Below, piece by piece: positions 1-64,000 of a DNA stretch of 64,000 bases. The notes beneath the pieces are model-generated. The model had not been told where the DNA came from. It saw nothing but the letters and a program-made list of their open reading frames with translations, and searched no databases. The DNA is from Leptolyngbyaceae cyanobacterium (GTDB lineage: Bacteria > Cyanobacteriota > Cyanobacteriia > Phormidesmidales > Phormidesmidaceae). Each line of letters begins with the position of its first letter. Positions within the stretch are counted from its first letter, which is position 1. Position numbers and translations under genes: made by a program. Where the stretch lies: the NCBI GenBank assembly GCA_965263355.1, contig CBDHHL010000032.1, forward strand, positions 2,880,001 to 2,944,000, given 5' to 3'.

Positions 1-230
1 GTAATAAGCTTGGGGATGATTTGAGTTGATGTACTTCAATTCGTATACTTCAAACTAAGGCTAATTAAGGCACTCGCTTATTGTTCTGTAGTTTCTGAAG
101 GCTTGCCTTCAGAAATTCATGGTAGGGAGTGGTGTCTAAGGCGACTGCGAGTACCCTGATGTCTATAACCTTAGGCCCAGAGTACTAAAACTGTTTGAGA
201 TGTTGCTCATAAACACTTCGGTTTCTAGTT

Positions 231-2027
231 ATGATGACCGTTGATTATCAACCTAATCAGACGGCTGATGTCCCAAAGGTATCTCAGCGTCCTTGTTTGG
301 ATCTTACCGTTGTTATTCCTACCTATAACGGAGCTGAGCGTATTCCTCAGGTGCTGGATGCGCTGAAAATTCAGCAAGATATGGATGGCATCCGTTGGGA
401 AGTGATTGTCTGCGACAATAATAGTTGCGATCGCACCGTCAATATAGTTTTAGATTATCAGCATACCTGGTTGCAAGATGTGCCACTACGTTACTGCTTT
501 GTTGCAGAGCAGGGGGCAGCTTTTGCTAGACAGCGAGGAGTGGTAGAAGCCAGTGGTCATATAGTTGCATTTCTTGATGACGATAACATTCCGACCCGTA
601 ATTGGCTAAGCAACGTACATCGTTTTGCCCAGGCTTATCCCAAAGCTGGTGCATTTGGTAGTCAAATCCATGGTGAATTTCACGGTGAGTTGCCCGAAGG
701 GTTTGAGCATATTGCCTGTTTTTTAGCGATTGTTGAACGAGGTAATCAGCCTCATCTTTATCAACCTAAATCTAAAATTCTTCCGCCAGCGGCAGGCTTA
801 GCAGTTCGTCGTTCAGCTTGGCTGAAAGTAGTTCCAGAACGTCTGTTTTTAAATCACAAAGGCAAATCAGCAGGCTTGGCTAGTGAAGATCTAGAAGCAC
901 TACTGCATATTCAAAGAGCAGGTTGGGAGATTTGGTATAACTCTGATATGGTGGTTACCCATCAAATTCCTGATAGCCGTTTGACACGAGAATATTTAAT
1001 TTCTCTTCTGCGCTGTGTGGGACTTAGTCGATTTTACATTCGATTTTTAGGGGCTAAAGATTGGCAAAAGCTTTTTAAGGTGCCAGCCTACATTGCCAAT
1101 GACCTACGTAAGCTAGCGCTTCATTATATGAAAAATGGACTGCAACAATGCGATCTCGATATTGTTGCTGCTTGTGAACGTTCACTACTCACAAACACAG
1201 TTGTTAGTCCTGGCTTTTTGATGAGAAAGGCATTTCAGGATTTTTGGCAGAATCAGCGAGACAACAAGCAACTTCCCGAACGTCAACAATGGTTACGACG
1301 CTTGACAGATGCATTTGAAGGTAAGCAGCTAGATCTATATCAGCAAGCGGTTGTTTGCCTTGACTCATCACAGTCAGTAAATCTTGATAATACAGTTCTG
1401 TCTCAAATTGAAATCTTACTCAGATTGCGACAAAAATCTCCAGATCTTCCACCAATTTCTCCAGCTCAATTCTTTCCAACAGCTGAGCGCTATGGCCTGA
1501 TGCGTACGCTTGATCGGCGTGTGATTCAGCAGGTCTGCCAAACTTTGGAGGGACGTTCTCTGGAGGCAGCATATTCTTTAAATCTCTCTGCAGCTAGTGT
1601 TTGTGACCCTAGCTTTCCTGTTTTTCTAGAAGATCAGCTGAGACGTTATTGTGTAAATCCTGAGAATATATACTTTGAGATTTCTGAGTCTGTGATGATG
1701 GACTCATTATCTGAAGTTGCAGTCTTGATTGGGCGTATAAAACCCCTGGGGCTACGTGTGATTATTGACGAGATTGGTTATGTTGCGGAGTCATTGGATT
1801 ACATGGCGCAGTTGCCGATTGATTGCTTGAAACTAAGCAAAGAGCTAATTAGCCAACCTAAACGTTCAAGTTTAGCTTTGTCAAATTGGATTAAATTTAG
1901 TCGTCAAAGGGGGATTCAGTTGGTTGCCAAAGGTGTGGAAACACAGGCTGAAGTAGATTATCTGAAAAGTTTAGGCATTGATTATCTTCAAGGGTATTAC
2001 TTGTCAGAGCCATTTTCGTTTACTTAA
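231..2027 (+). CDS. HpsE-like GT2 glycosyltransferase fused to a C-terminal degenerate EAL domain
   Basis: N-term VVIPTYNG...CDNNS...GAAFAR...FLDDD GT2 motifs, paralogous to 3343..4323. C-term EILLRL, FEISES, KGVET and LQGYY resemble an EAL domain. Confidence 0.88.
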   Translation: MMTVDYQPNQTADVPKVSQRPCLDLTVVIPTYNGAERIPQVLDALKIQQDMDGIRWEVIVCDNNSCDRTVNIVLDYQHTWLQDVPLRYCFVAEQGAAFARQRGVVEASGHIVAFLDDDNIPTRNWLSNVHRFAQAYPKAGAFGSQIHGEFHGELPEGFEHIACFLAIVERGNQPHLYQPKSKILPPAAGLAVRRSAWLKVVPERLFLNHKGKSAGLASEDLEALLHIQRAGWEIWYNSDMVVTHQIPDSRLTREYLISLLRCVGLSRFYIRFLGAKDWQKLFKVPAYIANDLRKLALHYMKNGLQQCDLDIVAACERSLLTNTVVSPGFLMRKAFQDFWQNQRDNKQLPERQQWLRRLTDAFEGKQLDLYQQAVVCLDSSQSVNLDNTVLSQIEILLRLRQKSPDLPPISPAQFFPTAERYGLMRTLDRRVIQQVCQTLEGRSLEAAYSLNLSAASVCDPSFPVFLEDQLRRYCVNPENIYFEISESVMMDSLSEVAVLIGRIKPLGLRVIIDEIGYVAESLDYMAQLPIDCLKLSKELISQPKRSSLALSNWIKFSRQRGIQLVAKGVETQAEVDYLKSLGIDYLQGYYLSEPFSFT

Positions 2028-2066
2028 ACTCCGACTACCTAATTTCTTAGCCTTGACCGATGACTG

Positions 2067-3278
2067 TTGTTAAGCACGAAGATATCAACGAGTTTTATGA
2101 TCGGTTTACCCAAAAAAATTGCAGTTCTTTTGCATGACCTTGACGCAGGAGGTATGCAAGCTATTTGCTTACGCCTGTTGACCTCATTGGCAAAACTACC
2201 TGCAATTGAACTGGAACTTATTTTGGCTAAGCGAACTGGCCTCTATATCAATCAACTGCCAGCTTCCGTCAAAGTTATTGACTTAGATGTCCCTTTTGAG
2301 CTGCGCCTTAAATGTATGTATAAGTTAACCCTGGCGCTCTCAAGCTACTTACGCTCTGCTCAGCCAGACATTATTCTGTCTAATTTACCCTTTGTTAACT
2401 TCGTTACAATTCTGGCTAAACTTGTTTCGCGAAGTTCAAGTATGTCTATCCTTGTGGAACATACCCTACCTCTCAAGCACTTCTTACAAAAGCAAGATAA
2501 TCAAAAGGTAAACGGTCAATTCCCTATTATTACTCATCAACTGGTTCGTTTACTTTATCCTTACGCTAATCATATTGTTGCCCCATCCACTGGTATTGCT
2601 TGTGAACTAGGGCAGTTTATTAAATTTAGACCTGAGCAGCTCAAAGTTATATACAATCCTGTTATAGATTCACAGCTTGAGGAAAAGTCTAGGATTAAGC
2701 CCGAGCATCCATGGTTTCGCTCAGGTGAACCGCCAGTATTACTGGCAGTTGGGAGGTTAGCTACCCAAAAAGACTATGAAACTCTTATTAGAGCTTTTGG
2801 TCAAGTTTCACAAACAAGGACTGTTCGTCTGATGATTCTTGGTGAGGGGGAGTTGCGGCCTCAATTAGAAGATTTAATCCAATCACTAGAACTTAAGCCC
2901 AATGTTGCCTTACCCGGTTTTGTGGGCAACCCCTACTCATACATGCGTGCATCATTTGCATTTATATTGTCTTCTATTTGGGAAATTTTGCCAACGGTGC
3001 TTATTGAAGCTCTAGCCTGTGAATGCCTGATAATATCTACTGATTGTGACTATGGCCCGGCTGAAATTCTTGAGGATGGAAAGTATGGGACGTTAGTTCC
3101 TGTAAATGATCCAACGACTCTAGCTAAAGCTATAGAAGCAATTTTTTCTTCATCCTATGAACAACTTTATCAACGGAAACAGATGTTGAAAGAGCGAACA
3201 AATGTATTTTCAACTGATTACTCGATTGAACAATATCTAAATCTTATGCAATTAGGTCGAGAGAATATTAATGAATAG
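2067..3278 (+). CDS. GT4 (GT-B) glycosyltransferase
   Basis: AGG N-term, VGRLATQKDY, SSIWEILPTVLIEALAC, DCDYGPAEIL motifs; likely start ATG at 2097. Confidence 0.9.
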   Translation: MLSTKISTSFMIGLPKKIAVLLHDLDAGGMQAICLRLLTSLAKLPAIELELILAKRTGLYINQLPASVKVIDLDVPFELRLKCMYKLTLALSSYLRSAQPDIILSNLPFVNFVTILAKLVSRSSSMSILVEHTLPLKHFLQKQDNQKVNGQFPIITHQLVRLLYPYANHIVAPSTGIACELGQFIKFRPEQLKVIYNPVIDSQLEEKSRIKPEHPWFRSGEPPVLLAVGRLATQKDYETLIRAFGQVSQTRTVRLMILGEGELRPQLEDLIQSLELKPNVALPGFVGNPYSYMRASFAFILSSIWEILPTVLIEALACECLIISTDCDYGPAEILEDGKYGTLVPVNDPTTLAKAIEAIFSSSYEQLYQRKQMLKERTNVFSTDYSIEQYLNLMQLGRENINE

Positions 3279-3342
3279 AAATTAAAGAAGTATCCGTAAA
3301 GCAGCGCAATGAGTTAATCAGTTCTTCTACATCAACATTATT

Positions 3343-4323
3343 ATGACAATTGATTTTACCCTGGTAATCCCCACCTATAATGGCGCAAAAAGGCTACCTT
3401 CCCTTTTGGATAGCCTGCTTGCACAAACTGATTTAGATCCGCTCTGCTGGCAAGTTATCGTTGTTGATAACAATAGCACTGATGCGACATCGCAAGTTTT
3501 GAAAGAGTATCAACAGACTTGGACAAGTAGTACAACCAATAGTTCCATAGAATATGTACTAGAAACTCAGCAAGGTGCAGCGTTTGCTCGTCAACGAGGC
3601 ATGCAGCTAGCAAAAAGCGAGCTAGTTGGCTTCCTTGATGATGATGTAGTTCCTGCTTCTGACTGGATTGCATCTGCTTATCAATTTGGACTAACGCATC
3701 CTAACGTAGGTGCCTATGGAGGACGCATCATTGGCAAGTTTGAAGTGGCACCACCCGAGAACTTTAAGAGAATTCAGTCGTTCCTCGCTATTCGAGACCG
3801 TGGTAGTTCCCCGCATCTCTACAAACCAGAGAATTTGATTTTGCCTCCTTCAGCAGCTTGGGTAATTAAAAAACAAGCTTGGCTAGAAACTGTTCCACCC
3901 CAGCCTAAGTTGAGTGGGCGAACGGGAAAATCCATGGTTCAGGGAGATGATTATGAACCGTTACTCCATATTCATAATGCAGGTTGGGAGATTTGGTATC
4001 ATCCTGGGATGTATGTTGAACATCATATTCCAGCGAGTAGACTGCAAGATGAGTATTTGCTTGCTCTCAGTCGTGGCTGTGGCTTATGTATTTTCCAATT
4101 ACGCCTGATCACATCTAAAAATTGGGAGAAGCCGATTACGCTTATCAAAATTGTGTTAGGAAACTTAAATAGAACGATATTACACTTCTTTAAATATCGT
4201 CAGCAGCTAAGGTCAGATATTGTAGCCCAGTGTGAGATGAATTTTTTTATAAGTGGTTTTTTGAGTCCTGCCTACTATTTTAGCCGTTTACTCAGAGATG
4301 CGTTCTCTCGGCAAGGTGTGTAG
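3343..4323 (+). CDS. hpsE: HpsE-like hormogonium polysaccharide GT2 glycosyltransferase
   Basis: LVIPTYNG, VDNNSTD, QGAAFARQ, FLDDD, AGWEIWY pattern typical of cyanobacterial HpsE-family GT2. Confidence 0.8.
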   Translation: MTIDFTLVIPTYNGAKRLPSLLDSLLAQTDLDPLCWQVIVVDNNSTDATSQVLKEYQQTWTSSTTNSSIEYVLETQQGAAFARQRGMQLAKSELVGFLDDDVVPASDWIASAYQFGLTHPNVGAYGGRIIGKFEVAPPENFKRIQSFLAIRDRGSSPHLYKPENLILPPSAAWVIKKQAWLETVPPQPKLSGRTGKSMVQGDDYEPLLHIHNAGWEIWYHPGMYVEHHIPASRLQDEYLLALSRGCGLCIFQLRLITSKNWEKPITLIKIVLGNLNRTILHFFKYRQQLRSDIVAQCEMNFFISGFLSPAYYFSRLLRDAFSRQGV

Positions 4324-4411
4324 ATGCTACTCTCTAACGCTGTGTGACCCTTGATGTTTATGCATTCTATACTGTCAGTTATTTGCTTAATGTTCTCTGG
4401 ATAATCAAAAT

Positions 4412-5602
4412 ATGGTCGTTATTAGAAAAAAGCCAATCATATTGCTGTATGGAGGTTTTTGGGCCGCTAACCGGTGTGAATATCTCGTAGAATTTTTAAT
4501 CGCTTCAGGATATTACGTATCTGGTGTTTTTCCAGATTTTTATTCTAGTGAAAGACAGCAAAGAAATTTTCTGACCAAAGTGTTTAGAAAAATAGCTTTT
4601 CCAGTTTTTGCCCTGATTGAGCTATTTGTGAAAGCTAGTTTTGCTGATGTTATATATATTTTACCTGGAAACGTAAGCCTCTTTAAATATGCCTTGCTAG
4701 CCGCAAGAGTTTTCAAAACTAGGATTATATTAGAGTTCTATGACAGTATGTATACTCACTATATGGAGAATAAAGGTGCAGGATCTATTGCTCCAGAAGA
4801 ACTCAAAAGAGTTAAGCAAGACAATGTTAACTTAAATCCTGAAAATGAAAAGCTTGCTATTAGAAAAGCAGACTATATTATTCATGTATCTAACTGTGAG
4901 CTTGGTTATCTCTCTAAAGTTTTAGAAATAAATATCGATTTTGATAAAGTCTTTGTGGTCCCTATCTTTTGTTCTGATAGGCCTGCCTATGCTAGAGAGT
5001 TTATGCAAGATGGCGTATTTAGGATATGTTGGTGGGGAAGCTTTTTGCCGATGCATGGCTTAGACTATATCCTGATTGCATTGAATAAGCTGAAGCAGGA
5101 TGGACTAAATTTTGAGTGCGACTTATTTGGAGCTTATTCTGCTGGCTCACGAGCTTACTTTTTTGAGAAATATAGGCAAGAAATTGCATCTCAGTCACTT
5201 GACTCGCATGTTAAGCTCAGGCGAGATTTAACGTTTATTGATGGCAAATTACCTGAATACCTTATAAGCCATTGTGATTTATCTTTAGGAATTTTTGGTG
5301 ATACTTTGAAAGCTGAGAGTTCTGTACCAAATAAGTTGATTGAATCCTTATCAATGGGAATTCCGACACTTACTCGCTCTTCTCCGGTGTTAGAGGAGTT
5401 TTTTGATGTGCAGGCAGACTTTTGGACTTGTCAACCTTCTCCAGAATCCATAGCCCAAGCAATTTCGGATGTTTACCATCAAAAATCGCATCCGGTACAT
5501 TGGGGGAAAACTCGAGATAAGGTTCGCAACACCTTTAATGCTGAAACCTATAGAAAGGTAGTTAGCAAGGTTTTGAATCAGGTGAATCAGGACTTACTCT
5601 AG
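4412..5602 (+). CDS. GT4-like glycosyltransferase (paralogue of 15336..16502)
   Basis: CWWGSFLPMHG, CDLSLGIFGDT.KA..VPNKLIESL motifs. Confidence 0.85.
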   Translation: MVVIRKKPIILLYGGFWAANRCEYLVEFLIASGYYVSGVFPDFYSSERQQRNFLTKVFRKIAFPVFALIELFVKASFADVIYILPGNVSLFKYALLAARVFKTRIILEFYDSMYTHYMENKGAGSIAPEELKRVKQDNVNLNPENEKLAIRKADYIIHVSNCELGYLSKVLEINIDFDKVFVVPIFCSDRPAYAREFMQDGVFRICWWGSFLPMHGLDYILIALNKLKQDGLNFECDLFGAYSAGSRAYFFEKYRQEIASQSLDSHVKLRRDLTFIDGKLPEYLISHCDLSLGIFGDTLKAESSVPNKLIESLSMGIPTLTRSSPVLEEFFDVQADFWTCQPSPESIAQAISDVYHQKSHPVHWGKTRDKVRNTFNAETYRKVVSKVLNQVNQDLL

Positions 5603-5636
5603 GTGTAAACTTTTTGACGTTTGCTTTAGTTTCTCT

Positions 5637-6917
5637 ATGCAAAGAAGTGTTTTTGTCCTACCCCGTGGTATTGAACTAGGAGGCGTAACTATCTGGTCGC
5701 TCAAGATGGTACGTCATCTAACTGACAGCAACTATTCTGCAAATATTTTAAGACATCAGGAAAGTAGCCCTGTTGATGATGATTTGTTGATTGCTCAGCT
5801 ACCAATCCTTAGCTGTCCAGGTAAACCTGCTTGGTCAGCCAATGTAAAGGATATCAAGACATATTTGCCAACCTATCAGCAAACATTGCCTGCCACGTTG
5901 ATTCCGAATTGGACTTTTGGAACCTATGCAACTTGTGCTGCTTTGAGTAGTACGCAGGCTGATGGTATGCGTGTCATTGGTATTGCCCACAGTGATGAGG
6001 ATATTTTTTATGCTTGGTTACAATATTACGAGCCGATTATTCATACGTATGTTGCCGTCAGTGAAAAAATTGCTACTGTTTTGAAGGCGCGATTACCCGA
6101 GCGTTCAGATGATATTGTTGTTAGGTCCTGTCCGGTCGATGTACCACCTGACTTTAATCGTATACCTGCTGATGGCAACAAGGTACCGATCAAGTTAATG
6201 TATGCAGGCAGAGTTCAAAATCAGCAAAAGCGTATCTCTGATTTGTTGATACTTGTTAAGCTACTAACCCAAAAGAAAATTGACTTTAAACTGACTATTG
6301 TGGGTGATGGTGGTGAAAGGCAGTGGTTGGAGAAACAGTTTGCGAGATTGATGGGGTCTGACGCGTGCCAAAAGGTTGTTTTTGTGGGTACAGTAAATCC
6401 TGATCAGATGCCCCACTATTGGCGATCAGCTGATATTGGTTTACTTGTTTCTGATTTTGAAGGGACTTCAATTTCTATGCTGGAGTCGATGGCCCAGGGT
6501 TGTGTTCCCATAGTCACTGATGTGAGTGGTGTTAAGGCTGTCATCCAGGATGGGGAAAATGGGTTTAAGGTTCCCATTGGGGATATGACTACCATGGCCA
6601 ATATTATTCAGCGCTTGCACACCGATAGGCAGCTATTACAGCAACTGGGACGGCAGGCTCATCTTAAGGTGCTTCATAACTATGCGTTTGCTGACTACAT
6701 TCCTTGGTTTGCGGAGTTGACAGAGCAGGGTTGGCAAAAACCACCAAGAAATTGGCCACCCGAACGGCCCTTATTGCCTGATCCGTTACCAACGCAGCCA
6801 CAATCAACACGCTACAGACGCGCTATTAATAAATTGAAAAAGTATCTATGGAATACGAAACTAATGATAAAACTTTATGGAGTTAATGCAATCCCATCTT
6901 TACTTAGTTGGGACTGA
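5637..6917 (+). CDS. GT4 glycosyltransferase
   Basis: YAGRVQNQQKR, SDFEGTSISMLESMAQG (EX7E), DGENG. Confidence 0.9.
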   Translation: MQRSVFVLPRGIELGGVTIWSLKMVRHLTDSNYSANILRHQESSPVDDDLLIAQLPILSCPGKPAWSANVKDIKTYLPTYQQTLPATLIPNWTFGTYATCAALSSTQADGMRVIGIAHSDEDIFYAWLQYYEPIIHTYVAVSEKIATVLKARLPERSDDIVVRSCPVDVPPDFNRIPADGNKVPIKLMYAGRVQNQQKRISDLLILVKLLTQKKIDFKLTIVGDGGERQWLEKQFARLMGSDACQKVVFVGTVNPDQMPHYWRSADIGLLVSDFEGTSISMLESMAQGCVPIVTDVSGVKAVIQDGENGFKVPIGDMTTMANIIQRLHTDRQLLQQLGRQAHLKVLHNYAFADYIPWFAELTEQGWQKPPRNWPPERPLLPDPLPTQPQSTRYRRAINKLKKYLWNTKLMIKLYGVNAIPSLLSWD

Positions 6918-7024
6918 TCTAGTTACCTAACCTAAGTTTATTAAAAGGCTAAGGTAACCCTATGGATGAGCAATCATGGTACAACATTCATGGCTGTTAA
7001 TCAAGACATCGCAGGGAGTGTTCG

Positions 7025-8266
7025 ATGACGCATTCATCTTGTCGGTTTTGCAAGACACCTCTACATTACACATTTGCTAACTTGGGTGTTTCACCTATTT
7101 CAAATGATTACCTTGACCAGGCTCATCTTAAGCAGGCTGAAAAATTTTATCCATTACATGCATATATATGTGAAGAGTGTTTACTGGTTCAACTCGAAGA
7201 ATTTGAGTCTCCCGAGCATCTTTTTGGAGACGGTGACTATGCTTATTTTTCCTCCTATTCTGAAAACTGGCTGAATCATTCCAGGGCGTATACCGATTTA
7301 GTGATCGAGCGATTTGGCTTAAACGCTAATAATCTGGTAATCGAAATTGCAAGTAATGACGGCTATCTTCTGCAATATTTTGTCAAACAAGGTATTCCCG
7401 TGCTTGGTGTAGAGCCTGCTTCTAACGTGGCAGCCGCAGCTGTGGAGAAGGGGGTGCCAAGTTGGGTTAAGTTTTTTGGTGTCGAGACTGCAAAAGAACT
7501 AGTGGCCGCCAATAAACGGGCTGATCTTTTATTAGCTAACAATGTTTTGGCTCATGTGCCAGATTTGAATGATTTTGTTGCGGGGATGCAGATTGTCCTG
7601 AATCTGCAGGGGATTATTACAGTTGAGTTTCCTCACTTGCTGCGGTTAATTCGAGGTAATCAGTTTGATACTATCTACCACGAACATTTTTCCTATTTTT
7701 CCTTTTTAACTGTTGAGAAAATTTTTGCCCATCATAGGCTCACACTGTTTGATGTAGATGAGTTGTCAACCCATGGAGGATCGCTGCGTATCTATGCCCG
7801 CCATGTGGATGATTCTAGCCATCCTATTACTGAGAGAGTGAAGTTGCTGAGACAGAAAGAATTGGAAGCAGGTCTTACCGAAGTTCAGACGTATTTGAAT
7901 TTTGAAGAACAGATCAGGTCTACTAAACGCAAGCTGCTCAGTTTTTTAATTGAAGCTAAAGCAGAAAAAAAGGTGATTGTTGGTTATGGTGCTCCTGCCA
8001 AGGGAAATACCTTGCTTAATTACTGCGGTGTGGGGACAGATTTTCTCGACTATACGGTAGATTGCAATCCTCATAAGCAATCATTATTCTTGCCTGGTAC
8101 CCGTATTCCAATTTTTGCGCCTGATCGTATTTTTGAGACAAAGCCCGACTATGTGCTGATATTACCTTGGAATATTAAGGATGAGATCATGGGGCAGATG
8201 TCAGGGATCCGTGAATGGGGAGGGAAGTTTGTTACGCCAATTCCTGAGGTACAGATTTGCCCATAA
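7025..8266 (+). CDS. SAM-dependent NDP-hexose C-methyltransferase family protein
   Basis: Zn-binding CRFC...CEEC N-term, EIASNDGYLL, FDTIYHEH, HGGSLR, GYGAPAKG motifs. Confidence 0.9.
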   Translation: MTHSSCRFCKTPLHYTFANLGVSPISNDYLDQAHLKQAEKFYPLHAYICEECLLVQLEEFESPEHLFGDGDYAYFSSYSENWLNHSRAYTDLVIERFGLNANNLVIEIASNDGYLLQYFVKQGIPVLGVEPASNVAAAAVEKGVPSWVKFFGVETAKELVAANKRADLLLANNVLAHVPDLNDFVAGMQIVLNLQGIITVEFPHLLRLIRGNQFDTIYHEHFSYFSFLTVEKIFAHHRLTLFDVDELSTHGGSLRIYARHVDDSSHPITERVKLLRQKELEAGLTEVQTYLNFEEQIRSTKRKLLSFLIEAKAEKKVIVGYGAPAKGNTLLNYCGVGTDFLDYTVDCNPHKQSLFLPGTRIPIFAPDRIFETKPDYVLILPWNIKDEIMGQMSGIREWGGKFVTPIPEVQICP

Positions 8267-8374
8267 AGTGTGTAGGGGAGCAGGGATATGGTAGAGAAAT
8301 AGTTAGAGTCCATGATTGCGTCCCCACTTTAAAGGCAACATGTAAACAACTAAACAATTGAATCTACAAGACTG

Positions 8375-9097
8375 ATGCAATGCTTTAATAATCAGACTGC
8401 TGTAGTAACGGGTGCAAGTAGTGGAATTGGGCGGGCAACAGCGCTGGCTCTTGCACAGCAGGGTGCTAATCTCTGTTTGCTGGGTAGGAACAAGTCTGCC
8501 CTTGAAGCTGTTGTCAAGCAAGCTGAATCATATAATGTACAGGCAATTTCCTGTCCTTTTGATTTAGCTGAGATCGCATCTACTCAAGCCATGCTAGCTG
8601 CCCTTAAACAGGTGCAAGAGGTGCATATCCTTATACATAGTGCTGGTACTTTCACACTGGGTAGTTTGTCAAATTCTTCTCTGGTGTCGTTAGACTATCA
8701 ATATAAGGTGAATGTTCGAGCACCCTACTTGATCACGCAAGTGCTGCTATCCAGAATGCCTGCGTTCAATGCCCAAATTGTGTTTGTTAATTCAACTCTA
8801 GGGTTGGTGGCGAAGGGGGGAGTTGGTCAATATGCTGCTTCTAAACATGCGTTAAAGGCAATTGCTGATAGTTTACGTGAAGAACTCAGTTCTCAGGGGA
8901 TTCGAGTTTTGAGTGTCTATCCTGGACGAACAGCCAGTCCTATGCAAGCCCAGGTTCATGTCTTAGAAGGTAAGCCTTATTTGCCCGATAGCCTCATGCA
9001 GCCTGAAGATGTTGCGGCGACTATTGTGCACACCTTGGGGTTACCAAAGACTGCTGAGGTGACCGATCTAAGGCTAGTTCCTCGTAAGAATCAATAG
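8375..9097 (+). CDS. Short-chain dehydrogenase/reductase
   Basis: TGASSGIG NAD(P) motif and YAASK catalytic motif. Confidence 0.92.
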   Translation: MQCFNNQTAVVTGASSGIGRATALALAQQGANLCLLGRNKSALEAVVKQAESYNVQAISCPFDLAEIASTQAMLAALKQVQEVHILIHSAGTFTLGSLSNSSLVSLDYQYKVNVRAPYLITQVLLSRMPAFNAQIVFVNSTLGLVAKGGVGQYAASKHALKAIADSLREELSSQGIRVLSVYPGRTASPMQAQVHVLEGKPYLPDSLMQPEDVAATIVHTLGLPKTAEVTDLRLVPRKNQ

Positions 9098-9396
9098 TCA
9101 TCAATAGTTCTTCTCAATTTATACCAACAATTAACTACAGCGAATGTAGCAGATGTTTGACAATATGAGAGTGAAATAAGAGTTAGGTGTTGTTGACTAA
9201 ATGGAGAGCGCGTCAGCCTTCTAATGGCAAATATTCTATGATTTGAGGGGGGTATAGATTATTTGCCGTTGATCTGAAAATACTAGGGTTAGTCATTCTG
9301 ATACCCTTCAAACTTTTGTCAGTCAATCAGGTGAGTGTCTTAAGAGTTAGTCATTTGATAGTTTGTACAAGCTCTTTAAAGCGGAGGAGTTAACTG

Positions 9397-10329
9397 GTGT
9401 TACCAAATTTCCTGGTTATTGGCGCAGCGAAGGCAGGGACTACATCTCTCCACAGTTATCTGACCCAGCATCCAGAAATTTATATGAGTTCTGTCAAGGA
9501 ACCGGGCTACTTTATGTTTGCTGACGATGGCCTTACCTATGAAGGCCCGAAAGATATAGAGGTATTACAAAATCTGGGTTTTGATGTTACGGATTTGGAT
9601 GTTTATCAAAGCTTATTTAGGGATACCTTGGATGCAAGGGCTGTAGGTGAGTCAACTCCTTTCTATCTATATAGTGCCAAAGCTTGTCAACGGATTAAAT
9701 ATCTTATTCCTGATGTAAAGCTTATTGCGATTTTACGCAGTCCTATGGAGCGTGCTTATTCTAACTATATGCATCAAGTGAATTGGGGACGTGAAAGTCT
9801 TCGAACGTTTGATCAAGCACTTCAAGCAGAAGAGGATCGGATTGCGCATAACTGGCACCCGGTTTGGCATTATAAAGAACAGGGATTTTATTTTGCTCAG
9901 CTGAAGCGATATTTTGATGAATTTCCTCGCAGTCAGATTAGGGTTTACCTTTATGAGGATCTAAATCGAAATGCCACTGCATTAATGCAAGATATTTTTC
10001 AGTTTCTTGGTGTTGATGATAGCTTTTGTTCAGATGTAACTGTTAGACATAACAGTTCAGATAGTGCAAAGAAAATAGCTGACAATGTGAGGCATGAGGC
10101 CTTGCTTCAGCAATTTAGGCGTCTTAAACCCATGACTGCAAGGCTTATGCCAGATGCTTTGCAGCGTCTGCTTGGTAAAGGATTGGGGGCTATAATCAGA
10201 AAAAATGTCAGCTATACTACTCCGCCATTCACAGCAGCTGTTCGAAGCAAACTACTGTCAGCGTATCGCGATGATATTCTCAAACTACAGGAGTTGATTC
10301 AAAAAGATCTTGCTGACTGGCTGGTTTAA
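9397..10329 (+). CDS. PAPS-dependent sulfotransferase
   Basis: PNFLVIGAAKAGTTSL 5'-PSB loop, GESTPFY, LRSPMERAYS 3'-PB motif; GTG start after GGAGG. Confidence 0.92.
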   Translation: MLPNFLVIGAAKAGTTSLHSYLTQHPEIYMSSVKEPGYFMFADDGLTYEGPKDIEVLQNLGFDVTDLDVYQSLFRDTLDARAVGESTPFYLYSAKACQRIKYLIPDVKLIAILRSPMERAYSNYMHQVNWGRESLRTFDQALQAEEDRIAHNWHPVWHYKEQGFYFAQLKRYFDEFPRSQIRVYLYEDLNRNATALMQDIFQFLGVDDSFCSDVTVRHNSSDSAKKIADNVRHEALLQQFRRLKPMTARLMPDALQRLLGKGLGAIIRKNVSYTTPPFTAAVRSKLLSAYRDDILKLQELIQKDLADWLV

Positions 10330-10735
10330 GGAGATTTAAAGCTTTTTGGGATTTTAATGCTAGAAGTTAGCTAGACATTGAAATATGGGTTTTTTCAAAT
10401 CTCACTGATAAATGTCAATCAAGATTCAAGCAGTTCAGAACTTTAAAGACTTGGTAAAGTGGAGTTGATAGCTTCGGATAGTTTTTGTTTTCTCAAATTA
10501 GAATATGCGCAGCTGAGATGGGAAGCTTTTAAAGGTACTTTTTACTACCTTAAAGTGCTTTAAATTACGTAGGGTAATCTCTGAAATCTTCTTCTTATGT
10601 TGAGTTTGCTATGTTCTAAGTAGCAATTATGCCTTGATAAGTCGGTCTTTAGTGCGTGCCTAAATATTTTTCTACGAAAAATCAACTGTATAAATTTGAA
10701 GTGCGATCGCTTTTATTAACGATATTGATTTAATT

Positions 10736-13700
10736 ATGGTTAAGCAGGTATCTCATCTTAAATATTCATCTCAGCAGAGTGATTCTTCTGTTGTAGAGAC
10801 GTCAGGATCTGGTGATAAATCTGATCAGCTTGTAATCTCATCTACCTTTACGGCAGAGCCTATTCAGGAAACTTTGCAGTTTTGGCTGGCGCAGCTTGGG
10901 TTGCCATGGGTAGTTTCGTTTGCTGATTATAATCAAGTTTTTCAGCAACTTCTCAATCCGACGAGTCTGATGGCTCAAAATCAGGGGGGAGTGAATCTTG
11001 TTTTACTGCGTATTGAAGATTGGGGCCGATTTCAATCGTTGTCTGGTGATGATCGCTTAGACGATGACTCAGACGAGTGGAAACTATCCCTAGAACACAG
11101 TGCCCAGGACTTTATCGATGCGATGGGCACTGTCGCTCGTCAATCGTCTACGTCTTATTTAGTTGCGTTTTGTCCCAGTAAACCTGGAATATCAGCTGTC
11201 CATGATCAGTGGTATACACGCTTGGAGGGCACAATTGCAGAGGCCCTGGCCCCCTTGCAAAGTGTATATCTGATACGCTCGGCAGATATTTTCTCTCGCT
11301 ATCCTGTCCCTGACTACTATGACGAAAGTCGAGATCGCGTAGGTCATATTCCTTACACTGATCTTGCATTTGCGGCTTTAGGGACCGTGTTAGCACGTGA
11401 AATTTACGCGCTTAAGCGCCCGCCATATAAGGTAATTGCCCTTGATTGCGATCGCACTCTATGGAGCGGTATCTGTGGTGAGGATGGTCCGTTAGGGGTT
11501 GCAGTTGATGAGCCTTTCAAAGCATTACAGTCGTTTATGGTGCGTTGTAGTGAGTTAGGACTGTTGCTTTGTTTGTGTAGTAAAAATGTCGAAGAAGATG
11601 TTTGGCAAGTCTTTTCTCAGCGGGATGATATGGTGCTCAGCCGTGACCATATTGTAGCTTGGCGAATTAATTGGGAACCTAAATCGGAAAATTTGAGATC
11701 ACTGGCTGCAGAACTTAATCTGGGCCTGGATAGCTTTATCTTTGTTGACGATAACCCGGTTGAATGTTCTGAAGTGCAGGCACGTTGCCCAGAGGTATTA
11801 ACACTACAGCTGCCCAATGATCCTGATAAGATTCCGGCTTTTTTAGATCATATTTGGCCTTTCGATCTGCTCAAAGTCACGGATGCTGATAAACAACGCA
11901 CTCAGCTCTATCAGCAAAACCGGAAACGTAGCAAGTTTGAGCAGGAATCTATTGACTTCCAATCCTTTATCCAAGGATTGCAGATTGATATTCAGATTAT
12001 GCCACCGTTGCCATCGCAGATGGGGCGTGTGGCTCAGCTTACCCAGCGGACCAATCAGTTTAATGCCACTACCCGTCGTCGTACTGAGTCTGAGATTCAG
12101 CATTGGTGTGAGGCCCAAGGCTATGGCTGTCGGGCGGTCGTGGTTAAGGATCGCTTTGGCGATTATGGTTTAGTTGGGGTCATGTTGTTTCAGTTGCAGG
12201 ATGATACGTTAGAAGTAGATACCTTGTTGTTAAGCTGCCGGGTTTTAGGGCGTGGTGTGGAGTATCGGATGGTTGCTCACCTTGGTGAGATTGCAACCAA
12301 ACAAAATCTCTCATCTGTTGTTATTAAGTATATTCCTACACCTAAAAATAAGCCCATGGACAAATTTTTATCATCCATCGGCCATCCATATTGCCACCCT
12401 CAATCAAGTTATACCAGCTATAGTTTCCCCACCGAGTTTGCCAGTAATCTTACTTTTGAAGTTAGTGAACTTGAAAATCAGCAGCATGTTAATGCTGCTG
12501 GTACAGCATCTACTAAAAAGACAGCAACTTCTCTGACCACTTCCTCTGAGATAGGTATTAACAAGAAATCTGAAAGATGGAATCATATTGCTGTAGCCTT
12601 GACAACACCCGCTCAGATTGTAGAAGCTGTTAATCAAGCTTTTCAGCGCCAAAATACATATACCTCCTCTACTAATAATCCATGGGTGGCACCGCGGACT
12701 GAAATAGAAACGACCCTAGCGAATATATGGTGTAAGACGCTACGGCTAGATTGTGTCAGCGTGCAGGATGATTTCTTTGCCCTGGGTGGAAACTCGCTTC
12801 TGGCGGTCGATGTTTTTACCCGTATTGAAGATATCTTTCGAAGACGTTTACCGATTACGACTCTTTTGAACGCGCCTACGATTGAACAATTGGCGCAAAT
12901 TGTAGAGCAGGACGATAGTCAAGATGTTTGGAATCCTCTTGTACCTGTTAGGGAGAACGGAGAGCGTCCTCCCCTATTTGTTGTGCATGGAGGCTTTGGA
13001 GATGCCTTAAGTATTGCTCAGATTGCACCACATCTGAGTAGCAATCAACCCTTTTATGCCTTGAGAGGGGTAGGCTTAGATGGTAAGCAGCTACCCCTAG
13101 AGAATCTTGAAACAATGGCGTCCAAGTATCTAGAAGCCATTAAAGTAGTTTTCCCCCAGGGGCCTTATCGCTTAGCAGGTCAATGTTCTGGGGGGATTGT
13201 CGCCTTTGAAATGGCCCAACAACTGATAGCACAAGGTGAGCAGGTCGACTTTTTAGGGTTAATTGATACACCCTACCCTCAATTAGAAAATCATTTTAAT
13301 AATCGTTACCGCTATTACCACCATTTCCCTACCTATCGCTACGGGCAGTGGGATATAAATTACTATCTTTTTACTGCAATTGTCTATTTATTCCGTAAAT
13401 GGCCTCATATGTTTCGATATCATTACCGAGAGTTGGTTAAGCAAAGCTGGCAGGGACGCTTAGAATATGTAGTCAGTTATTTGCGTAAGCTAATAGAAAT
13501 TCTAAGTCGTCGGTTAGAGGTGCGTAAAAAACATATAGATGTAGCGCCTTCATCTTCTCATCATCATTCTTCTAAGAGAGATACTCAAACTAATCCTGTA
13601 GCGAGTGGATTAACAGCTTCTTCTGAAGATCTGCCACAAATATCCAGCTCATCCCAAGAAAATTTTCGTTGGGTGAAAGATCGTTTTTTTGAAGTCTTCT

Positions 13701-13987
13701 TGAGAGCTCAAAAGCGTTATATGCCCAAAGCCTATCCTGGCAAGATTCATTTCTTTTTAACAACCTTAGATACCTATGTTTCTAAGCACCATCCTTATAA
13801 TCCACGCTCTTTTGTCCTGAACAAAAATATAGTGGCGTCGGTCGCTCAGCTTCGATTTGGCTGGGATAAGTTAGTAGAGCCTGAGAATTTTAGAATCCAT
13901 CCTATGCAGATTGAACATGATCAAATGCTTGATTTACCCTATGTTCAGTTACTAGGCAAAGCTTTAGACGAGCACTTGCAGAAATAA
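10736..13987 (+). CDS. FkbH-like (HAD-IIIC) glyceryl transferase/phosphatase fused to a carrier protein and a thioesterase domain
   Basis: LDCDRTLW, CSKN, INWEPKS, FVDDNPVE, QRTNQFN, DRFGDYG, SCRVLGRG (FkbH); DDFFALGGNSL (phosphopantetheine Ser); LAGQCSGGIVAFEMA and IEHDQML (thioesterase fold). Confidence 0.9.
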   Translation: MVKQVSHLKYSSQQSDSSVVETSGSGDKSDQLVISSTFTAEPIQETLQFWLAQLGLPWVVSFADYNQVFQQLLNPTSLMAQNQGGVNLVLLRIEDWGRFQSLSGDDRLDDDSDEWKLSLEHSAQDFIDAMGTVARQSSTSYLVAFCPSKPGISAVHDQWYTRLEGTIAEALAPLQSVYLIRSADIFSRYPVPDYYDESRDRVGHIPYTDLAFAALGTVLAREIYALKRPPYKVIALDCDRTLWSGICGEDGPLGVAVDEPFKALQSFMVRCSELGLLLCLCSKNVEEDVWQVFSQRDDMVLSRDHIVAWRINWEPKSENLRSLAAELNLGLDSFIFVDDNPVECSEVQARCPEVLTLQLPNDPDKIPAFLDHIWPFDLLKVTDADKQRTQLYQQNRKRSKFEQESIDFQSFIQGLQIDIQIMPPLPSQMGRVAQLTQRTNQFNATTRRRTESEIQHWCEAQGYGCRAVVVKDRFGDYGLVGVMLFQLQDDTLEVDTLLLSCRVLGRGVEYRMVAHLGEIATKQNLSSVVIKYIPTPKNKPMDKFLSSIGHPYCHPQSSYTSYSFPTEFASNLTFEVSELENQQHVNAAGTASTKKTATSLTTSSEIGINKKSERWNHIAVALTTPAQIVEAVNQAFQRQNTYTSSTNNPWVAPRTEIETTLANIWCKTLRLDCVSVQDDFFALGGNSLLAVDVFTRIEDIFRRRLPITTLLNAPTIEQLAQIVEQDDSQDVWNPLVPVRENGERPPLFVVHGGFGDALSIAQIAPHLSSNQPFYALRGVGLDGKQLPLENLETMASKYLEAIKVVFPQGPYRLAGQCSGGIVAFEMAQQLIAQGEQVDFLGLIDTPYPQLENHFNNRYRYYHHFPTYRYGQWDINYYLFTAIVYLFRKWPHMFRYHYRELVKQSWQGRLEYVVSYLRKLIEILSRRLEVRKKHIDVAPSSSHHHSSKRDTQTNPVASGLTASSEDLPQISSSSQENFRWVKDRFFEVFLRAQKRYMPKAYPGKIHFFLTTLDTYVSKHHPYNPRSFVLNKNIVASVAQLRFGWDKLVEPENFRIHPMQIEHDQMLDLPYVQLLGKALDEHLQK

Positions 13988-14044
13988 TATTGAGATAGTT
14001 TAACGTCAATTCGGAATAAACAAGAGCATAGAAAGGAGGGCCGT

Positions 14045-14104
14045 TAAGCTGAGGTGACTCATCACTAAGGGTTGCTTAAACAGGCTTACCCCGAACTCAG
14101 GTGA
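14045..14104. repeat. Degenerate short MITE/SDR-like element
   Basis: Intergenic segment TAAGCTGAG...GCTTACCCCGAACTCAGGTGAA with imperfect terminal inverted repeats resembling cyanobacterial CCTGAGTTCG-ended small repeats. Confidence 0.35.
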
Positions 14105-14246
14105 ACTAGGAAACTAAACATTTACATATCCATGTTCAGTGAGGTATCCAAAGCTCTTGATAAATCTGATGTAGTAACTTGAGGATAGAGCAGCAGCAAG
14201 GCAGAAACTTTTCACTGCCCAATTTCGTCATCTTAATGTTAACAGG

Positions 14247-15257
14247 GTGAATCTCGATATCCTAGATAGGATGGTTTCTCATAAGCATATTCATAGCTTT
14301 ATTCGTATCTTGTTGAAGATAATGAATGTTGATTTACCGCTGATTTCAGTTATTATTCCAGCCTATAACTGTCAAGGGACCATTGTTGAAACATTGGGTT
14401 CTGTTTTTCAACAAACATACTCAAATATGGAGGTTATTGTTGTAAATGATGGTTCTACTGACGGCACTTTAGAAATTCTGAAGAACTTTCAGGATTCTCG
14501 GCTACAAATTGTAACACAGCCTAATGCTGGCGTTTCTGTGAGCCGTAATCGTGGAATTAACCTTGCAAAGGGTGATTTTATTGCTTTTCTGGATGCTGAT
14601 GACCTCTGGTTGTCAAATAAATTAATCGAGCAGATAATGGCTTTGCAAACAGCACCTCACGCAGCTGTTGCCTATAGCTGGACAGATTATATTGATCAAG
14701 CTGGTAATTTTCTGCGAAATGGCTACTACTGTAACTTTCAGGGGAACGTTCATCGTCGATTATTACTTGGTTGCTTTCTTGAGAGTGGTTCCAATCCTTT
14801 AATTCGTCGTAGTCTATTAAAGACTGTTGGTGGCTTTGATGAGTCTTTGATCACCTGTGAAGACTGGGATCTATGGATTCGTCTAGCCCTAAAATATGAG
14901 TTTATTGTTGTTCCACAGGTACATGTACAATACAGGGTTGTAACCAACTCTAAATCCTTTCTCTTAGATAAACACGAAGCAGGTGGTTTAACCGTTATCA
15001 ATAAAGCATTTTTGCAAGCATCAGATTCTGTCGAGCCAATGAGGTCTAAAGCGTTATCTAACTTTTATAAGTATCTGCTCTTTAAACTATTAGATGCACC
15101 TAAGACCTCCGGTTCGAAGGAGATGCATGGGCCAAAAACTGCCCTTAGATACCTAAGCCTTTCCGTGTACCATAATCCTCAGTTATTACGACAGATGACA
15201 GTTATTCTTTCGGCACTTATCAAAATTCTAGCTATATCAGTGCAGCCATTCTATTGA
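14247..15257 (+). CDS. GT2 glycosyltransferase
   Basis: ISVIIPAYN, VNDGSTD, FLDADD, EDWDLW; likely start ATG at 14322. Confidence 0.92.
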   Translation: MNLDILDRMVSHKHIHSFIRILLKIMNVDLPLISVIIPAYNCQGTIVETLGSVFQQTYSNMEVIVVNDGSTDGTLEILKNFQDSRLQIVTQPNAGVSVSRNRGINLAKGDFIAFLDADDLWLSNKLIEQIMALQTAPHAAVAYSWTDYIDQAGNFLRNGYYCNFQGNVHRRLLLGCFLESGSNPLIRRSLLKTVGGFDESLITCEDWDLWIRLALKYEFIVVPQVHVQYRVVTNSKSFLLDKHEAGGLTVINKAFLQASDSVEPMRSKALSNFYKYLLFKLLDAPKTSGSKEMHGPKTALRYLSLSVYHNPQLLRQMTVILSALIKILAISVQPFY

Positions 15258-15335
15258 TTGCGTAGTGTCCAAGTAGGTGTTGATTATAGACACTGCCGAC
15301 AGTAACTCTGAAAAACTGCACTATTAACAACGGCT

Positions 15336-16502
15336 ATGTCAATTAGTAAAAAAAGATTGAAAATTCTGTTGTATGGTAATTTTTTTGGGGCTTATCGCTC
15401 TCAAAATTTAGTGAAGTATTTATTGGACTCAGGTTATCGAGTGTCGATAATATCGCCTGAGTTTTTCTATGAAAGAGGTGAAAAAAAGGATATTTTTGCC
15501 AAAGTTCTGCGTTTGATTTTTTCAGGTTATTACCTGATTGAGCTTTGTATTAAAGCAGCTTTAGCAGATGTCATTTATTTATTGCCACTAAATAGTGAGC
15601 TGATTCGTCCAGTTGTGTGGACTAGCCGATTATTTAGAACTAAATTGGTGGTCGAGATGTATATCTCAGCCTACGATACATTAGTCCGTGAGAAACAGGA
15701 GGTGCCTGCAGGAAGTGCTGCAGCACAGTTACTGTATAGGAATGATCGACTTGCCCTCACTGAAGCTGACTATATCGTTCATCTGTCTCGCTATGAGTTG
15801 AGTTATTGGGAAAAGATCCTGGATGTCAAATTGTTAGATCAAAAGCTTTTGATTGCCCCTTTATTTTGTGAATCGAGGTTACAAATGTTTCGGCATGAGA
15901 GAATTCCTGCACAATGCTTACATATTTGCTGGTGGGGAACTTTGATCCCCAGTCACGGAATTTCCAATATTCTTGAAGCTCTTCATATATTACAGATTCG
16001 AGGCTTAGATTTTTCGTGTCAGTTGTTTGGTATTCCAGCTAAAGGCAAAGAGTATTTAGTTAAAACCTATAAAACTCAAATTGATCAGTTAGAACTAAGT
16101 GAAAAGGTCACCTTACGTCAAGATTTGAAGTTTACGGATAGCTCATTGCCTCAGTATCTTGTCGAAAATTGTGATCTTGCTTTAGGAATTTTTGGCGATA
16201 CTGAAAAAGCCCAGTCTACTGTTCCTAATAAATTGGTTGAAGCTTTAGTGCTTGGCATTCCTAGTTTAACAATGTCTACGCCTTCTCTTGACGAATTTTT
16301 TGACCCTGAAGTAGATTTATGGACCTGTGAATCTACCCCTGAGATCATTGCTAATACCATTAGTCAAATTTATGAGAAAACTATTTATCAGGTTGATTGG
16401 GCTAAAACAAGAGAAAAAGTGTGTCAAATATTCTCTGTTAACAAGTACCATCAAATGGTTGAACAGGTTTTAAATACTGTTGTTTATGATATTAATCACT
16501 AA
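15336..16502 (+). CDS. GT4-like glycosyltransferase (paralogue of 4412..5602)
   Basis: CWWGTLIPSHG, CDLALGIFGDTEKA..VPNKLVEAL. Confidence 0.85.
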   Translation: MSISKKRLKILLYGNFFGAYRSQNLVKYLLDSGYRVSIISPEFFYERGEKKDIFAKVLRLIFSGYYLIELCIKAALADVIYLLPLNSELIRPVVWTSRLFRTKLVVEMYISAYDTLVREKQEVPAGSAAAQLLYRNDRLALTEADYIVHLSRYELSYWEKILDVKLLDQKLLIAPLFCESRLQMFRHERIPAQCLHICWWGTLIPSHGISNILEALHILQIRGLDFSCQLFGIPAKGKEYLVKTYKTQIDQLELSEKVTLRQDLKFTDSSLPQYLVENCDLALGIFGDTEKAQSTVPNKLVEALVLGIPSLTMSTPSLDEFFDPEVDLWTCESTPEIIANTISQIYEKTIYQVDWAKTREKVCQIFSVNKYHQMVEQVLNTVVYDINH

Positions 16503-16632
16503 TTTGACTGGGTCTTATCTAGATAACTTAGCCTACATGTTTTTTTGGGAACCTTCCTCAATTTTTGGAAAGCATTGCTTGCAAATATTTTTAGATGCTA
16601 AAGATCATTAAATAGCTCTTTATTGATAAAGT

Positions 16633-17571
16633 ATGAATTATCAAAAATCCTTGGAAAATAATGCGATTCAGTATTCAAAAATAACTTCTAAAAAATCATC
16701 TAGCTTTAATAGATTTGAAAATCTTCAAGATTATCAGTACTTAAAGAACTATCAGATTGTCGTCCTTCCAGATAGTGAAATTATAAATAACCTTTGCGTC
16801 ATCTACTGTTCTAGTCATGGTATCTATCCCGATAGGAAGTCTGCTTTCTATAAGCATGTTGTCGAGCAGGATAGATATGAATGGAAACGTAATATGATAA
16901 AAAATGCTAAAAAGTCTATTTTTATCAGAGATTTGAAGAAGCAATGGTATTTAGAAGGAATTAATTCATCCATTAACTCACTTAGTAAGTTATTAGACTT
17001 TTTGCAAGAAGAGATTGCTGATATGAATCTAATATGTATTGGTAATTCAGCTGGAGGATATTTAGCGACTCTCTTAGGTTGTGAATTGAAAGCTTCTCAT
17101 GTATTTACCTTTTCAGGTCAGTTTTCTCTGTATCCTTATCTAGAGAATCAGAAAAATCCAGTTTTGATGAAATATCAAGGAACACAGCTAGCTCAATCTT
17201 TTTATTCATTGGCGTCTAGATTGAAATCAAGTCAAGTTCCAATTTTTTATTTTTATCCTATCGGTAGTCAATCTGATCAAAAACAAGTTTTAACGCTGAA
17301 GAATATATCTAATATTTATAAAATCCCATTCAAAGTGAGTAAACATGGTAAAACTTGTTTACCTATTAATTTTTCAAACTTGTTTAGGATGAATGTATCA
17401 GAACTGAAAAGTTTAAGTGAAAAGTTTTCAGATGGCGTTCATCCCATATGCTTTTCAATTGAAATATCAGGGTATAGAAAAACATTTATGTTTTTGATTG
17501 AACGATATTTCAAACAATGTTGGCGCTATTGCAAATTAAATCTGAAAATTTTTCCAAGCATTAGAGCTTGA
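16633..17571 (+). CDS. Alpha/beta-hydrolase-like protein, very AT-rich
   Basis: FIRDLKKQWY and CIGNSAGGY nucleophile elbow; late H in SKHG. Confidence 0.6.
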   Translation: MNYQKSLENNAIQYSKITSKKSSSFNRFENLQDYQYLKNYQIVVLPDSEIINNLCVIYCSSHGIYPDRKSAFYKHVVEQDRYEWKRNMIKNAKKSIFIRDLKKQWYLEGINSSINSLSKLLDFLQEEIADMNLICIGNSAGGYLATLLGCELKASHVFTFSGQFSLYPYLENQKNPVLMKYQGTQLAQSFYSLASRLKSSQVPIFYFYPIGSQSDQKQVLTLKNISNIYKIPFKVSKHGKTCLPINFSNLFRMNVSELKSLSEKFSDGVHPICFSIEISGYRKTFMFLIERYFKQCWRYCKLNLKIFPSIRA

Positions 17572-17638
17572 TGCCTTACTAGATGGCTTGATTCAAGTTG
17601 TCTTTAATGTCTGGGTGTAATTGTTTGAGCGCATTGAG

Positions 17639-18523
17639 TTAATGAATTGACGCAGTTTTCATAGGTAGAATAGCTAAATTTCTTTCCTCTTCATTGAAAA
17701 CGGAGATTTGATCCTTATCTAACTTTTTTTGACGTGAAATTTTGCCTGATTTCAATACAACTGAATCATCTCCGTATCTAAGGATGCCCGTGGTTTTAGA
17801 GACTGTGTATTCCTCAGAAAATGTAGCTTGGGTTTGGAGAAATGATTTGAATTTATTTAAAGACTTATCTGTTTGGTGCAGTAAATCTTCATACTTTACG
17901 AATAAACAACGCTCCTGATCGTCGATTTGCTGTGCTCGTTTTTGTAGGAAGTCGAGACGTTCTTGATAATACTGAAACCAGGTATCGAAATTTTGATATT
18001 GCCTAAGTCCATAGCAATTCTTACCAAGTTTAGCAGCACTTTCGAATGAGGCAGCCGGATCCCTTAGTAAAAAAATAAATTTGACCCATTTATTTGTCAG
18101 AATAGTATTTGATAAGTCATGGTTTCTAACTATCTTATCCATGACATAACTGGCATTGTCAAAGTCAAAAGAATTTTGGATAACAGCAGTTCTGTATATC
18201 AGCTTTTCTAGATCTTGATAGCTTGAATACGTGCAATGGCTTTCACCAAAACCCTCAATTTCAGGATTACTGTTTAGTAAATGGACGAGTAAAGAAGATC
18301 CAGAGCGCATGGGAGAGAGTACAAGTAGGTAACGTAGTTGATGGTTGCGCTTACCTAATCGATATTGAAAATAAGGTTTTAATAGTTTGTAGGCGTAAAG
18401 CTCAAATAATGTCTTGCTGGCTTGCTGGGCAAGAACTGATCTGTAGCTATTCACAAAAAATAAGCGCACCCTTTCAGGGATGCGTATTCGTATATGGAAC
18501 CTACTATTTGCTTTGGCGCTCAT
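17639..18523 (-). CDS. Sulfotransferase-family protein (C-terminus possibly frameshifted)
   Basis: LSPMRSGSSLL 5'-PSB-like loop, FLLRDP, VKYEDL. Confidence 0.8.
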   Translation of the reverse strand: MSAKANSRFHIRIRIPERVRLFFVNSYRSVLAQQASKTLFELYAYKLLKPYFQYRLGKRNHQLRYLLVLSPMRSGSSLLVHLLNSNPEIEGFGESHCTYSSYQDLEKLIYRTAVIQNSFDFDNASYVMDKIVRNHDLSNTILTNKWVKFIFLLRDPAASFESAAKLGKNCYGLRQYQNFDTWFQYYQERLDFLQKRAQQIDDQERCLFVKYEDLLHQTDKSLNKFKSFLQTQATFSEEYTVSKTTGILRYGDDSVVLKSGKISRQKKLDKDQISVFNEEERNLAILPMKTASIH

Positions 18524-18814
18524 AGTATCTACCTATGTAATGTGCTATCCAGATGTGAGACCTTGGATTGTCGATTCTATGCTTATGTCTATCTTTTATG
18601 CGCTCACTCTGAGTAACTTGCTATTAATTTCTACTATTTCTAAAAGCTCTTAATATATTTATCAGCATGCTTTAAGTAAGCTTTATAAAATGGTGAGATT
18701 TGTTTGATGTTCTAATCCAGAAATTGTAGATTTTATTGTCATATTTCTATGAGATTTATGTTGCTCTGAATAAATTCGGCTTAAGCTATAAGTTTATTGT
18801 ATACATAGGGCTAA

Positions 18815-19726
18815 ATGATGCTGAAGGATTTTAAAGTAACCTTTATTCAGGAACTGCTCAAGCGTAACTTTTATCTTTCGAATCTCTATGAGAATAGAAA
18901 AGTCGCAAGGAGTGATGCGAAGACAAATAAAATCCTGGTCTACCAGATGGGAAAGGTAGCTTCAACTAGTCTGTATAAAACACTTAAAAAACTACAACTA
19001 GATGCTTCTATCTACCATTTACATGTTCTGCAACCGTCATCTATCGATAGAGTGATGCAATCCTATAAGCGTAGATTCTTACATACTCCTAGGATTGATG
19101 AACATATTATTCATAGTCAATATCTTAGAAGGGCTTTGAATAAAGGTTTTGAAACGTTAAACCCAAAGTGGAAAATAATAACTTTGGTTCGAGACCCAAT
19201 TGCTCGCAATATTTCAGAGTTTTTTCAAAGATTACCTCATGAATCTGGATTTGTGAGTATAGAGGATGAAAAGAATATTGACTTGAGTGTACAAAGCCTA
19301 ATTCAAAATTATTTTCAAATCTATAACAATAAACCCCATCCATTTAATTGGTTAGATTTAGAGTTAAGAGCAGTTTTTGACATTGATATTCCATTGTGTG
19401 ATTTTCCTAAAGCTAACGGATTTAAGATTTATACGTACGATCACGTTGATGTACTACTTATAAAACTTGAGAAACTTAATGAGTGTGTCAATGAAGCACT
19501 GGTTGAGTTTTTGAATCTTAAAAGAGATAAAGAAATAAATCTTGTTAAGGCTAATGAGTCAAGTCAGAAAAAGCAAGGAGAACTCTACACAAGATTTAAG
19601 AAGTTGATTGAGTTTTCTCCTGAGTATCTAGATAAAATGTATAAACAAAAACAACTTGAAGAAATTTACAGTGAAGTTGAAATTGAGCATTTCTATCGTC
19701 GATGGCGAGTTATGAAAAGTATTTGA
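18815..19726 (+). CDS. Putative capsular polysaccharide synthesis protein (sulfotransferase-like fold)
   Basis: VYQMGKVASTSL, KIITLVRDPIARNISEFFQ, C-term F...W pattern. Confidence 0.78.
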   Translation: MMLKDFKVTFIQELLKRNFYLSNLYENRKVARSDAKTNKILVYQMGKVASTSLYKTLKKLQLDASIYHLHVLQPSSIDRVMQSYKRRFLHTPRIDEHIIHSQYLRRALNKGFETLNPKWKIITLVRDPIARNISEFFQRLPHESGFVSIEDEKNIDLSVQSLIQNYFQIYNNKPHPFNWLDLELRAVFDIDIPLCDFPKANGFKIYTYDHVDVLLIKLEKLNECVNEALVEFLNLKRDKEINLVKANESSQKKQGELYTRFKKLIEFSPEYLDKMYKQKQLEEIYSEVEIEHFYRRWRVMKSI

Positions 19727-19836
19727 GTACTTTCCTTTAGAGGGATGTCTTAACGGGAAACTGTGATAATTGCTAAATAAGCGGTATTAATTTAGTTAGA
19801 CATCAAAATCGGCAAGGTGCTGCGCTGCAGGTTACT

Positions 19837-21378
19837 CTATTTAGAGCGATGTTCTATCCATTGCTGCCAGCGACGTTCGCACCAGGTCAAAACGTGGTCA
19901 AGCCAACGCAGAATTCTTTCTAAGGGATGCTCTAGATAGCTGACGTCATTGATGTCGGCCTCAAAGGCATGGGGATCTTTGCTAGACAATCGACGGGCAT
20001 TGTGTGCTTTAGGCGAATTGCTTGGTAAACGATGAGCGCGTGCCTTAACAGTATTAGCTGTAGTGGATGATGGAGGAAAAATGCGAGATCTAGGTTGGGG
20101 ATAGTTTTTGATTATAGGGGGAAGTTTGGGAGACTTTCTCCCTGGCGCTATCTGTGACCACGCTTTTTGAAATTCCATGGGTAGGGCTGCCATAAAGGCT
20201 GCACTAATGGCTAGAACAGTTTTTGGCGAGAGTGGCTTGGCTGGACGAGGGACTATGGTTCTCGATTGTCGATACGCCTGCATGACCTGTTCAATGTAGC
20301 GCTTGAGGTCTGCCTGTTGCTCAGGGGTGAAAATATCAAAAACCTCATTTTTAGAATTCACTAATACCAGTCTTTGATTGTTGAGAGAAGAGGCTAGGGT
20401 TGTTCCATTCTGTATAATGTCTGATGTGGCTCTGCGGTGAATAGATGAGGGGTCTTTAGCTGGGTATATAAGACTATGCTTGCTAACAAGAATCAGCTGG
20501 TCCCTCTGTTTGGATGAGAGCAGTTGTTGGGTATGGGTTAGGATTGCTGAATGTGATTGCTCAATGGGTACAACTTGACCCTGAATAGCTGAAATGGATT
20601 GGGCAAAGAGGCGTTTAAACTGTGGGTCGACTCTTGCTTGTTGTTGACCTTTGGCTTGTTCATAAGCCTGTATTATGCGAGTAACATAGTATTGTAGGTC
20701 TGTCTGTTGCTCAGGGGTGAAAATATCGAAGACCTCGTTTTTGAGATTCACCAACACCAGCTTTTGGGTTGTGATAGAAGAGGCCAAGGTCGTTCCATTT
20801 TGCCAAAGGTTTGATGAGTCGCTACGACGAACATTGGTTGTTTTTTCTTGTGTGAGACTGTCTAGTTGTTGGTGTTTGTGATGAGTGGTCGTCAGTCCAC
20901 CAGATTTTCTAAGGTTTTTATTAATTGAAGACAGTTTGCCAGGGCGTTGAAACCCCCTGGTTAGTTGTTGTCTGATTTGGCTAGCTACGCCGGATAGAAG
21001 AGATGTGACCTGATTGATAAAACCGTGGTTTGGTGCCAGGGCTAGCTGTTTCTTTTGCTCTGGTGACAGTAGTTGTTGGGTGTGGGTCAAAATTGCTGTC
21101 AGTGAGTGCTCAATGTCAGTGACATGACCTTTAGCAGGGGTTACGGGTTGCTGAGGCTGCTTGGGTTGTTTAGAACTGTTGCCGCTATCAAGGGCAAAGC
21201 TTGCTCGTTTTACTGCTCGCATGATGGCATAGATAGGCAATATAGCTACCTGTGCCCCCAGGGTGGCGGTTGACTGTAGCTGCCGCCAGGCGAGATCCTG
21301 TCGCTTTAGTCCCTGCTGCCACTGCTGCAGTACAAACCTGAGTAATTTGCTTTTGTAGGGACGAGACGACGATGGCAT
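19837..21378 (-). CDS. Hypothetical protein with an internal tandem domain duplication
   Basis: 513-aa ORF; AILTHTQQLLS and QNGTTLASS...LVLVN.KNEVFDIFTPEQQ each occur twice; C-term YLEHPLERILRWLD. Confidence 0.75.
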   Translation of the reverse strand: MPSSSRPYKSKLLRFVLQQWQQGLKRQDLAWRQLQSTATLGAQVAILPIYAIMRAVKRASFALDSGNSSKQPKQPQQPVTPAKGHVTDIEHSLTAILTHTQQLLSPEQKKQLALAPNHGFINQVTSLLSGVASQIRQQLTRGFQRPGKLSSINKNLRKSGGLTTTHHKHQQLDSLTQEKTTNVRRSDSSNLWQNGTTLASSITTQKLVLVNLKNEVFDIFTPEQQTDLQYYVTRIIQAYEQAKGQQQARVDPQFKRLFAQSISAIQGQVVPIEQSHSAILTHTQQLLSSKQRDQLILVSKHSLIYPAKDPSSIHRRATSDIIQNGTTLASSLNNQRLVLVNSKNEVFDIFTPEQQADLKRYIEQVMQAYRQSRTIVPRPAKPLSPKTVLAISAAFMAALPMEFQKAWSQIAPGRKSPKLPPIIKNYPQPRSRIFPPSSTTANTVKARAHRLPSNSPKAHNARRLSSKDPHAFEADINDVSYLEHPLERILRWLDHVLTWCERRWQQWIEHRSK

Positions 21379-21437
21379 AGTTGTATGACAAGCATTTCCA
21401 GACGCTTGATAAATCCTAGTTCGATCTTAGCGGAACT

Positions 21438-24400
21438 ATGAACTCCTCTACCCCATTTCTGACAAACCTAATCCAAGTACTACGGGCCTATAGCCAGCAG
21501 GATGTGCAGACGCAATGGCTGGGTCTGTATGAAGATTGTGGTGGTGGGCTAGATATGGCTACCCAGGGCTGCCCATGGGATATCAAACCGCTGAATGGAC
21601 GGCAGCATATTGCTTGGCCCCGTGGTCGAGTGTTGTGGCTCTATCAGCGGTTTACGGTGCCTGAGGTCTTACAGGGGTATCCACTCAGGGGACTGACGCT
21701 GCGTTTGTCCACTGCCTGGTGGGCGGAAGATGCCCAGTTGTACGTGAATGGTGAGTTTGTGCAGGCGGGGGATTTATTCGACTTTTTTACGCGGCTGTGT
21801 CTAAGCGAATCGGTGATGCCAGGGGACTCATTTGAGGTAGCGTTGCGGCTAGAGAGCCCAAAACATGATGCGGGGGCATTGGTGCGATCGCACCTAATCT
21901 ATGAAGCCCCTAATCATCCAGTCAGTCCTGAACCCGGCTTCGTTGCCGATGAATTGCAAGTTCTGCAGTACTATTTGCAAACCTTAGCTCCAGAAAAATT
22001 GCCTGTAGTCGAAACCCTGATTACTAAAGAATGGCAATCGAGCAGTGGTGATTTGCACCAACGCCTTGCTAATTTACGCCAGAGTCTATTGCCCTTTGGC
22101 GACTGGGTAAAACAGCGTCAAATCCACTGTGTTGGCCATGCCCATCTGGATTTAGCCTGGTTATGGCCTGTGGCTGACACCTGGCGGGCGGCAGAGCGTA
22201 CCTTTGAGTCAGTATTGGCCCTGCAGCAAGATTTTCCTGAGTTAACCTATAGCCATTCCAGTCCGGCCTTATTTGCTTGGCTAGAAGCCAATCGCCCTGA
22301 GCTATTTGGTCAGATTCAGCGGCAGGTGTCTGCTGGAAAATGGTCTATTGATGCGGGTTTGTGGGTAGAGCCTGAACTCAATATCGTCAGTGGAGAAGCG
22401 ATCGCAAGACAGTTGCTCTATGGGCAACGCTACTGTCAAGAAAAGTTTGGCTCCCGCAGTTTAATTGCCTGGTTGCCCGATACCTTTGGCTTTTGCTCCC
22501 AGTTACCCCAGTTACTCAAGCTAGGGGGGGTAGAGGTATTTGCCACCCAAAAACTACGCTGGAACGATACCACCCAGTTTCCCCATGAGCTGTTTCGTTG
22601 GCAGTCTCCCGATGGCAGTGAGGTGTTAGGCTGGACCCTGCCTCCCATTGGCACCGATGTTGACCCGGTGCAGATCGCAGAGTACGCAGCAAAATGGGAA
22701 AAGAAAACCGATAGCCTTCATGCTTGCTGGTTACCGGGGGTGGGCGATCATGGCGGTGGGCCAACGCGGGATATGTTGCTCAAGGCCCAACGTTGGCAAA
22801 AATCCCCATTTTTCCCAAAGGTGACATTTTCGACGCCAGCAGAATTTTTGAGAGCAGCGATCGCAAATGGAAAATCTGTAGAGTGGGCACTGCCCACTAA
22901 CAATTGTGAAACTTTCAATCAATTACCCCTATGGAACGATGAGCTTTATCTAGAACTTCATCGAGGTTGTTATACATCCCATGGTGATCAGAAACAGCAG
23001 AATCGTCGCGGAGAAGATTTGTTATATCAGGCAGAACTATGGGCGACGGTAGCCCAGCTAGTGGCTGGACAACCCTATCCCAAAGAGATATTAGAGACGG
23101 CCTGGAAAGGACTCTTATTTAATCAGTTTCACGACATTTTACCTGGGTCATCGATTCCAGAGGTATTTGAGGATGCGAATTGGGTGTGGGCTGAGGTGAT
23201 GGCATTAGGGCAAGAGGTGTTAGACGCCGCTTTGGAGAGTTTGTCAGCTCAAGCGGTAACTGAACAAGGCCAGCCATTGCTTGTGTTTAATCCCCATAGC
23301 TGGCGACGCTCGGATGTGGTCAATGTAGTCGTCCCAGCAGGGCCGTGGCAAATTATCAATTGTGAGACTCGGCAGCCAGTTGACTGTGTAGTCAATGCGG
23401 TCAGTAATCCCTTGGGTGGGGAGATGATGCAGGACGGTCAATCTCTTAGCTTTGTAGCCCATGCTGTGCCAGCAGTGGGTTACCGTCTATATGCCTTAGT
23501 TGCCGCTGAGTCGATGGTTATAACGGAACAGTTAGGGGAGACCACTGACTTTGTTTTAGAGAATAGTTATTTGCGAGTTGTTATTTCTCCTGAGACCGGT
23601 GAGATTAGCTCTTGTCTCCATCTGGCAACAGGACGAGAGATGTTTAGTGCCGCTGCAAACCAGCTGCAATGTTTTGACGATAGCGGTCAATATTGGGATG
23701 CTTGGAATATTGACCCTGACTATGGGTCTAAGCCCTGCGCACCTGCAATGCTTGTAGCAATTGAGTGGATTGCGAATAACCCGATCCATCAACGGTTACG
23801 TGTGACTCGTCAGCTGAACCAATCAACCCTGGTGCAAGATTATAGTTTGGCGGCAGAGTCTCCTTTCCTGACAGTAGAAACTTGGGTAGATTGGCACGAA
23901 ACCCAGGTGGTGCTCAAGGTGAACTTTCCAATTACCGTGGAGTCTGACTATGCGACCTATGAAGTTCCCTTTGGTGCTATTGAACGGTCTACAAAGCCGA
24001 CAACTGACCATGAAAAAGCAAAGTGGGAAGTGCCTGCATTGCGGTGGGCAGATTTGAGTGATGACGCCTTTGGTCTCAGTATTCTGACGGACTGTAAGCA
24101 TGGGTTTGATGCCCAACCTTGTCAGCTACGGCTGACATTACTCAAAGCACCCCTGTGGCCAGATCCAGGGTGCGATCGCGGTCATCACCACTTTACCTAT
24201 GCCATTTATCCCCACGCTGGTAACTGGCAAATGGCCCATACGCCTCACCATGCCCAGGCCTTCAATATCCCACTGCGGGCCTATACGTCTAAAAACCATC
24301 AGTCTTCTGTTCAGCGGCCTTCTGCCCAGCGGGATGCCCATCGTAGCTTTCTGAGCCTTGACTCAGACCATCTCATCCTTGCGACCTTCAAACCCACTGA

Positions 24401-24587
24401 GATAGATCGACATAATTTTGTGGCTCGGTACTATGATGCCTATGGCAGGTCATACCAGGAAGAAAGGGCTCCCATTGTTAATAGTCTAGGGTTAACCCTA
24501 GGAGAAGCTTTAAACATTCTCGAAGAGTCCATAGACGACCCCTGCCTAAAGCGAGCTTATCAAATTCAAACCCGTCGTTTGAACTGA
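21438..24587 (+). CDS. Alpha-mannosidase, glycoside hydrolase family 38
   Basis: GHAHLDLAWLWP, WLPDTFG, GVGDHGGGP, ELYLELHRG, NQFHDILPGS. Confidence 0.95.
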   Translation: MNSSTPFLTNLIQVLRAYSQQDVQTQWLGLYEDCGGGLDMATQGCPWDIKPLNGRQHIAWPRGRVLWLYQRFTVPEVLQGYPLRGLTLRLSTAWWAEDAQLYVNGEFVQAGDLFDFFTRLCLSESVMPGDSFEVALRLESPKHDAGALVRSHLIYEAPNHPVSPEPGFVADELQVLQYYLQTLAPEKLPVVETLITKEWQSSSGDLHQRLANLRQSLLPFGDWVKQRQIHCVGHAHLDLAWLWPVADTWRAAERTFESVLALQQDFPELTYSHSSPALFAWLEANRPELFGQIQRQVSAGKWSIDAGLWVEPELNIVSGEAIARQLLYGQRYCQEKFGSRSLIAWLPDTFGFCSQLPQLLKLGGVEVFATQKLRWNDTTQFPHELFRWQSPDGSEVLGWTLPPIGTDVDPVQIAEYAAKWEKKTDSLHACWLPGVGDHGGGPTRDMLLKAQRWQKSPFFPKVTFSTPAEFLRAAIANGKSVEWALPTNNCETFNQLPLWNDELYLELHRGCYTSHGDQKQQNRRGEDLLYQAELWATVAQLVAGQPYPKEILETAWKGLLFNQFHDILPGSSIPEVFEDANWVWAEVMALGQEVLDAALESLSAQAVTEQGQPLLVFNPHSWRRSDVVNVVVPAGPWQIINCETRQPVDCVVNAVSNPLGGEMMQDGQSLSFVAHAVPAVGYRLYALVAAESMVITEQLGETTDFVLENSYLRVVISPETGEISSCLHLATGREMFSAAANQLQCFDDSGQYWDAWNIDPDYGSKPCAPAMLVAIEWIANNPIHQRLRVTRQLNQSTLVQDYSLAAESPFLTVETWVDWHETQVVLKVNFPITVESDYATYEVPFGAIERSTKPTTDHEKAKWEVPALRWADLSDDAFGLSILTDCKHGFDAQPCQLRLTLLKAPLWPDPGCDRGHHHFTYAIYPHAGNWQMAHTPHHAQAFNIPLRAYTSKNHQSSVQRPSAQRDAHRSFLSLDSDHLILATFKPTEIDRHNFVARYYDAYGRSYQEERAPIVNSLGLTLGEALNILEESIDDPCLKRAYQIQTRRLN

Positions 24588-24627
24588 ACTTTTCAGCAGC
24601 AGTGGTAGACATCTGCAGAATTATAGA

Positions 24628-24657
24628 GGCCGAGCTGTTAGTAATAACAGCTCGGCC
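24628..24657. terminator. Perfect GC-rich hairpin between convergent genes
   Basis: GGCCGAGCTGTTA-GTAA-TAACAGCTCGGCC followed by CGTTTCT. Confidence 0.75.
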
Positions 24658-24872
24658 CGTTTCTGTATATTAGGGTCGCAATAGGGGGTGGGTTATATAT
24701 AGTTCGTTTGTCTACACACTACATTCAACCCAAAAGAGACCTATCAGCTAACAGTTTGGCGAAGATAATTTGAACTTTCCTTGAAGCTATTTTTGTTACC
24801 TTGGGTTGGGCATGAAAAGTTACCAAACCATGTATAGAAAAGGCACGTCCTATCTCCGCATAACTACGTGCT

Positions 24873-25274
24873 TTAAGCTGCTACAGGTGTTTTACTATTG
24901 CTGGTATGACTATTGTTGCTATTCTCTCCATTGGGATCTTTCACCACATCTAAGTCAATATCTAGTACTTGCATCGTCAAACCAGCCTTGGGAGAGCCGT
25001 CTGATTTTGATACGTAGGGTGTGGGCTCTACACTGCCAGTACAAATAATTAACGATCCTTTTTTCAAAAAAGGTAGTTTTCGCCAGCCAGCCGATCCTTC
25101 CCAGATATTTAACCTCACTGTGAAAGATTCATTGCGATCTTTTACACTACGCACGTAAATGGTGCCAGCCGCTACCTTCGACTGACGACCGCTGCGTAAT
25201 TCCACAGTTTTGACAGTAGCGTCAGCAGCTAAATTACCGCTAACGGTCCATTTATTTAAGCCAGCACTGGACAT
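24873..25274 (-). CDS. ssb: Single-stranded DNA-binding protein (short SSB paralogue)
   Basis: NKWTVSGNLAADA...IWE...LKKGSLI..TG OB-fold pattern; no acidic DDDIPF tail. Confidence 0.75.
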   Translation of the reverse strand: MSSAGLNKWTVSGNLAADATVKTVELRSGRQSKVAAGTIYVRSVKDRNESFTVRLNIWEGSAGWRKLPFLKKGSLIICTGSVEPTPYVSKSDGSPKAGLTMQVLDIDLDVVKDPNGENSNNSHTSNSKTPVAA

Positions 25275-25374
25275 AGAAACAAACCCCTTTTGAGATGTCA
25301 GGTGTACCCTCTCAAAGTGCCCAGCCTAACTATCAGGGTTTGTATTCTTAGTAAGATTAGGTGCAATGCCGACC

Positions 25375-26850
25375 CTAGCGGTGCCGAATAGAATTATAGA
25401 TTTTCAGGTACTGTTCGCCAGGAAGATTCCAGGAATAGTCGTAGGCCATCCCCTGTCGCTGGACTTGCTGAAATCGTTCACGATCTGTATACCAAAGGTC
25501 TAACGCTCGATCTAAAGCTGACTCTAGGGCATAGTCGTCTGAATGGTAGAACACAAAGCCATTGCGCTTTTCAGGGGGTTTATTTTCGTCGTAGTCGATG
25601 TCAAAGACCGTATCCACCAGGCCACCAACACCTCTCACGACGGGCACTGTGCCATACTTAAAGCTAATTAGCTGAGTTAAGCCACAGGGCTCAAAGTTGC
25701 TGGGGACCACGATAATATCGGCACCCGCATAAATCAGATGGGACAGCTCTTCATTAAAGCCCAGCTCTAGATGACAGTTTGGATTATCAGTTTGATGCGC
25801 TTTTTCGTACTGGAAGTGATCGTTGGTGCTGGCATTCGTGGCTGAGCCCAGTAAAACAAACTGAGCACCCCGCTCAAGGGTACGGTACATGGCGTGATGT
25901 ACTAGATGCACCCCCTTCTGCTCATCCAAACGGCCAATAAAGGCAACCAGAGGTTTGTCATCGTGACCTAGCGTCAACTGTTCACGTAGCGCTTTTTTGC
26001 TATACAACTTATTCTCTAACGTGTCTGGCGCATAGGGTTCTGGAATATAGGTATCAACCATTGGGTTCCAGAGGTTGTAGTCAATGCCGTTAAGGACACC
26101 CCTAAACTTATGTTGGTGTAAATGTAGCGTATGACCAAGACCATAACCAAAATCACCATGGTGGGCTTCCCAAGCATGGTGGGGTGAAACAGTATTCACT
26201 GCATTGGAGTAAGTAATGCCACCCTTCATATAGTTGAGGGCAAAGGGATTGAAATTATCCTGTAGGCGCTCGGGGTTGAAGTAATAGGGCTCGCGATTCA
26301 GCCCTGTGGCCCACAGTACTTCCGGACCTGCATTACCCTGATGTTTGAAATTGTGGATGGTATAGCACACACGCTGGTGCTCCATCCCGTGATACTTATA
26401 AATTTCGAATAGCAGCACGGGCACTAGGCCAGTTTGCCAGTCGTGGCAGTGGATCACATCGGGGCGTTTATTGCTCTGTTGTAAGAACTCTAGGGCTGCT
26501 TTACTAAAAAAGGCAAAGCGCATGGAGTCATCATCGCAGCCGTAGTATCGGCCCCGGTTAAACCAGTTATCTTCGTCATCGGGCTCAATAAAAAAGCAAA
26601 GACGCCCATGGACCCAGCCGCAAGAAACATCACAGCGTACTTCGGCACCGTACCAGGGCACCATGAGATCGTTGTAGGCATCGTGTAGACCCCAAATGTG
26701 GTCATACCGCATGCAATCATATTTGGGCAGAATCAGCTCTACGGCATGGCCCCGTAGCTCTAGCTCGCGACTAAGACCGTAGACGACATCCCCTAAACCT
26801 CCGGATTTGATCACTGGAGCGCATTCGGAGGCGATTTGTACGATATACAT
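25375..26850 (-). CDS. glgA: Glycogen synthase
   Basis: KSGGLGDV, HCHDWQT, GRLDEQKG, PSNFEPCGLTQ, GGLVDTV. Confidence 0.97.
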   Translation of the reverse strand: MYIVQIASECAPVIKSGGLGDVVYGLSRELELRGHAVELILPKYDCMRYDHIWGLHDAYNDLMVPWYGAEVRCDVSCGWVHGRLCFFIEPDDEDNWFNRGRYYGCDDDSMRFAFFSKAALEFLQQSNKRPDVIHCHDWQTGLVPVLLFEIYKYHGMEHQRVCYTIHNFKHQGNAGPEVLWATGLNREPYYFNPERLQDNFNPFALNYMKGGITYSNAVNTVSPHHAWEAHHGDFGYGLGHTLHLHQHKFRGVLNGIDYNLWNPMVDTYIPEPYAPDTLENKLYSKKALREQLTLGHDDKPLVAFIGRLDEQKGVHLVHHAMYRTLERGAQFVLLGSATNASTNDHFQYEKAHQTDNPNCHLELGFNEELSHLIYAGADIIVVPSNFEPCGLTQLISFKYGTVPVVRGVGGLVDTVFDIDYDENKPPEKRNGFVFYHSDDYALESALDRALDLWYTDRERFQQVQRQGMAYDYSWNLPGEQYLKIYNSIRHR

Positions 26851-27081
26851 GCTGACCCCTGGCTGCTCCTAAAAATGGATGTTTACTCTGTGAGTGTTAT
26901 CTAATTTAGAACGAAAGCCTTAGGTTAACCAGTCATTTATGCCTGTCAAGGGGGATAGTTTATAAAACCGCGCAGTAGTTATGGTTGCTAACCTTGGATT
27001 AGTGAGTTTAGAGGTCTCATGGTTCAGTCAATTTGGTTTGTGGAGTTTTTAGGATTGCGATCGCACCTCAATACTTTGTAA

Positions 27082-27363
27082 ATCCATCCGACTGAGGCGG
27101 CCATGATTGTAGAGGTTGCAGACTCTTCGTTGGCTTATGATCGGACAGTGAAGCACAGTCTTTATGCCAGGGCGAGGATTGCGGACTATTGGATTGTGAA
27201 TTTGGTAGATCGGCAGTTAGAGATTTATCGGCAGCCGATGGCTGATGCGGATGCAAAGTATGGATTTGGCTATACGGTCTCGGAGATTTATCAGCCTGGG
27301 CAGATAGTGAGTCCGCTGGCTATGGGTGAGAAGATTGTTGCGTTAAGCGACGTATTGCCTTAA
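27082..27363 (+). pseudogene. C-terminal fragment of a Uma2-family endonuclease
   Basis: HPTEAAMIVEVADSSLAYDR..K..LYARARIADYWIVNL is the Uma2 C-terminal half; in-frame TAA at 27079-27081 and no N-terminal half. Confidence 0.75.
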
Positions 27364-27374
27364 TAGCAATGTAT

Positions 27375-28103
27375 CTAATCAGTTGAGTTGAGCTTTAAAT
27401 TCTGTTGAATGTAGCCCTGAACTGTAATGTTGTTCTGTTGATAGAAAACTGGGCGTTTTGCATAGCGTTCCTGATGATTACGCTCTCGTTCTTTTGTTGC
27501 GGCTTGAGCTGTAGGGGTTTTAGAAAACTGCTCTATCACTGGATAGCTTGCACCTAGATACATCAGCATCAATTCTTGTACATGAGCGCTATTGACTAAT
27601 TTTGGTGGCAAACTGTTGAAAGCTCGGGAGAGTTTTTGTTGGGTTTCTGGTGAACTGACTTGCTCGGGTTGAGTCAGATCGGCATCAAGGGGTATTTCAG
27701 CGGGCCACTGATAGAAGGCTTGTTCGGCCAGGACCGTCAACCATGGGGCAAATTCAGGGTGATGCCAGAGGGTGATTTGGTTGTCTAACAGTGAGTTGAC
27801 CAGGTCGGTTGGCTCTAGTGGCTGTAATTCTGATGATGGATCGGCAGTATAAAAGTCGTCGATATTATCGTTGAACCAGGCGTACCAGGTGGAGCTGCTG
27901 TCGAGGTCTGTAAATTTGTCAGGAGCTGTAGAGTCCTCAGAAGCAGCACTGCTGGGTTGTTGAGGAGTTAAACCAATCGTTTTTGCTTGAATGTAATTAC
28001 GGACAAGCCAGGTTAACCATGGCATCAATCCTAGCTTGATGGAGCTGGCTAGGATGAAGTCCCGTAAGGTCGATAATGGTTGGTTCAACTGTTGTTTATG
28101 CAT
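27375..28103 (-). CDS. Hypothetical protein
   Basis: 242-aa ORF divergent from an RHH gene; no recognised motif. Confidence 0.55.
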   Translation of the reverse strand: MHKQQLNQPLSTLRDFILASSIKLGLMPWLTWLVRNYIQAKTIGLTPQQPSSAASEDSTAPDKFTDLDSSSTWYAWFNDNIDDFYTADPSSELQPLEPTDLVNSLLDNQITLWHHPEFAPWLTVLAEQAFYQWPAEIPLDADLTQPEQVSSPETQQKLSRAFNSLPPKLVNSAHVQELMLMYLGASYPVIEQFSKTPTAQAATKERERNHQERYAKRPVFYQQNNITVQGYIQQNLKLNSTD

Positions 28104-28235
28104 TCTGAAAGTTTAGTACGAACATTGTTTTGGATCAAGCTTATTTACATTTTTTAGTGTCACCAAGACATGAATTGATGTCTTAATGATGTAATAAGTT
28201 GTGTCTGTAGATTTAGAAGCAGTATCATAACCACT

Positions 28236-28424
28236 ATGACCAAACGTGTGCAAGTAACTCTTCCAGACCGCCTAGCAGAAGCTCTAGAGCAGTGGGCTGC
28301 TTATGATGGCCGACCCCTGAGTAATTTATGTGCTTTTTTGCTGGAAAAGGCAGTGCTTGATGCTAAGCAAGCGGGTGCTGAGTGGTCTGAGTCTGATAAC
28401 GCCTCTGACAAGTCACACAAGTGA
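28236..28424 (+). CDS. CopG-like ribbon-helix-helix protein
   Basis: KRVQVTLPD.L...LEQWA..DGRPLSNLCAFLLE matches the cyanobacterial RHH pattern. Confidence 0.85.
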   Translation: MTKRVQVTLPDRLAEALEQWAAYDGRPLSNLCAFLLEKAVLDAKQAGAEWSESDNASDKSHK

Positions 28425-28447
28425 TTGCAAAGTCACACAAGTGATTG
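28410..28447. repeat. 18-bp direct repeat, 20-bp period
   Basis: AAGTCACACAAGTGATTG at 28410 and 28430; each copy contains TCAC-N4-GTGA. Confidence 0.85.
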
Positions 28448-28658
28448 TGAGGGGTATCTATTTGAGCGACATCTACTTTGTGCTCCTGCAAGACTTCGGA
28501 CATTACAACGTAAGAGGTATGGACATCGTCCTTGAGCTGTTCTAATTGCTCCAGGAATGCCATTAGGTCTTTAGATCCATGGGTGTATGCACTCAGACTG
28601 AATGGTAGTAAATCAGAAGATATACATCGGTGAGTGATTCCTGCTAAAAAGTTAATGC

Positions 28659-29252
28659 TTAGATATTTAGAACGGTTTGAGCGGTGATGGCTAGGTCTGG
28701 GAAAACGGCTGAATTGATAATTTGTTGGTCTGTGTAGATTTTTTCTTGGTAAGTTCCGTCTATCAGTATGAGCACGGTGACTTGAGCGCGATGAGGGTCG
28801 ATAATCCAGTATTCTGGGATGCCCCAGTCCTGATATTGCTGGCGCTTCCATTCGTAATCGCGGCGATAATTGTCGCTGGTGGGACCGCCGGGGCTGACGA
28901 CTTCGGCGATCAATTGGGGTGGTGGATCGCCCAGCACAAGGGCGGTTTTGTTGAGTAGGGTTTCGAGCTGCAGGTGGTCTGGGCGAAGGATAACCAGGTC
29001 GGGATGGCGAGATTTACGATTGTCGCCGATGGGGTTGACCTGCATGGTGAGGACGTGGGCAACGATGAGGGTGGCGTCTACATGGGCTTCAATCTGGGCG
29101 GTGAGAAGTTTGACCAAGAGGTTATTGATCCAAGCTTCGTTTGGCACTTCTACCAGTTCTCCATTGCTCAGCAGGTCGTACCGGATATCTGAACCGTCAT
29201 CGTGGTCTAGATACTCGGTGAAGGTCATGGGTTTTGCCTTTGCCTGGGTCAT
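28659..29252 (-). CDS. Uma2-family endonuclease (PD-(D/E)XK-like)
   Basis: MTFTEYL, SRHPDL, AEVVSPG, RRDYEWKRQQY...IPEYWIIDP. Confidence 0.92.
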   Translation of the reverse strand: MTQAKAKPMTFTEYLDHDDGSDIRYDLLSNGELVEVPNEAWINNLLVKLLTAQIEAHVDATLIVAHVLTMQVNPIGDNRKSRHPDLVILRPDHLQLETLLNKTALVLGDPPPQLIAEVVSPGGPTSDNYRRDYEWKRQQYQDWGIPEYWIIDPHRAQVTVLILIDGTYQEKIYTDQQIINSAVFPDLAITAQTVLNI

Positions 29253-29367
29253 TCGCCTAACCTCCTGGTGTTCAGGATCTTTATTAAGTTTAGCGGGTGT
29301 AGTTGGACGCTGGAAAATATCAGCTTTTTTTACTGAATCGGGTGATACTGGGCTGTAGGTCCTGATA

Positions 29368-31547
<2,180 letters not shown>

Positions 31548-31581
31548 AATGGCAGACATTATGCTTTTGAGGTTGTTGCTG

Positions 31582-32059
31582 TGGGGATGGTGGATAGTTG
31601 GGAGAGTTTTGGTGAGGTGTGATTGATATTGGTTTAGGGATTGCCCATCCTACGGAGACTTTTTAATATGTTTGTTTTTGTCGAAAGATTATTATTCTGC
31701 AGGTTGGTCTTTGGGGATGGTGGGTAATGGAGGTTTGGGTGAGGTGTGATTGATATTGGTGGAGGGGTTACCCTGGGGATGGTGGGTAATGGAGGTGTGG
31801 GTGAGGTGTGATTGATATTGGTGGAGGGGTTACCCACTCTACGGCTGAAATTTGGTCAATGGGTCATTGGGGGAATCTCTGGGGATGGTGGGTAATGGAG
31901 GTGTGGGTGAGGTGTGATTGATATTGGTGGAGGACGGGTTACCCACTCTACGGCTGAAATTTGGTCAATGGGTCATTGGGGGAATCTCTGGGGATGGTGG
32001 GTAATGGAGGTGTGGGTGAGGTGTGATTGATATTGGTGGAGGGGTTACCCACCCTACGG
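31582..32059 (-). repeat. Tandem array of five ~62-74 bp GTAG-REP-like units
   Basis: Units at 31582-31655 (degenerate), 31712-31773 (truncated), 31774-31844, 31880-31953, 31989-32059. Minus strand reads GTAG-(A/G)GTGGGTAA-loop-TTACCCACC; identical 35-bp linker at 31845 and 31954. Confidence 0.9.
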
Positions 32060-32064
32060 TTTAA

Positions 32065-32601
32065 TTACCGTTGGTGGGTCATGGCGATGACTGTAGCTAC
32101 CGTGAAGGCAGGGATATCACTTATCGTAGGTAGGGCATCTTCACTTGCATAGATCATTGGTAACTCTTGTGCTTGCCATACCCAAACCTGCTGACGCTGG
32201 ATATCGATCAGCCAGGCTAGCTGAGTACCATTGCCCAGACAATGCAGAATCTTGTTTTGTAAACCAAGGGTACTTTGGTCTGGAGAACGGATTTCAATTA
32301 GCCAATCCGGTGGGCCTTCAAGGGGGCCATCTTCATCCGAAAATCGGTCAATCGCTACGACTGCAATATCAGGAACGGGGGATAACGGTGGCACAATACA
32401 GCGTAGTTCCTGAGTCGCTTCGTAAGCCTCTGTACGAGCATTAATTGCATTCACCAAATTGCGCTGTAGGCGAGAGTGAAACAGCGTTGGCATAATTTTT
32501 TGCTGTGCTTGACCGTTAATAAACTCCCAGGCAGGAGATGCTTCGATATTGGGCTGTTTGAGAAACTCGGCTAAACGGTCGGTGATGGTGGAAGGCTGCA
32601 T
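32065..32601 (-). CDS. Uma2-family endonuclease
   Basis: EASPAWEFING, HSRLQ, ELRC, VPDIAV, IEIRSPDQS, AWLID. Confidence 0.92.
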   Translation of the reverse strand: MQPSTITDRLAEFLKQPNIEASPAWEFINGQAQQKIMPTLFHSRLQRNLVNAINARTEAYEATQELRCIVPPLSPVPDIAVVAIDRFSDEDGPLEGPPDWLIEIRSPDQSTLGLQNKILHCLGNGTQLAWLIDIQRQQVWVWQAQELPMIYASEDALPTISDIPAFTVATVIAMTHQR

Positions 32602-32666
32602 TGTGGTCTCCGGTTATCCACATAATGATGATGCCTGAAAAAATTGGCGGTGCCAATGGTTGTCTT

Positions 32667-32737
32667 TGGGGATGGTGGGTAAGGGAGGTGTGGGTGAGGT
32701 GTGATTGATATTGGTGGAGGGGTTACCCACCCTACGG
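32667..32737 (-). repeat. Sixth copy of the GTAG-REP-like unit
   Basis: TGGGGATGGTGGGTAAGGGAGGTGTGGGTGAGGTGTGATTGATATTGGTGGAGGGGTTACCCACCCTACGG on the + strand. Confidence 0.9.
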
Positions 32738-32744
32738 GGCATCC

Positions 32745-33395
32745 CTATTCTAATGAACCGAATCGTTCTTGGTATTTGGCTAATAATGCTTCTGCGTCAT
32801 CTGCTCGCTGCTTTTCCTGGGCTGTCTGCTGCTCCATGTCTACCATGGTCAAAAACTTACGACCATCGGGACGATAAATTTCTAAGCCATCATCTTTCAT
32901 GACAAACCGAATATTGAGCCGTGGACTGACCCATCCATCCATCTCATCAATGCAAACAAGCTTCCCCTGTCGTTCCCAGCCTGCTAGCTCTAGCTCATCC
33001 GGATCGTAGATGTAATACTCTTCTACGCCGTAACGCTCATAAAATTTGAACTTTCGCAGCATTTCAGCTGGACGATTACCAGGGGATAAAATCTCAAAGA
33101 CTATTTGAGGAGGAATATTATCTTCTTTCCATTGTTGGTAAGAGCCCCGATCTCCCTTAGGACGCCCAAATACAACCAATGTGTCAGGCGCTTGTCGCGT
33201 TTTGTTATCCCCTTCTACTGGATACCAGAAAAGATCGCCAGCCACAAACACATCTGCTTGTTCAGCAAACAGCAGCTCCAGATTTTCCTTGATGGTGACG
33301 ATCCAACGAAACTGTTTGGTATTGTCAGCCATAGGTTGGCCGTCGCTGTCTGGATAGCTGATGTCAGTTTTAAGATTGGGAAGTGTTGATGTCAC
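32745..33395 (-). CDS. Uma2-family endonuclease
   Basis: YPDSDGQPMADNTKQF, APD, FEILSPGN, YGVEEYYIYDP; start moved to GTG at 33395 behind GGAGG to avoid overlap with the upstream gene. Confidence 0.9.
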   Translation of the reverse strand: MTSTLPNLKTDISYPDSDGQPMADNTKQFRWIVTIKENLELLFAEQADVFVAGDLFWYPVEGDNKTRQAPDTLVVFGRPKGDRGSYQQWKEDNIPPQIVFEILSPGNRPAEMLRKFKFYERYGVEEYYIYDPDELELAGWERQGKLVCIDEMDGWVSPRLNIRFVMKDDGLEIYRPDGRKFLTMVDMEQQTAQEKQRADDAEALLAKYQERFGSLE

Positions 33396-33475
33396 TGGGC
33401 TCAATCCTCCAAAGAACTCGCTGCTGGTTGGTGGCAAGTAGTTCAAATATACCAAATTTGGAAAGAGGCTTCCTT

Positions 33476-34366
33476 TTATGCCAGAACGGTTTTCAGTACC
33501 CAATCCCTAATCAATGGATTCACCAGCTCGGGGCGATCATCATGGGGACAATGGCCCGCTTCTAAAAAGTGTTCCTCAATGTCGGTGTAATACTTCCTAA
33601 ATAGCTCACTGCGTTCCTCACAGTTCATCCAAGGATCTTTTGTACCCCACAGCAACAATAAAGGCCGCTCTAACTGGGATAACAACACATCTACCCGCTC
33701 ACCCCTTGGAGCCTTAAACAAGGCGGCAAAGGCAGCTGGTGCCTCTGGCTCAGTGGCTGGCCGATAGATATTCTCGATCAATTCATCAGTTACCGCATCC
33801 TGATTTACATAGACCTGTTTCAGGGTCTTGCGAATATAAGACTTCTTTTTTACAAATTGGAAAACAAACCAGCTGGGAATCGGACTGAGAATAATGTTTT
33901 TAATCAGTGTGCCAATTGTCTTCTTAAACGAGCTGGGTTCCTGTGTCGGCATTTGATCGGTAAATGAACCTACCCCATTGAGCAATACCGCACCTTTTAC
34001 CCACTGGGGCCGAGTGGCTGCTGTAAACAAACAGCTGTAGCCCCCGATGGAGTTGCCCGCAATCACTGCTGGACGACCGATCACCTGCTCGATAAAGTCG
34101 CTGAGCTGATCGCGCCATAGGTCAGAACTGTAACCACCAGACGGCTTTGATGACCGCCCAAAGCCAATCAGGTCGATGGCCCACACTTCAAAATCCTGCT
34201 GTAGCTCGGCGATATTTTTGGTCCAATGGTCGGTCGAGGCACCAAATCCATGCACTAGCAGCAACGGTGGCCGCTCGGTACGTGGCTCACCTGAGCGGAC
34301 GTAGTAAACGGTGAAGTTGCGCCAGGTCCAGGTTTTGCCGGTAGTGGGTGCAGCTGCGATGGTCAT
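33476..34366 (-). CDS. Alpha/beta-fold hydrolase (pheophytinase-like family)
   Basis: LLVHGFGAS..HW, DLIGFGRS, GNSIGG, WGTKDPW, AGHCPHDD; ATG at 34366 preferred. Confidence 0.88.
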   Translation of the reverse strand: MTIAAAPTTGKTWTWRNFTVYYVRSGEPRTERPPLLLVHGFGASTDHWTKNIAELQQDFEVWAIDLIGFGRSSKPSGGYSSDLWRDQLSDFIEQVIGRPAVIAGNSIGGYSCLFTAATRPQWVKGAVLLNGVGSFTDQMPTQEPSSFKKTIGTLIKNIILSPIPSWFVFQFVKKKSYIRKTLKQVYVNQDAVTDELIENIYRPATEPEAPAAFAALFKAPRGERVDVLLSQLERPLLLLWGTKDPWMNCEERSELFRKYYTDIEEHFLEAGHCPHDDRPELVNPLIRDWVLKTVLA

Positions 34367-34413
34367 AGGTCGATTGGGGTTGAGCAATTTAGTAGGATTC
34401 AAAAATTGATGCT

Positions 34414-34472
34414 GTAGGGGCGTTGCCGATCCCCTTGTAGAGGCATTGCATGCAACGCTTCTACAAGGGGAT
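34414..34472. repeat. GTAG-type REP palindrome with preceding half-site
   Basis: ATCCCCTTGTAGAGGCATTGCATGCAACGCTTCTACAAGGGGAT (34429-34472), preceded by GTAGGGGCGTTGC. Confidence 0.8.
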
Positions 34473-34573
34473 GTGTTAAGTAATATTTCGTTACTTGTTT
34501 AAGTCTATCGTGGGTTCTGCCTGCTTGTCGCAATCGACCGCTAGGCTGGAAAAAATGCTGTTTTGCCTCTGTT

Positions 34574-36019
34574 ATGGCTTTTTCTCGATCTTCCCGTCGT
34601 CGTACGTTTCAGTTGTGGTTTGAGCGGTTGATGGTTGCGATCGCAATTATCAACCTCCTGCTTGTCGCCGTTGACATCAGTTATATTCGCTTCCGTGATC
34701 TATACCTAAAAACCGTGCCAGAGCTGACCACCTGGTACGGCGTAACCTTTAAGGGGATTCAACCGCAGCGCGATACCCAGGCTTACTTAGACCGAGTTGA
34801 GGCGCTCAAAAAGACCCTAGAAACCGAGGGGCCTGAGTCAAACAAAGCCAAGCGAGAAATAGCCTACCTGCGTCGGAGTAGTATCGACCTGATTGATGAA
34901 AATCCCTTTGAGGTGGCCAATAAGTCGGGCACATTGGAACGGATTAAGCAGTTAGTGCGCGATCGCACCGAAATCAACGGTTCCTCCAAGGACGCATTTG
35001 AAACCTTTTGGAGTCCAGAATATTTAGAAAAGGGCTGGGTGGACGAAATCGCCTTTTTTGATGATAAAGTCGTTCCCTTGATGGAAACTAACTATTGGCG
35101 GAGCATTGGTTTCAACGGTTTACCCACCGATCGCTTTTGGATCATTGATATTCCCTTTATTGCCCTCTTTGCCATTGAATTTCTAGCCCGGACGTTCTAC
35201 CTGAGCCGTCGCCATACCAATACCACCTGGTTCGATGCCATGCTGTGGCGAATATATGATTTACCCCTATTTTTTCCCTTTTGGCGTTGGTTGCGAGTAG
35301 TGCCCGTGGTGATTCGGTCCAATCAGGCTCAGTTATCACAACTCGACAACATCCAGAGTCGCTTGAATCGCATTTTAATTAGTCAGTTTGCAGTGGAATT
35401 GACGGAAGTCGTTTTTCTACGCATGATCGATCAAATTCAAAACCTGGTTCAGGCTGGTCAGATTAGCCGTTGGTTCTTTGAAATCACAGCGGGAAAAGAA
35501 AACTACATTGATCTAAATGACGTCGATGAAGTCCAAGTCATTTCTCAACGCCTCACCGATATTGTGGTGAATAAGGTACTGCCTGAAATCAAGCCCGAAG
35601 TGGATGCTATTCTTGGCCATGCCGTTACGGGAGCCATCTCCCAGGCTCCTGCCTATCAGGGCCTGACTATCTTCCCAGGCTTTACCAGCATTTCTGAGCA
35701 AATTACCCAGCAAATTTCAGCAGAGGTCACCAAGAACCTTTATAGCAGTTTGAAACAGGCCTTAGCTGATGATAAAGGGGCTGAACTCATGGGCAAATTG
35801 GTGGAAAGCTTTGGTCAACATTTACGGGATGAGCTGCGGCAGGGAAATACCCTGACTGAGTTGCAAGAGTTGATCAATGCCTTCCTAGAAGAAATGAAGG
35901 TCAATTACGTAGAACGTCTTGCGGTTGATGACTTAGAAACTCGTCAAGCCAATACCTATCGTCTCTATGGAACGACCCAAAAATCACGGCCTGCCCCGGC
36001 CAAAATAGTAGGACGATAG
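34574..36019 (+). CDS. Conserved cyanobacterial membrane protein, function unknown
   Basis: 481-aa ORF with two hydrophobic regions, ENPFEVANKSGTLERIK and WRWLRVVPV segments. Confidence 0.75.
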   Translation: MAFSRSSRRRTFQLWFERLMVAIAIINLLLVAVDISYIRFRDLYLKTVPELTTWYGVTFKGIQPQRDTQAYLDRVEALKKTLETEGPESNKAKREIAYLRRSSIDLIDENPFEVANKSGTLERIKQLVRDRTEINGSSKDAFETFWSPEYLEKGWVDEIAFFDDKVVPLMETNYWRSIGFNGLPTDRFWIIDIPFIALFAIEFLARTFYLSRRHTNTTWFDAMLWRIYDLPLFFPFWRWLRVVPVVIRSNQAQLSQLDNIQSRLNRILISQFAVELTEVVFLRMIDQIQNLVQAGQISRWFFEITAGKENYIDLNDVDEVQVISQRLTDIVVNKVLPEIKPEVDAILGHAVTGAISQAPAYQGLTIFPGFTSISEQITQQISAEVTKNLYSSLKQALADDKGAELMGKLVESFGQHLRDELRQGNTLTELQELINAFLEEMKVNYVERLAVDDLETRQANTYRLYGTTQKSRPAPAKIVGR

Positions 36020-36215
36020 TCAGGATTATCGCTAGTTCAAAAGAACTATATAGTAAGGGAATAATCCTAGGAAAGTGAATTTAGTAGGAAGCGCTTAGAC
36101 ATCAAGGATCGGCTGTGAGCCAAATAATTGATTGATTCAAGACTAACTAAACTTGCTATTTCCAGTATTTGTCTTAACCTAGGACTAATTTCTTTTCTGT
36201 ACCCAACCTACTTAC

Positions 36216-39200
36216 TTGACCAAACCCACTGCTACCTCCATGGCTACGCAACGATCTGCTGCTAAGTTTCCCCAACAGCGGTGGCAGATTTTTCCGCCCC
36301 AGGTGCAGCAGGCGCAGCGGATGGCGACAGTGACGCAGCTATCACCTTTACTGGCTCAAGTCTTGATTAATCGGGGGGTACAAACACCAGAGCAGGCGTG
36401 GCTATATCTAGATCCCGAGACGCAACAACTGCCGTCGCCACTAGATGAATTTCCAGATTTACTCCGCAGTGTAGATTTATTGGCAACGGCCATTGAGCAA
36501 GGGCATAAAATTGCTATTTGTGGTGATTACGATGCGGATGGCATGACCAGCACGGCCTTGTTGCTGAGGGCACTGTGGCATTTAGGGGCAGAGGCCCACT
36601 ATGCAATTCCCAGCCGCATGCAAGAAGGCTATGGTATCAACAGTCGCATTGTGGATGATTTTCATGCAGAAGGGGTGAGACTAATTCTCACGGTCGACAA
36701 TGGCATTGCCGCCTATGAGCCCATTGCCCATGCCGTAGAGCTAGGTCTTACGGTGATTATTACCGATCACCACGATTTGCCAGAACAGCTGCCACCGGCC
36801 CAGGCGATTTTAAACCCTAAACTGTTGCCGATGGGGTCTCCTTACTATGGGGTGGCTGGTGTAGGCGTGGCTTATATTCTTGCGGTGTGCCTTGCCCAGG
36901 CGCTAAATCGTACCCAAGATCTGACGGCGTCATCGTTAGAGTTATTTACCTTAGGCACCATTGCTGATCTGGCTCCTTTGGTGGGGGTAAATCGTCGCTG
37001 GGTGCGGCGGGGGCTCCAGCTATTACCTAGGTCTCGCATTCCTGGCATTCAAGCACTGATTGAGGTAGCGGGCTTAGACCAAGGAAAAAAAGCCTTAAAA
37101 CCCGAAGCAATTGGCTTTCGCTTAGGGCCACGTATTAATGCGGTGGGCCGTATTGCTGATCCGCAGATTGTGATTGATATGCTTACCACTGACGATGTGG
37201 GGGTGGCATTGCAGCGAGCCATGCAGTGTGAAGAGACCAATACGCTGCGCCAGCGCATGTGTGAGCTGATTGAAACTCAGGCGGTAACCTGGTGTGAGGA
37301 GCAACAGGCCCAGGGTAAGCTCAATTTGCAACAAGAACGGGTACTGGTTGTTGTGCAGCCGGATTGGCATCATGGTGTGATCGGGATTGTTGCCTCCCGT
37401 CTGGTGGAACGTTATGGGGTTCCTGTTTTTATTGGCACCTACGAAGATAAAGCGCAAAAAGAGATTCGTGGCTCTGCCCGAGGTATTCCTGAATTTAATG
37501 TGTTTGAGGCCCTGCAAGCCTGTGAGGATCTGTTGGATAAGTACGGTGGCCACCGAGCGGCAGGGGGATTCACCTTTGCTGCGAAAAAACTGCGTCAGGT
37601 AAAATCGCGGCTGAGTCATTTTGCCTGTCAACATCTGCAGCCAGACTATTTAAAGCCTTTGGTGGCAGTGGATGTAAAGGCTAATTTGGCAGACATCACG
37701 TTAGATCTTTACGAACAAATTGATTATCTCCATCCCTGTGGTATTCAAAATAATGAGCCAGTGTTTTGGACACCTATGGTCAATGTGGTGGAACAACAAA
37801 TCATCGGTAAGGATCGCAAACATCTAAAACTTACGTTGGCCCAGACCCATCCAGATACTGAGCATGTAACTTCTATAAAGGCGCTTGCCTGGCGTTGGGC
37901 TGAGTATCATCCGTTGCCCCATCAGGTGGATATTGCTTACAAAGTTCGTCTCAATGAGTGGCAGGGACGGCAATCGGTTGAATTAGAACTTTTAGGTGTA
38001 AAGCTAGCGCAGCCTGATCTTTTATCTAGCTCAATTCCGCCTTGGTCTGAGGAGTCGAGTCCGTTGGTAGAGCCTGAGAGTCTTTTGCCTGAAACAAGTC
38101 CCCAAGCTAACGCTGTCAATGTACCAAGTGTGGATGCGCCAACATTGGCAGAAAAATTGGCGGTGACACCTAGGCGGTCGGCTGTGTCCTCAGGGCTACC
38201 GCAGGGCAATCATGGCCAGACTCCTAAGGTGCAAGAGTCGTCTCTGACAACGGCAGTTGACTCTCTGCCTAATTCTCCATTAGATAATGGGTCGTCGCTG
38301 CCAGCAGGCGCGACCCATGCTGAATTTTTCTATGGTAAGCGTCGCTATGTGAGTACTATTCAACAGGATAATGCTCAGGAGCTTCAGATTCGTAATGATG
38401 AAGGACATGTATTAGTGGTGCAATTGGTCCAGCGTCGTGGTGTCTTGTATGTATCTGGCGAGAGCCCCGAAGTAGTGGACCTGTCGGATATTTACTATTT
38501 TAATCTGTTGCGAGCTGGTCTAAATACGCTAGAACTCAAGCAAAAAACGAGCTTGTTGATTTACAAGGATGAGCTGCTGGCTGAAAAGGATGAACTTTTA
38601 AAGGAGAAGGATAGCCAAATTGCTACCCTGAACCAACAAATTCAGATTCTAGAAGAGAAAATCACGCAGTTATCGGATGAAAAACAGACGGCGTTTCAGG
38701 ACCTGCAAACTGCGTTGCAACAGCAGCAGGCTGCGATCGCAGACCAAGAAGCCCACATTGTGCAGTTACAGACTGATCAACCTCGACGCACGACTGTACC
38801 ACCGCCAGATCCAAACGTAATTAAGCAAGACGTTCGTAAGGCCTTGGGCGATAGCGTTTGGTTTTGTATTCAGCCAGATTCCCAAAAAGATTTTTGTGCG
38901 GCGTATCGTCACCATCACATGCTCCAATCTGATGGGGCTGACCCTGACATAGCAGATTACTCTGAAGCCGGTATTCGACTGAGTTTTGCGGTAGAGCGTG
39001 AAGTGATGCAACCGTTTTTTACGGATTTGTATGATTTTGTGCGTTTAGAAGGACGGTCAAAAATTGGCAGCATTGAGCTAGGCCAAAACCGGAAATATAG
39101 TCTGGGGCTGCTGCCGCCATTGCTCGCAGAACAATGGCGCACCTTTAAACCAGATGCCTTAACTCAGCAGCAGAAACTGCCGGACAAGCAACTCTACCGT

Positions 39201-39464
39201 ACGCTGACAAATCCCAATAGTCTGAGCGACCGCGACAGTGACCTATTGATGGAGTTTTTTGAACAGTGGGAGCATCCCATGGCAAGTTGTTTTGGCCAAA
39301 AGGGTAAGCAGGCAGCAGCCAGTTTAGATCAGATTAGTCGATTGCAAACGATTGCTTCCCATGGTGAACGTTTTCTGTACGAGTGGCACTACAAACTACT
39401 ACGACAGCTGATTGTGGGTGGCTCAAATCGACGCGGTTTATTTAGGCAGATTTACGGAGGATAA
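36216..39464 (+). CDS. recJ: Single-stranded DNA exonuclease RecJ with a long C-terminal extension
   Basis: GDYDADG, TVDNG, TDHH, GTIAD, PRINAVGR, WHHGVIGIVA, GSARG, GGHRAAGG; ~480 extra C-terminal residues. Confidence 0.95.
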   Translation: MTKPTATSMATQRSAAKFPQQRWQIFPPQVQQAQRMATVTQLSPLLAQVLINRGVQTPEQAWLYLDPETQQLPSPLDEFPDLLRSVDLLATAIEQGHKIAICGDYDADGMTSTALLLRALWHLGAEAHYAIPSRMQEGYGINSRIVDDFHAEGVRLILTVDNGIAAYEPIAHAVELGLTVIITDHHDLPEQLPPAQAILNPKLLPMGSPYYGVAGVGVAYILAVCLAQALNRTQDLTASSLELFTLGTIADLAPLVGVNRRWVRRGLQLLPRSRIPGIQALIEVAGLDQGKKALKPEAIGFRLGPRINAVGRIADPQIVIDMLTTDDVGVALQRAMQCEETNTLRQRMCELIETQAVTWCEEQQAQGKLNLQQERVLVVVQPDWHHGVIGIVASRLVERYGVPVFIGTYEDKAQKEIRGSARGIPEFNVFEALQACEDLLDKYGGHRAAGGFTFAAKKLRQVKSRLSHFACQHLQPDYLKPLVAVDVKANLADITLDLYEQIDYLHPCGIQNNEPVFWTPMVNVVEQQIIGKDRKHLKLTLAQTHPDTEHVTSIKALAWRWAEYHPLPHQVDIAYKVRLNEWQGRQSVELELLGVKLAQPDLLSSSIPPWSEESSPLVEPESLLPETSPQANAVNVPSVDAPTLAEKLAVTPRRSAVSSGLPQGNHGQTPKVQESSLTTAVDSLPNSPLDNGSSLPAGATHAEFFYGKRRYVSTIQQDNAQELQIRNDEGHVLVVQLVQRRGVLYVSGESPEVVDLSDIYYFNLLRAGLNTLELKQKTSLLIYKDELLAEKDELLKEKDSQIATLNQQIQILEEKITQLSDEKQTAFQDLQTALQQQQAAIADQEAHIVQLQTDQPRRTTVPPPDPNVIKQDVRKALGDSVWFCIQPDSQKDFCAAYRHHHMLQSDGADPDIADYSEAGIRLSFAVEREVMQPFFTDLYDFVRLEGRSKIGSIELGQNRKYSLGLLPPLLAEQWRTFKPDALTQQQKLPDKQLYRTLTNPNSLSDRDSDLLMEFFEQWEHPMASCFGQKGKQAAASLDQISRLQTIASHGERFLYEWHYKLLRQLIVGGSNRRGLFRQIYGG

Positions 39465-39495
39465 CCTGCGATTGATAGATATCTCTGTTAAGACC

Positions 39496-39779
39496 TGTGG
39501 ATAACTTAAAAAGGGCAAATAGCCGGAAATAGACATATTTTTATTGAAATTTAAAGATGGCTAAAATGTTTCCATGCCAATATCTTGAGTGCTTTCAGCT
39601 ATTTCAATACTTTAGGTTTGCTACAGTGAAGCGCTGCGAATCATTAGGGACTTGGTGGCATCTCCTAACTTTTCCACATGTTTTCCACAGAGTTTTCCAC
39701 AGCCTCGAAATGTTTTCCACAGGTCTTTTAACATACTCCCCAGTCCGTAATTTAGTAAAGGCAGACTATATCTGGATAA
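39496..39779. other. DnaA-box cluster, candidate oriC or DnaA-titration locus
   Basis: TGTGGATAA 39496; TTTTCCACA at 39670, 39681, 39693, 39713; TCTGGATAA 39771; all in a ~670-bp intergenic region with AT-rich stretches. Confidence 0.65.
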
Positions 39780-40136
39780 CCAACCATAATTAGTTAATAA
39801 GGGTTCGGTTATTTAGTTTTAGCGGACGTACTGGGAAAACCTTGGGGAATCCATACTTTACGAAGCCAACCGGTAATATTCCGGCAACTTTAGTTAACTA
39901 AATATTTAGTTGTGTTGGTAAGTGGTATCAAAGTGGGGACCCTGAACCTGCGTGTCAATATACACATATTGATGTATTGGTACGCACATGTGTTATGTAG
40001 TCTCCATATCAATGTATAGCTGAATCTTGAAGGCTGTGATTGTCATCAATCCTAATTACTTTTCCGGCGTATATCCTTAAGTTTTGTATAACTAAGTGAT
40101 GCTATCCCAGTGCGCTTCTGCCGTATAAATACATAG

Positions 40137-41291
40137 ATGATAATGAGTGGTCAAGTTATTGATACTGATGTCAGCTACCTATCTCATGAGCAAGATACTT
40201 GTTATAGGCATGAGCTCAAGATTTGCGATCGCGTCATTCAACGCTACCCGTATCATTATCCGGCCTGGAATTATCGCAGCTATTTATTAGCCAGTATCGG
40301 TCAATATAAAGACGCCGCCGCAAGCTATCGGCACACATTGTCTTTGAAGTCCACAGAACATCGCGTATGGTGTAATTACGGTGCTGTTCTTGAAAAACTG
40401 GATGCATTAGACGAAGCGGCTAAATGCTACGGCCATGCGCTGAAGCAATCTCCATCTTATTTCAAAGCCCAGTATCGTAAAAGTAAAAATCTGCATCGAA
40501 GGGCCTTATATGGCGAAGCAGTTGTGAGTTATGAGCAAGCAATTCAGTTGAGACCTGATTTTTATAAAGTTTGGTATTATCGCGGCAAGGCCCTGCTCCA
40601 ACTTGATCGGACCGATCAGGCCATTGCCAGTTTTAATAAAGCATCCGAACTCTACGATGGTGATAGCAAACTCTGGTTAATTTTGGGGCGTACCCTATTG
40701 CAAGTACAAAATTACCCAGATGCCTTGAGGGCTCTAAATCATGCCATTCGCCTTGAATCAGATAATGCCATTGCCTGGAGCTATCATGCGGCAGTCCTTA
40801 AGGCTCAAGGGTCTTTAGAAGATGCGCTGGTTAGCATGGAAAGATCTGTAACCCTAGAGCCGGGTGAATCGCGATTCTGGCATTTGCGAGGGTTAGTGCT
40901 GCTAGAGCTGGATCAGCTTGCTGCTGCTGAAGAAAGTTTTACGACATCCTTGAAGTTACAGGCTTATAACCATCAAGGCTGGTTGGCAATGGGATGGGCA
41001 TTGCAAAAGATGGGCAACTTTAGCCGAGCGATTGAAGCCTACGATAAGTCGCTTGCTATTGAGCCTGATCAACCATTTGCGTTTTATAACCAGGCACGTT
41101 GTCATGCTCGTTTAGGTGAAGATACCTGGGCCATTGAGCATTTACGTCGAGCCATGTCACTGGATCCTAAAATTTATTCGGAACGAGCCTACGCGGATCC
41201 ATTGCTACAAAATATTTTGCAAGATATGGAAGACAATGACAGCGGCGAAGACTTAAAAGAAATAGAGATGTTCGCCATTGATTCCCATTAA
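40137..41291 (+). CDS. Tetratricopeptide-repeat protein
   Basis: About nine 34-aa W..G..L...A...Y..A repeats and a terminal FYNQARCHA helix. Confidence 0.9.
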   Translation: MIMSGQVIDTDVSYLSHEQDTCYRHELKICDRVIQRYPYHYPAWNYRSYLLASIGQYKDAAASYRHTLSLKSTEHRVWCNYGAVLEKLDALDEAAKCYGHALKQSPSYFKAQYRKSKNLHRRALYGEAVVSYEQAIQLRPDFYKVWYYRGKALLQLDRTDQAIASFNKASELYDGDSKLWLILGRTLLQVQNYPDALRALNHAIRLESDNAIAWSYHAAVLKAQGSLEDALVSMERSVTLEPGESRFWHLRGLVLLELDQLAAAEESFTTSLKLQAYNHQGWLAMGWALQKMGNFSRAIEAYDKSLAIEPDQPFAFYNQARCHARLGEDTWAIEHLRRAMSLDPKIYSERAYADPLLQNILQDMEDNDSGEDLKEIEMFAIDSH

Positions 41292-41296
41292 CATAG

Positions 41297-41320
41297 GGAG
41301 ACCCTCTATGGAAGGTCTCC
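41297..41320. terminator. Hairpin between the TPR gene and the convergent tRNA
   Basis: GGAGACC-N10-GGTCTCC. Confidence 0.5.
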
Positions 41321-41332
41321 ACATATTTGTAA

Positions 41333-41405
41333 TGGAGCTAAGCGGACTCGAACCGCTGACTCCCTGCATGCCATGCAGGTGCTCTACCAGCTGAGCTATA
41401 GCCCC
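41333..41405 (-). tRNA. tRNA-Ala (GGC)
   Basis: Minus strand GGGGCTATAGCTCAGCTGGTAGAGCACCTGCATGGCATGCAGGGAGTCAGCGGTTCGAGTCCGCTTAGCTCCA; cloverleaf with G3:U70, TTCGA T-loop, GGC anticodon. Confidence 0.97.
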
Positions 41406-41635
41406 TCGGACTTATTACACAATAATCTCTTGCTAGGAGCCTAGCGTCAAGGGATAACAGCACTCTTTTTCGAGTTCTAAAGTAATCTGGGGCAAGCCCT
41501 CACTGATCGTTGCTCAGTTGTAAAACTTGTAGCTGTCTGATAAACCGGGTGGATTTTGGCTTCGCTCAGTCAACTTAATGGCCAAGCCTGCGTTACTGAC
41601 TAATCGAAATCCTGGGTAGTAGCCGTCGATATCCC

Positions 41636-41662
41636 AGGGCATCCACAAGGGAGTGTCCCTAC
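41636..41662 (-). repeat. GTAG-type REP-like hairpin
   Basis: Minus strand GTAGGGACACTCCCTTGTGGATGCCCT; similar to 47612-47637. Confidence 0.5.
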
Positions 41663-41733
41663 AGAGTTGCCCATTTTAATCGGGTTTAATGAATTCGGAT
41701 TTGGTATAAGTTTGGTTTGGCGGTTCGGTTGCT

Positions 41734-41934
41734 CTAAACGTTGCCTTCTGTTTGCTGGCAACGCTCTAATTCAAGACTTATGGCTTGTAGTCGCTCCCTG
41801 TAGTGATCAACAGCACATCTAAATGATGCCAAGATCACCAAAATTGCATCGGAATTGATGGGGCGTACATCGTTTCTATAGATAGAACGAACAAGCTCGT
41901 TCTTCCCCACCATTCTTTCGGAGTCTTGAACCAT
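41734..41934 (-). CDS. Small hypothetical protein
   Basis: 66-aa ATG-started ORF with helical, protein-like composition in otherwise empty space. Confidence 0.35.
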   Translation of the reverse strand: MVQDSERMVGKNELVRSIYRNDVRPINSDAILVILASFRCAVDHYRERLQAISLELERCQQTEGNV

Positions 41935-42414
41935 GACACCCGCTCAAATCGAAGGTCTTCAAGTTTGCTTCTGTTTTACGGTGTCCATGGTGATTTTGGT
42001 TCCGCTGTTTTGCTGGGTTTTGCCTAACCGTCAGCACGTCCTCTAAAGCCGTCCATGTTTGCCATCCTTAACCTTAGTCCCTCAGGCATCTACCTATGCA
42101 ACTCACTTATCTCAGTACACTTTAAACTCATGCTACATAAGCTTGAGAAATCATCAAAACCGATTTCTAGCTTTGCCTTAGAGGCCTTAACTGCAGAATA
42201 AGGATACTCACAGAGTTCCTGCCAAATTCACTGCACATAACGTTACTTCGCAGGTGTATTACAGCGCATAGGTTCAAGTTTTCAATGTTGAATCCAGTAG
42301 AGTAGACGTCATATAGCCCTTGACTACTGTCAAGGGCTTTTTTTGCTCTGATTGGCGGACACGTTTGTATGGACCCTTTTCTCAATCTGGACTGACTTTA
42401 AACACAATCTGTTT

Positions 42415-44769
42415 TTAGATTTTATCCATGGGTAATAGGGTGCTCATATTGATCTCTTCACGCACCTCACGACTTACGTAGCAGTCTTCCTTAAGGCATT
42501 TAGCTAATAGTTTATTGACGTCATAGTATTCTTTAAGAGCGTTTATTTCAGATTTTGTGAAGTTCCAGTCATGGCCTATATTTCGGGTCTCCAGAATAAT
42601 AGTTCTAAAATGTTCGGTCCATGGCTTTAAATTTTCCATCCACCACCGTTCAGAAATTTCTAGTTCATTCGGTAGTTTTACCTTTAAGTCTGCTAATTGC
42701 TCTTGTAGTTGGGTGTCGATTGAATCATTAATACATCGATCTACAGATGGGATAATACTCTTGTAATTCTTTTCTAGCCTCACTCTTATTTGCTTCTTTT
42801 TTGTCTTTGAGCTTAGATTATTAAATTTAAGAATGCTTTTCTGAATTTCTAAGCAGTAGTTTAAAACTTTGATTAGGTCTGAATCCAATAAAAGATCTTT
42901 GCTAACTTTTCGTTGTTTAGCGATCGCACTTTCCTTGACTATCAAATTAAAATAAAATACTTGCCCGATCGCTTTAAGGTTAGAAATGTCTTGCTTACTC
43001 TTGATTGAGGCTGATTTATCGTTAAGCCAAGCAAGAAAAAGGCTGATATTTTCATTTTTTTCAACGATTTTATCGATCTCATTTTTGATGAGTTTAATTA
43101 AATAGTCGGCTTGTGGTAGCATACATGCAACTAATAGTAAAACCTCTTGCCATCTGTAGTCGTTGATATGAGTGACGAGTAAATTGAGCAGTTTATTTTG
43201 CTCTTTTGGATCTAGCGTCTTAACGATTTTAAGGCTGACAAAATATTCATGAAATGTTCTATGGGAGAATGAATAAATTCCCTTAGCTACCTCAACAATT
43301 AAACCATGCTGAGCGATCATCGACTTTAGTACTGAGTTACAAGCGGTTTCAATGTCGTCTGGTGCGTAGGTAGACTCGGGTAAATTAGAGATATATTCCC
43401 TGATTTCATATTCAACGGTTTCTTTTTTGAATAAGCCTTCATTTTTTTCAAAGGTAGCGTAGGCTATTTTACTGAGTAAATCTTCTTTTTTATGTTTAGA
43501 GAGCTTTCTATAGGTTTCAGGGCGTTCCACAGCTCGGCTAATATCCCACTTCCGCAATAAAACATCCAGACCTTCTTGATAGAGTTCGGCTTGATTTTTA
43601 GGAAACTCTTCCGATTCCTCAAAGACAATACATAATAATGTTAGTAGTAACGGATTAGTGGCAAGTTCACTAATTTCTTGGTCATCCTTAAGTCGGTTGA
43701 TAAACTTTTTAGTTTTTCGAGGAGACTGTTTAGTAGCAAACCAGTTGCTGACAAAGATAGCAATTTGCTCTTTGGTAAAGTCACATACTTCGACTTCTAA
43801 AAAACGTTCAAATCTATATTCACTTGCGGCTAATCTACAGGTGATAATAAATCTGTTGTGACTAAAAAAATGTGATAATTCTTTTATCTGTCTGATAACA
43901 CGATGAAAATTTTCTTTTCTAACTTCATCTAAGCCATCAAAAAGAAATATGACCCTGGCTTCTTTCAACAGCCTTGCCAAGATTTCTGGATTAACTTTGT
44001 AATGACTTAACTCATTTTCGATATGCGTTTTTAGGTCAACGTCATGGGCTTGATCTTGAAAATCCTTAAGGGATACAAAAATAGGGACATGACCCGGTAG
44101 AAGTTCTGATCGATTTGTAAACGTTGCAATATATTTAAGGAAGGTAGTTTTTCCGGCTCCTGGTTTCCCTAAAATCATCAGTTTTGAGCAATTTTGTAGC
44201 AGCTCAATGCCTGATATTTTTGTTCCCTCAAATAGTCTGGATATATTAAATTTTGGATCGTTCTTCTTGGTACGCTGTTTGATTTTTTCAACTAGATCCG
44301 ATAGCTCTATCCGTCTTTGCGATGGAATCTGGTTAGTAATCTTGACTTCTGTAAAAATATCTTCCACTTCAATGGGCTTGCTCATGTCAAGAATTTGTAT
44401 CTTGCCGCATCTTGCATCAATGAGTTCTTGAGTATCCTGTTGAACTGTTTTGACTAAATCATCAATTGCTGTGTCGATAAGTTGAGCCGTTTGTATCGTA
44501 TCTGAATGTGCTTTTTGGTACATGTCAAGCACCTCTAAAAAGAGGAGCTTAGCCTTTCCCGGAAAATTCCCAGAAGGCATCTTGAACTTTTTATACACCT
44601 GAGTCATCCGAGAGCTGTATCGGTCTCTGGAGATGTTTAATTCTTTGGCAATGACTAAATCTGTCAGTTTAATCTTGGTGAGACGTGCTATAAATGCCTC
44701 TTTCTCAAATGAGTTTAGGCCTTTTTGATCGGCTACCATCTCAAGATATTTTTCAGGGATAGAAGGCAT
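42415..44769 (-). CDS. NACHT-family STAND NTPase with N-terminal HTH-like domain and C-terminal helical domain
   Basis: IAKELNIS..RYSSRMTQVYKKF (HTH-like), GKPGAGKT Walker A, FLFDGLDE Walker B, ITCR, NPLLLTL, YSFSHRTFHEYF, RNIGHDWNF...YYDVNKLL. Confidence 0.92.
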   Translation of the reverse strand: MPSIPEKYLEMVADQKGLNSFEKEAFIARLTKIKLTDLVIAKELNISRDRYSSRMTQVYKKFKMPSGNFPGKAKLLFLEVLDMYQKAHSDTIQTAQLIDTAIDDLVKTVQQDTQELIDARCGKIQILDMSKPIEVEDIFTEVKITNQIPSQRRIELSDLVEKIKQRTKKNDPKFNISRLFEGTKISGIELLQNCSKLMILGKPGAGKTTFLKYIATFTNRSELLPGHVPIFVSLKDFQDQAHDVDLKTHIENELSHYKVNPEILARLLKEARVIFLFDGLDEVRKENFHRVIRQIKELSHFFSHNRFIITCRLAASEYRFERFLEVEVCDFTKEQIAIFVSNWFATKQSPRKTKKFINRLKDDQEISELATNPLLLTLLCIVFEESEEFPKNQAELYQEGLDVLLRKWDISRAVERPETYRKLSKHKKEDLLSKIAYATFEKNEGLFKKETVEYEIREYISNLPESTYAPDDIETACNSVLKSMIAQHGLIVEVAKGIYSFSHRTFHEYFVSLKIVKTLDPKEQNKLLNLLVTHINDYRWQEVLLLVACMLPQADYLIKLIKNEIDKIVEKNENISLFLAWLNDKSASIKSKQDISNLKAIGQVFYFNLIVKESAIAKQRKVSKDLLLDSDLIKVLNYCLEIQKSILKFNNLSSKTKKKQIRVRLEKNYKSIIPSVDRCINDSIDTQLQEQLADLKVKLPNELEISERWWMENLKPWTEHFRTIILETRNIGHDWNFTKSEINALKEYYDVNKLLAKCLKEDCYVSREVREEINMSTLLPMDKI

Positions 44770-45010
44770 ATTCAGGAACTTAGAAGACTTCCATCTGTTA
44801 TAACATCATATTTCGTTGATATAACATTATGTATAGTCGAGTGATATGACTCTTATAGAAATAGACCGAACAGTGTTGAAAATAAAATGCTGTTGCTAGA
44901 ATTGACATGGGCTGGAATGCATGATCCTCTGATAGCGTTCATTCCGTTTCTAGGATGTCAATCTGTGTAAATGACTTTTGAGTTATTGATTTCAGACGTT
45001 TCCGGAAAAG

Positions 45011-45060
45011 ATCAGCGAAGTCAACAGGTATGTCAATGAAGTCAACAGATATGTCAGCGA
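45011..45060. promoter_or_regulatory. 21-bp-period direct repeat in the divergent promoter region
   Basis: GAAGTCAACAG(G/A)TATGTCA at 45017 and 45038; GTCA at 45020, 45032, 45041, 45053. Confidence 0.55.
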
Positions 45061-45235
45061 CAAATATGCGATTCTTGATATCAATGAGTTCCTGATGTCG
45101 TTGCAATAGTTGAGAGTAAGATCAACGCATATGTTTATGTAAGTTGATTGTTGACATTGTTTAAATCCTGTAGAGATTTTTTGTTGGCTAGAAGAGTTGT
45201 TCGCTGCATTTATTAGTCTAGACTGGTTTAGAGGT

Positions 45236-45568
45236 ATGACTCATTTAATAGAACAGGATTGGTGTGATGATGCGATTCATACACACCGAGAGTTTCTGGC
45301 GTTAGCGATGCATGGAACGTTCAACACAAAGGATGACTTGCATGAATGTCACAAGCCCTGTTTTTTGCCTGCTGATGTTTGTTTGGGAGGGATTGGCATG
45401 GTTTACACCGAAATTACTGCCTTTAAGAAAGGGGTGGTTAGATTAGATGATCATTGGTGGTGGTTTGCTCTCTCTAATGGTGGTATGACTATTTCTCCAG
45501 GGCAACAAATCCATGTTACAGGCCTACAAGGCTACACGTTATTGGTTGAAAGCATTCTGTGTAAGTAG
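45236..45568 (+). CDS. NfeD-like C-terminal OB-fold protein, soluble
   Basis: GMVYTEI....KGVVRLDDHWWWFA.......PGQQIHVTGLQGYTLLVE; ATG 45236 after GAGG. Confidence 0.7.
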   Translation: MTHLIEQDWCDDAIHTHREFLALAMHGTFNTKDDLHECHKPCFLPADVCLGGIGMVYTEITAFKKGVVRLDDHWWWFALSNGGMTISPGQQIHVTGLQGYTLLVESILCK

Positions 45569-45612
45569 ACGATTGTGTCGTGTGAATCTTGTTGTGTACA
45601 GGGTGTAGGATA

Positions 45613-45825
45613 ATGGGAGAAAAGAGTTCAAGGATTGGATATACGTTGTATCACTGTCCAAAGTGTTTGAAGCCGTCTTTACTGGAGGTGGATTTCAGTC
45701 TTTATCGGTGTATTGCATGCAGTTCTTTAAAGACTGAATCTAGCCATCAACAAGATAGTGATGATAATCCTCCTTTTTGGTCAATGTTGTTAACGATGTT
45801 CTTTCTGTTAATTATCTTGTTGTAA
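45613..45825 (+). CDS. Small CxxC...CxxC Zn-ribbon protein with C-terminal TM helix
   Basis: CPKC...YRCIAC and terminal FWSMLLTMFFLLIILL. Confidence 0.65.
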   Translation: MGEKSSRIGYTLYHCPKCLKPSLLEVDFSLYRCIACSSLKTESSHQQDSDDNPPFWSMLLTMFFLLIILL

Positions 45826-46150
45826 GGGCTTCAATGCCCTCTTTGTGATTGTGGTGTGTGTTCTTAAGGAAGACTGCTTGGTTGGCGTGCTTAGTATTTT
45901 GTCAGGTCTAAGATGTTGGGTAAAAGAACGATAGACTAAACTGTGGAATAGATCTGTTATGAACTATTCCGCCTTATTCTTAGACTTGGCATTGTACTAG
46001 GCTAGAGTTTTGATCTGTTATCCAATTGGGTGTGTACCTAAAAATCTAGCCCTGTTTCCATGGCTAGGGTGTAAAAAAAATTAGTGACTCTTGTGTCGTT
46101 GTTAACTATCCGCGATAGAGTCGAAAGACACTTCTCGTCTAACGACTACG

Positions 46151-47224
46151 ATGACCACCCCTGCTAACAATTCACCGACTGTGGATACTGAGGCCTTAAT
46201 CCTGCAATTGCGGCGTAAGCAAGGCAACTGGGTTGCTTGGGCAACTGCCTGTCAAACCCTGCAAAAGTCTGGCATGTCACCCCAAGTAATTTTTGAAGGG
46301 ACTGGCTTTGAGCCAATTCAGCAGAATCAGATTGTTGTGGCGGGGCAGGTCTATCAGTCGATTGTAGACGGAGCTGTCTCAGAATCTGCGTTGGAGCACT
46401 TTACAGCTCGTGGTAGTGACTCCTTGTATGAGCTGCGGATTCTGTCCAAGGAAGATCGGGCAAAAGCCGTACAGTTTATCTACGACCAGGGTTTAGATTC
46501 AGAGCAAGTGCGCGATGTGGCCAAAGCTCTGAAGGAATTTTCATACCGTAGTGATCTGCCCACTGGTTTTACCGATCATCCTGGAGATGCAGTTGCGTTT
46601 TCCTATTGGACCTTTGCCCGCCAGACGTCTGATTTGCAAGCAAGATCACGGCTGATTGCTCAAGGTTTACGGTTTGCCCATAGTGCTGGAGCCCGTGAGG
46701 CCATTGAAAAGTTGCTCACTGACTTTGCTGTTATCAAAGCTAAGTCGGCCCCACGGTTACCCCTATTTCGCTTTGAGACTGATACCGATGTGCCCTATGT
46801 GGTGCCGATGGTGGGCCAATGGCCGATCTCAACAGCTGATTTCCAGGCGGTGCCTAAAATGGAGCCAGACGGGGCGTTTGGCGTTGTGCAATCTACTGGT
46901 GGCCATGCCTGGGTGCCGATGCCGGGATGGCAGGTGGTGCTGACGGCGCAGGATGCGATCGCATTCCTCATGCCATTTAATGCCTTGCCTAGCCAAACCG
47001 ATAGCACTGTGTCTGAGATCGTCTTGGTGTTGGTCGATCGACAGCAGCACACCTGGACTGATGACAGTTACTTCATTATTAATGACGATAGCGGTCAGCT
47101 CGCTATACGCTGGTTTGACAAAGAGCCTGGTATATCCCTGTTAGGTCGAGTAATTGTGATTGTGCGTCCTAAGAAAGTGTTGGATGAAGCCTACACTCAG
47201 GAACTCTGGCAGATTGACGAATAG
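46151..47224 (+). CDS. raf1: Rubisco accumulation factor 1
   Basis: LRRKQGNWVAW, IFEGTGFEPIQQNQ, GSDSLYELR, HPGDAVA, RPKKV...WQIDE. Confidence 0.95.
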   Translation: MTTPANNSPTVDTEALILQLRRKQGNWVAWATACQTLQKSGMSPQVIFEGTGFEPIQQNQIVVAGQVYQSIVDGAVSESALEHFTARGSDSLYELRILSKEDRAKAVQFIYDQGLDSEQVRDVAKALKEFSYRSDLPTGFTDHPGDAVAFSYWTFARQTSDLQARSRLIAQGLRFAHSAGAREAIEKLLTDFAVIKAKSAPRLPLFRFETDTDVPYVVPMVGQWPISTADFQAVPKMEPDGAFGVVQSTGGHAWVPMPGWQVVLTAQDAIAFLMPFNALPSQTDSTVSEIVLVLVDRQQHTWTDDSYFIINDDSGQLAIRWFDKEPGISLLGRVIVIVRPKKVLDEAYTQELWQIDE

Positions 47225-47256
47225 ACCTATAAAACACCCACAGGTAGGAAAAAACG

Positions 47257-47487
47257 ATGGCCTTAGAACGTCGACTATCGCGAGCAATGTTTGAAGCCAC
47301 TGAACTGGTAGAACTGCGTCAAATTTGCTTTACCCCAGGTCGTGTATTTGAACCCGGCAAGTACATTACCGGCGATTTACCCGATGTGGCATTTACCATG
47401 GGGCTGGTAGAAAAACTCCCACCCGTTCGCGGTAAGAGTGAAGCAATCGCTGATGCAGAAGACGGTGCTGAGAACACCGAAGCATAG
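47257..47487 (+). CDS. Small hypothetical protein
   Basis: 76 aa, AGGA SD upstream, codirectional with raf1. Confidence 0.6.
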   Translation: MALERRLSRAMFEATELVELRQICFTPGRVFEPGKYITGDLPDVAFTMGLVEKLPPVRGKSEAIADAEDGAENTEA

Positions 47488-47534
47488 CGGTTGCTGGCCA
47501 AATACGAATTCACTAACCCTGATTCAAAGTAAAC

Positions 47535-47599
47535 CTTGTCCACGTCCAGAACTGGAGTTTTTTCGTAGAATAACCTGCAGGTTTCAACTTGGACGTGGT
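47535..47599 (+). repeat. ~65-bp MITE-like element, copy 1
   Basis: CTTGTCCACGTCCAGAACT...TTGGACGTGGT; inverted copy at 48920-48985. Confidence 0.75.
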
Positions 47600-47627
47600 T
47601 TAGATAATTTTGTAGGGGCTGTACCTT

Positions 47628-48245
47628 GTGCTAGCCCAAGGAGCTATATCTATCTATACTCGTCCGTTAGCGAAATTAATTGAGGAGTTTCAGAGATTGC
47701 CCGGTGTGGGTCCAAAAACTGCCCAGCGACTGGCATTGCACATTTTAAAGCGACCTGAAACTGAAGTGCGGGCATTGGCCCAGGCACTTGTGGATGCCAA
47801 GCAACAAGTGGGGCAATGCTCAATTTGCTTTCACCTGTCGGCAGACCCTGTTTGTGATATCTGTCGCTCCAAACGTCGGGATAATCAAACCCTCTGTGTA
47901 GTGGCAGATTCCCGCGATGTGATTGCGATTGAGCGGACTCGGGAGTTTAAGGGCAAGTACCATGTACTAGGTGGCCTGATTTCCCCCATGGATGGCATTG
48001 GCCCAGAGCAGTTAAATATTGGTCAATTGGTGCATCGGGTCAATAAAGACGACATTACCGAAGTGATTTTGGCCATCAGCCCCAGTATTGAGGGAGATAC
48101 TACGACGCTCTATGTGGGGCAGTTGGTTAAACCCTTTACCAAAGTGACCCGTATTGCCTTTGGTTTACCTATGGGGGGCGATTTGGAGTACGCGGATGAG
48201 GTTACATTGGCTAGAGCGCTGGAAGGACGTCAGGCACTCAGTTAA
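47628..48245 (+). CDS. recR: Recombination mediator RecR
   Basis: [12 protein letters not shown]hH, CSIC..CDIC Zn finger, YHVLGG, Toprim EGDTT, DLEYAD; real start may be ATC 47652. Confidence 0.97.
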
Positions 48246-48252
48246 AGATGTC

Positions 48253-48273
48253 GTAGGGTGGGCTTTGCCCACC
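48253..48273 (+). repeat. GTAG-type REP hairpin
   Basis: GTAGGGTGGGCTTTGCCCACC between convergent recR and response regulator. Confidence 0.8.
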
Positions 48274-48289
48274 TGACTCAAGGTAATCG

Positions 48290-48844
48290 CTATCGCAGCT
48301 TTTGCTTGATAAAAGCCAAAATCTTGGCAGTCTGATTTTTGAGCGCAGCTACTTCTTTTTTCAGGGTGGCAACCTCCTGTTTCAACGCTGCAATTTCAGC
48401 CGCACTTTCATCATTGGTCGCAGCGTTAGCCGGTGCAGCAGTAGTCTTGCTGGTGGGACGTACCTTACGCGCCTTAACCATTGATGCCTTAATGGCTTCA
48501 ATTAGTTCTTTTTGCTCAAAGGGTTTCTGAATAAACTCAAAATATTCAAAGGGGCCTGGAATTTTTTCTGTCACTTCTTCCCGCCGACCAGACATAAGGA
48601 CGAGGGGAATTTTTTGGAGTTCTGAGGAAGCTTGAATTTCTTGGAAGACTTCCCACCCGCTCATGCGTGGTAGCAAAAAATCCAGCATGATCAGGTTAGG
48701 CTTTTCGTTGCGAATAGCATCCAACCCTTCAACGCCGTCGGTGGCTTCAAGCACCTCAAAGTTACCCTGGGGCAACATTTCCCGTACGCGCATGCGGATG
48801 ACCCGGCTATCATCGATAACTAAAATCTTATGACTGGCTGCCAC
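48290..48844 (-). CDS. Response regulator (receiver plus short coiled coil, no DNA-binding domain)
   Basis: ILVIDD, MLDFLLP, LMSG, QKPF; C-term heptads. Confidence 0.92.
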   Translation of the reverse strand: MAASHKILVIDDSRVIRMRVREMLPQGNFEVLEATDGVEGLDAIRNEKPNLIMLDFLLPRMSGWEVFQEIQASSELQKIPLVLMSGRREEVTEKIPGPFEYFEFIQKPFEQKELIEAIKASMVKARKVRPTSKTTAAPANAATNDESAAEIAALKQEVATLKKEVAALKNQTAKILAFIKQKLR

Positions 48845-48919
48845 GACTGACTCCTGATAATAGATAGCTACAGTTAAAAAGAGAGGCTACTGATTTTGCT
48901 CTGGTTCAGTAACGGTATT

Positions 48920-48985
48920 CACCACATCCAAGGGAAACCCTATAGATTTTTCCACAGAAAAACTCAAGTTCTGGACGTGGACAAG
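48920..48985 (-). repeat. ~65-bp MITE-like element, copy 2 (inverted)
   Basis: Reverse complement CTTGTCCACGTCCAGAACTTGAGTTTTT...TTGGATGTGGTG aligns along copy 1. Confidence 0.75.
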
Positions 48986-49114
48986 TTATATAGCAATGTT
49001 GCCCATGTGAGCAATGATGGTAAGTCTGCCCCTGACTAGTTTCTAAGAATCATATAGGATCAAAAAGGCTAAGGAACGCTGCTGTAAAGTCACTACTGTG
49101 GCTATGCTCGCGTC

Positions 49115-50071
49115 ATGCTGAAGGCTATTCAGCCTACTGTAGAACAAACTGATTGTGTCATGGAAAGTTTATCTCAAATACGTTCTAGCGGTGTTGTCAG
49201 GCCTGAAATTGTGCAGCTGCCTGATTGGCTGAGACGCCCCATTGGTCGGGCTAGCGAGCTATCAACAGTACAAAAAATCATTAAGCAGCGTCAGATTCAT
49301 ACGATTTGTGAGGAAGGACGATGTCCCAATCGTAGTGAGTGCTACGCCAATAAAACGGCCTCATTTTTGTTAATGGGTCCCACCTGTACCCGTGCCTGTG
49401 CATTTTGCCAGGTGGATAAGGGGCATGCCCCTATGCCCTTGGACCCTGAAGAGCCTCAAAAGGTGGCTGAATCAGTGAAATTACTGGGCTTAAAGTACGT
49501 GGTGCTGACATCGGTGGCACGGGATGATTTGCCGGATCAGGGGGCAAGTTGGTTTGTGGCGACTATGGCAGCCATTCGTACCATCAGCCCAGATACCCAA
49601 ATTGAGTTGCTTACCCCTGATTTTTGGGGTGGCCCTAAGCCTGAGCACCAGCAAAAGCAACGGCTAAGGACGGTAGTGGCAGCTAAGCCCGCTTGCTTTA
49701 ATCACAATGTGGAGACGGTTGAGCGTTTACAGGACCCAGTGCGTCGTGGTGCTAAGTATCGCCGTTCGTTGGCGGTATTACGCTATGTCAAGGAATTAGA
49801 TGCGTCTATTCCCACGAAGTCTGGGTTGATGCTAGGCCATGGTGAAACTGAAGAGGAGTTGGTCATAGCTATGAAGGATTTACGGGCGGTTGGTTGCGAT
49901 CGCATCACCCTGGGGCAATACATGCGTCCCTCTTTAGCCCATCTCCCTGTTCAACGCTATTGGACTCCCGAAGAATTTGATCATCTGGGGGAGATTGCCC
50001 GCGACCTTGGGTTTTCCCAGGTGCGTTCAGGTCCCCTGGTGCGTAGCTCGTACCATGCAGGCGAGGAATAA
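49115..50071 (+). CDS. lipA: Lipoyl synthase
   Basis: [12 protein letters not shown] (CX4CX5C), CTRACAFC radical-SAM motif, RSSY. Confidence 0.97.
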
Positions 50072-50102
50072 CCCTGAGGGTGACCACCGGGTACGCCGCC
50101 GC

Positions 50103-50606
50103 CTAGTCAACAACTGTTTGTGCTGCTAATTCCCGCCATTCTTGAACCGCATAGGGGGGCACAATAATTTCGCTAACGGCCTTTCCCTGGAGCGGCACTG
50201 CCAAGGTTAACGGAATTGCTTTTTGTAAGTCAGCAATGACAGCAGCAACATTATATTGATTAGTGTTGCTAGGCAGGGCTGGAGTGGATTGATCCAGCTG
50301 TGGAATTGCTTGCCAGTTGAGCGCTGTGCCTGTGTTGATGGATAAGGGCTTGTGCGGTTCCACCTCGACAACGCCAGGAAAACCCACCAGACGCAAATAT
50401 ATGCCTTCTAAACCATCGGCTTGATAGCGTTTGAATAAAATAGCTTGCCAGGAACGGCCTGTGCGATCGCGTAAGCTTTGTTGCGATCGCACTGTTGTTT
50501 GACCTGGACGTTCATGATAAACGTGCACCGATGCCAATACAGGGGGAGTGGCGAAAACGCAGTGTAGACACAAACAAACAAAAATGCCAATCAGCTGCCG
50601 AACCAT
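50103..50606 (-). CDS. DUF3122-like exported protein
   Basis: Signal peptide; RSQQSLRD..G.SWQAILFKR, LRLVGFPG, VQEW. Confidence 0.75.
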   Translation of the reverse strand: MVRQLIGIFVCLCLHCVFATPPVLASVHVYHERPGQTTVRSQQSLRDRTGRSWQAILFKRYQADGLEGIYLRLVGFPGVVEVEPHKPLSINTGTALNWQAIPQLDQSTPALPSNTNQYNVAAVIADLQKAIPLTLAVPLQGKAVSEIIVPPYAVQEWRELAAQTVVD

Positions 50607-50634
50607 GGAATGCCCCCACCTCGAAATTACACCC

Positions 50635-50668
50635 GTTGTCGGGGCGTTGCATGCAATACCCCGACAAC
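50635..50668. repeat. REP-like palindrome (GTCG variant of 34429 family)
   Basis: GTTGTCGGGGCGTTGCATGCAATACCCCGACAAC. Confidence 0.75.
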
Positions 50669-50702
50669 AGGATCTATCTAACCATTCGCATAGACGATTT
50701 AC

Positions 50703-52316
50703 CTAAAATTTGCTCAAGGCATCCAGCACAATGCGATAGCGAGTGGCTTCGTTGTTACTCAGATATAAACTGCCTGCTTGTTCCAGGTCAGTCCTTGCCG
50801 CTTGTCTATTACCCAGGTGGGCATTGCTAATGCCCCGATAATAAAAAACGTCTGCATCCAAAATATTGGCTGCAATCACCGTGGAAAAATCGGCGTAAGC
50901 GTTTTGATAGTCTCCTGTTTCGTAGTGCATACGTCCACGGCTAGAATATGCGCTCCAGTAAGCACTATCGAGATCAATGGCTGTACCGTAATCGCTCACG
51001 GCACTAAAACTATCCCCCAGGTTGGCAAATGCATCGCCACGGCCCTTGAAAGCAGCTGCATGCTCAGGGGCCAGGGCCAGGGCGGCTGTAAAGTCGGCAA
51101 TGGCTGCCTGCTGCCTACCTGTTTCTAAATGGACTTTGCCCCGTTTGTAGTAAGCTTCAGCGGTATCTGGAGACAGCTCTAATACCTTATCAAAGTCACT
51201 AATAGCAGCCGTAGAATTGCCTGATGACGCGTACACTTGTCCACGAATCAAATAGGCATCAGCATTCTCTGGAGCCAGGGTAAGTACATAGTTGAGATCC
51301 TCCAGAGCTGCTTTGGGGCGATCTTGGGCAAGCAGTGCAAAGCTCCGGTTATAGTAGGCTTCTATATTGGTGTCATCTAGTTCGATGGCACGATTGAAAT
51401 CCTGCAGGGCGTCGTCGATTTGCCCCAAGCTATAGTGGGCGGCACCACGATTCAAAAATGCCTCTGGATAATCGTCCTGGAGTTCAATGGCCTGGGTGAA
51501 ATCGCTCACCGCACTTTCTGGATTGTTGAGTGCTTTGGCAACTAATCCCCGGTGAAAGTAAGCGGATGCATTATCGGGTTCTAGTCGAATGGCGTCATTC
51601 AAGTATTCTAAAGCGGTTTGATGATTGCCCTGCTCTGTGGCAATCAGCCCCCGATAGATGTAGGCAGTGGCAAGGTTAGGCTCAGTGGCAATGGCGCGAT
51701 CAAAGTCTTCTATGGCCAAATCGATCGCCTTGAGGTCATAGTGGAGAATGCCTCGATTAAGATAGGCAGCGCCATAGCTGGGGTTAATGGTGAGGGCCTG
51801 ATTATAGCTATTGAAGGCGGCGGTTGTATTCTCTAAGCGAGCAAAGGCCGCCCCCCGAAATAGGTAGGCGGGGGCATAGTCAGAATGAATGGCGATGGCG
51901 GCATTGAATTCTGTGATCGCCGCTTCATCGTTGCCCTCTCGATAGGCGTTTACGCCCGCATTAAAGCGCTCAATATAGTTTTCTGGCTCTGTTGGTTCTT
52001 CTGCAGTAGGGAGATCGATATCGTCTGGTTCCTCTACCGCTGGTTCCTCATCCGGAAGAATGTCGTCATCCAGGATAATACCTTCATCCCGAAGAATGTC
52101 TTCTGGCAAAACAGGTTCTATAAATGTTGGCTGGGCTGTAGGTGGGGCGTCTGTCCCAGGCGATGCCTCTGTGTCAGGTTCTAGAAAACCGTCATCGTCT
52201 TGCTCGAATTCTTCGTTTGCAGTAGTACCCACGACTTGGGCCATGCTGACAGTCGTGGTAATGCCTAAAAAAGCGACTGTGCTCAGAAATATCAGAGCAA
52301 ATCGGTTGATTTTCAT
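50703..52316 (-). CDS. Secreted TPR-repeat protein with acidic Pro-rich N-terminal linker
   Basis: Signal peptide ending SMA-Q, D/E/P-rich linker, about twelve AY..RG TPRs. Confidence 0.9.
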   Translation of the reverse strand: MKINRFALIFLSTVAFLGITTTVSMAQVVGTTANEEFEQDDDGFLEPDTEASPGTDAPPTAQPTFIEPVLPEDILRDEGIILDDDILPDEEPAVEEPDDIDLPTAEEPTEPENYIERFNAGVNAYREGNDEAAITEFNAAIAIHSDYAPAYLFRGAAFARLENTTAAFNSYNQALTINPSYGAAYLNRGILHYDLKAIDLAIEDFDRAIATEPNLATAYIYRGLIATEQGNHQTALEYLNDAIRLEPDNASAYFHRGLVAKALNNPESAVSDFTQAIELQDDYPEAFLNRGAAHYSLGQIDDALQDFNRAIELDDTNIEAYYNRSFALLAQDRPKAALEDLNYVLTLAPENADAYLIRGQVYASSGNSTAAISDFDKVLELSPDTAEAYYKRGKVHLETGRQQAAIADFTAALALAPEHAAAFKGRGDAFANLGDSFSAVSDYGTAIDLDSAYWSAYSSRGRMHYETGDYQNAYADFSTVIAANILDADVFYYRGISNAHLGNRQAARTDLEQAGSLYLSNNEATRYRIVLDALSKF

Positions 52317-52406
52317 TCCTCTCCCCCTGTATCTTTCGTGTTTACTAAAACTTACCCAGAGTCAAAGCTAGAGTTTCTATTGAACCAATTAACATTGATA
52401 TAAAAG

Positions 52407-53741
52407 GTGTACGGGGTGCTGATGAAGCCTGCTTGGATAGGGGATTTTGGACGACTTGCGATCGCAAATATTACCGCTAATTTGATGGTCCCCCTGGCGG
52501 GCTTAATCGACACAGCCTTTCTTGGACACCTGAGCGATATTCGTCATCTAGCGGGAGTCGCCCTGGCAACAGTCCTGTTTAACAGTATTTACTGGAGCTT
52601 TGGCTTTTTACGCATGGGCACCACTGGACTGATGGCCCAAGCGCTAGGTCGGGATGACCAGACTGAGCAGTGGCAAGTGGGTGTGCGGGGGCTGATCATT
52701 GCGCTAATTCTAGGGCTGATGATTTTAATGTTGCAAACTCCCCTGCGGTTAGTTGGGTTTGCCATTCTGCGGGCCGATGTTGATGTGATCGAAGCGGGTA
52801 TCGCTTTTTATCACGGGCGTATTTGGGGCGCGCCAGCGGTGCTGATGAACTACGTACTGCTCGGCTGGTTGTTGGGCGTGGGGCAGGGGCGACGAGTATT
52901 TGTTTTAGCCGTTGTTGGTAATGGGGTTAACATCCTGCTCGACTATTGGCTGATTGTACGCTTAGGGTGGGAGAGTTACGGAGCGGGTGTGGCTACTGCC
53001 CTGAGTCAGTATGCCATGCTGCTGGTGGGCTGCTTGCTGTTATGGCGGTCGGTTCCCTGGGGCCAGGTTTGGCAGCAGCGCCTACGCTTATGGAGCCGTC
53101 AGGCAATGGCAGCATTATTTCGGCTGAATCGCGACATTATGGTGCGGACCTGGGCGTTATTGTTGAGTTTTGGTTTGTTTACTAATCTCAGTGGCGTTAT
53201 GGGTACGGATACCCTGGCGGTGAATACGCTGCTGCTGCAGTCGCTGATGCTGGTCAGTTATTTTCTGGATGGGATTGCGTTTGCCACTGAGACCTATGCA
53301 GGGCAGTTTTATGGTCAAGGAAACTATGGTGAGCTATGGCGGTTGGCCCAACTTGGCAGTGGTGTGAGTTTGGGGTTGGGGTTGGGCAGTGCGATCGCAT
53401 TTATCGCCTTTCCCCACACATTCTTTGGGGTACTCACCGATCATCAAATGGTATTAACTCAGCTCAACCAATATGTTTTCTGGTTATTGCCTGTGTTTGG
53501 CTTTGGAGCCATTGCCTTTATGTTAGATGGTTACTTTCTTGGCCTCACGGCTGGCATCATCCTACGTAACTCTACGGCGTTAGCGACGGGGTTAGGCTTT
53601 TTGCCATTGGCGCTGGCGGCCTATTTTCAAAAAAGCCCCAGTTTGCTGTGGTTAGCCATGACTTGCTTTATGGCCATCCGAGCCCTTACCCTAATCTGGG
53701 CCGTTCCAGCTAGTTTGAAATCCAAAGAGAGCCTAAGTTAG
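52407..53741 (+). CDS. MATE (DinF-like) efflux transporter
   Basis: VPLAGLIDTAFLGH, FGFLRMGTTG, LDGIAFATE; ~12 TM helices. Confidence 0.92.
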   Translation: MYGVLMKPAWIGDFGRLAIANITANLMVPLAGLIDTAFLGHLSDIRHLAGVALATVLFNSIYWSFGFLRMGTTGLMAQALGRDDQTEQWQVGVRGLIIALILGLMILMLQTPLRLVGFAILRADVDVIEAGIAFYHGRIWGAPAVLMNYVLLGWLLGVGQGRRVFVLAVVGNGVNILLDYWLIVRLGWESYGAGVATALSQYAMLLVGCLLLWRSVPWGQVWQQRLRLWSRQAMAALFRLNRDIMVRTWALLLSFGLFTNLSGVMGTDTLAVNTLLLQSLMLVSYFLDGIAFATETYAGQFYGQGNYGELWRLAQLGSGVSLGLGLGSAIAFIAFPHTFFGVLTDHQMVLTQLNQYVFWLLPVFGFGAIAFMLDGYFLGLTAGIILRNSTALATGLGFLPLALAAYFQKSPSLLWLAMTCFMAIRALTLIWAVPASLKSKESLS

Positions 53742-53753
53742 TCAAGATTAAGT

Positions 53754-54212
53754 CTACGGATCACAGCGAATTTCCAATAAGAACCCATCCGGATCGTAAA
53801 AATAAACGCCCCGTCCAGTGGGCCGACTAACCGGGCCATGGTCAATAGCCACTTGATTTTGCTTGAGGACATCAACTGCCTGGTCAAACATGGCTGGGTC
53901 AATATCAAACGCCAGATGATTGGCTCGCGTAAATTGTTGAGTTGGATCAGGACTTGGAGGGCCTAGGTCTGGTTCGCCAAAAAGATCCAAGATCGTGCCA
54001 TCGGGTAAACGAAAGTTAGACACTTTACCCTGGCTCACAAGTTCCACCAGGGTTGTAGGCACCTCATCACCCGTGAGTTCATGCAAGCCCAGGATCGACC
54101 CATAGAAAGAGCGAGAGGCTGCCATATCTTTAACGTTGAGGGCAATATGGTGAACTCCGCGTAGGGTATTGGCGCTCAGTCCTAGGTTTGGCCCATTAAT
54201 TGATAACGTCAT
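53754..54212 (-). CDS. VOC/glyoxalase-family protein
   Basis: VHHIALNV, NHLAF, YFYDPDG..LE. Confidence 0.92.
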   Translation of the reverse strand: MTLSINGPNLGLSANTLRGVHHIALNVKDMAASRSFYGSILGLHELTGDEVPTTLVELVSQGKVSNFRLPDGTILDLFGEPDLGPPSPDPTQQFTRANHLAFDIDPAMFDQAVDVLKQNQVAIDHGPVSRPTGRGVYFYDPDGFLLEIRCDP

Positions 54213-54286
54213 CGCAATCTAGTATCAAGAAGGTTGATAATAATTAAGACATATCGTCTTTGCTGCTTTAAACCGCTGAAATTTCT

Positions 54287-57200
54287 ATGAAAAGCAATTT
54301 TCTCGAACGTCTGCATAGTCCTGAACGACCAGTGATTGTATTTGATGGAGCCATGGGCACCAATCTGCAGGTCCAGGAATTAACTGCTGATGATTTTGGT
54401 GGTTTAGAGTACGAGGGCTGTAATGAATATCTGGTGATGACTAAGCCGGACGCGGTGGCTAAGGTGCATCGCGACTTTTTGGCGGCAGGGGCTGATGTGA
54501 TTGAGACCGATACCTTTGGGGGCAGCACCTTTGTTCTGGCTGAGTATGGTCTTCAAGATCAGGCCTATGAGATGAATAAGGTGGCAGCAGAACTAGCCAA
54601 ACGCTGCACCGCAGAGTTTTCCACACCGGAGCACCCCCGCTTTGTGGCAGGTTCCATGGGGCCAGGGACAAAGCTACCTACCCTGGGCCACATTACCTAC
54701 GATGAGCTATTAGAGGCGTTTACGGTACAGGCTGAAGGTCTTTACGACGGTGGTGTGGATCTATTTATCGTCGAGACGTGTCAAGATGTGTTGCAAATTA
54801 AAGCGGCACTGAATGCGATTGAGGCGATCTTTGAGAAAAAAGGAGCACGTCTGCCCCTGATGGTGTCGGTGACCATGGAGACCACTGGAACCATGCTGGT
54901 GGGTTCTGATATTACTGCGGTCGTGAGTATTCTAGAGCCCTACCCCATTGATGTTTTGGGGTTGAACTGTGCGACAGGGCCTGACTTGATGACTGAGCAT
55001 ATCAAGTATCTGTCGGAAACATCGCCTTTTGTTGTTTCATGTGTTCCCAATGCCGGTTTGCCAGAGAATATTGGCGGCCATGCCCATTACAAGCTAACGC
55101 CGATGGAGTTACGGATGGCGTTGCATCGGTTTGTGGAAGATTTAGGGGTACAGGTGATTGGTGGCTGCTGTGGGACACGACCGGATCACATTGCGGCACT
55201 GGCACAAATTTCCCAAGAGTTGTCTCCGAAGCTGCGTGAGATCAGAGTCTCGCCTTACCTGAATGGTACAGTTAGTACTGCCATTGATGCTGCCAAGTCA
55301 GAGGAACCGCAACAGGTTCGTCCGGCATTGAACTATGTGCCTGCGGCAGCCTCTATTTATGGAGCGCAGCCCTATGAGCAAGATAATTCGTTCTTGATTG
55401 TAGGAGAGCGGTTGAATGCAAGTGGTTCGCGGAAGGTAAGAGAGCTACTGAATGAGGATGATTGGGATGGGCTGATTGCGATCGCAAAACGCCAAGTCAA
55501 AGAAGGCGCCCACATTCTCGATGTCAACGTAGACTACGTCGGTCGAAACGGCGAAGCAGACATGCATGAAATGGTGTCCCGACTGGTCACCAACGTCACC
55601 CTGCCGCTGATGCTCGACTCCACCGAATGGACCAAAATGGAAGCCGGTCTCAAAGTGGCAGGTGGTAAATGCATCCTCAACTCCACCAATTACGAAGACG
55701 GCGACGAAAGATTTTTCAAAGTACTCGAACTCGCCAAAACCTACGGTGCAGGCGTTGTCGTCGGCTGTATTGACGAAGACGGCATGGCCCGTACCGCCGA
55801 GAAAAAATTCCAGATTGCCCAGCGTGCCTATCGTGATGCCCTAGAGTATGGCCTGCCACCCCATGAGTTGTTCTTTGATACCCTGGCACTCCCCATCTCC
55901 ACCGGTATTGAAGAAGACCGAGAGAACGCCAAAGCCACCATTGACGCCATCAAAAAAATCAACGAGGATCTTCCCGGTGTCCACTTTATGCTGGGCGTCT
56001 CCAATATCTCCTTTGGTCTCAGTCCAGCGGCCCGCATTACCCTCAACTCCATGTTCCTGCATGAAGCCACCCAGGTGGGCATGGATGGAGCCATTGTCTC
56101 AGCAGCTAAGATTTTACCCCTGATCAAGATCGACCCAGACCATCAAAAAGTTTGCAAAGACCTAATCTATGACAACCGAGAGTTTGACGGCGACATTTGT
56201 ACCTATGATCCCTTAGGAGAGTTAACAACTCTCTTTGAAGGAGTGACCACCAAAGATGCCCGTTCGTCAGCATCCCTGGCAGATTTGCCCATTGAAGAAC
56301 GTCTCAAGCAACACATCATTGATGGCGAACGCATTGGCCTTGATGATGCATTGCAGGTTGCCTTGGATGCTTCCTATGAGCCATTACAGATCATCAATAC
56401 CTTCTTGCTCGATGGCATGAAAGTTGTGGGTGAACTCTTTGGCTCGGGTCAGATGCAATTGCCATTTGTATTGCAGTCAGCCCAGACTATGAAGGCGGCA
56501 GTGGCATTTCTGGAGCCCCTGATGGAGAAAGAAGACGGTGAGGAAGATGCTGGTAAAGGTAAATTCCTGATTGCCACCGTCAAAGGCGATGTCCATGACA
56601 TCGGCAAAAACCTGGTAGATATTATTCTCACCAACAACGGTTATAAAGTGATTAACCTGGGTATTAAACAAACCGTTGATGCCATTGTGTCAGCCTATGA
56701 AGAACACAAACCTGACTGTATTGCCATGAGTGGCTTGTTGGTGAAGTCCACAGCCTTTATGAAAGAGAATCTGGCAGTCTTTAATGACAAGGGGATTTCC
56801 GTTCCAGTGATTCTCGGGGGGGCTGCTTTAACTCCGAAGTTTGTCTATGGCGATTGTCAAGATACCTATAATGGCCAGGTAATTTACGGTAAAGATGCCT
56901 TTGCTGACCTTACCTTTATGGATCGGCTCATGCCTGCCAAGAAAAAAGAATGCTGGCAAGACGGTGAAGGCTTCAAAGGTGACTATGCTCAATACAATCA
57001 GAAGGGGCGTAAGGCGATTGAGCGGGCTGAAGCTGAGTTAAATGGTGGTACCAAAAAGGAAAAGAAAAAAGAACCTGACGTTATTGATACTAAACGCTCT
57101 GAGGCGGTTGACATTGATATTTCTCGGCCTACTCCACCATTCTGGGGCACCAAGGTTCTCATGCCTGAGGACTTTGATCTGGATGAACTGTACTGGCATC

Positions 57201-57952
57201 TTGATTTGCAGGCGTTGTTTGTGGGGCAATGGCAGTTTCGTAAGCCCAAAAATCAAACCCGTGAGGAGTATGATGCGTTTCTAGTTGAAACGGTTCATCC
57301 CATTCTGGCTGAGTGGAAGCAAAAGATTAAGGCTGATAATCTACTCCATCCTCAGCTTGTTTATGGTTACTTCCCCTGCACGGCTGAGGGTAACTCTGTT
57401 CATGTTTATGATCCTTCTGTCATTGATCAGGGGCTCACTCCCCAAGAGGCTGAGCCTTTATTTACCTGGGAGTTTCCTCGCCAGAGGTCTATGCGCCGTC
57501 TATGTATTGCCGACTTTTTCTTACCTAAAGAACAGAATCAATTCGATGTTTTTCCGATGCAGGCGGTGACGGTGGGGCAGGTTTCGGCAGACTATGCCCG
57601 TCAGCTATTTGCTGAGGACAAATATACTGACTATCTCTATTTCCATGGTCTAGCGGTGCAGGTGGCTGAGGCCATGGCGGAATGGTGTCATGCTCTAATC
57701 CGTAAGGAGTTGGGCTATGGTGATCAGGAGCCTGATAATATCCGCGATATGCTGGCCCAGCGCTATCAGGGTAGCCGCTATAGCTTTGGTTATCCCGCTT
57801 GTCCGAATGTGCCCGATCAGGCCAAGCAGTTGGAGATTTTAGGCTCAGACCGTATTGGTATGACGATGGATGAAAGCGATCAGCTCTATCCTGAAGAGTC
57901 CACTACAGCGATTATTACCTATCACCCCACTGCCAAATACTTCAGTGCATAA
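54287..57952 (+). CDS. metH: Cobalamin-dependent methionine synthase
   Basis: [30 protein letters not shown] (B12), [10 protein letters not shown]. Confidence 0.98.
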
Positions 57953-57989
57953 TCTGAGCAGCCATAATTGTAATTATTAGGGGCTGTGC

Positions 57990-58160
57990 TACCCCTGATC
58001 AAATTCAATTCGAGGTAGGTGCGATCGCGGTTACTGTCGGCGATGAGTTGGTCGACAGTGATGCGATCTCCTTCCGTGACTTTGATGTCGTTGGGGTCGG
58101 TGACAGAGACATTGATAGTGAGGCGATGAGGAGCTTTGCTAAGGTGTTCTGCAGGAAGGG
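57990..58160 (-). pseudogene. Internal fragment of a gene with a barrel-sandwich/lipoyl-like motif
   Basis: PHRLTINVSVTDPNDIKVTEGDRITVDQLIAD is protein-like, but the ORF ends overlap metH and the lipoprotein gene. Confidence 0.45.
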
Positions 58161-58213
58161 AGGACGTGATAAAGCTGGGCTGTTGGGCGCTTAAAAATAA
58201 AATTTGTATAGAT

Positions 58214-58849
58214 ATGAAATTTATAAAGTCTTTTTCCCTGATTTTCATCTTAGGAATAACTTTATTAAGTTGCCAAAATCAACAAAATAAAGAGCCAAAA
58301 GAAATCGTTATAAGTATCGTCACATCTTTTAATAGTAGTGATTTAGAAACTGCTCAAAAAATTTCTTGTTATCGAGAAGGCTTATATGCTGACGCATTGA
58401 TTGAATTAACCGCGTTTATTCGAAATTCCAACCTAGATGACATTGAGATTTCTGCAAGTAATCAAAATTATTGGCGAGAAAGATATGATTCAGAAGAAGC
58501 GTTTCTGAAAGCCCAGGAAGGAGCCTCAGAATCCATCCCCAAAGAGACTCCTTATGACCTGTTATATAGTGTTTTCGCAGTTAAATCAGTTGTATCTGAG
58601 GATGAGATCCCTCTGCAAGTCTGGCAAACTCAAGACATATTTAGTAGAGATTCTGAAAGATATAAGTCTGTGATGTCAGACATAGATGCTCAATTAAACA
58701 ATCTCGATGACTCTGACCCTATACGAGGAATCCTCGTTAGCCAAAAAGAAAGAGCACAGGATCTAAAACCAAGGAAAAATCAATATTCCAAAAGAAATCA
58801 ATGCGTATTGTGGCATACGATCGATATGGAATTAGTAGAAAGACAATAA
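58214..58849 (+). CDS. Hypothetical lipoprotein, AT-rich
   Basis: MKFIK-hydrophobic-LLSC lipobox starting at ATG 58214. Confidence 0.75.
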   Translation: MKFIKSFSLIFILGITLLSCQNQQNKEPKEIVISIVTSFNSSDLETAQKISCYREGLYADALIELTAFIRNSNLDDIEISASNQNYWRERYDSEEAFLKAQEGASESIPKETPYDLLYSVFAVKSVVSEDEIPLQVWQTQDIFSRDSERYKSVMSDIDAQLNNLDDSDPIRGILVSQKERAQDLKPRKNQYSKRNQCVLWHTIDMELVERQ

Positions 58850-58947
58850 GCACCTACCGTTTGTTTACGCATAGAATCCTCTTAGCAATAATCACGGTTA
58901 ACTCCACCATACCGACTGATTACGCCTTTCGACTTCTTGATGACTCC

Positions 58948-59275
58948 ATGATTGATAACATCATTGTTTCAGCCCCTGAAACAATGCCTTCAGATTTAAT
59001 ATCGGCCCGTTACGAGGTAGACACCCAGTCAATCGTGGTATGTTTCAGAGATGGCAAAGTAGCCCTGACTGTTTTCCTTGGCTTCAATTATGGCAATGCC
59101 GAGCAACCCAAGTTCTTCCAAACCATATGCTTTAGAACCAGATTTCCAGGGAAAACATAGATATTCTGGCACATGGCAGCGGGCTGGCTTAGCGCATCAT
59201 GGCAAAGTTTCCTGTACCCAAGGGCTGCCAATCGTAAAAACTGGGAACGTCGTAGGCAGAAGGTTGTTTTTCTAA
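58948..59275 (+). pseudogene. Frameshifted phage-like hypothetical gene
   Basis: TVFLGFNYG...PKFFQTICF in one frame continues as HRYSGTWQRAGLAH in another; recalled similarity to a phage-associated TVFLG..FETM.F..RY.TW..A...H family. Confidence 0.45.
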
Positions 59276-59501
59276 TGCGTCCTGGAAAATAGCTGTATGG
59301 ACAAGAGGGGACAGATTGCGATCGCACCAGCAACCAAGTTAAACGTTCAAACGCACAAATAATCTATGTCCTTGCTAGTAGTACATTACAAAAACCTAAG
59401 ATGTACGCTGGTGCCCTTCCTCAGGTCAACCCCCTATTTATAGTGGTTAAAGCGCTGGTCTTTTACCCAGATAGTCTAATTTCTTGAGAGACGTAATCAG
59501 A

Positions 59502-59864
59502 ATGAGAGCAATTTTGACTGCAATCCTGGCAATCGTTGCCAGTGTACTGTTTACAATGCCTTCCTATGCAGATGGTGCCTATGTAGGTGATGTGGCCGCA
59601 GGGGCAAAAGTATTTGAAAAGCACTGCGCCACATGCCACGCTGGCGGCAATAACGCTATCATTTCCTCACAGACACTAAAGCAAGAAGCCCTGGAGCAGT
59701 ATCTATTTAACTATCGCCTTGAGCATAATGTTGAAGCGATTGAGTATCAAGTAGCTAATGGCAGAGGGGCAATGCCTGCGTTTCAAGGGCGTATAAGGGA
59801 TCAGGATATTGCTAACGTTGCAGCCTATGTAAAAGAACAATCTGAAAATGATTGGCCTGAATAA
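59502..59864 (+). CDS. petJ: Cytochrome c6
   Basis: Signal peptide, GAKVF, CATCH heme motif, YQVANGRGAMPAF, VAAYV. Confidence 0.9.
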   Translation: MRAILTAILAIVASVLFTMPSYADGAYVGDVAAGAKVFEKHCATCHAGGNNAIISSQTLKQEALEQYLFNYRLEHNVEAIEYQVANGRGAMPAFQGRIRDQDIANVAAYVKEQSENDWPE

Positions 59865-59885
59865 AGGCAGGTCACTGAAAACAAA

Positions 59886-59921
59886 AATCGGGTCGAGACT
59901 GACATCAGCCTCGACCCGATT
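59886..59921. terminator. Bidirectional terminator-like hairpin between petJ and ndhE
   Basis: AATCGGGTCGAGACTGA-CA-TCAGCCTCGACCCGATT with A-run on the left. Confidence 0.8.
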
Positions 59922-59942
59922 ACTATTGTATAAAGCAAAAAG

Positions 59943-60251
59943 TTACCATTTCAGCAAATTAAACTGTTCCATATCCACCGTGTCACGATTACGGTAAATC
60001 GATAGCACAATAGCGAGGCCGACAGCTGCTTCTGCCGCAGCAATTGTAATTACAAAGACGGCAAATACTTGACCTTTAATCTCAGCCGGATCTAGATAAT
60101 TGGAAAAAGCCATCAAGTTCAGGTTTACAGCATTGAGCATCAGCTCAATGGACATCAGAACTCGAATCACATTACGACTGGTCACCAATCCATAAATGCC
60201 CACACAAAAAAGCGCAGCGGCAAGAATCAAAAAGTACTCTAGTTGCATCAT
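59943..60251 (-). CDS. ndhE: NDH-1 subunit E (NuoK)
   Basis: [28 protein letters not shown]. Confidence 0.97.
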
Positions 60252-60302
60252 GGATTAACTAAGTTCCTCTTAATCGATAATTTGATGTGCTTGAAATTAA
60301 CG

Positions 60303-60911
60303 TTAACTGTCTTGAGTATCGCTTCCAGCAGCAACTAACTCTCTAGGCCGCTCTCGTAACGTAAGCACCTTTTGCTCGTCTTCAGGCTCGTAATCTGGAA
60401 CGTATTCACGACGGGCCAAAATAATGGCTCCGACTAACGCCATAAGCAGAAGAACAGACGCTAACTCGAACGGTAATAAAAAGTCGCTAAAAAAGTGCAA
60501 GCCGATAACTTCTATAGCACTTTCACCAGCAGGAGTTGCCGTAGATATCTGCCAGGGGGTAGCCAACACCATTGAGCTAAGCAGTGTAAATAAGCCTATA
60601 CAAACCACACCTGTTGCAGCTTTACCAATCCAAGCATTAGAAACAGGCTGGAAATCTTCTCGCTTATTTACCAGCATGATGCCGAACAAAATGAGAATAT
60701 TGACGGCACCTACGTAAACTAAGACTTGAGCAGCTGCCACAAATCCTGCATTCAGTAAAATGTAAAGACCGGAAATGCTAACAAACACCATACCCAGCAA
60801 AAATGCTGAGTAAACGATATTAGAAAGCAAAACTACACCCAGGGCTGCTATCAACATCAAGGCACCAAGGATGCCTAAGGAAACAAATTGTACGCCTTCT
60901 GCTAAGTTCAC
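60303..60911 (-). CDS. ndhG: NDH-1 subunit G (NuoJ)
   Basis: NIVYSAF, QVLVYVGAVN, LPFELASVLLL. Confidence 0.97.
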   Translation of the reverse strand: MNLAEGVQFVSLGILGALMLIAALGVVLLSNIVYSAFLLGMVFVSISGLYILLNAGFVAAAQVLVYVGAVNILILFGIMLVNKREDFQPVSNAWIGKAATGVVCIGLFTLLSSMVLATPWQISTATPAGESAIEVIGLHFFSDFLLPFELASVLLLMALVGAIILARREYVPDYEPEDEQKVLTLRERPRELVAAGSDTQDS

Positions 60912-60973
60912 TGCTACTCCAATTGTGTGGGCTGCTATTGGTTTGGCTCTCAGGAGATATCCAAATCTGATGA

Positions 60974-61591
60974 CTAATCAGCCTGCTGGTCAGTCGTAGC
61001 AGGTTTGGACGCTTCCAATTCTTCCAAGATCTCTTGAGGTAGTTTACCAGCGCGACGAGACCCTTCAGGTAACTCATGGGGATCCATAACACCCTTGGGC
61101 AAATAAGCCAGCTCCCGCATAGGTGTCACCATAGGATCATCAGTGACCTTGTAGGGCAAACGGCCTAAGGCAACGCTGTCATAATTAAGTTCGTGGCGGT
61201 CGTAAGCGGCTAGTTCATACTCTTCGGTCATAGAGAGACAGTTGGTAGGGCAGTACTCTACGCAGTTGCCACAAAAAATACAAACACCAAAGTCAATACT
61301 GTAGTGGTCTAGGGTCTTTTTCTTAGTTGTTTTATCAAAAGTCCAATCAACCACAGGTAAGTTAATTGGGCATACCCGAACACATACTTCGCAAGCAATA
61401 CACTTATCAAACTCAAAGTGAATGCGACCGCGATAACGTTCAGACGGAATCAGCTTTTCATAGGGATATTGCACCGTCACTGGGCGGCGTTTCATATGGT
61501 CAAAGGTTACGGATAACCCCTGGCCGATATATTTAGCCGATTGGACGGTTTCCTTGGCGTAGTCACCAACCTGCTTGAGAAAGTTGAGCAT
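60974..61591 (-). CDS. ndhI: NDH-1 subunit I
   Basis: TVQYPYE; two CxxCxxCxxxCP 4Fe-4S motifs. Confidence 0.97.
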
Positions 61592-61594
61592 TGT

Positions 61595-62713
61595 TTACCC
61601 TCCAAACGCAAATGGGAATGCGAGCTTGAGTGCTGCTGTTAGCAATAGATTCACCAGAGCAACTGGTAGTAAAAACTTCCAACCCAAATCTAGGAGTTGG
61701 TCAATGCGAACACGGGGTACGGTCCATCGTAAGAGTACAGCCAAGAACACTAGAAAATAGGCCTTGATTAGGGTCATCATGATGCCCAGTGCTGCGGTAA
61801 TCACTTGCAACCATGGGGTGGTTTCGCTAATGCCTAGACCACTTGCAATGACTTCAACCGGAATGGGAAAACTCCATCCGCCTAGATATAGCACCGACAC
61901 CAACATAGCCGACAACACTAAGTTAACGTAGGAGCCAACATAAAACAGTCCAAACTTCATACCGCCGTATTCTGTTTGATATCCGGCTACAATTTCTTCT
62001 TCAGCTTCTGGCAAGTCAAAGGGTAATCGCTCGCATTCTGCTAAGGCTGCAATCCAGAAAAGGACAAACCCCACTGGCTGTCGCCAGATATTCCAACTGA
62101 GAATGCCGTAGCCTGCTTGCTGATTGACAATGTCAATGGTGCTCAGACTATTGGACATCATCACTACAGCCAGGACTGCTAGCGCTAAGGGAATTTCATA
62201 ACTAATAGATTGGGCAGTCGCTCTTAACCCCCCTAGTAGGGAGTACTTATTGTTTGAGGCATACCCTGACATTAATAGGCCTATCGGGGTAACACTCGAA
62301 AGTGCAATCCATAAAAAGATGCCTATACCCAAGTCAGTAATGACCATATTTTGCCCAAAGGGCACCACCAGGTAAGACACAAATACTGGAATAACGACCA
62401 GGGCAGGTCCCAACGTAAAGAGTATGGGATCTGCCTGAGCTGGATTAATGTCTTCTTTGAAGATTAATTTGATACCGTCAGCGGTGGCCTGAAGTGCCCC
62501 TAATGGGCCAACATATTCAGGTCCAATTCGTTGTTGGGCAGCAGCTGATACTTTACGTTCAAGCCAAACAGCAATGAAAATGCTGACCGTTGCGGCTATG
62601 AGAATTAGCAACATGGGCAGTGGCATCCAAACCACTTTGGCGAATGAGGGGGGTAACCCCAGGGATACTAATATTTGAATAAAGCTCTCTTGCAGGTCGA
62701 TTCCAGAACTCAT
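61595..62713 (-). CDS. ndhA: NDH-1 subunit A (NuoH)
   Basis: [41 protein letters not shown]. Confidence 0.97.
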
Positions 62714-62870
62714 ACCCGGCGTATATAAATGAATTGGATGGCCATAGGCCCAATTTCCCTAATGATTCTAGCGCTTAATATGTCTTCAAAGGTGAAATTA
62801 CTCTTGCAACACCAATAGGAATTATTACTTATGGCCATAGATGAACCATAGTATGCAAAATTCGAGATAC

Positions 62871-62901
62871 AAAAACCCCCTCTGACACTCGTCAGAGGGG
62901 G
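62871..62901 (-). terminator. Rho-independent terminator after gltA
   Basis: AAAAA-CCCCCTCTGAC-ACTC-GTCAGAGGGGG; U-tract on the minus strand. Confidence 0.8.
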
Positions 62902-62996
62902 CTGGAGTTCCTGAAAATCGTCACTGACATTAGTCTCGTTGGATTTCTCGGTATTGACAAGAGGGGTGATGCCCATCACACCCCATCAATCAGAAT

Positions 62997-64000
62997 TTAT
63001 ACGGATCCGTTCCGTATCGCAGTGGTTGCTTGAGCCTTTTTATCCCAAAGGTGTAGACGTTCTGAAACACTTGTATAGGACTGGTTGTGGGGGCCAGTAT
63101 AAATTTGCGTAGGCCGGAAAATTCGATTTTCTGCGAGTTGTTCTTTCCAGTGGGCTAACCAACCGGCGACACGGGCGATCGCAAATATCGGTGTAAACAA
63201 ATCCGTTGGAATTCCTAGCTTTCGATAAACTAACCCTGAGTAAAAGTCCACGTTGGGATAAACACCTTTAGGTCCTAGACGCTCAGTGACAGCTGTTTCA
63301 AGCTCTAGAGCGATGTCATAGTATTCATCCCGGCCAAACTTATCAAATAGCTGTTCTGCGAGCCTTTGCAAAATGGCTGCTCGAGGATCTTTAACCTTAT
63401 AAACCCGATGGCCAAAGCCCATGATTTTTGCTTTACGAGCCATTCGATCTTCTACAAAGGGGCGAACATTTTCCACTGTTCCAATGTCTTGGAGCATTGC
63501 AATGACTTCTTCATTTGCACCACCGTGCAGGGGACCTGCTAAGGTGCCAACGGCTGATGCAACCACTGCATAAGGATCTGTCAACGTTGAAGCAGTTACC
63601 ATTGCCGAGAAGGTAGATGCGTTGATGGTATGCTCTGCATGCAGTGTGAGACATACATCAAAAATGCGAGCAGACAGAGGGTCAGGCACCTCCTCATTCA
63701 GCATATATAAGAAATTGGCTGCATAATCGAGATCATCGCGCGGCTGAACCGGATCATTACCCTTGCGAATCAGCTTAAAAGCAGCCACCATGGTCGGAAT
63801 TTTGGCTAACAATCGCACTACAGCTGCCTGGATATAAGCTGGATTTTCCAAAGCGCGACGGGAATAAAATAATCCTAAAGCAGCAGCACAGGCTTGCAAG
63901 GCATCCATGGGATGACCACTTTCAGGAAAGCATTTCATCATGTCGCGGATGCGATATTTCAACCGACGATGATGTTTGATTTCATCCTTAAAGGCTTCGA
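62997..64000 (-). CDS. gltA: Citrate synthase, 5' end beyond the window
   Basis: HPMD, LHAEHTINAST, GPLHGGANE, GFGHRVYK, YPNVDFYS; frame stays open to the window edge. Confidence 0.97.
   Translation of the reverse strand, partial: EAFKDEIKHHRRLKYRIRDMMKCFPESGHPMDALQACAAALGLFYSRRALENPAYIQAAVVRLLAKIPTMVAAFKLIRKGNDPVQPRDDLDYAANFLYMLNEEVPDPLSARIFDVCLTLHAEHTINASTFSAMVTASTLTDPYAVVASAVGTLAGPLHGGANEEVIAMLQDIGTVENVRPFVEDRMARKAKIMGFGHRVYKVKDPRAAILQRLAEQLFDKFGRDEYYDIALELETAVTERLGPKGVYPNVDFYSGLVYRKLGIPTDLFTPIFAIARVAGWLAHWKEQLAENRIFRPTQIYTGPHNQSYTSVSERLHLWDKKAQATTAIRNGSV

What the first reader, a model, noticed from the sequence alone, without database searches (positions are those of the whole stretch)
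10736..13987. Stand-alone FkbH-carrier-thioesterase with a Cys nucleophile inside a polysaccharide locus: candidate glyceroylation machine
Seen: one polypeptide with FkbH motifs, a GGNSL carrier domain and a TE whose GxSxG elbow reads G-Q-C-S-G; no KS, A or C domain gene is in the window, and its neighbours are GTs and sulfotransferases. Established: FkbH enzymes load glycerate from 1,3-bisphosphoglycerate onto carrier proteins, usually for PKS/NRPS; Cys-for-Ser thioesterases tend toward acyl transfer; glycerate is a known EPS substituent (gellan). Inference: a mini assembly line that transfers glyceryl from a Calvin-cycle/glycolytic intermediate onto a sugar acceptor, which I do not recognise as described for cyanobacterial glycans.
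Basis: partly seen in the sequence, partly recalled or inferred. Interest (0 to 1): 0.82.

Follow-up and report, generated by a model that had tools for sequence, protein, structure and literature searches.

The report
Glycerate-loading acyltransferase for cyanobacterial polysaccharide
One gene inside a cyanobacterial cluster of sugar-transfer genes encodes a predicted glycerate loader, a carrier domain and a cysteine thioesterase in a single protein; relatives swap the loader but keep the same thioesterase at the same place, so it likely hangs a small hydroxy acid on a secreted polysaccharide by an apparently undescribed route.

Summary
Observation confirmed: 10736-13987 encodes an intact FkbH–carrier–thioesterase (Cys817/Asp844/His1061) in an hpsE glycosyltransferase island; the window has no KS, A or C domain. 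The architecture is not rare (108 of the top 120 homologues), and Cys alone proves little (23 of 108 thioesterases without FkbH have it). The scan met this family before on other DNA. New here: the window's thioesterase clade (G-Q-C) is fused to three different hydroxy-acid loaders (FkbH, MaoC/reductase-FkbH, keto-acid A-KR). In 12 of 13 genomes that have the clade it lies in or beside the same island; 6 of 11 complete islands carry a loader. In a second, separate Cys-thioesterase clade, loader–carrier–thioesterase genes and WcaB-like O-acetyltransferases alternate beside one glycosyltransferase (6 versus 11 of 20 loci, never both). Best reading (0.55): the thioesterase is an acyltransferase that esterifies D-glycerate onto a glycan precursor, a strain-variable decoration. 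Main rival (0.2): the tethered glycerate is glycosylated and released. No biochemistry or expression data; the acceptor is unknown. Gellan is a loose analogy, since it carries L-glycerate. Closest precedent: Pks13 thioesterase acylating trehalose. New variant of a known kind; interest 0.68.

The parts
10736..13987 (+). FkbH-carrier-thioesterase gene, 1083 aa
   Evidence: P0001
10823..11410 (+). N-terminal FkbH accessory domain, residues about 30-225
   Evidence: conserved in alignment A1 and present before FkbH in the loci; no Pfam hit in this protein
11426..12385 (+). FkbH catalytic region (HAD-IIIC phosphatase with DCDRT, then the part with LLSCR, Cys501)
   Evidence: TIGR01686 291 bits, TIGR01681 63 bits; D237, D239, T241, K283, D338, D339, C501 invariant in 46 rows
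12713..12901 (+). NRPS-type carrier domain, Ser687 in GGNSL
   Evidence: PF00550 47.5 bits; Ser687 invariant; best PDB matches are NRPS carrier domains
12971..13984 (+). Thioesterase of the G-Q-C clade: Cys817, Asp844, His1061, long aromatic lid
   Evidence: PF00975 82 bits; triad invariant in 8 rows; clade of 28 rows, support 99; model pLDDT 71 matches type I thioesterases
231..2027 (+). HpsE glycosyltransferase fused to a degenerate EAL domain; left anchor of the island
   Evidence: NF038302 421 bits, EAL 154 bits; 55 of 172 genomes
2067..6917 (+). GT4, HpsE (GT2), GT4, GT4 genes of the island
7025..9097 (+). Sugar C-methyltransferase-like gene and short-chain reductase
   Evidence: PF08484/PF08421 and PF00106; also in other islands
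9397..10329 (+). Sulfotransferase directly upstream
   Evidence: PF13469 58 bits
14247..16502 (+). GT2 and GT4 directly downstream; close to core genes of related islands (up to 76% identity)
16633..17571 (+). Island gene of unknown family (weak alpha/beta-hydrolase match below cut-off)
17639..18523 (-). Sulfotransferase
   Evidence: PF13469 45 bits
18815..19726 (+). NKWYS / sulfotransferase-like capsule protein
   Evidence: PF10364 72 bits
19837..24587 (.). Conserved right flank of the island: hypothetical gene (-) and GH38 alpha-mannosidase (+); a landmark, not shown to be part of the pathway

Best explanation
The gene encodes a self-contained loader-carrier-thioesterase in an hpsE glycosyltransferase island that is predicted to load D-glycerate from 1,3-bisphosphoglycerate and likely esterifies it onto a sugar of the secreted polysaccharide, as an optional decoration. 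Step 1 (family knowledge, motifs shown): the FkbH part dephosphorylates 1,3-bisphosphoglycerate and passes glyceryl to the pantetheine arm on Ser687. Step 2 (triad shown, chemistry inferred): glyceryl moves to Cys817. Step 3 (inferred from gene context): the thioesterase gives it to a sugar hydroxyl on a cytoplasmic glycan precursor (lipid-linked oligosaccharide or nucleotide sugar) built by the island's glycosyltransferases, doing the job that a CoA-dependent O-acetyltransferase does in other clusters. The thioesterase would set the acceptor and the exchangeable front end would set the acyl group.
For: (1) Loader swap: the G-Q-C thioesterase clade (28 rows, support 99; 19 rows, support 99) holds FkbH-T-TE, MaoC/short-chain-reductase-FkbH-T-TE (P0014, P0015) and A-KR-T-TE proteins whose best PDB match is the A-KR-carrier structure 6ULW (E 1e-221); none has a C domain. 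(2) Position: 13 of 172 genomes of one family have the clade; in 12 of the 13 it lies in the hpsE island or against its flank. Of 11 complete islands, 2 hold FkbH-T-TE, 4 hold A-KR-T-TE at the same place, 5 hold none; G041 and G049 hold both types side by side. (3) In the two long-contig genomes checked the nearest C domain on the same contig is 0.8 Mb (G038) and 1.3 Mb (G032) away. (4) Sister clade (support 100): beside one rhamnosyltransferase-like GT2, 11 of 20 loci have a WcaB/EpsC-like acetyltransferase, 6 have an A-domain loader-T-TE, 0 have both, 3 neither (Fisher p 0.002, loci not independent); 0 of 16 FkbH-T-TE loci with that GT2 have it. (5) Precedent for a thioesterase acylating a sugar: Pks13 onto trehalose (PMC7261415, passages); side-chain transfer by thioesterases of separate modules (PMC12979598, passages).
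Against: No biochemistry, no polymer structure. The acetyltransferase alternation is seen only in the sister clade, whose thioesterase is 22% identical; the five loader-less islands of the window's own kind carry no such acetyltransferase. G010 has the gene outside the island with no glycosyltransferase nearby; 15 of 40 stand-alone loci show no glycosyltransferase (7 of these run into a contig end), including all 4 Ser-type and all 3 GFCAG loci; in the three GFCAG genomes the GT2 copy fetched already has an acetyltransferase. G098's copy lacks residues 1-281, so copies do decay. The island genomes are kin, so position is partly inheritance. All three loaders of the clade should give 2-hydroxy acids, which also fits glycosylation of that hydroxyl. 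No aminotransferase or export gene lies in the window, so the acceptor cannot be named.
Confidence: 0.55

Rival explanations
1. A neighbouring glycosyltransferase glycosylates the hydroxyl of the tethered glycerate, and the thioesterase releases a glycosylglycerate, either free (a solute) or onto a polymer as a ready-made branch.
For: All loaders in the window's clade should make 2-hydroxy acids. Loader-bearing islands often bring an extra GT2 that loader-less islands lack: cluster c23 in 5 genomes and GT2d in 3, all with a loader. In the sister clade the loader and one GT2 travel as a two-gene cassette, sometimes with a pantetheinyl transferase, between housekeeping genes. A GH38 gene with a weak match to mannosylglycerate hydrolase flanks the island (110 bits against a cut-off of 1138).
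Against: The window has neither c23 nor GT2d. The sister GT2 occurs in 99 of 401 genomes, far more than the FkbH protein (18 of 401 at E 1e-190), and pairs with an acetyltransferase in 11 of 20 loci, where no acyl hydroxyl is on offer. GH38 flanks the island whether or not a loader is there.
Confidence: 0.2
2. The protein is a side-chain module for a small molecule or glycolipid made by genes elsewhere; its thioesterase transfers glyceryl to a peptide, polyketide or lipid acceptor, and the island is only its address.
For: Thioesterases of separate NRPS modules do this in FR900359, necroxime and salinamide (PMC12979598, passages). The FkbH-carrier unit is close to those in giant NRPS (37-47% identity), and 5 of 5 genomes checked hold C domains somewhere. 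The window's own genome is not held.
Against: 1 of 40 stand-alone loci has a C-domain NRPS in the fetched span; 12 of 13 genomes keep the clade at the glycan island through rearrangements and loader changes; 3 of 5 sister-clade genomes showed no C domain (incomplete assemblies).
Confidence: 0.1
3. The thioesterase is a plain hydrolase, so the protein turns 1,3-bisphosphoglycerate into free (possibly sulfated) glycerate, or it is a drifting remnant of an NRPS starter module.
For: Cys is common in ordinary thioesterases (23 of 108); Asp844 sits at the usual position, not at the shifted position of the ring-forming SulM and ObiF1 enzymes (PMC11298585, passages); stand-alone FkbH-T-TE proteins draw their thioesterases from many unrelated clades; a sulfotransferase lies directly upstream, and FkbH-carrier-sulfotransferase starters are known (PMC10143770, passages).
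Against: A 1750-residue ATP- and NADPH-consuming A-KR module at the same place would be a wasteful way to make a free hydroxy acid; the clade keeps an invariant triad and a lid about 70 residues longer than other thioesterases; sulfotransferases occur in islands with and without loaders.
Confidence: 0.1

Closest known systems
FkbH glyceryl loaders and FkbH-carrier starter modules (tetronate and methoxymalonyl pathways; vioprolide, cystomanamide, suomilide, varlaxin NRPS)
   Same: Same family, motifs and predicted loading of D-glycerate from 1,3-bisphosphoglycerate onto a carrier (PMC8949500, PMC7489565, PMC10143770, passages).
   Different: In the described cases a C domain, KS or FabH-like enzyme takes the glyceryl group. 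Here the carrier is followed directly by a thioesterase, and the neighbours are glycosyltransferases.
Pks13 thioesterase (mycolate precursor onto trehalose)
   Same: A C-terminal type I thioesterase that transfers an acyl group from its carrier to a sugar (PMC7261415, passages); top Foldseek matches of the model (E 2e-12).
   Different: 16-18% identity and TM-score about 0.5, a general fold match only; Ser nucleophile; very long acyl chain made by a full PKS; free disaccharide acceptor.
Transacylating thioesterases of separate NRPS modules (FR900359, necroxime, salinamide) and the O-acylating OocS TE-B
   Same: A small module loads a side chain and its thioesterase esterifies it onto another molecule (PMC12979598, passages); 7R0X is among the matches.
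   Different: Acceptors are peptides or polyketides from the same cluster; none is a polysaccharide.
Carrier-protein acylation of surface glycans (Flavobacterium psychrophilum wfp genes; Dlt pathway, recalled)
   Same: An acyl group built on a dedicated carrier ends up on a polysaccharide sugar (PMC6519341, passages; predicted there).
   Different: Those use discrete carriers with a PglD-like or membrane acyltransferase; here loader, carrier and the proposed transferase are one polypeptide and the transferase is a thioesterase.
Hormogonium polysaccharide (hps) genes of Nostoc punctiforme
   Same: Two HpsE glycosyltransferases above the family cut-off anchor the island; HPS is needed for gliding (PMC9239167, passages).
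   Different: No acyl decoration or carrier protein appears in the passages read; matches to HpsN, O and P are below cut-off; the main hps paper (PMID 32614458) is not held.
Gellan L-glycerate ester; N-glyceroyl pseudaminic acid of Tannerella forsythia
   Same: Glycerate as a glycan substituent; for Tannerella the gene was called elusive in 2018 (PMC6120980, passages).
   Different: Gellan carries L-glycerate (PMC9104527, passages), FkbH should give D; no amino-sugar genes lie in the window.

Membership tests
FkbH glyceryl transferase/phosphatase (TIGR01686) | Profile score above the curated cut-off | tested here: met
   291 bits against 147
FkbH glyceryl transferase/phosphatase (TIGR01686) | HAD DxDxT motif with downstream Lys and Asp-Asp; conserved Cys in the C-terminal part (its role as acyl acceptor is recalled, not from a call) | tested here: met
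   D237, D239, T241, K283, D338, D339, C501 invariant in 46 rows
FkbH glyceryl transferase/phosphatase (TIGR01686) | Loads glyceryl from 1,3-bisphosphoglycerate onto a carrier | not testable with these tools
   needs an in vitro assay
Peptidyl/acyl carrier domain | PF00550 match with the pantetheinylated Ser | tested here: met
   47.5 bits against 20.8; Ser687
Peptidyl/acyl carrier domain | A pantetheinyl transferase in the genome | not testable with these tools
   none in the window; genome not held; adjacent in 5 homologous loci
Type I thioesterase | Alpha/beta-hydrolase fold with nucleophile-Asp-His triad after a carrier | tested here: met
   PF00975; Cys817, Asp844, His1061 invariant; Foldseek matches; triad geometry not inspected
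SulM/ObiF1-type ring-forming Cys thioesterase | Catalytic Asp moved to the loop after strand 7 | tested here: not met
   Asp844 lies 27 residues after Cys817, the usual position, as in AB3403
NRPS/PKS assembly line | A C or KS domain to extend the starter, in the gene or the cluster | tested here: not met
   genome outside the window not available
Transacylating thioesterase (Pks13, FR900359/salinamide type, OocS TE-B) | Intermolecular acyl transfer to an acceptor, shown biochemically | not testable with these tools
   only gene context
Transacylating thioesterase (Pks13, FR900359/salinamide type, OocS TE-B) | Specific sequence or structural kinship | tested here: inconclusive
   Pks13 and 7R0X match at 16-18% identity, TM about 0.5, no better than AB3403 or 7CRN; they were not in my trees
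hps (hormogonium polysaccharide) gene set | HpsE glycosyltransferase | tested here: met
   421 and 450 bits against 300
hps (hormogonium polysaccharide) gene set | Other hps genes and secretion genes | tested here: inconclusive
   none above cut-off among the 16 ORFs scanned; in Nostoc they lie at several loci, and this genome is not held

The most novel reading that the evidence does not exclude
Bacteria have a widespread, undescribed class of glycan O-acyltransferases: NRPS-like loader-carrier-thioesterase proteins in which the thioesterase recognises a sugar acceptor and the front end is exchangeable (glycerate by FkbH, lactate by reductase-FkbH, other 2-hydroxy acids by A-KR, aromatic acids or dipeptides by A domains beside HPPD). 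It arose at least twice from separate Cys-thioesterase clades and replaces CoA-dependent acetyltransferases in polysaccharide clusters, including the cyanobacterial motility slime.
Probability: 0.4. Interest if true: 0.85.

Novelty: new variant of a known kind. Interest (0 to 1): 0.68.

Why it matters
If right, it gives a gene for hydroxy-acid decorations of bacterial polysaccharides whose enzymes are largely unknown, shows NRPS machinery working as a glycan-modifying enzyme, and predicts that strains of one cyanobacterial family tune their secreted slime by exchanging one acyl-loading module. Glycerate esters change gel strength in gellan (PMC9104527, passages), so such decorations could matter for gliding, mat texture and polymer engineering. 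It would also mean that many orphan single-module NRPS genes flagged by genome mining make no small molecule at all. A single 1083-residue protein makes the idea directly testable.

Full report
Observation. The ORF at 10736-13987 is intact and 1083 residues long. It carries an FkbH domain well above the TIGR01686 cut-off, a carrier domain and a thioesterase. No other KS, A or C domain lies in the window. The gene sits among seven glycosyltransferases and three sulfotransferase-like genes; two of the glycosyltransferases pass the cut-off for HpsE, a hormogonium polysaccharide enzyme. Photosynthesis-linked genes in the window (Raf1, NDH-1 subunits) and the source names of the closest homologues (Leptolyngbya, Leptothoe) point to a filamentous cyanobacterium. 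No whole genome is held.

How common. The architecture is widespread: 108 of the top 120 homologues are FkbH proteins under 1150 residues with a C-terminal thioesterase. The nucleophile is Cys in 82 and Ser in 36 of the 120; 2 are fragments. Among C-terminal thioesterases of proteins without FkbH, 23 of 108 have Cys, so Cys is enriched here but is no proof of transfer. The same FkbH-carrier unit is often part of larger proteins: 38 of 80 genome loci, against 15 stand-alone FkbH-T-TE, 20 FkbH-T and 7 others. A thioesterase tree (164 rows, subsampled, FastTree) shows that stand-alone FkbH-T-TE proteins draw their thioesterases from several clades. The window's protein belongs to a small G-Q-C clade of 28 rows (support 99).

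Neighbourhoods of stand-alone proteins. I mapped 40 loci, the window included (Pfam labels cover cluster representatives and ORFs within about 6.5 kb, so counts are lower bounds; L072 was dropped because its gene did not cluster). A glycosyltransferase lies in the mapped span in 25; a C-domain NRPS in 1. Of the 15 without, 7 run into a contig end. All 4 Ser-type loci and all 3 GFCAG loci are among the 15.

The loader is exchangeable. Searching with the thioesterase alone gave whole-domain matches at E below 1e-55 only to FkbH-T-TE, to MaoC/reductase-FkbH-T-TE (P0014; P0015 has the same build) and to A-KR-T-TE proteins; two C-domain proteins matched over a third of the domain only. The A-KR proteins match the A-KR-carrier structure 6ULW over 1190 residues and nest inside the G-Q-C clade. 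In one cyanobacterial family 13 of 172 genomes have the clade, while 55 of 172 have the HpsE-EAL anchor. Between that anchor and a conserved right flank (a hypothetical gene and GH38) lies a variable island. Of 11 islands seen whole, the window and G038 hold FkbH-T-TE; G063, G092, G068 and G048 hold A-KR-T-TE; G084, G026, G008, G080 and G113 hold neither. G041 and G049 hold both types next to each other. In 12 of the 13 genomes the clade lies in the island or against a flank; G010 is the exception. None of 20 more distant hpsE stretches had a loader. These genomes are related, so the position is partly inherited, but it has survived rearrangement and at least one change of loader. In G038 and G032 the nearest C domain on the same contig is 0.8 and 1.3 Mb away.

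A parallel case. A second Cys clade (support 100; 22% identical to the first) spans cyanobacteria, Planctomycetota, Myxococcota and Pseudomonadota, and in 16 loci lies within three genes of one rhamnosyltransferase-like GT2. That GT2 is in 99 of 401 cyanobacterial genomes. I fetched 20 further copies: 15 chosen for high score and long contigs without knowing their neighbours, 5 from genomes with FkbH-T-TE on another contig. Eleven have an adjacent hexapeptide acetyltransferase that resembles EpsC, CysE and WcaB (all below cut-off), six have an A-domain loader-T-TE with the same thioesterase clade, none has both, three have neither (Fisher p 0.002, not corrected for kinship). None of the 16 FkbH loci has that acetyltransferase. 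Several of these GT2 copies lie among Wza, Wzc and Wzx genes. The simplest reading is that loader-carrier-thioesterase and acetyltransferase fill the same slot: acylating a sugar. Against this, two of the six are two-module NRPS with a C domain, the three GFCAG genomes keep an acetyltransferase beside their GT2, and the pattern is not shown for the window's own clade.

Mechanism. FkbH domains load and dephosphorylate D-1,3-bisphosphoglycerate onto a carrier (PMC8949500, passages; PMC7489565, passages). With no condensing enzyme, the thioesterase is the only exit. Its triad is invariant in 8 of 8 rows; the model (pLDDT 71, eight-row alignment) is a type I thioesterase with a long helical lid, and its top matches are Pks13 thioesterase and AB3403 at TM-score about 0.5, which shows fold, not function. 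Asp844 is at the usual position, unlike the ring-forming Cys enzymes SulM and ObiF1 (PMC11298585, passages). I infer transfer from Cys817 to a sugar hydroxyl of a cytoplasmic precursor of the island's glycan, and put this at 0.55. Since about half of the complete islands lack a loader, it would be a decoration and not needed for polymer synthesis.

What is known. Thioesterases that acylate another molecule are established: Pks13 onto trehalose (PMC7261415, passages), and side-chain modules in FR900359, necroxime and salinamide (PMC12979598, passages). Carrier-fed acylation of O-polysaccharide sugars has been proposed with discrete proteins (PMC6519341, passages). An fkbH-domain gene lies in the Campylobacter flagellar glycosylation locus (PMC7099621, passage), and the gene for N-glyceroyl in Tannerella was called elusive (PMC6120980, passage). 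Gellan carries L-glycerate (PMC9104527, passages), the wrong hand for an FkbH product. Six searches of the held library showed no paper on FkbH-carrier-thioesterase proteins in glycan loci; I read listings and passages, not whole texts, and subscription journals, supplements and the main hps paper were out of reach. The scan itself has met the family before on other DNA (e1-9578789, e1-3349890, e1-3958361); those notes agree but are not independent evidence. The loader swap in the hpsE island and the alternation with acetyltransferases do not appear in the lines shown from them.

Verdict. The feature is real, the parts are known kinds, and the combination appears undescribed: a new variant of a known kind. 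Every catalytic step beyond the motifs is inferred. Interest 0.68; if the general class of thioesterase-type glycan acyltransferases with exchangeable loaders holds (probability 0.4), 0.85.

Noticed in passing
window 231-2027: HpsE is fused to an EAL domain that keeps E-x-L-L-R but lacks the DDFG and EGVE motifs (motif roles recalled), so it may be a c-di-GMP-binding glycosyltransferase. The fusion is in 55 of 172 genomes of one family.
   Followed up: partly
L272, L274, L276, L277, L284, L285: A-T-TE (about 1200 aa) or A-T-C-A-T-TE (about 2300 aa) genes with the sister Cys thioesterase sit just upstream of the same GT2; 5 of 6 are beside an HPPD gene and 4 of 6 near a chorismate mutase/prephenate dehydrogenase gene. 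Suggests an aromatic acyl group such as homogentisate or hydroxymandelate on a glycan.
   Followed up: partly
L114, L115, L215, L219, L220, L222: The A domains of the island A-KR-T-TE proteins share DHVGSLVRC[CS]IRD and GMSET, with Val where amino-acid A domains have Asp (position recalled) and several conserved Arg: probably an anionic keto-acid substrate. A ketopantoate reductase-like gene is adjacent in G041, G049 and G057.
   Followed up: partly
L237, L239, L240 (G026, G008, G080): Three of five loader-less complete islands carry a GMC oxidoreductase at about the loader's place; none of the loader-bearing islands does.
   Followed up: no
P0014, P0015: MaoC-like dehydratase and short-chain reductase fused in front of FkbH-T-TE, like the lactate-forming starter of bryostatin (recalled); neighbourhood unknown.
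   Followed up: partly
G098, L112-L113: Copy lacking residues 1-281, at a rearranged island end.
   Followed up: partly
loci, e.g. L002, L011, L013, L031, L035, L038: 20 of 80 loci hold a stand-alone FkbH-carrier of 700-770 aa with no thioesterase; neighbours not studied.
   Followed up: no
window 16633-19726: Low G+C stretch (0.30-0.37 against 0.47-0.50 for the flank) at the right end of the island, in keeping with gene turnover; the FkbH gene itself is 0.44.
   Followed up: no
window 42415-44769: NACHT NTPase with NCH2 domain in a low G+C patch; possible defence gene.
   Followed up: no
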